From NCBI RefSeq assembly GCF_038066575.1, contig NZ_JBBUTF010000010.1, positions 12,435 through 44,434 on the forward strand: DNA of 32,000 bases. Reading direction: 5' to 3'. The notes beneath the pieces were generated by a model. That model made no database searches, was not told the DNA's origin, and saw nothing but the letters and a program-made list of their open reading frames with translations. This document shows positions 1 through 32,000 of this stretch, piece by piece (within the stretch, counting starts at the first letter, position 1; every line of letters begins with the position of its first letter). This DNA comes from Pseudaquabacterium rugosum (lineage in GTDB: Bacteria > Pseudomonadota > Gammaproteobacteria > Burkholderiales > Burkholderiaceae_C). Both the position numbers and the translations under genes were made by a program.

Positions 1-1
1 G

Positions 2-160
2 ATCAAGGTCGATGCCGCACTCGACGCCGACTGGAACGCCTCGCTCAAGCTCGGTGTGCAGCGCCAGCAGGCCGGCTGGCGCCTGCTCGACGAGGGCTCG
101 GGCGGCCTGGCGCCGCTGACGACCTGGTCCTGGCAGGCGGGGCTGCGGCGCGCGTTCTGA
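2..160 (+). CDS. 3' end of a gene cut by the window edge; C-terminal fragment of a probable outer-membrane beta-barrel protein
   Basis: Frame 2 is open from the window edge to TGA 158-160, with strong G/C at third codon positions. The translation IKVDAALDADWNASLKLGVQRQQAGWRLLDEGSGGLAPLTTWSWQAGLRRAF ends in an aromatic-rich strand with a terminal Phe, the usual OMP C-terminal signature. It is absent from the ORF track because no start lies in the window. Confidence 0.4.
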   Translation: MKVDAALDADWNASLKLGVQRQQAGWRLLDEGSGGLAPLTTWSWQAGLRRAF

Positions 161-194
161 ACCCGCACCGGCCCCGCCCTCACGCGCTGTCGGC

Positions 195-734
195 TCAGGG
201 CTTGCGCAGCGGCATGCGCACCGCCTCGACCTCGATCTCGACCAGATAGGCCGGGTTGGCCAGCGCGCTGACCTGGAAGGTCGAGCGGGTCGGCAGCATC
301 GGCTGCGCGGCGGTGCCGAAGAACTTCGAATAGCCGCGCATGAAGCCGGCGAAGTCCATCTTGCCGCCCTGGGCCGGATCACCGACCAGGTAGACCTGCA
401 TCTTGACCACGTCCTTCAGCCCCAGGCCGAGACCGGCCAGCTGGGCGTCGATGGCCTTGAGCACGGCCTCGGTCTGGCCCTGGGTGTCGCCACCGTAGGC
501 GGCCGCCGAGGTGGCCGGTTGGGACTTGTCGACCACCGGCGGCACCTTGCCCGAGAGCAGCACGCGCGTGGCGTCGGCCGGCACCTCGATCGCCGCGGCG
601 ATCGGGAAGTTGGAGTTCGGGATCTTGTGGCGCAGCAGCTCGCCGCCCGGGGCGGCGCAGCCGGTCAGCAGCAGGCCGAGGGCCAGGGTGGAGACGGCGG
701 CGGCCGGGCGCAGGACAGGGGAGAGGGTCATCAT
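195..734 (-). CDS. RidA/YjgF/L-PSP family enamine-imine deaminase, lipoprotein form
   Basis: 179-aa ORF. The N-terminus has a signal peptide plus lipobox (LGLLLTGC). The body matches the RidA/YjgF pattern (GKVPP..., TEAVLKAIDAQLAGLGLGLKDVVKMQVYL, PTRSTFQVSALANPAYLVEIEVEA). Confidence 0.8.
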   Translation of the reverse strand: MMTLSPVLRPAAAVSTLALGLLLTGCAAPGGELLRHKIPNSNFPIAAAIEVPADATRVLLSGKVPPVVDKSQPATSAAAYGGDTQGQTEAVLKAIDAQLAGLGLGLKDVVKMQVYLVGDPAQGGKMDFAGFMRGYSKFFGTAAQPMLPTRSTFQVSALANPAYLVEIEVEAVRMPLRKP

Positions 735-784
735 CTTCAGGCTCAGGACGAGGGTGAGGGACGCTGGAGGCGCGGGCTCGGGGC

Positions 785-1243
785 TCAGGGCTTGGCCGGC
801 CGCAGCGCCTTGACGGCGACGGCCGTCATGGCATCCGTGTGGCGGTTGCCGAACTGGGTGCGCACATGGTTGACCACATCGGCGATCTGCTGGTCATCGA
901 GCTGGTGGCCGAAAGGCGGCATGCCGTGCAGGCCGTTGAGCACGACCAGCGCCGGATAGGCCGCCGCGGCCAGCCGCGGGTTCTCGCGCAGCGAGGGGAA
1001 CATGCCCGAGCCGGTGCGCGCACCGTTGCCGTCGGGCATGTGGCAGGCCGCGCAGATCGAGCGGTAGAGCACCTCACCCCCCTGCTGGGTGAAGCGCGAC
1101 GGGGTGGCGGAGAAGCTGGCGACGAGATCGGCATCGCTCAGGCGCGGCGCCACGCCCTGGGCGACGGCCGACAGGCTGAGGGCGCCGCACAGCGCGGCGG
1201 TGCTGACGGTACGGATCATGGCAATGAGGCTCGCGGAAGGCAT
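785..1243 (-). CDS. Periplasmic monohaem c-type cytochrome
   Basis: Internal ATG at 1243 of track ORF 785-1606, 18 nt downstream of the amine oxidase stop. It has a signal peptide (MPSASLIAMIRTVSTAALCGALSLSAVAQG) and the haem-binding motif CAACH followed by a distal Met region (LNGLHGMPPFG). The longer ORF upstream of this ATG overlaps the oxidase gene and is Arg/Gly-rich junk. Confidence 0.8.
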   Translation of the reverse strand: MPSASLIAMIRTVSTAALCGALSLSAVAQGVAPRLSDADLVASFSATPSRFTQQGGEVLYRSICAACHMPDGNGARTGSGMFPSLRENPRLAAAAYPALVVLNGLHGMPPFGHQLDDQQIADVVNHVRTQFGNRHTDAMTAVAVKALRPAKP

Positions 1244-1260
1244 GGATGGTGGCTCCGGGT

Positions 1261-2898
1261 TCAGGCCGCGGCCATCGCGGTGGCCTTGCCGTGCAGGCGC
1301 TGGATCGCGTCCAGCGAGGACAGCACCGCGCCTTCCATCCAGGCCGGGATGTAGGACGCGTGCTCGCCGGCCAGCACGATGCGGCCGTCGACCGCGCACA
1401 GGTTGCGGTAGTGCTGCTCGCGCAGCTCGTCCGTCCAGCGGGCGTAGCAGCCGTTGATGAAGGGCACGCGGTTCCAGGCCACCGACACGCCGGACTTGAA
1501 CTCCTGGCGGTACTGCGGGTGGATCTTCGAACCCATCTCGACGGCCACGCGCACCCGCTCTTCCGGCGTCAGCGCGCTCATGCGGAAGGCATGGGCGTTG
1601 TCCCACATGTAGGCGCCCAGCAGCACCGCCGGCCCCTTCGAGAAGTAGCCGTTGGACGGGTAGGAGATGCTGCGGATCGGCAGATTGGTCTGCGTGATGC
1701 CGCCGTAGATGCGCTCGTCCTCCTCCCAGAAGCGGCGCTTGAACTCCAGGCCGACCTTGACCGAGGCGCCGTAGGGCACGGCGGCGATCGCCTGCTTCAT
1801 CGGGTCACCGACCTGCACGTCGATCTGGCTGAGGATGGACAGCGGGATGGTGCACACGCACCAGTCGGCCGTGGCCTGGCGCTCGGCACCGCCGCTCTTC
1901 GCATCGACATAGCTGACCGTCACCTGCCGCTCACTTTGCGCGATGCGCGTGACCTTGGCGTGGTAGCGGATCAGACCCTTGAGCTCACGCTCGAAGGCCT
2001 TGCCGATCGCATCCATGCCCCCCGCCGGCTGGAAGATCGCGCTGTGGAACTCGTAGATGTTGCCGGCCGCCACCTGGCCCCACATGCCCGAGACGGTGAT
2101 GTCCTTCAGGTCGATCGGCTGCGAGGGCTTGGCCAGCGGCATCAGGCCGCCGCCCGGATCGATGTCGTAGCCGCGGCGGTCGCTGGTGTTGGCGCTGGCG
2201 ACGAAGCGGTAGTCCTTGTCGAGCGCGCCCCAGGACTTCAGGCCTTCCAGCAGCTTCTGGCGGTCCTCGGCGCTCAGGCGGTCGTCGAGCGCGCCCTGGC
2301 GCGCGGCCTTGGCCAGCAGCTCGGCCACATGGCCGTTCAGGTCCGACTGCACATGGCGGAAGCGCTGCGGCTTGCCGCCGAAGGCGCCCGTCTGGTGCAG
2401 ATAGGCGTTGTAGTTGACCTGCATGAAGGGCTCGAGCGCCACGCCCAGGCGCTGGCAGTAGTCGAGCACCGCATGATGGTGGTAAGGAATGCGCCACGGA
2501 CCCGGGTTGATGTAGTTGCCGGGCGCGAAGTCCACCTGCTGCGTGGCCCCGCCCAGCTCGGTGTAGCGGTCACCGCCGCGCAGGCTCCAGTTGCGGCCAC
2601 CGGCACGGCCGTTGAACTCCAGGATCTGCACCTGGTAGCCGGCCGCGCGCAGCTCGTAGGCCGCCGTCATGCCGGCCAGACCGGCGCCCAGCACCAGCAC
2701 CTTGGCCCCGCGCGGCGCGCCCGAGAGCTTGACCGGCCCGTGATAGGAGGATTCGGCCGCATGGCCGAGCGAGGCCATGGCCTGGTACATGGCGGCACCA
2801 CCGGCCACCTTGCCGATCATCGTCAGCAGCTCGCGCCGGCTGGGCGCATTCAGTTCTGGGGCTTGCAAGCTTCGGTCCTCGTCTGTGCGGAAGACCAC
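1261..2898 (-). CDS. Tat-exported flavin-containing amine oxidase / L-amino-acid oxidase family protein
   Basis: 545 aa. It has a twin-arginine motif SRRELLTMIG near the N-terminus and an FAD dinucleotide-binding motif VLVLGAGLAGMTAAYEL. The length and C-terminal LAGEHAS... motif are typical of the flavin amine oxidase family. Confidence 0.85.
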   Translation of the reverse strand: MVFRTDEDRSLQAPELNAPSRRELLTMIGKVAGGAAMYQAMASLGHAAESSYHGPVKLSGAPRGAKVLVLGAGLAGMTAAYELRAAGYQVQILEFNGRAGGRNWSLRGGDRYTELGGATQQVDFAPGNYINPGPWRIPYHHHAVLDYCQRLGVALEPFMQVNYNAYLHQTGAFGGKPQRFRHVQSDLNGHVAELLAKAARQGALDDRLSAEDRQKLLEGLKSWGALDKDYRFVASANTSDRRGYDIDPGGGLMPLAKPSQPIDLKDITVSGMWGQVAAGNIYEFHSAIFQPAGGMDAIGKAFERELKGLIRYHAKVTRIAQSERQVTVSYVDAKSGGAERQATADWCVCTIPLSILSQIDVQVGDPMKQAIAAVPYGASVKVGLEFKRRFWEEDERIYGGITQTNLPIRSISYPSNGYFSKGPAVLLGAYMWDNAHAFRMSALTPEERVRVAVEMGSKIHPQYRQEFKSGVSVAWNRVPFINGCYARWTDELREQHYRNLCAVDGRIVLAGEHASYIPAWMEGAVLSSLDAIQRLHGKATAMAAA

Positions 2899-3199
2899 GG
2901 CCGCGGGCGCCCCGCCGCATCATCAGGCGGATGACCGACCGGTCACCCTCATCCCCTCGGATCCAACGGCAGGCACGACCGCACGCGTCGGCCCTGCATC
3001 GGTGTCTGACCACCGAAACCAGGATCCTCTGCCGTGGGCGAGCCCATTCTTCGACGCCGGCCGAGCACGCGTCGAATCACTGTTGCTGAGGCGATGCCGC
3101 AGTCAGACTGCCAGGCACCAGCGCCGGGAGCCGGACGGCCCGACGATGTGCGGAGCGCACCAGGGCGGTGCAGCCGTCAAGCGGTGTGCCGGCAGGCGC

Positions 3200-3415
3200 T
3201 CAGACGCTGCCGGCCCAGGGCAGCAGCTCGTCGAGCGCATCGTCGGCCCGGTGCAGGCCGTCGAAGCTCATCAGCGCCCGCGCCGTGCGCAAGCCCTCCA
3301 GCAAGCGCGGCGGCGGCAGGAAGTAGAGGGTGGAAGCAGCGCCGTCCAGGCTGACGATGAAGCACATCAGCCGCCGGCTGGGCAGGAACTGCAGGCTGGG
3401 AGGGGGCGGGGGCAT
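3200..3415 (-). CDS. Hypothetical small protein (71 aa; may start at internal Met, MCFIVSLDG...)
   Basis: This is the only ORF in the 740-nt gap 2899-3637 with strongly G/C-biased third codon positions and a non-Arg-rich composition. I recognised no family. Confidence 0.3.
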   Translation of the reverse strand: MPPPPPSLQFLPSRRLMCFIVSLDGAASTLYFLPPPRLLEGLRTARALMSFDGLHRADDALDELLPWAGSV

Positions 3416-3529
3416 CCGGGGATGGTGGCGGAAGCCATCGGACAGCAGTCAGTGGAACTGGAGTCGATGTGGACGGCTTCTGGAGCGGCATCGCCGCGCC
3501 AACCCACGGCAGGCACTCACTGATCACAC

Positions 3530-3637
3530 AGTCATCGAGATGATCCGGGCACCAAGCATTTACGCGCTATTACAAGTCCACTGAACAAATTGCAAGACTC
3601 TGCGTAGAGACAGGCATCCCCCCCTACTGGATGCCCG
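3530..3637 (+). promoter_or_regulatory. Comparatively AT-rich leader / putative promoter region of the SEDS-PBP/FHA/PP2C/kinase/DGR-target operon
   Basis: Local drop in GC (ttacgcgctattacaagtccactgaacaaattgcaagactctgcgtagaga) directly upstream of ATG 3638, in an otherwise very GC-rich window. TTGCAA- and TTACAA-like -35 candidates are present, but no convincing -10 could be assigned by eye. Confidence 0.3.
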
Positions 3638-6600
3638 ATGCCGCCGACCTTCGCCCCCCCGGCTTCAGTCCACACTCAGCGTCTGGCCGCCCTGTCTCTG
3701 TGTCTGTGCGCTGCGCTGTGCGCCTTGTCCGTCCTTTGGCTGGACGACTGGGGACGACACGGCCCCAGTTTTGCCCGTGACTATGGCCGACAGCAGCAGA
3801 TCACGCTGGCCGTAGCGGCTGCACTCGGCCTGCTGCTGTGGCTGGCCCGCGACCCACTGACCTTGTTGTGCGTGCGTGGCTTGGCGCGCTGGTATGCCCT
3901 GCCTGCCGGGCGGCGCTGGGGCCTGGGGGCGCTGCTCAGCCTGGGCCTGGTGCTCGCCATCGGTGTTCTGCACTGGGCGCACAAGCTCCATGCCGTGCCG
4001 GGCTTGCCCGCCTCGGCCAGGCCGCCCTTGCAGTGGTTGTCCCGTCAGCTGGTGTCTACCGGCTTGTTACCTGTGCGCCCTGCGGTCACGGTGGAGTTGC
4101 TGCGCTTGCCTGCCTGCACCCTGGTGGCTTGGGCCCTGTACCGCTGGCAGCACGCGCAACTGTCCCTGGGCCGCAACCTGCTGCTGGCCGCTGTGGTGCT
4201 GCTGGTCATGGCGCTCGGCCTGTGGGCCAGCGACGACAAGGGGCCACTGCTGGTCATTGCCCTGGCGCTGGTGCTGCTGGGTGCGGCTTGCGTCACCCGG
4301 TTGCTGCCGCCGGTGCTGCAAAGCCCCGGCGCACGCTGGGTCGCTGCCAGCCTGGCCGCTACGGCCGGCATCGCTGCGCTGCTTGGCCTTCTGCCCCTCC
4401 TGACGCCGGCTGGCCGCATGCAGGCTTGGCACACCCCCTACTCGGCCCGGCAGGAGTACCTGGCGCAGATCACCTGGTTCCTGCAGGCTGCGGCGCACGG
4501 GCACTTTGGCCTGGGCGCGACACCCTGGTGCGGCCATGCCGGCACGCTGATCGGCCGCTGCCTCGGCCTGCCTACCGAGACCCAGAGCGACTACACCCCC
4601 GCCGCGCTCGGCCTGTGGGGCCCGGTGGCCGCCTGGGCCATCACCGCGGCCGTGGCCTGCTGGCTGTTGACCTTGATCCGCTTGGCGGCCTGGGGCACAG
4701 CGCCCCGCCATGGCGTCGACACCACCGGCCTGGCCGCTGCCACCGGGGGGCTCTATGCCCTGATGCTGCTGGCGCAGCTGTTCGTCACCGTGCTGGGCAA
4801 CCTGGGGCTGCTGCCGCTCACCGGCGTGCCCATGCCGCTGCTGTCCTGGGGGCGGGTGGCCATGGTCTGTACCGCGGTGGCCGTGGCGCTCGTCATGCCC
4901 CGGCCGGGTTCACGTTCGGCGATTGGCGGACAGTCGCCGCTGTGGCGAGCCGTTTCGGGCGTCGCCACCACGGCCTGCGTGATGGCGCTGGTGGCCGTGG
5001 CCTACGGCCTGTACCAGCGCCTGCACGATCCGGCGCCGCAGCGCCTGGCCAGCGGGCGCACCAACCCCTGGGCGCCGTTGCCCGGCTGCGTGCGTTCCGC
5101 CGACGGCACCCCTTTGCAGGGCCTGCCCGGTGTGCCGGCCGTGACGCAGGCGGTGTGCCTGCCCGCATCGACCGGCCCCACCCCGGTGCAAGCCCCCGCC
5201 AGTGCCCCCCTGCTGGCCCCGGCTGATGACGCCCTGCGGCTGGCGCTGCAGCAGTCTGCCGACCTCGCGCCCTTGGTGCAGCAGCGCCAGCACGCCGGCC
5301 TGCGCCTGCCGCAGCGCGGTGATGTCACCACCACCTTGCACGCCCCGTTGCAGGCGCGTGCCGATCAACTGGTGGCCTGCCTCACCGGCCAGGCCAGCCC
5401 GGCCTGCCAGGCGCTGGTGCCGGCCACGCTGGCTGCGCGCTATGCCCAGCGGCTGGAAGGCGCCGCCGTGCGGTCCGTCAGCCTGGTGACGCTGCGCCAG
5501 CGCGATGGTGCCCTGCTGGCCACGGCCCACGGCCGCAGCCTCTGCTCGGCCGCCCAGATGGCCAACACCCCACGGCCCGACGGCTGTGCCCCCGAGGCCC
5601 AGCGCCGCCTGGCCCGCCCCGGCCGGCTGTCCCAGCAGGCCCTGCGTGCCGACGACATGGTGGCCTCCACCCTCAAGCTGCTGTTGGCCGATGCGCTGCT
5701 GAACATGCCCGGCGGCGAACGCTGGCTGAGCGGCGCCCCGAAGGCGCAGCTGCTGGCCGCCCTGGCCGCGTCCGACACACCCTTTTTCATCGACCATCTG
5801 CTGTGCTTTGCACCTGGCGGCCAGCCGGCCCACTGCGCCGGCCCCGCCACGCTGGCCCGCCGTGTGGCCGAGCTGCAACTGGCCCAGGGTGCCGACCTGC
5901 TGCCCGCCAGCCCCGGTGAGCCTGAGGCGCCCCACCTGCGCCTTGCCGGCTTGCCGCTGACCTTGCCCGCCTGGCCCCCTGCCGGCGCCAGTGCCGCCCG
6001 CGAGCTGGCTGCCGCCCAGCGCTGCCACGCCCTGCCGCACGACCAGCGCTGGCGCGGCTGCAGCGGCGAGCAACTGGCGGCCCTGGTGGCACCGCTGTGG
6101 GGACAGGGCACGGCCCGCAGCCACCCGCTGGCCGTGGCCCAGCTCTACCAGCGCCTGGCCGCAGCGGCACGCGGCGAGGCCCGCTACGTGCCGCCCCACC
6201 TGCTGGCCGGCACGGCCACGGCCGCCAGCACCTCCCAGCCCACCGGCTTCAAGCCTGCCCACGCGGCACTCATCCTGGAAGGCCTGCAGCGTGTGCCCCT
6301 GGTGGGCACCGGCCGCGGCGCCTGTATCAGCGTCTTCGGCCCCCACGGCTGCCAGGACATGGGCCTGGCCATGAAGACCGGCACCAGCCTGTTTCCCCAG
6401 GCCGGCTGGACGGTGGCCGAGCGTGCTGCCCGCTGCCGCGCCGTGTTCGACCACCAGGACCAGCGGCGCGCCGCCTCGCAGCCCCTGCCCGCCGCTGCGG
6501 CCAGGGACAGCCTGCAATGCGCCCTCTACCCCATGAAGTGGGCGGTGCTGCTGGAGCCGGCCCGGCCGGGCGGCGAGGCCCTGGTCACCGTGGTGCTGGT

Positions 6601-6730
6601 GGAGCGCAACTGGTCCGCCAGCACCGGCCACCTCGATGCCGGCAACGACCGCGCCCCCAACGCCGCCATGGAGGCCGCGCTGCTGTTGCGCGCTGGCGAG
6701 GCGGTGCGCGCCCCTGCTGTGCGGCCTTGA
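3638..6730 (+). CDS. Fusion protein: N-terminal SEDS-family (FtsW/RodA) polytopic membrane glycosyltransferase plus C-terminal penicillin-binding transpeptidase-like domain
   Basis: 1030 aa. The N-terminal ~440 aa contain about 10 hydrophobic segments and SEDS signature stretches: DKGPLLVIALALVLLG, PTETQSDYTPAALG (cf. the TDFIFA motif) and LGNLGLLPLTGVPMPLLSWGRVAM (cf. G-lP-TG-plPf-SYGGS). The C-terminal part carries an SxxK motif (S677-T-L-K680, nt 5666-5677) and K913-T-G-T-S (nt 6374-6388), the acyl-serine transferase motifs 1 and 3. No clear SxN motif was seen. Confidence 0.7.
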   Translation: MPPTFAPPASVHTQRLAALSLCLCAALCALSVLWLDDWGRHGPSFARDYGRQQQITLAVAAALGLLLWLARDPLTLLCVRGLARWYALPAGRRWGLGALLSLGLVLAIGVLHWAHKLHAVPGLPASARPPLQWLSRQLVSTGLLPVRPAVTVELLRLPACTLVAWALYRWQHAQLSLGRNLLLAAVVLLVMALGLWASDDKGPLLVIALALVLLGAACVTRLLPPVLQSPGARWVAASLAATAGIAALLGLLPLLTPAGRMQAWHTPYSARQEYLAQITWFLQAAAHGHFGLGATPWCGHAGTLIGRCLGLPTETQSDYTPAALGLWGPVAAWAITAAVACWLLTLIRLAAWGTAPRHGVDTTGLAAATGGLYALMLLAQLFVTVLGNLGLLPLTGVPMPLLSWGRVAMVCTAVAVALVMPRPGSRSAIGGQSPLWRAVSGVATTACVMALVAVAYGLYQRLHDPAPQRLASGRTNPWAPLPGCVRSADGTPLQGLPGVPAVTQAVCLPASTGPTPVQAPASAPLLAPADDALRLALQQSADLAPLVQQRQHAGLRLPQRGDVTTTLHAPLQARADQLVACLTGQASPACQALVPATLAARYAQRLEGAAVRSVSLVTLRQRDGALLATAHGRSLCSAAQMANTPRPDGCAPEAQRRLARPGRLSQQALRADDMVASTLKLLLADALLNMPGGERWLSGAPKAQLLAALAASDTPFFIDHLLCFAPGGQPAHCAGPATLARRVAELQLAQGADLLPASPGEPEAPHLRLAGLPLTLPAWPPAGASAARELAAAQRCHALPHDQRWRGCSGEQLAALVAPLWGQGTARSHPLAVAQLYQRLAAAARGEARYVPPHLLAGTATAASTSQPTGFKPAHAALILEGLQRVPLVGTGRGACISVFGPHGCQDMGLAMKTGTSLFPQAGWTVAERAARCRAVFDHQDQRRAASQPLPAAAARDSLQCALYPMKWAVLLEPARPGGEALVTVVLVERNWSASTGHLDAGNDRAPNAAMEAALLLRAGEAVRAPAVRP

Positions 6731-6732
6731 CC

Positions 6733-6760
6733 GCCGGGGCCTGAACAAAAAAGGCCCGGC
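6733..6760 (+). promoter_or_regulatory. Intercistronic GC-rich hairpin with A-rich loop
   Basis: gccggggcc (6733-6741) pairs with ggcccggc (6753-6760), giving 8 bp with one bulged G, around the loop tgaacaaaaaa. It starts 3 nt after the SEDS-PBP stop. No T-run follows on either strand, so it is not a canonical intrinsic terminator. Confidence 0.35.
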
Positions 6761-6798
6761 CTGCGTAGGAACAGAAGAGGCAACCCCAGGACACCCCG

Positions 6799-8277
6799 AT
6801 GCACCCGCCACCCCACCTCGACAACGCCACCACCCGCCACCCACTGCCGGCCAACCCCACCCGCTGGCCCGCGCTGCACCTGGCGGTGCTGCAGGTCTGG
6901 CACGAGCACACCTCCCGGCGCGCCGGCCTGCAGCGCGCCGCCACGGCAGAGCTGCGGCTGGGGCCCGCCTGGGCCGACATCGCCCGGGCCAGCCCTGACC
7001 CGCAACGCCTGGCCCGGCGCCTGGCCGCCGACGGCGCCGACGTGCAGGTGCTGGTCATCCCCGACCTGCAGCAGCCTGAGCTGCACATCGGCTGGGCACC
7101 CTGGCATGCCCCGCCGCGGTCCCTCAGCCCCAGCCCCAACGCCGCACACCCCACCGCCACGGCAGACACGGCCACCACCGGCCTCCACGCCACCCCGCCC
7201 CGCCACCCTCACCACCCCGATCCGAGCACCCCCACCATGAAACTGCCCAACCTGCGCCAGCTCTTCACCCCCGAGCCCACCGCCACCGCGGCCCCCTTGC
7301 CCGAGCCCCGGCTGGAGCCCAGCGGCCAGCGAGCCGCACCCAGCGCCGCCCAGCAACTGACCCAGGCCCTGCAGCAGATCGCCGAGCAGATCGACGAGCA
7401 GGAACTGCGCATGCTGCTGGACACCGTGGACTGCCGCTACCAGCTGTGGGAGCTGACGCTGTACCTCACCCCCGGCAACCAGGCCCCGCTGCGCGGGCTG
7501 ATGGCCGCGCACCAGCAGAACCCGGCCATCGCGCGCCAGATCGTCGAGCGCGCCTTTGCCGGCACGCCCTGCGCCGGCCGCCTCAACACGCTGCGGCTGA
7601 AGCTGGACTTCAAGCGCGGCGACAGCCTGCCCCGCGAGGCCAGCGAGGTGCTGGTCGTCTGCGGCCGCGACAACGTCAGCCTGCCCTACACCTACACCGG
7701 TCAGCTGGAACTGGGCCAGGCAGCCCCCGCCCCGTCGGCCGCTCCCCCCCTCTCTGCCACGGGCACGGGCACGGCCAGCCCTGCCCCCCTCACCGCCGGC
7801 CCGCAAGGCACGCCCGAGCTGCTGCTGTGGGGCCAGGTGCCCGGCGCGGCCGGCACGCCCGCCGTACGGCGCTGGCGCCTGTCCAACGGCCCGGCCACCG
7901 TGGGCGCGGCCGACGAGGCCACCGTTCAGGCCAACCACCGGCACGTCAGCGGCGAACACCTGGTCTTGGCACTGGACGAGCAGGGCCAATGGACGGTGGA
8001 AGACCGCAGCCGCAACGGCAGTGCCCTGCTCGATGCCCTGGCCGGCGATGCCGAAAAGCCCTTGCCCTCGCGGCAGCCCCAGCGCCTGCCCGCCGCCGGC
8101 TGGCTGCGGCTGGGCCCGCTGCCCGACGACCCGGTGCTGAACTTCCACCTCGTGCTCTCGCCGGCTGCTGCGGCACCGGCTACCGCCGGCGGCAGCCGCC
8201 GCCGCGTCACCCAGTTGGCCGTTGCCGGCCACACCACCGCGCTGCCGCCCCTGGGCCGCGCCACGGACCTGACATGA
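6799..8277 (+). CDS. FHA-domain protein (FhaA-like architecture: N-terminal domain, Pro/Ala/Thr-rich linker, C-terminal FHA)
   Basis: 492 aa. The C-terminal FHA core is ATVGAADEATVQANHRHVSGEHLVLALDEQGQWTVEDRSRNGSALL (nt ~7890-8030), which contains the conserved G-R/A...S-x-x-H...N-G pattern. An alternative start is ATG 7237 (MKLPNLRQ). The stop overlaps the next gene start (ATGA at 8274-8277). Confidence 0.75.
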   Translation: MHPPPHLDNATTRHPLPANPTRWPALHLAVLQVWHEHTSRRAGLQRAATAELRLGPAWADIARASPDPQRLARRLAADGADVQVLVIPDLQQPELHIGWAPWHAPPRSLSPSPNAAHPTATADTATTGLHATPPRHPHHPDPSTPTMKLPNLRQLFTPEPTATAAPLPEPRLEPSGQRAAPSAAQQLTQALQQIAEQIDEQELRMLLDTVDCRYQLWELTLYLTPGNQAPLRGLMAAHQQNPAIARQIVERAFAGTPCAGRLNTLRLKLDFKRGDSLPREASEVLVVCGRDNVSLPYTYTGQLELGQAAPAPSAAPPLSATGTGTASPAPLTAGPQGTPELLLWGQVPGAAGTPAVRRWRLSNGPATVGAADEATVQANHRHVSGEHLVLALDEQGQWTVEDRSRNGSALLDALAGDAEKPLPSRQPQRLPAAGWLRLGPLPDDPVLNFHLVLSPAAAAPATAGGSRRRVTQLAVAGHTTALPPLGRATDLT

Positions 8278-9188
8278 GCTGGGCCGCACATCTGCTGGGC
8301 CTGTGGCGCGCCTGGTTCCGCCGCGGCCTGCGCAACGCCCCCCAGCCCCTGCCGGAGCCGGGCGGCGGCCAGGCCATGGCCCGGGGTGGCCCGTGGGCCG
8401 TGGCCTGGGCCAGCCACGCCGGCCCCCACCACCTCAACCAGGACTGCGCCGGCGCGTGCTGGCGCACGCTGCCTGACGGCACCGGCCTGGCCGCTGCCGT
8501 GGCCGACGGGGTCACCAACGGCGCGGCAGGCGATGTGGCGGCCCTGGCCCTGGTGCAGCACTGGCTGCAGGGGCCGCGGCCGCCGCAGCGTCAGCGCAGC
8601 TTCCTGGGCAATGCCGATGCTGCTGTGGCCAAGGCGCTGCGCAAACTCACCCAAGAGCCTGGCGCCGCCACCGGCGCGGCCTGCTGGCTGCAGCCCGACG
8701 GCAGCGGCTGGGCCACCCGCGTGGGCGACTGCCGGCTGCTGCGCGTGGTGCCGCCGCCCGCACAGGACGTCCCCCTGCTGCCCCCCGGCTGGTCCGTGCA
8801 ACCACTGCTGCACGACCAGACCTACGCCCACCTGCGCCGCAGCACTGGCGCCACACAGCCGCTGCTGGACGACGATGAGGACGCCCTGCAACCCGCCCAC
8901 ATGGTGGGCATTGGCTGCCTGGGCGAGCCCGAGTGGGTGCCGCTGGCGCTGGCCGAAGGCGATCTGCTGCTGCTGGCCTCCGATGGTCTGCACGCTGTCC
9001 TGTCGGATGCCGACTGGCACACCGTGCTGGCCCGGCACCTGGGCAGCGCCAACCCGGCGGCGGCTGCCCTGCCGGCGCTGCTGCACCATCTGATACAAAC
9101 CGCCATCGAGCGCGGCAGCGAGGACGACATCACCGTTCTGGCAATCCTGCGCCAGTCAGAACAGTACCGGGAGGAAGTTGAGCCGTGA
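8274..9188 (+). CDS. PP2C-family (PPM) Ser/Thr protein phosphatase
   Basis: Internal ATG of track ORF 7446-9188, overlapping the FHA gene stop by 4 nt. PPM motifs are AAVADGVTNGAAGDVAA, ATRVGDCRLL, LLLASDGLHAVLSD and GSEDDITVLAI. Confidence 0.8.
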   Translation: MSWAAHLLGLWRAWFRRGLRNAPQPLPEPGGGQAMARGGPWAVAWASHAGPHHLNQDCAGACWRTLPDGTGLAAAVADGVTNGAAGDVAALALVQHWLQGPRPPQRQRSFLGNADAAVAKALRKLTQEPGAATGAACWLQPDGSGWATRVGDCRLLRVVPPPAQDVPLLPPGWSVQPLLHDQTYAHLRRSTGATQPLLDDDEDALQPAHMVGIGCLGEPEWVPLALAEGDLLLLASDGLHAVLSDADWHTVLARHLGSANPAAAALPALLHHLIQTAIERGSEDDITVLAILRQSEQYREEVEP

Positions 9189-11338
9189 CCCGCCGCCGCA
9201 CATCCGTGATCGGAGGCGTGCATTCGCCTGCCAATCGTTCGCCCGCCCCCGCGGCCCTGCGCCAGTGGGCCCTGCTGGCCGTGCGCGAGCTGGTGCTCAG
9301 CCAGAGCCTGGACGCCGCCGAGGAGGCCCGCGCCTGGGAGGACACGGCCCGGCGCTGGCGCATCGCCAACGGGGACGAGGAGGGCAACCCCGCCCCCAGC
9401 GCTGACCGCAGCAAGGTCAAGCGCGAGCCGCCGCACAAAGGCGAGGTCTGGTGGCGCAAGGTCTACGAGCCCGAGTACGACGCCCTGCAGGTCAACGAGA
9501 CCGATGTGCTGAAGAAGCTGGCCGACATGGACCCTCAAGGACTGGCCGGCCTGCGCAACCACGTGGCCCATTTCGAGCAGAGCACCAAGGCAACGCGGCT
9601 GGCCTACCGCGCCGTGCGCACCAAGGACGCCGGCCCCAACCTGGACATGTGGCAAGTCTTTGCGCCCTGCACCAGCGTGGGCAACGCCGGGCTGCCGCTG
9701 CCACTGTTCGCCCAGCCGCGCTTTCTGGCGGCGCTCACCCGCCAGGCGCTGATCGCGCTGGACAAGCTCAGCCAGCTCGGCTTCGTGCACGTCGACGTCA
9801 AGCCCGGCAACCTGTGCCTGGCCTTTCCGCCAGGCAGCCACTGGCGCGCCGACCGCGACATCGCCCGTGGCCATTGGGACCTGCGGGCCTTGCCGTTGCG
9901 CCTGATCGACTTCGAACTTGGCTTTGCCCCCGGCGTCAACCGCCTTCCCCACGAAGGCGACAACGACAACTGGTCCCCCTACCTGCAGGCCTGCTTCCGC
10001 GAGGCGAAGAAAGAGCCGCAAGTGCGCATGCGCCTGCGGCGGCTGGACGGCATCGACTGGGGCACCGACCTGTGGGCCCTGGGCCACACGCTGCTGGTCT
10101 GGTGCAGCGAAGCGCAGAACTTCCTGCGTCAATTCAGCAACGCCATCGCCCTCCACTGGGGCGTGGATGGCCCGGCCCACCGCAGTGCGCAGGACACGGT
10201 CGGCCCCATGCAGACCGAGCTGGCCTTTCTGCGCAGCTTCGCCAAGGACCTGCAGGCCTGCGAACGCCCGCCCGCGGATGCGCAAGACGCCGACCCGACG
10301 GCGCGGGCGAACCCGCCCCACCGTAGCCTGTGGTCCCAGCTGGAAACCCGGTTCAAGCTCGGCCCCGGTGACAGTGCCAGCCGCGTCGAATTCCAGCTCA
10401 TCATCCCCACCCGCCCCCTCGCCGTCGCCGAAGGCAGCCGCTGGACCGACCTGGCCGCCCTGCGTGCCCGCACCGCCGCAGGCGCGGCCACGGCCTGGGC
10501 CCGCCGCCAGGGCCGGCCGCTGCAGGCCGCCGCCCGCACCACCACCGCCTGGGGCGCGCGCCACCACCGCCGCCTGCTGGCGGCCACGGCCGCCGGTGCG
10601 CTGGCCGTGGCCGCCGTGCAGGGCCGCGGCGCCCTGGCCGTGGCGCTGGCACCCACGGTGGGCCAGCTGGCCCGCGCCAGCCTGGCCGCCCAGGTGCGGG
10701 CCGACAGCCCCGTGCAGGCCACGCTGGCCCCCGCGCTGCTGCGCCTGGCCGGCGTGCTGGACGACGCTCTGCCTACCCGCGCCATCACTGCCGAGCTGGG
10801 TGCCACGCCGCAGCTGCCGCCCCGCGCCGCCGGCGCTGCGGCCGAGGCCGATGCTGCCACCCTTGCGGCGGTGCGCGAGGCCAACCTGCGCGCCCTGGCC
10901 CTGCTGGCCGATGCGCCCGATGCCGCCCTGCAGGCGCCCGAAGACGGCCGGGCGGACGGCCCGCCGCTGGGCCACCGCCTGCTGCGGCAGGCCTTGGAAA
11001 GTGGCCGGCAGTTGGAGGAACAGGCCGGCCGCGGCCACCCCCCCGCCCGCGGCCAACCCCCCGCCGCACCGGACGCCCGTGCCGCCGCCCTGGCCCGCCT
11101 GCACCAGCGCACCGCCTGGCCCATGGCGGAACTGCTGCAGGTGCACCTGAGCAGCTGCTACGGCGCGCCCCAGGGCCGCCAGCCCGACGCGCTGCGCCCG
11201 GCCCTGGCCAGCCTGCTGGCGCTGGACCGCAAGCAGGCGGTCAACCGCGAGTTCTACATCCCCTCGGCAGAGGTCTATGCCCAGCGCCTGGAGGCTGGCC
11301 AGGACCCCTGCTACCTGCCCGCCGCCACCCCGGGCTGA
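9185..11338 (+). CDS. Atypical Ser/Thr protein-kinase-like protein with long Ala-rich C-terminal region
   Basis: GTG start 9185 overlaps the PP2C stop (GTGA). Kinase-fold landmarks are a beta3 Lys candidate (VWWRKVYEP), an alphaC Glu (NETDVLKKL), the catalytic loop H202-V-D-V-K-P-G-N209 (nt 9788-9811) and D242-F-E in place of DFG (nt 9908-9916). There is no GxGxxG loop, and an extra ~20 aa lies between the catalytic loop and DFE. Residues ~380-717 are Ala/Arg/Pro-rich with a possible hydrophobic segment (LLAATAAGALAVAAV). Confidence 0.65.
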   Translation: MTRRRTSVIGGVHSPANRSPAPAALRQWALLAVRELVLSQSLDAAEEARAWEDTARRWRIANGDEEGNPAPSADRSKVKREPPHKGEVWWRKVYEPEYDALQVNETDVLKKLADMDPQGLAGLRNHVAHFEQSTKATRLAYRAVRTKDAGPNLDMWQVFAPCTSVGNAGLPLPLFAQPRFLAALTRQALIALDKLSQLGFVHVDVKPGNLCLAFPPGSHWRADRDIARGHWDLRALPLRLIDFELGFAPGVNRLPHEGDNDNWSPYLQACFREAKKEPQVRMRLRRLDGIDWGTDLWALGHTLLVWCSEAQNFLRQFSNAIALHWGVDGPAHRSAQDTVGPMQTELAFLRSFAKDLQACERPPADAQDADPTARANPPHRSLWSQLETRFKLGPGDSASRVEFQLIIPTRPLAVAEGSRWTDLAALRARTAAGAATAWARRQGRPLQAAARTTTAWGARHHRRLLAATAAGALAVAAVQGRGALAVALAPTVGQLARASLAAQVRADSPVQATLAPALLRLAGVLDDALPTRAITAELGATPQLPPRAAGAAAEADAATLAAVREANLRALALLADAPDAALQAPEDGRADGPPLGHRLLRQALESGRQLEEQAGRGHPPARGQPPAAPDARAAALARLHQRTAWPMAELLQVHLSSCYGAPQGRQPDALRPALASLLALDRKQAVNREFYIPSAEVYAQRLEAGQDPCYLPAATPG

Positions 11339-11377
11339 CGCCCCACCGCCTGCCCACCCCCGCACCGGAGTCCCCCC

Positions 11378-12877
11378 ATGCCGCCCCGGCCTGTTGCCCC
11401 CCCTTCCCACCCGGCGCCGCTGCCTGCCCGCCCTGCCGCCCTGACCCTGGCCTTGCTGCTGGCCCTGGCGGCCTGGCCCGGGCTGCCTGCCCGCGCACAG
11501 GCCATCAGCGCCCCGCCCCTGGGCTACCCCACGCCGGCCGAGCTGGCCGAGGCCCGGAAGGAAGCCGCCCAGCTGCGCGAGGCCCTGGGCCGCGAACAAG
11601 CCAAGGCCAAGGCCGCCCAGCAGGCCGCCGATGCCGCCAACGCCCGCGCCACCCAGGCCGAGCGCGCCGCCGCTGCGGCCGAAGTCCAGTCCGGCAAGGC
11701 CAACCCCGAGCAACTGGCCGCCCTGCGCCTGGAGCGCGACGCAGCCCGGGCCGAGGCCGCCAGCCTGCGCACCGAGCTGGCCCAGGCCAACGAGGCCGTC
11801 AAGCGCCTGAAGGCTGCGGCGAGCGATGCCGGCGCCAGCACCGCCGAGCTGACCCGGCTGCGCCGCCAGAGCCAGGAGCAACAGGACACCATCACCACCC
11901 TGCGCACCCAGCTGGCAGCCGAGAAAAAGGCCACGGCCAGCGCCAACGCCGCGGCATCGGCTGCTGCTGCCAGTGCCGCGGCGGCAGCCGCCGCCACCCG
12001 CCAGCCCCCAGCCCCGGTGGCCAGAACCACGGCCCCGCAGCCCGCACCATCCACCACCACGACCACCGCCCCCCTGCCGCCCGACCTGAGCGACATCACC
12101 GTACCCGGCTGCGGCGCGGCCTGCCCCACCTTCGTGCTCATCCCCAACCCCGGCCCGGTGACGCTGGGCACGGGCAGCGATGCGCTGCGCATCGACTTCA
12201 AGCACCGCTACGCCATGGCCAGCACCGAAACCACGGTCGGCCAGTGGAAGGCCTTCATCAACGACAGCGGCTACCGGCCGGAGAAAGCCAGCGACACCTA
12301 CTGCAACTGGGACGACAAGGCCTATTCCAGCGACGACAAGCTGCCCGTGGCCTGCGTCAACGTCACCGATGCCGAGGCCTACGCCGCCTGGTTTGCCCGC
12401 AAGTACGCCGGCCAGATGCGGGCCCAGGGCCAGGCCAACGGTGCGCCGTTGCGCATCGACAGCATCGGGCTACCCAGCGAGTTGGAGTGGGAGTTTGCCG
12501 CTCGTGGCGGGCGTTACACCGAAAAGTACCTGTGGGACGACGGCGCCAGCGATGCGGAGACCTGCCGGCATGGGCAGAACTACAAATGCCACGGCGGGGC
12601 CAAGCCCGTCGGCGAGCGGCTGAAGAACGGCTACCGCCTCCACGACATGATCGGCAACGTCTGGGAATGGACGGCCTCGCCCTGGCGTGACCAACGCAGT
12701 GCGCTGCCGCTGCATGGCCGCGAGGCGCCCGCCGGGGTGTCCGGCCCGCGCTCTGTGCGCGGGGCCTCTTTCGTCAACTTCGACGTCAGGCTCGCCCTGT
12801 CCTACCGCCTCTGGTACACCCCCGGCGACCGCTACAGCTACATCGGTTTCCGTTTGGTCGCCCGGATCGCGCCATGA
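11378..12877 (+). CDS. DGR variable (target) protein: signal peptide, coiled-coil stalk, Ala/Thr/Pro linker and FGE-sulfatase/C-type-lectin-fold domain with C-terminal VR
   Basis: 499 aa. It has a Sec signal (LTLALLLALAAWPGLPARAQA/IS), and residues ~50-190 are heptad-like and charged/Ala-rich (coiled coil). FGE-sulfatase family motifs are ETTVGQWKAFI, PVACVNVTDAEAYAAWF, LPSELEWEFAARGG, GNVWEWT and VRGASF...IGFRLVAR. The last ~45 codons match the TR downstream of the RT. Confidence 0.9.
   Translation: MPPRPVAPPSHPAPLPARPAALTLALLLALAAWPGLPARAQAISAPPLGYPTPAELAEARKEAAQLREALGREQAKAKAAQQAADAANARATQAERAAAAAEVQSGKANPEQLAALRLERDAARAEAASLRTELAQANEAVKRLKAAASDAGASTAELTRLRRQSQEQQDTITTLRTQLAAEKKATASANAAASAAAASAAAAAAATRQPPAPVARTTAPQPAPSTTTTTAPLPPDLSDITVPGCGAACPTFVLIPNPGPVTLGTGSDALRIDFKHRYAMASTETTVGQWKAFINDSGYRPEKASDTYCNWDDKAYSSDDKLPVACVNVTDAEAYAAWFARKYAGQMRAQGQANGAPLRIDSIGLPSELEWEFAARGGRYTEKYLWDDGASDAETCRHGQNYKCHGGAKPVGERLKNGYRLHDMIGNVWEWTASPWRDQRSALPLHGREAPAGVSGPRSVRGASFVNFDVRLALSYRLWYTPGDRYSYIGFRLVARIAP
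12731..12868 (+). repeat. DGR variable repeat (VR)
   Basis: This 138-nt segment aligns without gaps to 14682-14819 (offset 1951). All 14 internal substitutions in codons 12773-12841 lie opposite TR adenines. There is one boundary A/G difference and one non-A difference (12754 T vs 14705 G). The 3' 23 nt (12842-12864) are identical to the TR, after which the sequences diverge (IMH-like end). Confidence 0.9.
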
Positions 12878-12887
12878 CCATGGCGCG
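12868..12887 (+). promoter_or_regulatory. GC-rich hairpin/cruciform at the VR 3' boundary (candidate DGR target-recognition element)
   Basis: cgcgccat (12868-12875) pairs perfectly with atggcgcg (12880-12887) around the 4-nt loop gacc. The element spans the target stop codon (12875-12877). No equivalent palindrome follows the TR. Confidence 0.6.
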
Positions 12888-13091
12888 TGACCCCTTGATG
12901 CCTTTACCCCCTTACGCCAAACGTCAGTGCACCGCACACACGCGGATGCGCCGCAGGCCGGTGTCGGGGGTGCGGGGGCGGCAGCCCCCGCCGCGCGACG
13001 CCGCGCGCGCGCGCACGGCGGCCGGTCCAGCACCAGCGGCGTCGCCGATGGCGCGGGGCTTCCCACGGTCCATCGCCGGCGCGCAGATCCA

Positions 13092-13508
13092 ATGACCATG
13101 CATCCACCCGTCCCACCATCGTCCACCTCCAACCGGGTGCCGACGCCCGCAGACCCGCCAGGGGCCCGCGGCGGACAGGCCTTGGAACGGACCGTGCTCT
13201 ACATCACCTGGCTGGTGCCGGTGCTGGAGCAGTTCCCGCGCAGCCAGCGTTTCCTGCTGGGCGACCGTCTGCAAAGCCTGGCGCTGGACCTGATGGACGT
13301 GCTGGTGGAGGCCCAGTACCGCAAGTCCCCTCGCGCCGAGTTGCAGCGCGCCAATCTGCTGCTGGAAAAGCAGCGCCTGTTGTGGCGGGTGGCCTACAAC
13401 CTGCGTCTGGCCGACGTGCGCCGCTACGAGCATGCGGCCCGCGAGATCGACGACATCGGCCGCCGCCTGGGCGCCTGGCTCAAGCGGCTGGGACCGAGCA
13501 CTGCATGA
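13092..13508 (+). CDS. avd: Avd-like accessory variability determinant (four-helix-bundle, 23S rRNA IVS protein family)
   Basis: 138 aa from ATG 13092 of track ORF 12927-13508. It has the characteristic LYITWLVPVLEQFPRSQRFLLGDRLQSLALDLMDVLVEAQY helix pair and a basic C-terminal helix (IDDIGRRLGAWLKRL). The stop overlaps the RT start (ATGA 13505-13508). Confidence 0.8.
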   Translation: MTMHPPVPPSSTSNRVPTPADPPGARGGQALERTVLYITWLVPVLEQFPRSQRFLLGDRLQSLALDLMDVLVEAQYRKSPRAELQRANLLLEKQRLLWRVAYNLRLADVRRYEHAAREIDDIGRRLGAWLKRLGPSTA

Positions 13509-14611
13509 GACGCCGCCCCGCCGCCGACCTGTTCGACCAGGTGGCCAGCTTCCCCGCGCTGCTCGCCGCCACCCGACGCGCGGCCCAGGGCAAGCGCGAA
13601 CGCCCCGATGCCGCGGCCTTTCTGTTCCGCCTGGAACCGAACCTGCTGCGCCTGAGTGATGCGCTCTACAGCGGCCAGTGGCAGCCTGGCGGCTACCGCA
13701 AGGTGATGGTGCGCGAGCCCAAGACACGCCACATTTCCATCGCCCCCTTCGCAGACCGCGTGGTCCACCAGGCTCTGCACGGCGTACTGGGCCCCCTCAC
13801 GCAGCGCAGCTTCATCAGCGATAGCTTCGCCAGCCTGCCTGGGCGCGGGCAGCACCGGGCCATCGCCCGCTATGAACAGTTCCGCGACACACACCCCTGG
13901 GTGCTGCGCTGTGACATCCACCGCTTCTTCCCTTCCATCGACCATGCCGTGGCCAAGCACGAGGTGCGCCGCTGGGTGGCCTGCCCACGCACCCTGGCCG
14001 TGGTGGACGCGATCATCGACGGCAGCAATCCTCAAGAGCCGGTGAATGCCTACTTTCCGGGCGACGACCTGTTCACCCCCTGGGAGCGACGCCGTGGCTT
14101 GCCGCTGGGCAACCTGACCAGCCAGTGGCTGGCCAATCTCGTGCTGAACCCGCTGGACCATTGGGTCAAGGAGGTGCTGCGCCTGCCTGGCTATCTGCGT
14201 TACCTGGACGACTTCGCGCTGTTCTGCCACAGCGCGGACGAGGCCCTGGACCTGCAACGTCAGGTCCAGGGCTTTCTGGACCGACGGCGCCTGCGGCTGC
14301 ACCCCATCAAGACGCAGGCCCTGTGCACCTGCCATCCAGCGACGTTTCTGGGCCTGGAACTGTGGCCGGATCGCCACCGGCGCCTGCCGCAGGCCAATGT
14401 GTCCCGGGCTGCCGAACGGGTACGCCGGGCCCGGCTGGACTGGACGCGAGGCCTGCGGGACGAAGCCGAGGTGCGTCGTACCGTGGCGGCTTGGGTGGCG
14501 CATGCCCGTCATGCCGACACCTTCTTGCTGCGACGGCGCTGGTTCAGTGCAGGCTGGTTCGACCCGGAAGGCGAAACTCGTCGAGCGCGCACCAGGCCAC
14601 GGCCACGCTGA
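13505..14611 (+). CDS. DGR-type reverse transcriptase
   Basis: 368 aa from ATG 13505 of track ORF 13382-14611. RT motifs are KTRHISIAPFADRVVHQAL and LPLGNLTSQWLANLVLNPLDH (the SQ-containing motif typical of DGR RTs), plus catalytic YLRYLDDFALF (YxDD). There is no endonuclease, maturase or RNase H extension. Confidence 0.9.
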   Translation: MRRRPAADLFDQVASFPALLAATRRAAQGKRERPDAAAFLFRLEPNLLRLSDALYSGQWQPGGYRKVMVREPKTRHISIAPFADRVVHQALHGVLGPLTQRSFISDSFASLPGRGQHRAIARYEQFRDTHPWVLRCDIHRFFPSIDHAVAKHEVRRWVACPRTLAVVDAIIDGSNPQEPVNAYFPGDDLFTPWERRRGLPLGNLTSQWLANLVLNPLDHWVKEVLRLPGYLRYLDDFALFCHSADEALDLQRQVQGFLDRRRLRLHPIKTQALCTCHPATFLGLELWPDRHRRLPQANVSRAAERVRRARLDWTRGLRDEAEVRRTVAAWVAHARHADTFLLRRRWFSAGWFDPEGETRRARTRPRPR

Positions 14612-14681
14612 CAACTGCCGCTAGACTGCTTCGCGCCATCAGCCGCAACCGCGACGCGATGGTGCCCGCCCGACCTTCCAG

Positions 14682-14819
14682 ACCGGGGTGTCCGGCCCGC
14701 GCTCGGTGCGCGGGGCCTCTTTCAACAACAACGACGACAGGCTCGCCCTGTCCAACCGCAACAGGAACACCCCCGGCAACCGCAACAACAACATCGGTTT
14801 CCGTTTGGTCGCCCGCATC
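14682..14819 (+). repeat. DGR template repeat (TR)
   Basis: This invariant-copy candidate lies 70 nt downstream of the RT stop. It is adenine-rich for this genome (28 A in 138 nt). In the VR reading frame it contains 10 AAC, 2 GAC and 2 AGG codons. See the VR entry for the alignment. Confidence 0.9.
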
Positions 14820-14928
14820 CCCCACCCGGCCGGAGCAGCGCAGCCCAAGGGCTGTGCTGGCGTGCCGTGCGGGGTATCCAGGTCGGTGCCGGCATGCTTC
14901 GGGGCCTGCCGCCTTGGTCTTCGGTCTT

Positions 14929-14961
14929 GCGGCCGTTGGCGGCGGTGGGGCCCGCTTTTTT
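14929..14961 (+). terminator. Candidate intrinsic terminator / 3' end of the avd-RT-TR transcript
   Basis: An imperfect stem gcggcc (14929-14934) / ggcccgc (14949-14955), with one bulge and a 14-nt loop, is followed by the only T6 run in this part of the window (14956-14961). The stem is weak. Confidence 0.3.
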
Positions 14962-15017
14962 CATGGTCAGCACCAAACGCCAGACCGCACGCCTTCACAC
15001 CACCCACTGGATCCGCC

Positions 15018-15908
15018 ATGAAGTCGAACACCCGTTCCGTCCTTCGCCCCTCAGCACCTCGCCAGCGCTGGCTGGAACTTGATGGGCTGGCCCAGCAGTA
15101 CCTGGCCCTGCCCGTGGAGGACAGCGTCGAGCGCGAGGCGCTGCGCCTGCGCATCCTGCGCTTGCTGGCGGCCGGCTGGGTCAGCTTCACGGCCGACGGC
15201 ACATCCACGCGAGAAGACGATGTGCTGTCGCGTACCTTTCGCGAACAGGCAGCGGCCCTGAGTCGTCGCCATGCCAATCACAGCCTGGAGCACATCTACG
15301 GCGGCTTGGACAACCTGGGTGACGAGGCCAAGGCCGAGTTCCTGGCACGCCGTGCCAGCAAGGCCGGCCACGCCGGCCAGACGCTGCTGACCGGCCTGCT
15401 CAGCCAGTGGAACCCGGCCAAGAGCGACTTGCGCGGCTTCATGCAGGCGGTGGTGCGCAACTTCCTGCTGGACCTGCACCGCAAGGCATACAAGCGGGAA
15501 GACGGCCTGAACGGCGCGCCGCCGGGCGCCACGCCACGGGGCTTCCTGACCGACGGGCGAGCACCGGGCGACGAGGGCGACGCCGACGGCAGCACCGGCC
15601 ACGACGACTGGCTGGAGGCCGTGACCCATGCCCACGGCGTGGACGGTTCCCCCCACAGCGCCGAGGACGAGGCCGCGCAGACGGAGGAACTGTTCCAGGC
15701 TCTGGAGGCCGCCCGCGACGCCCTGCCCCCGCAGCAGCGCAGCACGTACGACAGTGAAATCGAGCGCCACAGCGGCCCGAGGACGACCGACGCGGCACAG
15801 GCGGCTGCCGCGGGCATCAGCCGCAACACGCTGTACAAGCGCCGGGCAGAACTGGCGGCGGCCTTGAACAAGCTGATGCACAACACGGCGACGGCACCCA
15901 AGAGCTGA
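15018..15908 (+). CDS. Divergent sigma-70 family (ECF-like) RNA polymerase sigma factor candidate
   Basis: 296 aa from the first ATG downstream of the TR in track ORF 14688-15908. It has a region-2-like stretch LRGFMQAVVRNFLLDLHRKAYKRE and a region-4-like HTH at the C-terminus (LPPQQRSTYD...TTDAAQAAAAGISRNTLYKRRAELAAALNKL), separated by an acidic insert. The assignment comes from motif pattern only. Confidence 0.5.
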   Translation: MKSNTRSVLRPSAPRQRWLELDGLAQQYLALPVEDSVEREALRLRILRLLAAGWVSFTADGTSTREDDVLSRTFREQAAALSRRHANHSLEHIYGGLDNLGDEAKAEFLARRASKAGHAGQTLLTGLLSQWNPAKSDLRGFMQAVVRNFLLDLHRKAYKREDGLNGAPPGATPRGFLTDGRAPGDEGDADGSTGHDDWLEAVTHAHGVDGSPHSAEDEAAQTEELFQALEAARDALPPQQRSTYDSEIERHSGPRTTDAAQAAAAGISRNTLYKRRAELAAALNKLMHNTATAPKS

Positions 15909-16053
15909 AGCGACAGCGAAAAGCTCAGATGGCGGATAGACGTCCGAGCGCATCCTGGACCGGATGACGGCATGCGGACGCTGTCCGTCCCCGCACGCTC
16001 CATGTCCGCCCCCGCACTGGCGCCGAAGGCCCGGCACGGCCAGCATCGGCCCC

Positions 16054-16782
16054 ATGCCCACCGCGTCATCCACCCCCCCGCCCCGCCCGCTCACCTTCAC
16101 CCTGCTGGCCTACGACGGCGTCGAGCTGCTCGACCTGACCGGCCCCTGCGAGGTCTTCACCACCGCCGCACGCGTGGCCGCCCGGCCGGATGGCGCGCGG
16201 CTGCCCGGCGCGGCCATCGCCGCGGGCTGGCAGGTGCGCACCGTGTCGCGCGATGGCGCGGCCGTCCGCAGCCGCGCGGGCCTGCGCCTGCTGCCGGACG
16301 GGGGCTTCGACGATGCCAGACCGGCACTCTCGGCACCCGCAGCTTCCGTGGCGCCCGAGGTGTGCGAAGCGCCCGCCCCGCCCGCCACCCCAACCGACAT
16401 CCTGCTGATCCCCGGCGGCGTCACCGATGCGGCCGAGGCCTGCCCCGCCACCCGCGCCTGGCTGCAGCGCCAGGCGCCCGCCGCTCAGGTGCTGGCGGCG
16501 GTGTGCACCGGCAGCTTCATCCTGGCGGCCGCCGGGCTGCTGCAGGGCCCGCGGCGTGTGACCACGCATCCGGAGGATCTGGCGCCGATGCGCGCGCGCT
16601 GGCCGCAGCTGCAGGTGCTGGACGGACCGCGCTGGGTGGTGGACGATCGGCTCTGGACGTCGGCCGGCATCAGTGCCGGCATCGACCTGTCGCTGGCGCT
16701 GGTCGCGCATCTGGCCAGCCCGGCGCTGGCCGAGCGCACGGCGCGCCAGATGGACTACCGATGGATCAGCCAGCCCGAGTGA
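16054..16782 (+). CDS. DJ-1/PfpI family (class I glutamine amidotransferase-like) protein
   Basis: Internal ATG 16054 of track ORF 15964-16782. Motifs are FTLLAYDGVELLDLTGPCEVF, ILLIPGG, the nucleophile elbow AVCTGSFILAAAGLL and TSAGISAGIDLSLALV. Confidence 0.8.
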   Translation: MPTASSTPPPRPLTFTLLAYDGVELLDLTGPCEVFTTAARVAARPDGARLPGAAIAAGWQVRTVSRDGAAVRSRAGLRLLPDGGFDDARPALSAPAASVAPEVCEAPAPPATPTDILLIPGGVTDAAEACPATRAWLQRQAPAAQVLAAVCTGSFILAAAGLLQGPRRVTTHPEDLAPMRARWPQLQVLDGPRWVVDDRLWTSAGISAGIDLSLALVAHLASPALAERTARQMDYRWISQPE

Positions 16783-17864
16783 CACGCCAGACACGCCCGA
16801 CACGACCGACCCGTCCGCACGCGCGGCAGACCGAGCCTGCAACGCCCGGCCCCGCGCCGGTCGATGTCCACATCGTGCTGCTCGACGACCATGTGCTGCT
16901 GGACTGGGCCGGCCCGGCCGAGGTGCTGCGGGTGGCGCGGCGGCTGCTGGAGGCGCGCGGCCTGGGCCCGGTGTTCACGCTGCACTGCGTGGGGCCGCGG
17001 CCGCAGGCGCGCAGCTCGGTCGGTGCGGTGATCGCGGATCTGGCGCCGCTGCCGGATCTGGTGCAGGCCGCGGCCGGTGGCCGTCGGCAATGGCTGATGC
17101 TGGTCGGCCAGACGGGCGCGCGCATCGCGCTCGACAGCGCGCCCGCACGCGAGCTGCTGCGCTGGCTGCGCCCGCTGCCGCTGCGCGCCGGCCACATCGA
17201 GCTGCTGTGCGTGTGTGCGGGGGCGGTGATCGCCGGCCATGCCGGCCTGCTGGACGGCCGCGCGGCCACCACCCACCACGATCATCTGGACGAGCTGCGC
17301 GCCGCCGCACCCGCCGCGCAGGTGCTGGACAACCGCGTCTTCGTGCTCGACGGGCCGGTGGCCAGCAGCGCGGGCGTGTCCACCGGCATCGACCTGATGC
17401 TGCATGCGGTCAGTGCTCATCTGGGGCCGGTGGCGGGCCCGCCGCTGGCCGCCGAGATCGCGCAGCAGCTGGTGCTGGCGCTGCGCCGTGGGCCGCAGGA
17501 TGCGGAGCTGTCGCCCTTCATCGCCCACCGCCAGCATCTGCAGCCGCTGCTGCACCGGGTGCAGGATGCGGTGGCGCGTGATCCGCGGGCGGCCTGGACG
17601 CTGGAGACCATGGCCGCGCGGGCGCCCACCTCCACGCGGCATCTGCGGCGGCTGTTCCGGCAGCACGCCGGCCTGGCGCCGATGGCCTGGCTGCTGCAGC
17701 TGCGCCTGGCGCTGGCCCGGGCCGCGCTGCGGTCCGGGCACGGCGTGGGCCGCGCGGCGGAGCTGGCCGGCTTCTCCTCGGATGCGCAGTTGCGACGGGC
17801 GTGGCAGCGGGCGGGGCTGGCGGGCACGCCGTCGTCGGTGCGGCCCGAGGCCGGGCCGCGGTGA
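16761..17864 (+). CDS. GlxA-family transcriptional regulator (DJ-1/PfpI-like N-domain plus AraC/XylS HTH)
   Basis: This is the 3' part of track ORF 15972-17864; the 5' part runs out of frame over the previous gene. Motifs are VHIVLLDDHVLLDWAGPAEVL, CVCAGAVIAGHAGLLDGRAATTHH and SSAGVSTGIDLMLH, with a C-terminal AraC HTH (TLETMAARAPTSTRHLRRLFRQHAGLAPMAWLLQLRLALARAAL...AELAGFSSDAQLRRAW). An alternative GTG start at 16779 overlaps the upstream stop (GTGA). Confidence 0.8.
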   Translation: MDQPARVTRQTRPTRPTRPHARQTEPATPGPAPVDVHIVLLDDHVLLDWAGPAEVLRVARRLLEARGLGPVFTLHCVGPRPQARSSVGAVIADLAPLPDLVQAAAGGRRQWLMLVGQTGARIALDSAPARELLRWLRPLPLRAGHIELLCVCAGAVIAGHAGLLDGRAATTHHDHLDELRAAAPAAQVLDNRVFVLDGPVASSAGVSTGIDLMLHAVSAHLGPVAGPPLAAEIAQQLVLALRRGPQDAELSPFIAHRQHLQPLLHRVQDAVARDPRAAWTLETMAARAPTSTRHLRRLFRQHAGLAPMAWLLQLRLALARAALRSGHGVGRAAELAGFSSDAQLRRAWQRAGLAGTPSSVRPEAGPR

Positions 17865-17910
17865 TCGTCAGCCTGGTCGCCCAGAAGCCCAGCCGCCCGG
17901 CAGCCCAGGC

Positions 17911-18543
17911 TCAGGCCCGCAACGCGCGGCGGCGGGCCGCGCCACCCACCACGCCCAGGCCGAGGGCCAGCAGCGCAGCCGATGCCGGCTCGGGCACGGC
18001 GGCGGCGGTGGTCGTCCACGCCCAGTCCGCGGTGCTGTTATGGATGTCGTAGGTGGTCGGCAGCGGCGTGCCGCCGACCCACAGGAAGGTGTAGCCGGAC
18101 CAGCGCCAGCCCGTCGCGTTGCCGCTGAGCACGCCCAGCCCCGGCGCACCGAGGCCGCCCACCGGATCGCCCCAGATGAGCTTGAAGTCGTCGAGGCCGG
18201 CCAGCGAGGCCGTGGTGCTGTGGAAGTAGGACTTCTCGCCGTTCAAGGGCACCTGATCGGACAGCCTGACGAAGCTGTTCGGGCCGGTGTAGCTGAAGTC
18301 GAAGGCCGCGCTGGCGACGGCTTCGTAGCCGCCCGTGTCGGCCACGTCCCACGTCAGGTCGCTGAAGGTCAGCGTGGCCGTGACGGAAGCCGGGGCCGTG
18401 CCATCGGCCGCGCCGATGCAGCGGGCATTGATGCAGGTGCCGGTGAAGGTGAGCACCGTGTCGTCGGCCCAGGCCGGTGCCTGCAGGCCGGCAGCGGCCA
18501 CCAGCACCCCAAGCACACGGCGGACATACCGCTGGTCGTTCAT
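17911..18543 (-). CDS. PEP-CTERM sorting-domain secreted protein
   Basis: Internal ATG 18543 is preceded by GGAGAG. It has a signal peptide (RRVLGVLVAAAGLQAPAWA) and a C-terminal VPEPASAALLALGLGVVGGAARRR motif, i.e. the PEP motif, a TM helix and a basic tail. Confidence 0.8.
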   Translation of the reverse strand: MNDQRYVRRVLGVLVAAAGLQAPAWADDTVLTFTGTCINARCIGAADGTAPASVTATLTFSDLTWDVADTGGYEAVASAAFDFSYTGPNSFVRLSDQVPLNGEKSYFHSTTASLAGLDDFKLIWGDPVGGLGAPGLGVLSGNATGWRWSGYTFLWVGGTPLPTTYDIHNSTADWAWTTTAAAVPEPASAALLALGLGVVGGAARRRALRA

Positions 18544-18746
18544 GATCTCTCCCTGTTGCTCTCTGGTCAGCCAAAGATCATAAGGAGCCGGACTTCGCCG
18601 CAAGCCCGGCCGTTACGCGCGGTCACCAATGGCGCGGGCGCCTCCTCCAACGGGGTGATGAACGACGTGACGGCGGGACCCTCAGGCCGTCCGGCAGCGC
18701 GGTTCGTGCGACCGCGTGCGGCGCATCCAGAAACGGACGCAGCGCC

Positions 18747-20972
18747 TCAGGTCGCCTGCAACAGGCCCGGCAGACGCTGCGCGACCAGACGGCGCAGGGC
18801 GTCGTCATCGTCGTACGTCAGCAGGCGCAGCTTGTCCAGCGATGGCGGCACCAGGCCCGCGGGCGCATCCCGGCGCTGCACCATCAGCACCGGGCGGCCC
18901 AGCGCATGGGCCAGGCCCAGCTCGATCATCACGTTGAGGTTGGCGCCGCTCAGGTCCACCAGCACCGCGTGGGCGCGGCACAGGTCGTCCCAGATGGCGT
19001 GGATGATGCGGCCGTTCTCGGACGCGTCGCCGCGCAGATAGTGCAGGCCCAGGGCGGACAGGTCCTGCTCGCAGGCCTGGCGGGCGGCGTCGCGGGCGCC
19101 ATCGGCCCAGGCCGGACCGAAGGGCATGACGTGGAAGCACAGCGGCGTCCGCGGATCGGGGTAGCGGCCGGGCCAGGCGCTGTGCAGCAGGCGCCAGCCG
19201 GGCTCGGGCAGGCGCTGCAGCACGGCCTGGGCCGCGGCGCCGAAGGCCGCGGCATCGCGCGCCCGCTGCGGGTCCAGCCAACCCATGGCCTCGGCGGTGT
19301 CGGCCAGGCCCTGGGTCTCGGCCAGCGTGCGCAGGTGGGCCAGGCTGGCCGCCAGGATCGGACGCTGGGTGGGGCGCTGCAGGGTGTAGAGCGCCTCGTC
19401 CAGGGCCTCGGTCAGGCGGGCGGCATCGGCGGGCGCCGGGCCGTGCAGCCGGCACGGCGCCAGATCGACGTCGAAGGGCAGCGCCTCGTCGGCCTCGGCC
19501 AGCACCACCACCGGCTGGCCGAGGGCGAAGGCCAGGCCCAGCTCGTAGGCGGCGGTGGCCAGGGCGCGGGCGCGGGCCGGCTCGGCCGTGGCCCGCTGCG
19601 CCATCGCGCCGGCGCCGCGCAGGTCGAACACGGCCACATGGGCCCGCGTCAGCGCGTTCCAGCGGGCCTGGCCCAGGCTCTGCAGCGCCTCGGTGGGGCA
19701 CAGCTGCAGGCCGAGCGGCGCCAGCACGGTCGCGAGCCAGGCCTGCGCGTCATCCGCGCCACTGAAGAACACGCTGTTGGCCGAGGCCGGCAGCCCGGCG
19801 CTGTCCCACAGCGGGCGCGCCAGCAGCGCATGGCGGGCCATCTGGCTGGCGGCCCAGCGCCGGGCGGCCGGGCGCAGCAGCGTCTGCTCCAGGCTGCACA
19901 CGGCGCTGTCGTCGGCGGCCTCGGCCAGGGCCTGCTGCACCTGGGTGGCATCGGCCACCACCGCCTGCAGGCGCAGCTGCTCCGGGCCCTCGCTGCAGTG
20001 GACCAGCGCCTGCGCCGCCGCCACCTTCAGCGCCCCCGCATGGCGGTCGACCGTCCGGGCCCGCGCGCCACGCACGCGCTGCGCCGGCCCTGGCGCCGAC
20101 AGGAAGGGCGCGAACTCGGCCAGCAGATCGCGCATCTGCGCCAGGCTCTGCTCGGGCGACAGGGTGCCGCGCTCGCTGGCGATCACCACCGCCTCCACCT
20201 GATCCAGCATCTGCTGGCAGGCCAGCCGGCGCTCGGGCTGCAGCTGGCCGCTGTCGACGGCCTGACGCAACTCGGTGCGCAGGCGGTCCAGCATCAGGCG
20301 GTGGGGCGAAGGCTCGGCCGGGGCCGCCGGGGGGGCGGGCGCGACGGAGGCGGCGGGCACGGCGGGCGGCGTGGCGGACGGCCGCTCCAGCAACGCGGCC
20401 AGGCACTGCGCCAGGCCCTCCAGTTCCTGCTGGCGCGCCAACCAGGCCGGGTCGCGCTGGCCGCTGCGCAGGCTGGCATCCAGATAGCTGATGCGGTCCT
20501 CGACGCTGCCGCCCCCGCTGCGCGACTCGTTGCGCTGGTGCTGCTCGGTGGCGGTGCGCACATGGCCCTGCATCGTCATCAGGTGCCGGCGCCACTGGCG
20601 CAGACCGGCCTCGTCCAGCGTGCGCAGGTGATCCTCGACCGCCGCCTCGCGCGCGGCCTCGGGCAGCAGCCACCAACGCTCAAAGCGCTGGGCATCGGCG
20701 AGGAAGGTCTGATGGGTGACGGCGTCGGCATCAGCGGCCTCCGCGGAAGCCGCAGCAGAGAGCGCCGCAGAGACCGCCACGGGCGCGCCCGGCGACACCG
20801 CAGACACGGGCGCCGCGGCGGCGCCGGGGCCCTGAGCGGGCCGCTCCAACGCATCCAGCAGCGGCTTCAGGCGCGGGTCACGCGCCAGCGCCTCCCGGGC
20901 CTGCTGCTGCAGATAGGCGCCGCCGACCTGCAGCAGCTGCTTGCCCAGCTCTCCCCACTTGATGTCCGCCAT
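18747..20972 (-). CDS. Large hypothetical protein with two C-terminal nucleoside 2-deoxyribosyltransferase-like (Rossmannoid) modules
   Basis: 741 aa, with a strong RBS (GGAGGTGA) upstream of ATG 20972. Two repeats of the pattern hydrophobic strand-D-L-x-G...(Y/I)ELG-L-A-x-ALG-x-PV-hydrophobic are present: AVFDLRG...AAYELGLAFALGQPVVVL and AVLVDLSGANLNVMIELGLAHALGRPVLMV. The N-terminal ~400 aa are unrecognised and helical/Ala-rich. Confidence 0.6.
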   Translation of the reverse strand: MADIKWGELGKQLLQVGGAYLQQQAREALARDPRLKPLLDALERPAQGPGAAAAPVSAVSPGAPVAVSAALSAAASAEAADADAVTHQTFLADAQRFERWWLLPEAAREAAVEDHLRTLDEAGLRQWRRHLMTMQGHVRTATEQHQRNESRSGGGSVEDRISYLDASLRSGQRDPAWLARQQELEGLAQCLAALLERPSATPPAVPAASVAPAPPAAPAEPSPHRLMLDRLRTELRQAVDSGQLQPERRLACQQMLDQVEAVVIASERGTLSPEQSLAQMRDLLAEFAPFLSAPGPAQRVRGARARTVDRHAGALKVAAAQALVHCSEGPEQLRLQAVVADATQVQQALAEAADDSAVCSLEQTLLRPAARRWAASQMARHALLARPLWDSAGLPASANSVFFSGADDAQAWLATVLAPLGLQLCPTEALQSLGQARWNALTRAHVAVFDLRGAGAMAQRATAEPARARALATAAYELGLAFALGQPVVVLAEADEALPFDVDLAPCRLHGPAPADAARLTEALDEALYTLQRPTQRPILAASLAHLRTLAETQGLADTAEAMGWLDPQRARDAAAFGAAAQAVLQRLPEPGWRLLHSAWPGRYPDPRTPLCFHVMPFGPAWADGARDAARQACEQDLSALGLHYLRGDASENGRIIHAIWDDLCRAHAVLVDLSGANLNVMIELGLAHALGRPVLMVQRRDAPAGLVPPSLDKLRLLTYDDDDALRRLVAQRLPGLLQAT

Positions 20973-21180
20973 GGTCCGTCACCTCCGCGGCGCAGCATAG
21001 GCGGGCGGACCGACCGGCACAACCGCCGGCCGGCCGGCCCGTCCATCGCCCGTGGGTCGGCGGCCCGCGGGGCCTGGCGCGTGGCGGTCCGCGCAAGCCG
21101 GTACCGATCGACGACCGGGGCGTACGGGCCGGTGCCGGCCCCACGCCCTATCGTCAGGGCCCCCGACCGAGGAGACACCG

Positions 21181-21924
21181 ATGAGCGACACCCCCACCCT
21201 TCCCCTGGCCGGCCGCACCGCCGCCGTCACCGGCGCGGCCAGCGGCATCGGCCGCGCCAGCGCCGAGGCCCTGCTGGCCGCCGGCGCGCGGGTGGTGCTG
21301 GTCGACCGGGATGCCGCCGCGGTGCAGGCGCTGTGCGCGGCACTCGGCCCGCAGGCACGGCCGCTGGCCCTCGATCTGCTGGATGCCGCCGCCTGCGCGC
21401 AGCTGCTGCCGCGCATCCTGGAGGCGGGCGACGGCCGGCTCGATGTCTTCCATGCCAACGCCGGCGCCTATCTGGGCGGCGATCTGGTCGACCACGACAG
21501 CTCGGCGATCGACCGCATGATGCAGCTCAACGTCAGCGTGGTGATGAAGAACGTGCGCGACGTGCTGCCGCACATGATCGCGCGCGGCAGCGGCGACATC
21601 GTCGTCACCAGCTCGCTGGCGGCGCATTACCCGACACCTTGGGAGCCGGTCTACGCGGCCTCGAAGTGGGCGATCGACTGCTTCGTGCAGACCACGCGGC
21701 GGCAGATCTTCAAGCACGGGCTGCGCATGGGCGCGGTCTCGCCGGGGCCGGTGGTCACCGGTCTGCTGGCCGACTGGCCGGCCGACAAGCTGGCCGAGGC
21801 GCGCGCCGCCGGCAGCCTGATCGAGCCGCAGGAGGTGGCCGAGGTGATCCTGTTCATGCTGACCCGCCCGCGCCACATCACGATCCGCGACGTGGTGCTG
21901 CTGCCGACGAACTTCGATCTCTGA
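21181..21924 (+). CDS. Short-chain dehydrogenase/reductase (SDR) family oxidoreductase
   Basis: Internal ATG 21181 of track ORF 21052-21924. It has the cofactor motif VTGAASGIGRA, NAG, the catalytic Y-x-x-x-K (YAASKWA) and a PGPV motif. Confidence 0.85.
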   Translation: MSDTPTLPLAGRTAAVTGAASGIGRASAEALLAAGARVVLVDRDAAAVQALCAALGPQARPLALDLLDAAACAQLLPRILEAGDGRLDVFHANAGAYLGGDLVDHDSSAIDRMMQLNVSVVMKNVRDVLPHMIARGSGDIVVTSSLAAHYPTPWEPVYAASKWAIDCFVQTTRRQIFKHGLRMGAVSPGPVVTGLLADWPADKLAEARAAGSLIEPQEVAEVILFMLTRPRHITIRDVVLLPTNFDL

Positions 21925-21939
21925 GCCACCCGCGCGGCC

Positions 21940-22902
21940 TCAGCCGCCCAGGTGGCGCGCCAGCAGCACCCAGCCCGGCACCGTCACCACCGAGGCGATC
22001 GTGGCCGCCAGCAGCGCGCCGGCGCACAGCCCCTCCTGGCCGGCGCGCTGGCCGAAGATCGGGTAGATGCTCATCATCGGCATGGCCGCGAACAGCAGCG
22101 TGGCCTGCCACAGCAGCGGATCGGCCGGCGCCCAGACCTGCAGCGCCAGCAGCACGGCCAGCGGATGCAGCAGCAGCTTGGCCCCGGCCACGCCCAGCAG
22201 ATCCGGCCACTGGCCCGCCGGCCGCAGCCCGGCCAGCGCGACACCGATCGCGCACAAAGCGGCCGGCGCGGCGGCCCCGGCCAGCAGCCGCAGCACCGCA
22301 TCGACCGGCCCCGGCGGCCGCACCGACAGTGCCGACAGCGCCAGCCCCGCCAGCACCGACAGCACCAGCGGGTTGTGCAGCACCGAGCGGGCGGTGGCGC
22401 CGAGTACGCCACGCAGACGGGCGCCCCGGCCCGACCCTTCCGGCGTGCCACCCGCCTTCAGATCGATCAGCAGCAGGCCCAGCGGGATGACCAGCAGGTT
22501 CTCGACCAGCTGCACCAGCGCCAGGCCGAGCGTGGCCGTCGGACCCAGCAGGGCCAGCAGCACCGGCAGACCGACGAACATGCTGTTGGAGCCCGCCGCG
22601 CCCAGGCCTTCGATCGCGGCCACCGCGTGCGGCCGCCGGCCCGCCATGCGCGCGAAGGCATGGACCAGCGCGAAGGTGGCCAGTGAGCCGACGGCATAGG
22701 GCAGCACCACGTCCAGCCGCAGCACCTCGGCCGGGCGCAGGCCCATCAGCGTGCGCAGCATCAGCGCCGGCACGCAGAAACAGGCGACGAAGCGGCCGAG
22801 GGCGCGGCCCTGGTCCGCGCTGAGCCAGCGCCAGCGCGCGGCCAGCCAGCCCAGTCCGATCAGCATCTGGACCGGCGCGGTGGCATGCAGGATGGTGTCC
22901 AT
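21940..22902 (-). CDS. AEC (auxin efflux carrier) family transporter
   Basis: 320 aa and polytopic. The N-terminus MDTILHATAPVQMLIGLGWLAARWRWL...FVACFCVPALML and the two-halves topology are typical of the AEC/malonate-transporter-like family. Confidence 0.8.
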   Translation of the reverse strand: MDTILHATAPVQMLIGLGWLAARWRWLSADQGRALGRFVACFCVPALMLRTLMGLRPAEVLRLDVVLPYAVGSLATFALVHAFARMAGRRPHAVAAIEGLGAAGSNSMFVGLPVLLALLGPTATLGLALVQLVENLLVIPLGLLLIDLKAGGTPEGSGRGARLRGVLGATARSVLHNPLVLSVLAGLALSALSVRPPGPVDAVLRLLAGAAAPAALCAIGVALAGLRPAGQWPDLLGVAGAKLLLHPLAVLLALQVWAPADPLLWQATLLFAAMPMMSIYPIFGQRAGQEGLCAGALLAATIASVVTVPGWVLLARHLGG

Positions 22903-22975
22903 GAGGGGGCAGTGTCGGTGCCGCGGCGGCCGCGGGGCGTGCGATCACGCAGTCGGTGTCCGCACGGATCTGCAG

Positions 22976-23434
22976 TCAGCCGACGGCCGCCGGCAGGGCC
23001 GAGACGGCCGCCCGCAGCGCCAGCGCATAGCTCTCGACGCCGAAGCCGCAGATCTGGCCGCGCACGATGTCGGCGAACACCGACCGGTGGCGGAAGGGCT
23101 CGCGGGCGTGGATGTTGGACATGTGCAGCTCGACGACCGGACAGGCGAGGATGGCCAGCGCATCGCGGAGGCCATAGCTGTAGTGGGTCCAGGCACCGGC
23201 GTTGATCAGCACCGCGTCCACCCGCTCGCCGAAGGCCTGGTGGATGCGCTCGACCAGCGCGCCCTCGTGGTCGGACTGGAAGCTCTCGACGGTGACGCCG
23301 AGTTCGGCGGCCAGGGCGCGCAGGCGGGCGTCGATGTCGGCCAGGGTCTCGCGGCCGTACTGCCGCGGGTCACGGTGGCCGAACATGGCGTGGTTGATGC
23401 CATGCAGCATCAGGATGCGGGGCAGGGAGGACAT
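22976..23434 (-). CDS. aroQ: Type II 3-dehydroquinate dehydratase
   Basis: Internal ATG 23434 of track ORF 22976-23536. The protein shows near-canonical AroQ sequence (ILMLHGINHAMFGHRDPRQYG, ESFQSDHEGALVERIH, VLINAGAWTHYSYGLRDAL, VELHMSNIHAREPFRH). Confidence 0.9.
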   Translation of the reverse strand: MSSLPRILMLHGINHAMFGHRDPRQYGRETLADIDARLRALAAELGVTVESFQSDHEGALVERIHQAFGERVDAVLINAGAWTHYSYGLRDALAILACPVVELHMSNIHAREPFRHRSVFADIVRGQICGFGVESYALALRAAVSALPAAVG

Positions 23435-23472
23435 GGGGGGCTCGCTCGGGATGCAGGTTCGGGGCCGGAGGC

Positions 23473-24354
23473 TCAGTCCAGCGGCACGGTCAGGCGGTCG
23501 ATGACGGCGGTGGTCGACGGCCGCACGCCGCGCCACCAGGCGAAGGCCTCGGCGGCCTGCTCGACCAGCATGCCCACGCCATCGGCCCCGCCCTGCACAC
23601 CGGCCGCGCGGGCCAGTTGCAGGAAGGGCGTGCGGCCCTTGCCGTAGGCCAGCTCGTAGGCACTGCCGCCGGCTCGGAAGACCGCGGACGGCAGCGGCGG
23701 CAAGGCGCCGCTCAGGCTGGCCGAGGTGGCATTGATGACCAGATCGAAGGCACCGAGGGCCGCCACCTCGTCATAACCGACGGCCTGCAGCGCGCACACG
23801 GCGGCCGCCGGCAGCGGCGCGCCCTCACCGGCCGGCAGCTGCGCCACCTCGGCCACCTCGGCCACCAGCGCACGCGCCTTGGCCACGTCGCGATTGACCA
23901 GCACCAGCGCGGCCGGAGCGGCCTCCAGGAAAGGCAGCAGCGCCCCGCGGGCCGCGCCCCCGGCGCCCAGCAGCAGCACGCGCCGGCCGGCCAGCGGCAG
24001 GCCGAGGTTGAGCTCGATGTCGCGCCGCAGGCCGATGCCGTCGAAGTTGTCGGCCAGGATGCGACCGCCCTCGCACTTGAGCGCATTGGCCGCACCGGCC
24101 AGGCGAGCCCGCGGGCTGCAGTCGTCGGCCAGGGCCCGGGCCCGCAGCTTGAACGGCGCGGTGATGTTCAGGCCCCGGCCACCGGCGGCGAAGAAGGCGC
24201 GCACCATGTCCTCGAAGCCCTGCGCGGGCGCCAGCGGGCCCTCGATCGCCTCGTAGACCAGGTCCTGCCCGGTCTCGCGGGCGAACAGGCCGTGGATCAG
24301 CGGCGACTGGCTGTGGGCGATCGGGTGGCCGATCACCGCATAACGGTCGGTCAT
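23473..24354 (-). CDS. aroE: Shikimate (or quinate/shikimate) dehydrogenase
   Basis: Internal ATG 24354 of track ORF 23473-24687. Motifs are YAVIGHPIAHSQSPLIHGLF, GLNITAPFK, GAANAL, DNFDGIGL and LLLGAGGAARG. Confidence 0.85.
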   Translation of the reverse strand: MTDRYAVIGHPIAHSQSPLIHGLFARETGQDLVYEAIEGPLAPAQGFEDMVRAFFAAGGRGLNITAPFKLRARALADDCSPRARLAGAANALKCEGGRILADNFDGIGLRRDIELNLGLPLAGRRVLLLGAGGAARGALLPFLEAAPAALVLVNRDVAKARALVAEVAEVAQLPAGEGAPLPAAAVCALQAVGYDEVAALGAFDLVINATSASLSGALPPLPSAVFRAGGSAYELAYGKGRTPFLQLARAAGVQGGADGVGMLVEQAAEAFAWWRGVRPSTTAVIDRLTVPLD

Positions 24355-24395
24355 GGGGTCTCCTGGGTTCGGTTGTCGGGGGGGCGCGGGTGTCG

Positions 24396-25682
24396 TCAGG
24401 CCGGCGGCAGGCCGGTGCCGTCCGGCCGCGCGCTGAACAGCACGCCATCGGCCTGCAGCGCGGCGATCTCGTCGGCGCCATAGCCGAGCGCGGCCGCCAC
24501 CTCGGCGTTGTGCTGGCCGAGGTCGGGCGCGACGCGGCGGATCGTCGTGTCGCAGCCGCTGAAGCGGAACGGCAGGTCGGGCAGGCGCAGCGTGCCCAGG
24601 CGCGGGTGATGCTGCTCGACCACCATGCCGCGGGCCTGGATCTGCGGATCGGCCAGCACCTCGTCGATGCGCTGCACCTTGGCACACGGCACGTCGATGC
24701 CGTCGAGCAGGCGCGTCAGCTCGGCCACGGTGCGTGCGGCCACCCAGGGCCGCACGACGGCCAGGATGTGCTCGCGCTGCGCGTTGCGGCCGCTGCCGTC
24801 GTGCAGCCGGGCATCGCTGGCGAAGCCGGCCGGCCCGCCGTGGGCCTCGACCAGCGCGGCGAAGCGCTTCCAGGCCGCGTCGACCTGGGCGGCGATGACC
24901 AGATCGCCATCGGCCGCGCGGAACACGCCGTACAGCGTGGAGGTCGGCATGTCGTGGCCGGTCTGCTCGGGCAGCACGCCGCGCAGCGTCCAGTTCTGCA
25001 CCGCATATTCGTGCATCGACACCAGCGTGTCGTAGAGCGCCATGTCGATGTGCTGGCCGCGGCCGCTGCGCTCACGGCCCAGCAGCGCGGCATTGATGGC
25101 GGCCACCGCGTGGATGCCGGTGTACATGTCGCCCAGCGAGATGCGCAGCAGCGGCGGCGGCTCGCCCGGCGTGCCCACCATCTGCATGATGCCGCTCCTG
25201 GCCTCGGCGATCAGGCCGAAGCCGGCGCGGTGGGCATCGGGCCCGGTGTGGCCGTAGGCCGAGATCGAGCAGTAGACCAGCCGCGGGTTGCGCGCCGAGA
25301 GTTCGGCGTGGCCCAGGCCGAGCTTGTCGAGCGCGCCGGGGCGGTAGTTCTCGATGAAGACATCGGCCGAATCGCACAGGCGCTGCATGAAGGCCTTGCC
25401 GCGCGCATCCTTCATGTCGACGCTGACGCCCTGCTTGCCCATGTTGAGCTGCAGGAAGTAACCGCTGGTGTGGGCGTCCAGCACGGTGGCGTGCTGGCGG
25501 CCGGCATCGCCGGTGCCGGGCCGCTCGACCTTGATCACCTCGGCGCCGAGGGCCGCCAGGCAGCGGCCGACGTAGGGCCCGGCCAGGAAGTGGCTGTAGT
25601 CGATCACGCGCAGGCCGGCCAGCGGCAGGGGCTGGCGGTCGGCGGCGGTGCCTGCGGTGCTGGAGGCGGTGGACGCGCTCAT
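24396..25682 (-). CDS. CaiB/BaiF family (class III) CoA-transferase
   Basis: Internal ATG 25682 overlaps the MaoC stop (ATGA 25679-25682). Motifs are LAGLRVIDYSHFLAGPYVGRCLAALGAEVIKVERPGTGD and SISAYGHTGP. Confidence 0.85.
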   Translation of the reverse strand: MSASTASSTAGTAADRQPLPLAGLRVIDYSHFLAGPYVGRCLAALGAEVIKVERPGTGDAGRQHATVLDAHTSGYFLQLNMGKQGVSVDMKDARGKAFMQRLCDSADVFIENYRPGALDKLGLGHAELSARNPRLVYCSISAYGHTGPDAHRAGFGLIAEARSGIMQMVGTPGEPPPLLRISLGDMYTGIHAVAAINAALLGRERSGRGQHIDMALYDTLVSMHEYAVQNWTLRGVLPEQTGHDMPTSTLYGVFRAADGDLVIAAQVDAAWKRFAALVEAHGGPAGFASDARLHDGSGRNAQREHILAVVRPWVAARTVAELTRLLDGIDVPCAKVQRIDEVLADPQIQARGMVVEQHHPRLGTLRLPDLPFRFSGCDTTIRRVAPDLGQHNAEVAAALGYGADEIAALQADGVLFSARPDGTGLPPA

Positions 25683-26206
25683 GCGGCCTCCGGGCCGGAA
25701 GGGACGGTGACAGTGGTCGTGGCCGCCGGCAGCGGGCACTGGGCCTCCCCGCTGGCACCGGGGCGGCGCGGCACCATCAGCCGATGTTCGCCCCGCTGCA
25801 CCACCTGGCCGTGCTGGTTGATCAGCTCGCAGGGCAGCACCACGATGCCCCAGCCCGGGCGGCTGCGGCTGGCGCGCAGGCTGCCGACGCTGAAGCGCAC
25901 GTGCAGTTCGTCATCGACGCGGATGGGCTGCAGGAAGTCCCAGGTCCAGCCCAGCGACATGCCGGGCAGGAAGCGGTAGTCGCTCTGCGTCTTCAGCCCG
26001 TCGGCGATCGACTGGCCGAACAGGCCGTGCGCAACGATGCAGCCGAAGTGGCTGGCCCGGGCATAGGCCTCGTCCACGTGCACCGGCGTGTGGTCGCCGG
26101 TCAGGTCGGCATAGGCCTGGATGCGCTCGCGGGTGACGGTGTAGCGCGGGCTGGTGCAGGTGTCGCCCACGCGGGCGTCGTCCCAGGTCTTCTCGGTGAT
26201 GGCCAT
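25679..26206 (-). CDS. MaoC-like (R)-specific enoyl-CoA hydratase/dehydratase, hotdog fold
   Basis: 175 aa, with FTVTRERIQAYADLTGDHTPVHVDEAYARASHFGCIVAHGLF, which is the classic MaoC dehydratase motif. Confidence 0.85.
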   Translation of the reverse strand: MAITEKTWDDARVGDTCTSPRYTVTRERIQAYADLTGDHTPVHVDEAYARASHFGCIVAHGLFGQSIADGLKTQSDYRFLPGMSLGWTWDFLQPIRVDDELHVRFSVGSLRASRSRPGWGIVVLPCELINQHGQVVQRGEHRLMVPRRPGASGEAQCPLPAATTTVTVPSGPEAA

Positions 26207-26254
26207 GGTCGGTCGGGGGATCGGTGGATCGGTGGCGGGAGACAGGACGCGGCT

Positions 26255-27631
26255 TCAGGCGCCGGCGCGCGGGTCGATGGCGCGGGCGCGGTCCACGCAG
26301 TTGGCCGGGCAGGCCTGGATCAGCTCGACGGCCAGACCGTCGGGCAGGCGCAACCAGTGGCGGCCCTGGGGCAGCGCGGTGACGCCGAAGGCCGCGGCGG
26401 CCGCCAGCGCGGCCTCCAGATCGGCGCACATCACGCCCAGATGGGCCAGCCGGCCTTCCGGACCGTCGAACTCAGGGGCCGCGATCAGCTGCAGGCCGCC
26501 CAGCGTCCAGTACTGGCGCGGCGCCTCGGGCGGGCCGTCGATCTCCCGCAGCGTCAGGCCCAGCACCTGGGCGAAGAAGCGGATGTGCCAGTGGATGTCG
26601 CGCACGAAGACGGCGACGTGCTCCAGGTAGGCGGTGGTGGCAGACCGCTGCACGGTCGCGGCAGGCGCCGCAGCGTCGGTGCGCGCCGCCTCCGCCCGGC
26701 CACGCTCGATGCCCTTGATGCAGGCCACCAGCGTGGCGTTGACCGGCGTGGCCACGCTCAGGCGGCGGCCGTGCCGGACGACGGCGCCGTTGATGACGTC
26801 GATCTCGGTGCGCGCGCCCTGGTCCAGGCTCTGCAGCATCGAGGTGCGGAAGTCCGGCCCCAGGCCGGCGCGGGCCAGCGCCCAGACGGCAGCCGGATCG
26901 CGCGGGCCGATGGCCACGCCGGCGGCGCGGGCCACGGCCTGGGCCTCGGCCACGGCGGCCTGGGCGGTGTCGGCCAGCAGCGGCTCGTCGTACAGCGGGC
27001 CGTAGGGCAGGCGCGTGATGGCCGCCAGCGCGCCGGTGGCGACGTTGACGAAGAGCTTGTCCCACATCGTGGCGACGATGTCGGCGCTGATCTCGGTGGC
27101 CAGGCCGGCGGCGTTGAACACCTCGGCGATGCGCTGCACGCGCGCCGAGCGCCGGCCGTCGAGCTCGCCGATCAGCGTGGCCTTGCCCGGCACGCCGCTG
27201 CGGATGTGGGCCGGCCCCAGCCGCACGCCGCCGACATAGGTCTTGCCGGCCAGCACCGGGCCGCGGCCGACGACCTCGGCCAGCAGGTCCTCATGGCCGA
27301 GGCCGTTCTGCAGCGACAGCACGGCCGTGCCGGCACCGACCAGCGCACGCGCCTGTGCCATCGCCGCCGCCGTGTCGCCGGACTTGACCAGCACCACCAC
27401 CAGATCGACCGGCCCCGGCCCGCCGGCCGCGGCCGCCACCGCCTCCCCGGCGCAGGCCTGCACCGCCAGCACCCGGCTGCCGCGCGCATCGTCGACCCGC
27501 AGACCATCGCCGCGCAGGCGCTGCGCCGAGCCCGCCGTGCGGGTGATCAGCCAGACGTCCTGTCCGGCCTCGATGAGAGAGGCACCGAACGCGCAGCCCA
27601 GCGCGCCGGCCCCCAGGATGGCGATCTTCAC
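26255..27631 (-). CDS. Fusion of 2-dehydropantoate 2-reductase (ApbA/PanE family) with a C-terminal VOC/glyoxalase-like domain
   Basis: GTG start 27631 is preceded by AAGGAGG (the track start ATG 27658 has no RBS). The N-terminal Rossmann motif is KIAILGAGALGCAFG and the KPR core is TKTYVGG.../MLQSLDQG. The C-terminal ~130 aa (YLEHVAVFVRDIHWHIRFFAQVLGL...AHLGVMCADLEAAL...WLRLPDGLAVELI) match the VOC beta-alpha-beta-beta-beta pattern. Confidence 0.7.
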   Translation of the reverse strand: MKIAILGAGALGCAFGASLIEAGQDVWLITRTAGSAQRLRGDGLRVDDARGSRVLAVQACAGEAVAAAAGGPGPVDLVVVLVKSGDTAAAMAQARALVGAGTAVLSLQNGLGHEDLLAEVVGRGPVLAGKTYVGGVRLGPAHIRSGVPGKATLIGELDGRRSARVQRIAEVFNAAGLATEISADIVATMWDKLFVNVATGALAAITRLPYGPLYDEPLLADTAQAAVAEAQAVARAAGVAIGPRDPAAVWALARAGLGPDFRTSMLQSLDQGARTEIDVINGAVVRHGRRLSVATPVNATLVACIKGIERGRAEAARTDAAAPAATVQRSATTAYLEHVAVFVRDIHWHIRFFAQVLGLTLREIDGPPEAPRQYWTLGGLQLIAAPEFDGPEGRLAHLGVMCADLEAALAAAAAFGVTALPQGRHWLRLPDGLAVELIQACPANCVDRARAIDPRAGA

Positions 27632-27728
27632 GCGACCTCCTTGTGGTGGAGGCGGCATGGTCGGCCGCGGCGCTCATTCGCTCAATGCAATGGCATCAAT
27701 ACCGTCATTTGCGGAACAGAATGTCGCC

Positions 27729-28667
27729 ATGCCTGCCGATGACCTGCCCGACGTGCGCCTGCTGCAGCTGTTCGACCTGTTGCACGAGACCGGCAGCGTC
27801 ACCCGCACCGCCGAACTGCTGGGCCAGAGCCAGCCCACCGTCAGCCTGGCGCTGGGCCGGCTGCGGCGCCAGCTGGGCGATCCGCTGTTCGTGCGCCATG
27901 CCGGTGCGCTGAAGTCCACGCCGCGGGCCGACGCGCTGATCGGCCCCTGCCGCGAGGTGCTGGCCGCGCTGCGCCGCCTGGGCTCGCACGCGCCGGCCTT
28001 CGAGCCGGCCAGCGCCACGCTGCGCTGGCGCATCTGCATGACCGACGCCAGCCACCTGACGCTGCTGCCGCGGCTGCTGGCCCATCTGCGCCGGCACGCG
28101 CCCGGCATCCGGCTGGAGGCCGCCGGCATCGACGCCCACACCGAGCAGGCGCTGGCCTCGGGCGAAGCCGATCTGGCCATCGGCTACGTGCCGTGGATGG
28201 GCCAGGCCACCTTCCAGCAGCAGCTCTACACGCAGGACTGGGTCTGCCTGGCCGATGCCGGCCACCCGCGGCTGGGCCGGCCGCAGGCCGACGACGGCGG
28301 CGACCGCCTGGACCTGGCGCGCTACCGCGCCGAAGGCCATGTGGCGATCCGCTCGGGCACCGGCGCGCGGCTGCTGGAACAGGCGCTGACGCGCGCGCGC
28401 ATCGAGCGCCGCGTGGTGCTGGAGCTGCCCGGCTTCCTCGGCCTGGGCGCGGTCATCCAGTCGACCGACCTGCTGGCCACGCTGCCGCGCCACATCGGCC
28501 AGGAGCTGGCCGGCCGCGGCGGGCTGACGGTCCACGCCTGCCCGCTGGCCATCGACGGCTTCCCGGTCGGCCAGCACTGGCATGCGCGGCTGCACCAGGA
28601 CCCGGCCCACCGCTGGCTGCGGGAGGCGGTGGCCGGGCTGTTCGGGGCGCCAGCGCCTCAGGCCTGA
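27729..28667 (+). CDS. LysR-family transcriptional regulator
   Basis: Internal ATG 27729 of track ORF 27243-28667, divergent from the KPR-VOC operon. The N-terminal wHTH is LRLLQLFDLLHETGSVTRTAELLGQSQPTVSLALGRLRRQLGDPLF, followed by a LysR substrate-binding domain. Confidence 0.85.
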   Translation: MPADDLPDVRLLQLFDLLHETGSVTRTAELLGQSQPTVSLALGRLRRQLGDPLFVRHAGALKSTPRADALIGPCREVLAALRRLGSHAPAFEPASATLRWRICMTDASHLTLLPRLLAHLRRHAPGIRLEAAGIDAHTEQALASGEADLAIGYVPWMGQATFQQQLYTQDWVCLADAGHPRLGRPQADDGGDRLDLARYRAEGHVAIRSGTGARLLEQALTRARIERRVVLELPGFLGLGAVIQSTDLLATLPRHIGQELAGRGGLTVHACPLAIDGFPVGQHWHARLHQDPAHRWLREAVAGLFGAPAPQA

Positions 28668-28676
28668 GACCTCACC

Positions 28677-29333
28677 TCAACCCGGCTCGCCATCACACAC
28701 CCAGCGCGCCACCGCCCGGCCGATCGCCTGATGGGCCGGCACGTCCAGGTGCACGCCGTCCTCGTCGCAGACGCGGGCGAGTGAGCCGCCGTCGATGACG
28801 TCCACGCCGCGGGCCGCGGCCACGCGGGCGTAGGCCTCGGCCAGGCCCTGGCCGCGCGCCTCGGCACCGCTGAACATCGGCGCCAGGCAGCCGAGGGCGC
28901 GCGCCGGCGGCGGGCTGACCACCAGCAGGCGCGGCTGCGGCAGGCCGGCGCGCGCGCAGTCCAGCTGCACCGCGTCGACCAGGCCGTGCACACCGGCCGC
29001 CACCGCCGCCGCATCGGCCTGGAAGCGGGCCTTGAGGTCGTTGACGCCGAGCAGGAAAACCACCGCATCCAGCGGCCGGTGCGAGCCCAGACAGGCCGGC
29101 AGCCAGCGCAGCGCGTTGCGGTCCGCGCCCTCGACCGGGTCGTCGCGGCCGATGGTGCGCCCCGGCAGCCCTTCCTCGATCACCCGCCAGTCGGCGCCCA
29201 GCAGGCCCTGCAGCACGCCCGGCCAGCGCTGGTGGAAGGGCCAGCGCCGCGACTGGCCGAGCGCCGTCATCGGCGCCGTACCGTGGGTGTTGGAATCGCC
29301 GAAGCAGAGGATGGAACGGGGCAGCAGGCTCAT
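28677..29333 (-). CDS. SGNH/GDSL-family hydrolase (arylesterase-like)
   Basis: Internal ATG 29333 of track ORF 28677-29504. Block I is ILCFGDSNTHG, block II GLPGRT, block III LLGVNDL and block V a D-x-x-H-like DGVHLD. Confidence 0.8.
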   Translation of the reverse strand: MSLLPRSILCFGDSNTHGTAPMTALGQSRRWPFHQRWPGVLQGLLGADWRVIEEGLPGRTIGRDDPVEGADRNALRWLPACLGSHRPLDAVVFLLGVNDLKARFQADAAAVAAGVHGLVDAVQLDCARAGLPQPRLLVVSPPPARALGCLAPMFSGAEARGQGLAEAYARVAAARGVDVIDGGSLARVCDEDGVHLDVPAHQAIGRAVARWVCDGEPG

Positions 29334-29579
29334 GGCGGACAGGCGAACAGACAGACAGGCGGACCGGCGGAACGGGCCGACCGCACGGGCGGCGGCAGGA
29401 CGGCGGCCGCGGGGCCGTCCCGCGCGGCATTCTGTGGCCGCGCGTCGCCACCTCCCATCCCACGGCGCTGCACAGTCCGTCGGCAGGACTGAAGCGTCCG
29501 GCACCGGCCGCCACCGCCGCCACCCGCCCCACGGCTGCTACCCTGCCGCTCCCGAACACCGATTCTGCGGAGCCTTTCG

Positions 29580-30032
29580 ATGAGCGCCTACCTCGGCGGC
29601 TGCCTGTGCGGCCAGATCCGTTTCCGCATCGCGGCCGAGCCGGCCGCCGTGCGCCTGTGCTGGTGCCGCGACTGCCAGCGCCTGGCGGCCAACGGCACGG
29701 CCAACGCCTTGTTCCCGACCGCGGCCATCGAGATCACCGGCACGCCGGCCGCCCATGTGCGGGCGGCCGACAGCGGCAACCAGGTCACCCGCCGCTTCTG
29801 CCCGGCCTGCGGCAGCCAGTTGTTCTCCGACTCCAGCGGCCGCCCGGGCTCGACCGTGGTGCGCCTGGGTGTGCTCGACGAGCCCTCGGCCCTGCGCCCG
29901 ACGGCCCAGATCTGGACCGCCAGCGCGCCCACCTGGGCCTGCCTGGACCCGGCGCTGGAAGCGCACCCGAAGGCAGCGCCCGCCCCGGCCGCGCCCGCCA
30001 CCCCCGCCCAGCCCCCGGCGGCCCGGGCCTGA
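29580..30032 (+). CDS. GFA (glutathione-dependent formaldehyde-activating / CENP-V) family zinc protein
   Basis: 150 aa with the Cys pattern GGCLCGQIRF...CWCRDCQR...RRFCPACGSQLF, typical of the GFA domain. It has a Pro/Ala-rich C-terminal tail. Confidence 0.8.
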   Translation: MSAYLGGCLCGQIRFRIAAEPAAVRLCWCRDCQRLAANGTANALFPTAAIEITGTPAAHVRAADSGNQVTRRFCPACGSQLFSDSSGRPGSTVVRLGVLDEPSALRPTAQIWTASAPTWACLDPALEAHPKAAPAPAAPATPAQPPAARA

Positions 30033-30140
30033 GCGGCCGCAGCCGCAGCCGCTGCACCGGCCGCGGCCCCTGCAGCCCTGCACAGCCCGCCGGCCGCCGC
30101 CGAGCGCGGTGACCGGCGGCGGCTTGGCTACAGTGCAGCC

Positions 30141-30839
30141 ATGCAATCCCCTCCTGAGCAGACCTTCGACGCCATCATCTTCGACTGCGACGGCACCCTC
30201 GTCGACAGCGAGCCGCCGGGCTTCGCCGGCATCATCGACGCCGCCCAGGCCCTCGGTCTGGCGATGGACCGTCCCGACGACCTGATGGCCCTCAAGGGCC
30301 GCAGCATGATCCAGGTGGTCGAGCTGTTCGAGGCCCTGGCGCAGGCCCAGGGCCGCGGCCCGCTGCCGGCCGACATCGAGGAGCGCATCCGCGCGGCCAT
30401 GCGCGCGCGCTTCGAACGCGAACTGCAGCTGATGCCCGGCGCGCGCGAGCTGCTGACCTGGCTGGACGAGCAGCACATCCCGTGGGTCATCGCCTCCAAC
30501 GGCCCGCGCAGCAAGATGCACACGACGCTCGGCCTGACCGGCCTGCTGGCGCGCTGCGAGCACCGCCTGATCAGCGCCGTCGAGCTCGGCGTCTACAAGC
30601 CCGACCCGCAGCTGCTGCTGCATGCGGCGCAGCAGCTGGGCGTCGATCCCACCCGCTGCGTGATGGTCGAGGACAGCGCCCCCGGCGTGCGCGCGGCACT
30701 CGGCGCCGGCATGACGGTGTGCGTGATGGGCTCCGAAGACCCCCTGCCCGACGACCTGCTGCCCCAGGTCCATCCGCTGACGGATCTGCAGGCGCTCAAG
30801 GCCTGGCGCTGGGCGAAGCTGGAGGCTGCGCAGGGTTGA
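30141..30839 (+). CDS. HAD-superfamily hydrolase, subfamily IA
   Basis: 232 aa. Motif I is IIFDCDGTLVDSE, motif II VIASNG, followed by K-P-D, and motif IV VMVEDSAPGVRAALGAGM. Confidence 0.85.
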   Translation: MQSPPEQTFDAIIFDCDGTLVDSEPPGFAGIIDAAQALGLAMDRPDDLMALKGRSMIQVVELFEALAQAQGRGPLPADIEERIRAAMRARFERELQLMPGARELLTWLDEQHIPWVIASNGPRSKMHTTLGLTGLLARCEHRLISAVELGVYKPDPQLLLHAAQQLGVDPTRCVMVEDSAPGVRAALGAGMTVCVMGSEDPLPDDLLPQVHPLTDLQALKAWRWAKLEAAQG

Positions 30840-30920
30840 GGTCGTGGGCGGCGGCACCCGATCGGCTCACGACCGGCACGGCACCCGTACCTGCCTGGGA
30901 TCCTCAGGTGTCTGCACCCC

Positions 30921-31202
30921 TCACTCGACGACCTGCACGCCCTTGCCGAAGGCCACGCGGCCCTTGATCTCGGCGGCGGCCTCGGTCGGCTCGGGATAGA
31001 ACCAGACGGCGTCGGGCAGCGCGTCGCCGTCGACGAAGAGCGTCGCGTAGCGCGCCTCGCCCTTCCAGCTGCACATGGTGCGGCTGTTGCTGGACAGCAG
31101 GTACTTCTGCGGCAGCGCCTCGGCCGGGAAGTAATGGTTGCCCTCGACGATCACGGTGTCGTCGCTCTCCGCGACGACGGTGCCGTTCCAGATGGCCTTC
31201 AT
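30921..31202 (-). CDS. DUF427 domain protein
   Basis: 93 aa. MKAIWNGTVVAESDDTVIVEGNHYFP...CSWKGEARYATL...DAVWFYPEP matches the DUF427 signature. Confidence 0.8.
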   Translation of the reverse strand: MKAIWNGTVVAESDDTVIVEGNHYFPAEALPQKYLLSSNSRTMCSWKGEARYATLFVDGDALPDAVWFYPEPTEAAAEIKGRVAFGKGVQVVE

Positions 31203-31289
31203 GGGGGGTCTCCTGTGGCGGCGCGCCCGGGACGGCGCGCCTGTCAGGCCGCGAGCATACGCCGCAGCGTCGGCCGGCCACGCCAGACC

Positions 31290-32000
31290 TCAGTGCGCGT
31301 GGGTATGGTGCGCATCCGGCACGTGGGCATGGGCATGGGTGCGCAGCTCATGGCGGTGCGGATGGCTGTGCGGGCCGGCCGGTGGCACCTCATGATGGTG
31401 GTCATGGTGACCGTCGTCATGGGTGTGGGCATGGTCGTGCTCCAGCGCCTGGTGGGTGTGCTCGTGCGCGTGCGACTCCAGCAGATGCAGGAACACGCCG
31501 GCCAGCATCAGCCCGCCGCCCAGCGCCATCCACGCGCTCAGATCCCGCTCGCCCAGCAGCACCGCGAAGGCCGCGCCGATGAACGGCGCGAACGCGAACA
31601 CCGAGCCGGTGCGCGCCGCACCGAAGGCGCGCTGGGCCAGCAGGTAGAAACGCAGGCTCAGGCCGTAGCCGCTGGCACCGATGGCCAGCAATGCCGCCAC
31701 GGCCGTGACCGAGGGCACAGACTCGCCGGCCACCACCGCCAGCAGCCCGGTCAGCGTGACGCCCAGCACGGCCTTGGCCAGCACCACCTGGCCCGGGTCA
31801 CGCTCGGACACGCCGCGCGACAAGGTGTTGTCCACACCCCAGGCCATCGTGGCCAGCAGCACGGCGGCCAGCCCCAGCAGCGCGCTGGTGCCCGAGCGGC
31901 CCTGGTCGACCACCAGCACCACGCCACCGGTGAACAGCAGCACCATCGCGATCACCACCCGGCGGTCCAGGCTCTCACCGTAGAGCAGACGGGCCAGCAC
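31290..32000 (-). CDS. DMT-superfamily (EamA-like) transporter with histidine-rich C-terminal tail; N-terminus lies beyond the window
   Basis: The ORF is open to the window edge. It has multiple TM helices, and the second EamA-like half ends in ...GGLMLAGVFLHLLE. A ~60-aa tail follows with more than 20 His (HAHEHTHQALEHDHAHTHDDGHHDHHHE...HSHPHRHELRTHAHAHVPDAHHTHAH). Confidence 0.8.
   Translation of the reverse strand: MLARLLYGESLDRRVVIAMVLLFTGGVVLVVDQGRSGTSALLGLAAVLLATMAWGVDNTLSRGVSERDPGQVVLAKAVLGVTLTGLLAVVAGESVPSVTAVAALLAIGASGYGLSLRFYLLAQRAFGAARTGSVFAFAPFIGAAFAVLLGERDLSAWMALGGGLMLAGVFLHLLESHAHEHTHQALEHDHAHTHDDGHHDHHHEVPPAGPHSHPHRHELRTHAHAHVPDAHHTHAH

Follow-up and report, generated by a model that had tools for sequence, protein, structure and literature searches.

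A rare but conserved Sphaerotilaceae gene module combining a DGR-diversified lectin-fold protein with a kinase-flanked SEDS-bPBP fusion

In Pseudomonas, TagR, a member of COG1262, activates the kinase PpkA, which targets Fha1 and is counteracted by PppA (PMC13584744, PMC10482370), and ECF sigma factors are known to be switched on by neighbouring Ser/Thr kinases (PMC8999054). These two systems, the T6SS TagR-PpkA-Fha1-PppA pathway and the kinase-activated ECF sigmas, are among the closest in logic to the locus described here, the protein E of which is likened to TagR by FGE family (COG1262). An existing catalogue lists SEDS-bPBP chimeras next to genes for Ser/Thr kinases and phosphatases (PMC12516126), cyanobacteria are known to have kinase-lectin proteins diversified by DGRs (PMC7517822), and conflict systems have been linked to DGR-diversified FGE/CLec sensors (PMC7159879, PMC10907252). 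Searches of the literature turned up no description that connects a DGR with SEDS/bPBP proteins, in agreement with the preliminary description of this DNA; the parts are known separately, however, and only the combination of a DGR lectin with a kinase-flanked SEDS-bPBP is new.

The region, examined within a 32-kb window (the whole stretch of DNA analysed, 32,000 nucleotides), is one conserved module of six core genes and a DGR (Table 1). The one-strand order A-B-C-D-E and the junctions given in the preliminary description match the ORF coordinates exactly, and the gene identities proposed there (SEDS-PBP, FHA, PP2C, kinase-like and lectin-fold) are all upheld by domain, profile or fold evidence. 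Profile searches with each ORF matched FTSW_RODA_SPOVE, FHA, PP2C_2, FGE-sulfatase, RVT_1 and bAvd, whereas the Pfam search gave no match for gene D or for the PBP half of gene A, which thus lacks a Transpeptidase match at the sequence level; both of these are backed by profile and fold evidence. The likeness drawn earlier to the actinobacterial PknB wall cluster (fhaA/fhaB/pstP/rodA/pbpA/pknA/pknB), which also ranks among the nearest known systems in logic, holds for the gene content, but the gene order is different and PASTA domains are absent from the kinase.

Table 1. Coordinates of the features of the module in the window
Feature	Position	Strand	Description
P_A	3582..3606	+	ECF-type promoter-like motif, TGAAC-N16-CGTA
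Leader hairpin	3613..3635	+	GGCAUCC...GGAUGCC; ends 2 nt before A start codon
Gene A	3638-6730	+	1030 aa
A-B gap			68 nt; holds P_B
P_B	6742..6767	+	Second motif copy, TGAAC-N17-CGTA
Gene B	6799-8277	+	492 aa; cytoplasmic; C-terminal FHA domain, aa ~355-445
B/C overlap	8274-8277	+	ATGA
Gene C	8274-9188	+	304 aa; PP2C-family Ser/Thr phosphatase
C/D overlap	9185-9188	+	GTGA; GTG is the gene D start
Gene D	9185-11338	+	717 aa; cytoplasmic kinase domain aa ~70-410, TM ~466-488, all-alpha C-terminal domain ~490-712
D-E gap			39 nt
Gene E	11378-12877	+	499 aa; DGR target; signal-peptide-like N-terminus, ~170-aa coiled coil, Pro/Thr-rich linker, FGE-sulfatase domain
VR	12732..12868	+	137 nt; last 48 codons of E
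Hairpin	12868..12887	+	GC-rich 8-bp stem, 4-nt loop; directly 3' of VR, across E stop codon
avd	13092..13508	+	DGR accessory variability determinant
DGR reverse transcriptase (RT)	13505..14611	+	Start overlaps avd stop (ATGA)
TR	14683..14819	+	137 nt; downstream of RT
Terminator-like stem + T-run	14941..14964	+	Between TR and H; consensus scan
Gene H	15018-15908	+	296 aa; sigma-70-family-like

In the product of gene A, a SEDS glycosyltransferase and a class B PBP (pedestal and transpeptidase fold) are linked by an eleventh TM helix, the hydrophobic helices numbering about 10+1. The SEDS half gives a weak Pfam match to FTSW_RODA_SPOVE (27.7 bits, cut-off 26.4) and a TIGR ftsW match of 41 bits over aa 152-420, and the family profile matches FtsW/RodA in the PDB, with D318 aligning to D275 of P. 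aeruginosa FtsW. When the AF2 model (pLDDT 84) was used in a PDB fold search, 142 matches were recorded at E <= 0.001, and the best 50 of the 142 are all bPBPs (E 1e-6); its Foldseek matches include PBP3/PBP2. Residues D318, S677xxK680, S712 and K913TGT are unchanged across 21 homologues, and the SxN motif is a degenerate S-D-T. These data identify A as a peptidoglycan synthase of fused SEDS-bPBP type with its catalytic residues kept.

The FHA domain of B (Pfam FHA, 23.7 bits, cut-off 20.7; further weak matches to TagH and FhaB/FipA) has invariant G369, S384, H387 and N406-G407, and Ala replaces the canonical phospho-Thr-binding Arg after the Gly. Gene C scores 26 bits with PP2C_2 (cut-off 24), 30 bits with SpoIIE (cut-off 25) and 43 bits with Stp1/IreP, and the motifs LNQD, ADG, LASDG and EDDIT can be read in it by eye. 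The product of D is a divergent single-pass Hanks-type receptor kinase with intact catalytic residues. Its profile matches eukaryotic-type kinases in the PDB (E 3e-4), and its AF2 model (pLDDT 81.5) gives 344 PDB matches at E <= 1e-3, the best 50 of the 344 being all protein kinases. K92, E105, H202-D204-K206-N209, D242-F-E and IDWGxDLWALG do not vary, nor does the N-terminal MTRRRTSV; the TM segment is weakly hydrophobic and poorly modelled.

Protein E is an exported coiled-coil and FGE-fold lectin, the ligand-binding tip of which is rewritten by the adjacent DGR. Its FGE-sulfatase domain (C-type-lectin fold) scores 138.8 bits and carries the VR at the C-terminus, its N-terminus has a hydrophobic segment followed by AQA, and the layout is repeated in 6 homologues. 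The VR and TR, the only such pair within the window, are 88% identical, and 14 of their 16 mismatches lie at adenines of the TR, which has 27 A in total and 10 AAC codons. The 3' ends of the VR (CGGATC) and the TR (CGCATC) differ in a manner that is read as IMH/IMH*-like. The hairpin 3' of the VR folds as DNA at -10.5 kcal/mol (z = -3.3) and resembles the hairpin that serves target recognition in the BPP-1 DGR. Avd matches NF033474 DivGenRetAVD at 89 bits (cut-off 80) and Pfam bAvd at 52 bits, and the RT, which matches RVT_1 at 69 bits, shows 31-36% identity to phage RTs, with Bordetella phages among the matching records. The DGR is complete (avd, RT and TR); with adenine-specific mismatches, it and its counterparts in five related lineages look active. 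The VRs of different lineages differ at variable positions; those of near-identical contigs from different samples are identical and thus give no direct indication that diversification continues. The terminator-like stem comes from a scan in which the number of hits in the region is not above shuffle expectation.

The promoter-like motif before A and in the A-B gap and the leader hairpin at A are new here. The motif has 2 matches only in both strands of the window, as compared to 0.31 expected; 31 nt separate the end of the P_A -10 element from the A start codon, and P_B lies 31 nt upstream of the B start codon. At the equivalent site upstream of A the motif occurs in 10/11 related loci with a relaxed pattern and in 7/11, the window included, with the strict pattern, and all 11 loci examined keep P_B between A and B. 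The variants of P_A and P_B co-vary within a locus, both sites having TGACC in L018, TGAAT...CGGT in L006 and CGTCTGTCT in L014. The leader hairpin (MFE -11.6 kcal/mol, z = -2.4) has equivalents with other stem sequences in L003, L006, L007, L014, L016, L018 and L024 (z -2.3 to -5.3). The second promoter-like copy in the 68-nt gap therefore suggests that the genes are probably transcribed as two co-regulated units, A and B-E. E ends the B-E unit. The earlier view of the target as the terminal gene of an operon is too simple, because a promoter-like site lies inside the supposed single operon, before B.

A sigma-factor-like gene had also been proposed to follow the TR, and the profile and family matches of H agree with this. 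H has a sigma-4 HTH and a sigma-2-like segment (TIGR02937, E 1e-3). The best PDB matches of its family profile are the sigma factors FliA, RpoE and RpoS (E 2e-4 to 2e-3); in Pfam, two members match Sigma70_r4 (best E 6.9e-6) and five match Sigma70_r4_2 (best E 4.9e-4). H is found in 9/9 lineages reaching past E, including DGR-less ones, and has 15 representatives among 1.84 billion proteins; a P_A-type motif was not found upstream of it. H is specific to the module, and its marginal scores give weak but consistent support to a sigma-70-like protein.

The A-B-C-D-E-H core is present in about 12 Burkholderiales lineages at 31-65% protein identity, with tight or overlapping junctions and differing genomic flanks, so that the adjacency of A to E is not confined to this strain. 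The cassette is rare yet conserved in the host family, Sphaerotilaceae. The DGR, located between E and H, is no obligatory part of the core: L014 and L026 lack it, only a remnant of avd persists in L024, and the RT is truncated in L019. The DGR is intact in six lineages whose D proteins are only 38-52% identical, and RT (60-80% identity among related loci) and Avd (73-88%) are more conserved than A-E, which suggests selection for DGR function. Kinase and lectin form a single polypeptide in L014, P0019 and P0021, Rosetta-stone evidence that the two act together; the fused lectin lacks both an export signal and a TM segment and so would be cytoplasmic there, at odds with purely periplasmic sensing. 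A distant version without DGR or lectin has separate SEDS, bPBP-like, FHA, PP2C and kinase-like proteins, which shows that the kinase/FHA/PP2C/synthase linkage predates the lectin and DGR. Toxin-antitoxin genes have been inserted repeatedly within the DGR segment of relatives, and the record names of many relatives' assemblies suggest glacier-fed streams. A TIR-like protein is encoded 3 kb downstream of the module; neither an integrase nor a tRNA was found flanking it, its neighbours being ordinary metabolic genes, and PADLOC gave no match for A, B, D or H.

The best explanation, to which a probability of about one half is given, is that E acts as a ligand-binding co-receptor of D, like periplasmic TagR with PpkA in the Pseudomonas T6SS threonine-phosphorylation pathway. 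We infer the following direction of signalling, substrates and consequence for A. Ligand-bound E would switch on D via the periplasmic domain of D, and active D would phosphorylate Thr/Ser residues, the candidate substrates being its own invariant N-terminal RRRTS, conserved Thr residues in the B C-terminus, and H. B would recognise the phospho-marks or pass them on to synthase A, with C returning the system to its resting state. Once activated by phosphorylation, H would drive transcription of the module from both P_A and P_B, on the pattern of PknT-EcfP and PknS-EcfK, and as the outcome a dedicated synthase would make peptidoglycan locally or conditionally. Through the DGR, a population could shift the recognition of E, leaving the downstream wiring unaltered. 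Domain anatomy, adenine-specific DGR mismatches, core conservation and the kinase-lectin fusions are consistent with such a sensor, as are the older distant version, the co-varying twin promoter motif, the module-specific H and the precedents. Against it stand the weakly hydrophobic TM of D, the fused lectins without export signal, the missing FHA Arg of B, the lack of a Transpeptidase sequence match and the S-D-T motif in A, the marginal sigma scores of H and the lack of a P_A-type motif before it, the dispensability of the DGR in some lineages, and the VRs identical in near-identical contigs.

It is fairly unlikely that the core serves as an alternative elongasome or divisome that is induced by stress under a Ser/Thr kinase and an ECF-like sigma, a Gram-negative counterpart of PknB/PstP/FhaA/RodA/PbpA, in which the DGR is a hitchhiker, E a fixed TagR-like activator and hypervariation unimportant. 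The loss, remnant or truncation of the DGR in four lineages that retain A-E and H, the distant sets without lectin or DGR, the VRs shared by near-identical contigs, and the DGR-less chimeras beside kinase/phosphatase genes elsewhere (PMC12516126) all fit this; the retention of an intact DGR with adenine-specific differences in six diverged lineages, the VR differences between lineages, and the higher conservation of RT and Avd argue against it. E could also, instead of sensing an input, be exported as a variable adhesin or for surface display, as bacterial DGR targets usually are. The sigma-like factor and the kinase, FHA and PP2C proteins would then only regulate the production of E and of a dedicated peptidoglycan synthase, which would build or anchor a specialised envelope structure, such as a sheath, a holdfast or junctions between cells, in Sphaerotilaceae that grow as filaments or biofilms. 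The signal peptide, long coiled-coil stalk and terminal lectin head of E, its position at the close of the B-E unit, the host family, which includes sheathed and filamentous genera, and the many matches from assemblies named for glacier-fed streams favour this role. It is nevertheless regarded as unlikely, E having no lipobox, sorting signal or peptidoglycan-binding domain, and the export-signal-less fusions pointing to a direct kinase-lectin partnership.

A conflict or defence system, akin to the DGR-diversified conflict systems of multicellular bacteria, appears distinctly unlikely. Here the hypervariable lectin would sense invader molecules, e.g. phage or competitor proteins, and the kinase cascade would deploy A for containment or, if A is enzymatically compromised, as a dominant-negative wall-synthesis poison (abortive infection). 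The described FGE/CLec sensors of conflict systems (PMC7159879, PMC10907252), the recurrent toxin-antitoxin insertions, the varied genomic contexts, the nearby TIR-like protein, and the weak family scores and degenerate SxN of A are in its favour. However, the invariant D318, S677, K680 and KTGT of A argue against an inactive decoy, the four proteins are without PADLOC matches, the flanks are without integrase or tRNA, and the NTPase, caspase or TIR effector fusions that are hallmarks of described systems are absent. With E as the co-receptor of D remaining the preferred reading, the cassette points to an evolvable envelope sensor that is coupled to the synthesis of the cell wall.

The open reading frames, together with the gaps and overlaps that separate them, were re-read from the sequence and agree exactly with the coordinates and junctions of the preliminary description. 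The window has a G+C content of ~73%. Its kinase-like protein D matches WP_341374557.1 at 100% identity, and its synthase A likewise matches WP_341374554.1, both records being from Pseudaquabacterium rugosum (Betaproteobacteria, Burkholderiales, Sphaerotilaceae). Profile searches on each reading frame recovered the expected FTSW_RODA_SPOVE, FHA, PP2C_2, FGE-sulfatase, RVT_1 and Avd families, while the Transpeptidase and Pkinase profiles of Pfam, which had also been expected, gave no match. Scans of the window for tRNAs and Rfam families returned none.

Coordinates of the module and of associated features in the window and in related loci (L-numbers)
Feature	Sequence	Position	Strand	Remarks
P_A, ECF-type promoter-like motif	window	3582-3606		TGAAC-N16/17-CGTA; 31 nt before A start
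A, SEDS-class B PBP fusion	window	3638-6730	+	1030 aa; then 68-nt gap
P_B, ECF-type promoter-like motif	window	6742-6767		TGAAC-N16/17-CGTA; in the 68-nt A-B gap, 31 nt before B start
B, FHA protein	window	6799-8277	+	ATGA overlap with C at 8274-8277
C, PP2C phosphatase	window	8274-9188	+	GTGA overlap with D at 9185-9188
D, Hanks-type kinase	window	9185-11338	+	717 aa; then 39-nt gap
E, exported lectin, DGR target	window	11378-12877	+	last 48 codons = VR
VR, variable repeat	window	12732-12868	+	final 48 codons of E
Hairpin directly 3' of VR	window	12868-12887		8-bp stem, 4-nt loop
avd	window	13092-13508	+	NF033474 89 bits, cut-off 80
RT	window	13505-14611	+	RVT_1 69 bits; start overlaps avd stop
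TR, template repeat	window	14683-14819	+	137 nt, 88% identical to VR
H	window	15018-15908	+	weakly sigma-like
Toxin-antitoxin insertion	L016	21472-22139
Toxin-antitoxin insertion	L007	14092-15986
Toxin-antitoxin insertion	L006	15253-15707
Toxin-antitoxin insertion	L024	9270-9902
Toxin-antitoxin insertion	L026	10143-10529
Distant six-gene module	L020/L021	10001-20953
Distant six-gene module	L022	5351-13554

A had been described as a SEDS-transpeptidase fusion, an identity which the profile, alignment, fold and motif evidence supports. Its match to the Pfam SEDS profile (FTSW_RODA_SPOVE) is marginal (27.7 bits, cut-off 26.4; residues 373-420), and TIGR ftsW scores 41 bits over residues 152-420, far under its equivalog cut-off; a profile of 21 A homologues matches FtsW/RodA structures in the PDB with an E value of 6e-5. 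D318, invariant across the 21 homologues, is placed by the HMMER alignment opposite D275 of Pseudomonas aeruginosa FtsW, the catalytic Asp of extracellular loop 4. The hydropathy profile displays ~10 hydrophobic helices and an eleventh at 438-456, which is the layout expected where a SEDS protein runs on into the membrane anchor of a class B PBP (bPBP). The C-terminal 570 residues gave no PBP match by Pfam, PDB profile search or PDB phmmer, and TIGR pbp2_mrdA (NCBIfam) reaches an E value of only 0.01 with A. The PBP half is a prediction from fold search and motifs: the best 50 of the 142 PDB matches (E ≤ 0.001) to the AF2 model of A (pLDDT 84) are all class B PBPs (PBP3/FtsI, PBP2 and SpoVD; E 1e-6 to 4e-5 over ~500-600 columns), and the active-site motifs S677-T-L-K680 (SxxK) and K913-T-G-T (KTGT) are invariant in the 21 homologues. 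The second PBP motif reads S712-D-T714, not SxN. Fourteen invariant cysteines in A fit a periplasmic location. The NCBI call of A is 29 aa shorter than the reading frame starting from the ATG at 3638.

The identification of B, C and D as an FHA protein, a PP2C phosphatase and a kinase-like protein was likewise sustained. B carries a C-terminal FHA domain above the Pfam cut-off, in which G369, S384, H387 and N406-G407 are invariant; the canonical phospho-Thr-binding Arg is Ala (Lys in distant relatives), and the T6SS FHA protein TagH is among the best named matches. C scores above cut-off for both PP2C_2 and SpoIIE, and the PP2C metal-binding motifs were located in it by eye. D gave no Pfam match, Pkinase included, and has no glycine-rich loop. 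Its family profile matches the eukaryotic-type kinases SLK, STK10 and PAK, and a Foldseek search with its AF2 model (pLDDT 81.5) returned 344 PDB matches at E ≤ 1e-3, the best 50 of which are all protein kinases. Invariant in the family are K92 (catalytic Lys), E105 (αC Glu), the HxDxKxxN loop (H202/D204/K206/N209), DxWxxG and D242, the last being the Asp of a DFG motif that reads DFE. Beyond the kinase domain lie, in turn, a stretch of basic residues, a single helix of weak hydrophobicity (~466-488) and an all-alpha domain that is modelled with confidence and has conserved Cys. The extracytoplasmic part is thus all-alpha in the model, and no PASTA match was obtained in D. The NCBI protein for D (706 aa) begins 11 codons downstream of the GTG at 9185. 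As the N-terminus MTRRRTSV is invariant in 21 homologues, the longer reading frame with its GTGA overlap is very likely the correct one, and RRRTS within it is a candidate phospho-site.

E fits its earlier description as a secreted variable lectin-fold protein. Its N-terminus resembles a signal peptide and ends in AQA; a coiled coil of ~170 residues follows, then a linker rich in Pro and Thr, and finally an FGE-sulfatase domain of C-type-lectin fold (138.8 bits), a layout common to six homologues. A single VR/TR pair occurs in the window; 14 of its 16 mismatches fall at TR adenines, and the repeats end in CGGATC (VR) and CGCATC (TR). The RT is 31-36% identical to phage RTs, Bordetella phages being among the matching records. 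Several hallmarks of a DGR are present, namely an adenine-biased TR/VR pair, RT and Avd, and a VR at the C-terminus of an FGE fold with a 3' recognition-type element (IMH, hairpin), and the adenine-specific TR/VR pattern recurs in five related lineages. Ongoing VR diversification was not seen in near-identical contigs from different samples, which carry identical VRs, consensus assemblies masking minority variants. Loci L003 (12300-13200) and L005, which encode the same D protein (P0012) and identical VRs, differ at ~100 positions concentrated in the coiled coil, the linker and the first half of the lectin of E; this pattern suggests recombination or fast evolution of the E stalk, independent of the DGR.

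The gene after the TR, H, had been called sigma-factor-like, and this stands on weak scores. H reaches 18.7 bits (E 1e-3) with TIGR02937, the cut-off of which is 42.9, and an exhaustive search of 1.84 billion representatives yielded 15 relatives. In the PDB, the family profile matches FliA, RpoE and RpoS best, in each case in the sigma-4 region (E 2e-4 to 2e-3), the sigma-2 alignment being sub-threshold; in Pfam, Sigma70_r4 was found in 2 of 14 family members (best E 6.9e-6) and Sigma70_r4_2 in five. H bears an N-terminal extension of ~120 aa. In a manual alignment with E. coli RpoE, the putative sigma-2.2 equivalent of H reads QTLLTGLL, not an acidic DAED-like motif.

The combination of AAC at -35 and CGT at -10 is a hallmark of ECF-sigma promoters. 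The motif TGAAC-N16/17-CGTA occurs twice in the 32-kb window as compared to 0.31 expected occurrences, and both sites, P_A and P_B, are conserved in related loci. They also co-vary within a locus, as evident from TGACC found twice in L018, TGAAT...CGGT twice in L006 and CGTCTGTCT twice in L014. This co-variation suggests that the factor acting on P_A and P_B is encoded by the locus itself; H is the obvious candidate and would recognise both sites. No motif of the P_A type was found upstream of H, avd or E, a scan for sigma-70 consensus promoters gave nothing, and terminator-like sites were not above expectation. A stem-loop ends 2 nt ahead of the start of A in 8 of 10 loci (window 3613-3635, L003, L006, L007, L014, L016, L018 and L024). 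Its stems differ (GGCAUCC/GGAUGCC, GGUCAUC/GAUGACC, GGGUGUC/GACACC, GUACCU/AGGUAC), and several loci hold a GGAG Shine-Dalgarno within the loop. This leader hairpin may serve to control translation of the synthase.

D and A have few homologues, all of them in MAGs and metagenomes of Burkholderiales that bear the labels Ideonella, Rubrivivax and 'Betaproteobacteria', many of the record names indicating glacier-fed-stream samples. A profile scan with D detected five true loci in genome contigs of 185,579 species, a scan of JGI metagenome contigs with the A profile found a single short locus, and the plasmid collection gave no kinase homologue. Co-occurrence statistics for this rare module family rest on ~12 lineages. 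In these, at 31-65% protein identity, the order A-B-C-D-E with tight or overlapping junctions is kept wherever the contig suffices, and the flanks vary, with an amine oxidase in the window and NIPSNAP, RND efflux pump, ABC transporter or Big_2/MazE genes elsewhere. The adjacency is accordingly not peculiar to this strain. Random insertion of a DGR beside an unrelated cluster was considered as well and rejected; E adjoins the kinase in all lineages that reach that far, and is fused to it in some. In the relatives L014, P0019 and P0021, the kinase domain (residues 1-413) is joined directly to the lectin, without TM or signal peptide.

All nine lineages whose sequence runs on beyond E contain H, and the DGR, where found, is invariably placed between E and H. 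Six lineages have the DGR intact, with TR/VR differences specific to adenines; L014 and L026 lack it, L024 retains an avd fragment of it, and in L019 its RT is truncated. As compared to L018, L019 has also lost part of the TR, the remainder being 99.9% identical. L016 differs from L017 by a 2-nt indel that splits E (L016 18992), E and H are split in L006, and D is split into 639 and 156 aa in L007; these breaks are signs of decay or assembly errors. Toxin-antitoxin genes (HigB/HTH, ParE, HicA/HicB, MazE/PIN) lie repeatedly in or near the DGR segment, from E to H, of relatives, and none was found in the window.

Some features around the module may be recorded. A stretch of ~650 nt upstream of P_A (2934-3581) has a lower G+C content (0.68) and no convincing reading frame, and may have been left behind by the insertion or rearrangement that brought the module here. 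Some 3 kb downstream of the module, a 741-aa protein (18747-20972, minus strand) weakly matches Nuc_deoxyrib_tr at its C-terminus (Pfam E 4e-8) and also the TIR 'Effector' model of PADLOC (E 9e-6), and may be a defence-type gene. A small protein encoded at 17911-18603 (minus strand) bears a PEP-CTERM sorting motif, which marks export tied to exopolysaccharide and biofilm. The PADLOC defence models gave no match for A, B, D or H.

A more distant family comprises six genes, for a separate SEDS protein (794 aa), a bPBP-like protein of 877-902 aa, a protein of ~120 aa (119 aa), an FHA protein, a PP2C and a kinase-like protein of ~900-1080 aa. The bPBP-like protein is 27% identical to the C-terminal half of A, with SxxK and KTGT present, and the kinase-like protein, read by eye, combines a long region of low complexity with a C-terminus resembling helical repeats. 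One Casimicrobiaceae MAG and two contigs from metagenomes carry this family, and no description of the six-gene module was found in the literature. It has neither lectin nor DGR nor H; the linkage of synthase, FHA protein, PP2C and kinase is therefore older, and lectin, H and DGR mark out the Sphaerotilaceae-type clade.

The closest precedent for the module is the H1-T6SS pathway of P. aeruginosa. COG1262 is the FGE/SUMF1 family. A 2026 review table assigns TagR to COG1262 (PMC13584744), and in the H1-T6SS pathway periplasmic TagR activates the membrane kinase PpkA; this kinase phosphorylates the FHA protein Fha1, a step that the PP2C phosphatase PppA reverses (PMC10482370). The module similarly encodes together an FGE-family protein of the periplasm (E), a Hanks-type kinase of the membrane (D), an FHA protein (B) and a PP2C (C). 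Unlike that pathway, it is accompanied by no T6SS gene, either in the window or across 27 loci, has no equivalents of TagQ/S/T, and has as predicted output a SEDS-bPBP fusion and a sigma-like protein. Its FGE-fold protein is moreover DGR-diversified and carries a coiled-coil stalk, E being likened to TagR at the level of family assignment.

The preliminary description had also likened the genes to the actinobacterial fhaA-fhaB-pstP-rodA-pbpA-pknA-pknB cluster. The likeness holds for gene content, as the wall-kinase clusters of Actinobacteria and Firmicutes also co-locate SEDS, class B PBP, FHA, PP2C and Hanks-type kinase genes, and FhaA like B has its FHA domain at the C-terminus; it fails for gene order and for PASTA domains. 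In the module the synthase comes first (SEDS-PBP, FHA, PP2C, kinase) with SEDS and bPBP fused, there is one kinase instead of two, PASTA domains are absent, and the N-terminal domain of FhaA was not detected in B. The host is betaproteobacterial, the gene set is enlarged by a lectin, a DGR and a sigma-like gene, and the protein families have diverged to an extreme degree, Pfam matches being marginal or absent. The module is analogous in content to the PknB-type cluster and not a member of it.

Other parts of the module also have counterparts. Cyanobacterial DGR targets combine an N-terminal Ser/Thr kinase with a C-terminal CLec domain (Vallota-Eastman et al. 2020, PMC7517822), thereby coupling a diversified C-type-lectin fold to a Hanks-type kinase as the module does, and their fused layout is found exactly in L014, P0019 and P0021. 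The window, by contrast, encodes the kinase and an exported lectin as two proteins, and these form part of a conserved gene set that also includes a peptidoglycan synthase, FHA, PP2C and sigma-like gene; PMC7517822 describes no such gene set, the terms FHA and peptidoglycan being absent from it and phosphatase and cell wall receiving one passing mention each. The kinase-activated ECF43 sigma factors, PknT-EcfP of Vibrio parahaemolyticus and PknS-EcfK of Xanthomonas citri (PMC8999054, PMC13147305), resemble H in that the sigma-like gene adjoins a Hanks-type kinase with no anti-sigma gene, and conserved ECF-type promoters (GAAC at -35, CGT at -10) are shared with the module. The putative sigma-2.2 stretch of H, with QTLLTGLL in place of acidic residues, is a further point of likeness. 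H differs in lying far outside the curated ECF models, in its N-terminal extension and in having no promoter motif of its own. Chimeric SEDS-bPBP 'bifunctional class B' synthases, some flanked by Ser/Thr kinase and phosphatase genes, have been reported (PMC12516126); as compared to A, they originate from Actinomycetota/Bacteroidota and have recognisable Pfam transpeptidase domains, and in no case is a DGR, lectin or sigma-like gene linked to them. DGR-linked conflict systems are also known (PMC7159879, PMC10907252). The preliminary description knew of no module linking a DGR to a SEDS/bPBP pair, in agreement with our full-text literature searches, which returned none with a DGR linked to SEDS, FtsW, RodA or PBP, or to an FHA/PP2C set of such kind, and the DGR surveys examined do not describe the module. 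Each building block is already known; the rare conserved combination is new.

The best-supported reading, by analogy with these systems, is that the genes form a self-contained threonine-phosphorylation module. E would act as a TagR-like co-receptor of kinase D, with B as the FHA adaptor and C as the phosphatase. One output would be A, the SEDS-bPBP synthase encoded alongside, on the pattern of the actinobacterial PknB/PstP/FhaA/RodA/PbpA cluster, whereby phosphorylation would affect peptidoglycan synthesis; the other would be the sigma-like H, as in PknT-EcfP and PknS-EcfK (PMC8999054), feeding back on P_A and P_B. The DGR would retune the presumed ligand range of E. Gene identities, conservation, the kinase-lectin fusion, the promoter motif and the DGR hallmarks come from the sequence data; this direction of signalling and these substrates we infer. 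The reading is weakest in that the lectin of the fused variants would be cytoplasmic, B is without the FHA Arg, the second PBP motif of A is atypical and the TM helix of D is weak. The DGR is also dispensable in some lineages, and VRs are identical in near-identical contigs.

A more far-reaching and rather improbable proposal is that the module is a programmable envelope-surveillance receptor, in which the DGR alters the ligand-binding surface of the periplasmic lectin, this lectin gates the receptor kinase, and newly recognised foreign molecules (phage, predator, competitor or neighbour-cell structures) switch on the private SEDS-bPBP synthase and a dedicated sigma factor. If true, it would amount to an anticipatory, adaptive-immunity-like control of cell-wall construction.

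To our knowledge, the actual role of chromosomal DGR targets in free-living bacteria is largely unknown. Here such a target lies in a small, conserved, self-contained circuit, the other parts of which are biochemically well understood, and the circuit resides in a species that is named and has a genome record at NCBI, which makes the downstream effect of sensor hypervariation testable. The conserved promoter pair and the leader hairpin provide handles for reporter assays. For the cell-wall field, the module would represent a Gram-negative accessory SEDS-bPBP pair under Ser/Thr-kinase control, and it would carry signalling of the TagR-PpkA type outside the context of type VI secretion. The circuit could open the function of a chromosomal DGR to direct test.

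Follow-up and report, generated by a model that had tools for sequence, protein, structure and literature searches.

The betaproteobacterium Pseudaquabacterium rugosum very probably carries on its chromosome a complete diversity-generating retroelement (DGR) of the avd-RT-TR type, with a lectin that may act as the sensor of a signalling module. All parts of the element are present and intact (Table 1): a target gene ending in a variable repeat (VR), the accessory gene avd, a reverse transcriptase (RT) gene, and a template repeat (TR). The initial annotation had proposed a complete chromosomal DGR within the 32-kb stretch of contig analyzed here (the window). Every defining component was recovered, and the term chromosomal is reasonable because the surroundings are non-phage and housekeeping in character.

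Table 1. Coordinates of the DGR, its associated elements, and the neighbouring genes in the window.
Feature	Position	Strand	Basis or remark
SEDS-like (FtsW/RodA) membrane protein, 1040 aa	3608..6730	+	Pfam FTSW_RODA_SPOVE, 28.2 bits vs 26.4; weak similarity
FHA-domain protein	6769..8277	+	Pfam FHA, 23.6 bits vs cut-off 20.7
PP2C-type Ser/Thr phosphatase	8295..9188	+	Pfam SpoIIE and PP2C_2
Divergent Hanks-type Ser/Thr kinase	9185..11338	+	AF2 and Foldseek; directly upstream of target
DGR target gene, 499 aa	11378..12877	+	Pfam PF03781, E = 3e-40
VR (variable repeat)	12731..12868	+	Final ~45 codons of target; gap-free TR alignment
IMH-like VR 3' end	12840..12872	+	GC-rich GGTCGCCCGG, without A-to-N changes
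GC-rich inverted repeat (hairpin/cruciform)	12868..12887	+	Directly 3' of VR, spans stop codon
Pyrimidine-rich tandem motif ACCCCTTGATGCCTTTACCCCCTTACGCC	12890..12918	+	Downstream of VR
Second GC hairpin GCGGGGGC-GGCA-GCCCCCGC	12972..12991	+	Target-avd spacer
avd (accessory variability determinant), 138 aa	13092..13508	+	NCBIfam NF033474 DivGenRetAVD
DGR reverse transcriptase, 368 aa	13505..14611	+	Pfam RVT_1, E = 5e-19
TR (template repeat)	14682..14819	+	27 adenines, 10 AAC codons, non-coding
Structured RNA region, Sp-spacer analogue	14820..14962	+	RNAalifold, terminator scan
Conserved CCGGAGC	14830-14836	+	Within post-TR RNA
P1 hairpin	14836-14859	+	Within post-TR RNA
Conserved GGGGTATCCAGG	14871-14882	+	Within post-TR RNA
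Long terminal hairpin, then T6	~14901-14962	+	Intrinsic-terminator-like; terminator scan
Divergent ECF-like sigma-70 family protein, 296 aa	15018..15908	+	Directly downstream of TR and terminator; weak match

A repeat search and alignment over the window paired VR positions 12732-12868 with TR positions 14683-14819, gap-free over 137 nt at an offset of 1951, as expected from the repeat pair described earlier; the position preceding the repeat is likewise G on the VR side (12731) and A on the TR side (14682). With this boundary position counted separately, 14 of the 16 internal mismatches fell on TR adenines, which make up 27 of the 137 TR bases (hypergeometric P = 4e-10). All 14 adenine-linked differences were present, with exactly the codon pairs previously listed, but the statement that every internal difference lies at a TR adenine was incorrect: two others occur in the same span, at 12754 (T in the VR, G in the TR; TCT/TCG, synonymous for Ser) and at 12865 (G in the VR, C in the TR). 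The mismatch at 12754 shows either some drift since the last homogenization or homing tracts that end short of this position. Substitutions at TR adenines were 10 A-to-T, 3 A-to-G, and 1 A-to-C, and 14 of the 27 adenines (52%) had changed; both this proportion and the dominance of T match the values for bRT-Avd, for which ~52% misincorporation and a preference for dATP have been measured (PMC7826257). At least one retrohoming event in the past has left its adenine-specific footprint on the VR.

At present the VR differs from the TR-encoded peptide at 11 residues. The codon count agreed with the earlier description of a TR with 10 AAC codons, where no adenine substitution can yield a stop codon. 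The accompanying figure of 15^10 peptide variants is arithmetically sound but too low as a repertoire, as the A-containing codons number 17 in all and jointly allow ~5e15 possible peptides. A suggested scan for additional VRs was run on the window, and none matching the TR was found elsewhere in it. An open reading frame overlapping the TR was rejected as spurious; the NCBI start of the downstream gene is 15018.

Between the repeats, the gene previously described as Avd-type scored 89 bits with the NCBIfam equivalog model, whose cut-off is 80 (Pfam bAvd E = 1e-13), and its product is 76-88% identical to those of four related loci (L009, L010, L092, L093). Its stop codon overlaps the RT start codon in the sequence ATGA (13505-13508), the coupling that had been pointed out. 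Identification of the RT as DGR-type also held: the motifs LGNLTSQ (14105-14125) and YLDD (14201-14212) were located, the equivalent of bRT R74 is intact within EPKTRHIS (13715-13738), and the best PDB match was the Bordetella phage bRT (8ub7; E = 1e-32, 117 bits), compared with 4e-21 and 79 bits for the best group II RT. LGNLTSQ conforms to the [I/V/L]GxxxSQ signature of DGRs rather than to the group II counterpart QGxxxSP (PMC7826257). Among NCBIfam models, the RT best matched a group II intron model (115 bits, far under the cut-off of 300), and no DGR-RT model was among its matches.

These NCBIfam results (group II, Drt3a, and retron models, all under cut-off), together with an in-frame translation of the TR that reads as an FGE-sulfatase C-terminus, could be taken to mean that the TR is a decaying duplicate of the target 3' end lying beside an unrelated RT, whether a retron, a group II remnant, or a defence RT. 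That reading is effectively refuted already, and we give it almost no credence: the mismatches are biased to adenines, the Avd passes its equivalog cut-off and shows translational coupling with the RT, the RT has bRT as its best solved homologue and carries the DGR-specific SQ motif, and in dozens of relatives an RT and a TR arranged in the same way go with mismatches at A only.

A DGR is the reading we retain, and almost every RT relative at 38-58% identity has its own adenine-biased TR/VR pair. The order target-avd-RT-TR had been singled out as departing from the Bordetella prototype, which it does; it is not unusual, since Wu et al. 2018 (PMC5758913) list it as architecture B2 and most of the RT clade shares it, with the TR just downstream of the RT in 43 of 51 relatives. 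The DGR is genuine yet architecturally ordinary, with all canonical parts in a published order. The nearest annotated RTs are cyanobacterial, from cellular or plasmid DGRs (42-44% identity), and one of them adjoins an annotated Avd gene. DGRs were first found in phage, and RT homologues do occur in 142 phage records. Both facts favour the rival view of a phage or prophage element whose target would be a receptor-binding protein, diversified like that of BPP-1 to switch tropism. We consider it highly improbable, as the phage RTs are only 31-36% identical, phage, integrase, and structural genes are absent across the window, the target combines a signal peptide with an FGE-sulfatase domain and does not have an Mtd or tail-fibre architecture, and the flanking kinase, PP2C, FHA, and sigma genes are co-conserved in other genomes.

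The target is 100% identical to a 499-aa NCBI 'formylglycine-generating enzyme family protein' of Pseudaquabacterium rugosum, and the VR occupies the end of its reading frame, in frame, as had been reported. A signal-peptide-like hydrophobic segment (aa 19-38) is followed by an Ala/Glu/Lys/Gln-rich region (~aa 50-200, coiled-coil-like on visual inspection of the sequence), a Pro/Thr/Ala linker, and a C-terminal FGE-sulfatase/C-type-lectin domain (aa 270-494). This domain bears out the proposed C-type-lectin target, as do PDB matches to PvdO (1e-10) and, across the VR-bearing end (aa 362-496), to Treponema TvpA (2y3c; 2e-9).

The TR counterpart of the IMH-like VR end is IMH*-like (14791-14823), and the VR copy departs from it at 12865 and from 12869 onward. 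The G/C difference at 12865 (GCCCGG in the VR, GCCCGC in the TR) recurs in L002, L009, and L010, and L004 has it at the matching place in the variant GCCAGG/GCCAGC; it is an IMH/IMH*-type marker (defined in PMC5758913). The hairpin that follows the VR has an 8-bp stem (CGCGCCAT/ATGGCGCG) and a 4-nt loop (GACC). In DNA folding of 12840-12910 (z = -2.96), none of 200 shuffles was equally stable. The hairpin appears in L010 as GCGCCAT-GAAA-ATGGCGC and in L009, with a compensatory change, as GCGCCGT-AAA-ACGGCG. Post-VR hairpins have been described for BPP-1 and other DGRs, and in BPP-1 the loop sequence matters (PMC3240598); the GACC loop is off the GRNA consensus at its last base. The ACCCCTTGATGCCTTTACCCCCTTACGCC motif is kept 3' of VRs in distant relatives and was absent 3' of TRs in the relatives compared. 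The second GC hairpin, kept in L009, L010, L004, and many metagenome loci, often with a T-run next to it there, probably serves to terminate or attenuate transcription of the target gene.

Downstream of the TR, RNAalifold on eight loci found compensatory changes at 10 of the 12 pairs of P1. In five close relatives 46 pairs were predicted, including a helix linking the TR 3' end to downstream sequence, and the terminal T-run is also found in L001 and L009. A promoter scan, a weak one at 73% G+C, found no sigma-70-type promoter.

If the Bordetella phage paradigm applies, events would proceed as follows: the avd-RT-TR unit would be transcribed as far as the terminator near 14962; the RT-Avd complex would bind the TR RNA plus its structured 3' extension; cDNA would be synthesized with unfaithful copying of template adenines; and this cDNA would replace the VR at the 3' end of the target gene. 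Replacement may be guided by the IMH-like end and the adjacent hairpin, and the outcome would be the rewriting of up to 17 codons, without stop codons, on the ligand-binding face of the C-type-lectin (FGE-sulfatase-fold) domain.

The DGR cassette lies between the lectin gene and the ECF-like sigma gene of a six-gene module (SEDS-like, FHA, PP2C, Hanks-type kinase, lectin, sigma-like) that is syntenic in at least five other loci (L009, L010, L092, L093, L091). The SEDS-like and PP2C products matched NCBIfam ftsW (1e-10) and Stp1_PP2C (2.6e-11), each under cut-off. The kinase (706 aa by NCBI, with an Ala-rich C-terminal half) had no match in a Pfam search. An AF2 model of its aa 1-420 (pLDDT 86.7) returned 1401 PDB matches in Foldseek at E <= 1e-3, the top ones all protein kinases; 26 homologues share residues K92, E105, H202, D204, K206, N209, D242, and E244 without exception, and some homologues (P0018-P0025) are fused to an FGE-sulfatase domain. 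The sigma-like protein is labelled 'Sigma-70 family RNA polymerase sigma factor' in UniRef and matched NCBIfam sigma70-ECF under cut-off (E = 1e-3). Foldseek matches to its AF2 model (pLDDT 66) were weak (E ~1e-2), the top ones nearly all sigma factors, with TM 0.70-0.74 for the sigma-4 domain. Its gene follows the TR in L001, L009, L010, and L092, and is also kept in L093 and L091. The synteny and the kinase/lectin fusions in relatives point to a signalling role for the target: the diversified, probably exported lectin may be a variable ligand sensor, with the adjacent kinase, PP2C, FHA, SEDS-like, and ECF-like sigma proteins as its likely partners.

From its sequence, the element is probably still active. 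Neither the avd nor the RT frame is broken, and every catalytic and signature residue is kept; only one true drift mutation is seen in 137 nt; the TR is still stop-free and AAC-rich, a design that would decay without selection; and the IMH marker, hairpin, post-TR RNA structure, and terminator are conserved relative to L001, L009, L010, and L092. A fossil cassette, which once mutagenized the VR and has since ceased to work, leaving the VR fixed, is unlikely, though of appreciable probability. It would accommodate the synonymous mismatch within the repeat and the off-consensus hairpin loop. In L093 the RT ends prematurely at aa 243 and no TR was detected, and L091 has the whole signalling module but no DGR; DGR loss within the module therefore does occur. 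The collections searched held neither a second copy of the locus nor population data for it, which the fossil reading would also tolerate.

The BPP-1 DGR (mtd-avd-TR-brt) has in common with that of P. rugosum the adenine-specific TR-to-VR footprint, an Avd and an RT with [I/V/L]GxxxSQ and YxDD, a C-type-lectin-fold target whose C-terminus holds the VR, asymmetry between IMH and IMH*, and, 3' of the VR, a GC hairpin (8-bp stem, 4-nt loop). In BPP-1, however, the TR lies between avd and RT; in P. rugosum it is downstream of the RT, so that the 3' end of the RT gene forms the RNA segment ahead of the TR. The context here is cellular rather than phage, the target an FGE-sulfatase-type lectin with a signal peptide rather than a tail-fibre tip, and the hairpin loop GACC rather than GAAA. 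Category 'b' targets (FGE-sulfatase, CLec1 VR) form the largest category, 19% of DGRs (Wu et al. 2018, PMC5758913). With them and architecture B2 the locus shares the avd-RT-TR order with an upstream target, and an FGE-sulfatase protein with a C-terminal VR, for which Treponema denticola TvpA is the structural exemplar. It departs from that survey in its host, a newly named species (Sphaerotilaceae), in the long coiled-coil-like N-terminal region of the target, and in its signalling-module neighbours, which the survey does not mention.

Cyanobacterial DGRs diversify Ser/Thr-kinase::CLec proteins (Vallota-Eastman et al. 2020, PMC7517822), and the 'Proteo1' STK family has a C-terminal FGE-sulfatase domain (bioRxiv 10.1101/2025.01.12.632604). 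As in P. rugosum, these systems pair a Hanks-type kinase with a lectin domain of the DGR type; the cyanobacterial affinity of the RT is a further likeness, and P0018-P0025 join the same kinase-like and FGE-sulfatase domains. Unlike those proteins, the kinase and lectin of P. rugosum are encoded by separate adjacent genes, the lectin with its own signal peptide; the module adds PP2C, FHA, SEDS-like, and ECF-like sigma genes, and the DGR cassette is inserted between lectin and sigma genes. Hanks-type kinases activate sigma factors in Vibrio (EcfP/PknT) and Xanthomonas (EcfK/PknS) (PMC8999054, PMC13147305). There too the kinase is encoded with a non-canonical ECF-like sigma factor (an assignment that is weak in P. 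rugosum) and an anti-sigma factor is not obvious, but neither a DGR nor a lectin is part of those systems, and the parallel is an analogy only. The one notable feature of the P. rugosum cassette is its position inside a conserved kinase/phosphatase/sigma-factor cluster, which suggests a 'reprogrammable sensor'.

The element is a real diversity-generating retroelement (DGR) of a well-known kind, with architecture B2 and a category b target. The initial annotation was correct in this reading, but overlooked two mismatches at sites other than adenine and overestimated the novelty of the element. A repeat search of 10000-17000 returned a single outstanding direct repeat, 12732-12868 against 14683-14819 (137 nt, 88% identical), and position-by-position comparison aligned the two copies without gaps over 137-138 nt at a fixed offset of 1951 nt. 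Homology between the variable repeat (VR) and the template repeat (TR) sets in at 12732 and decays beyond 12868; the position that flanks the repeat on the 5' side has G in the VR copy (12731) and A in the TR copy (14682), as previously described. Also as described, the VR lies in frame within the coding sequence 11378-12877 and spans its last ~45 codons, and the TR/VR codon pairs listed earlier were exact. The statement that all internal differences fall on a TR adenine holds for only 14 of the 16; the others are at 12754 (T in VR, G in TR), where the change is synonymous (TCT/TCG, Ser), and at 12865 (G in VR, C in TR). Given 27 A in the 137 nt of the TR, the hypergeometric probability of at least 14 of 16 mismatches on A is 4e-10, and a chance repeat or decaying gene fragment was rejected on this adenine bias.

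The VR differs from the TR at 14 of 27 adenines (52%), with 10 A-to-T, three A-to-G, and one A-to-C change. The reverse transcriptase (RT) of the Bordetella phage element (bRT), acting with Avd in vitro, misincorporates at ~52% of template adenines and prefers dATP, which yields A-to-T on the coding strand (PMC7826257); the footprint in the VR matches both this rate and this preference. Selection on the target protein, in favor of Tyr, Phe, Trp, Leu, and Val, may also have contributed. The A-containing codons of the TR (10 AAC, two GAC, two AGG, one ACC, and two ATC) are typical of DGR design. The codon count bore out the ten AAC codons claimed earlier and the lack of any stop codon reachable by A substitution; the theoretical repertoire is ~5e15 peptides. 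A scan for additional VRs covered both strands of the whole window, where no further sequence fit the TR at its non-A positions.

Features of the DGR and its neighborhood (window coordinates)
Feature	Position	Strand	Description
SEDS-like membrane protein	upstream of target	+	1040 aa; weak SEDS (FtsW/RodA) similarity
FHA-domain protein	upstream of target	+	Pfam FHA
PP2C phosphatase	upstream of target	+	Pfam match; NCBIfam match below cut-off
Kinase-like protein	9185-11338	+	717 aa; 'hypothetical' at NCBI; no Pfam/NCBIfam match
Target gene	11378-12877	+	499 aa; Pfam FGE-sulfatase PF03781, E = 3e-40, aa 270-494
Post-VR hairpin	12868-12887	+	8-bp GC-rich stem CGCGCCAT-GACC-ATGGCGCG, 4-nt loop, directly at VR end
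Pyrimidine-rich motif	12890-12918	+	tandem 8-9-nt units just 3' of VR
avd	13092-13508	+	138 aa; NCBIfam NF033474 equivalog 'diversity-generating retroelement protein Avd', 89 bits (cut-off 80)
RT	13505-14611	+	368 aa; ATGA overlap with avd
TR	14682-14819	+	from alignment to VR
Sigma-like protein	15018-15908	+	296 aa; 3' of TR terminator

The Avd accessory protein occurs in most DGRs, not all. Its presence here was confirmed by a curated model scoring above cut-off and by the ATGA coupling of its gene to the RT. The best PDB homologue of the RT was 8ub7, a 328-aa 'Reverse transcriptase' chain (E = 1e-32, 117 bits) that we take to be Bordetella phage bRT; the next matches were the group II RT GsI-IIC (4e-21, 79 bits) and then retron-type RTs. 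The LGNLTSQ and YLDD motifs reported earlier are present and the YLDD is intact, which marks the predicted protein as a DGR-type RT: where group II and retroviral RTs have QGxxxSP, DGR RTs carry the signature [I/V/L]GxxxSQ (PMC7826257). Arg and Leu occupy the positions equivalent to R74 and I181 of bRT, the residue pair shown to favor mutagenesis at adenines (PMC7826257). Identity as a group II intron, retron, or DRT enzyme was rejected, as the curated NCBIfam models for these families all scored far under their cut-offs (group_II_RT_mat 115 of 300, Drt3a 48 of 200, and Retron St85 38 of 235 bits).

The VR sits in the C-terminus of a protein-coding target of the FGE-sulfatase/C-type-lectin type, and the Treponema DGR variable protein TvpA (2y3c) aligned to target aa 362-496. 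A protein of Pseudaquabacterium rugosum at NCBI is identical to the target and is annotated just as 'formylglycine-generating enzyme family protein'. In human FGE, the two catalytic cysteines lie in the C-terminal segment; the translated target has no cysteine in its last ~80 residues. The target protein is best read as a probable binding scaffold rather than a catalytic FGE, and TvpA was likewise concluded to be a binding scaffold (PMC5758913).

A-to-N changes are absent beyond 12839, and the GC-rich 3' end of the VR (GGTCGCCCGG) differs from that of the TR (GGTCGCCCGC), a difference kept in relatives. The substitution at 12865 (GCCCGG in the VR, GCCCGC in the TR) was found again at the same position in three related loci (L002, L009, and L010), and a fourth (L004) carries the variant GCCAGG/GCCAGC at the equivalent place. 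Differences of this kind between the 3' end elements of the VR (IMH) and the TR (IMH*) separate recipient from donor in DGRs (PMC5758913), and the mismatch at 12865 is to be read, from sequence comparison, as one of them and not as drift.

The hairpin that follows the VR was more stable as folded DNA than chance would predict, as none of 200 shuffled sequences was equally stable. Close relatives have one too, with compensatory change (GCGCCAT-GAAA-ATGGCGC in L010 and GCGCCGT-AAA-ACGGCG in L009). In the Bordetella phage prototype BPP-1, Guo et al. found a hairpin/cruciform to be required for efficient homing; a GC-rich inverted repeat with a GRNA loop follows the VR in about a third of DGRs, with stems of 7-10 bp, loops of 4 nt, and a distance of 4-34 bp from the VR (PMC3240598). 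The loop here, GACC, differs from the GRNA consensus at its last base.

Beyond the hairpin lies an element for which we found no description in the DGR literature examined. Nearly every VR in the RT clade, second and remote VRs included, is followed by two to four pyrimidine-rich units in tandem, each 8-9 nt long. The units read CCTTTACC or CCCTTTACC in some loci and CCCTTTTGCC in others, and take the form TTCTGA in the group whose TR precedes the RT. Besides the window, they were seen in L002-L006, L010, L012, L013, L019, L021, L022, L057, L065, L070, L072-L074, and other related loci. Under a strict pattern, at least two units were present in 17 of 53 VR tails versus none of 53 TR tails, and in the RT clade loci compared they never occurred 3' of a TR; mean pyrimidine content over the first 60 nt was 65% after VRs versus 47% after TRs. 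The units may serve to recognize the target, or may instead be a signal for transcription or translation; in loci that lack the classical hairpin, CCTTTACC or CCCTTTTGCC may be involved in target recognition.

The sequence 3' of the TR is non-coding, as the next gene begins at 15018 in the NCBI annotation, yet it is conserved. It contains, in order, a CCGGAGC box, a hairpin at 14836-14859, a conserved GGGGTATCCAGG, and a long terminal hairpin with T6 (~14901-14962) that a terminator scan also detected. Compensatory changes affected 10 of the 12 pairs of the 14836-14859 hairpin across eight loci from different phyla; the structure is conserved and covarying, and a terminator follows. In position and size, this ~140-nt region resembles the Sp spacer RNA of BPP-1, which is structured and needed for priming, and by analogy it may be the equivalent of Sp. 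Rfam, searched at permissive E-values over 11000-16000, yielded no known RNA family, only a chance miRNA match, and a scan of 11000-16200 for sigma-70 promoters returned none, although such a scan is uninformative at 73% G+C. A long open frame (14625-15908) runs from the TR directly into the sigma-like gene and shares its reading frame; gene finders could fuse the TR-encoded pseudo-lectin tail to the sigma-like protein, and the frame gave a spurious weak FGE-sulfatase match.

The core order of avd, RT, and TR on one strand is the architecture defined as B2 by Wu et al. (2018), in whose survey FGE-sulfatase/CLec1 targets form the largest target category (PMC5758913). An RT scan of GTDB genomes and metagenomes recovered 88 loci at 38-75% identity; 51 of them yielded adenine-biased pairs to a purpose-made TR/VR finder, and in 43 of these 51 the TR lies just 3' of the RT. 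Given this definition and these relatives, the order target-avd-RT-TR, set apart from the Bordetella phage prototype in the initial annotation, is standard for the clade. The closest annotated RTs are cyanobacterial, at 42-44% identity, and lie on plasmid records; an annotated Avd gene adjoins one of them. A phage-borne DGR was rejected: phage DGR RTs are only 31-36% identical to the window RT, and no phage or integrase genes were found in the window, the remainder of which encodes housekeeping enzymes and regulators. Downstream lie a DJ-1/PfpI-family protein followed by an overlapping-frame DJ-1/PfpI and AraC-type HTH regulator (15964-17864), and, on the minus strand, a PEP-CTERM protein (17911-18612) and a protein of 743 aa whose C-terminus resembles nucleoside 2-deoxyribosyltransferase (18747-20978); these genes have no apparent link to the DGR.

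Exact look-up placed the RT and target proteins on no other contig of the searched assemblies, and neither a match nor a near-identical copy emerged from metagenomes scanned with a VR pattern that had N in place of each TR adenine; the nearest target homologue is 62% identical. We considered whether the element is a fossil DGR, no longer diversifying its target. The synonymous mismatch at 12754 and the off-consensus hairpin loop are mild arguments for this, set against intact reading frames and motifs, conserved cis elements, and a TR still built on AAC codons, all of which argue for a functional element; we regard a fossil as unlikely. Two relatives show RTs that look interrupted. In the close relative L009 (12025-12700; ENA BUSI22-1 scaffold_1546), the RT seems to break off at aa 159 and to run on into the 3' half of the TR; real truncation was rejected in favor of a probable assembly artefact of the VR/TR repeat, because the junction adjoins a scaffold gap of 100 N with the same 55 nt on either side, and the L009 break is given no weight here. 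In L093, the RT is truncated at aa 243 and a search for the TR was unsuccessful; here the truncation may be genuine decay.

Four same-strand genes are closely packed upstream of the target (3608-11338). Pfam and PDB sequence searches gave little for the kinase-like and sigma-like proteins, and their assignment needed structure prediction and Foldseek. Residues 1-420 of the kinase-like protein were modeled by AF2 with a protein-kinase fold (pLDDT 86.7); Foldseek returned 1401 PDB matches at E <= 1e-3, the top ones all kinases, and none of the catalytic residues (Lys, Glu, HxDxKxxN, and DFx) varies among 26 homologues. We read the protein as a divergent kinase of the Hanks type. The C-terminal half (aa ~440-717) is Ala-rich, with a borderline hydrophobic segment near aa 470-500 that, by our own estimate, fell below the segment threshold used. 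The sigma-like model was poorer (pLDDT 66): Foldseek gave no match at E <= 1e-3, and its weak matches were almost only sigma factors, mostly of the ECF type, with the sigma-4 domain matching at TM 0.70-0.74. A sub-threshold NCBIfam ECF match and the UniRef name agree with the model, and weakly suggest that the 296-aa protein is an ECF-like sigma factor.

The same six-gene order (SEDS-like, FHA, PP2C, kinase, lectin, sigma-like) recurs in four related loci (L009, L010, L092, and L093), with the DGR cassette likewise between the lectin and sigma genes and targets 48-57% identical to that of the window. Another locus, L091, carries the module with two kinase::FGE-sulfatase fusion paralogues and no DGR. 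Across such fusion proteins (P0018-P0025), the N-terminal halves align to the kinase and the C-terminal halves to the target. Conserved order and fusion together are good evidence that kinase and lectin act together. Similar pairings have been noted, as STK::CLec DGR targets in cyanobacteria (PMC7517822) and as a family of proteobacterial STKs that carry FGE-sulfatase at the C-terminus (bioRxiv 10.1101/2025.01.12.632604), and there are precedents for sigma factors activated by Hanks-type kinases (PMC8999054, PMC13147305). Small toxin-antitoxin genes (ParE-like, HicB-like, MqsR/MqsA, DUF433/DUF5615) lie amid the DGR parts or beside the module in several relatives (L010, 11688-13582; L091, 17812-18515; L093, 11026-12747); none of these kinds was found in the window.

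Our working model is that an exported lectin, diversified by the DGR, would feed a kinase/PP2C/FHA-to-sigma pathway. The cassette would then be a plug-in for a betaproteobacterial signaling module, with the lectin as its reprogrammable ligand sensor and with Ser/Thr phosphorylation and sigma-dependent transcription as the output. This proposal, together with that of a clade-specific pyrimidine cis element after the VR, is tentative, and we hold it as possible rather than probable. As a DGR, the element adds little, because thousands have been catalogued and no architecture or target class is commoner than its own. What makes it useful in practice is that it is cellular, compact, and intact, and that its host, P. 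rugosum, is a named species. The signaling neighborhood and the conserved cis elements set it slightly apart from a routine DGR; a conserved kinase/phosphatase/FHA/sigma-like operon surrounds the target, kinase and lectin are fused in relatives, and comparison among loci indicates that an RNA 3' of the TR and a motif 3' of the VR are conserved. The candidate signaling partners encoded beside the target offer a direct route to asking what chromosomal, non-phage DGRs do and whether they tune signal perception. If the proposal is true, P. rugosum, which can be cultured, would possess an adaptive receptor linked to the control of gene expression.
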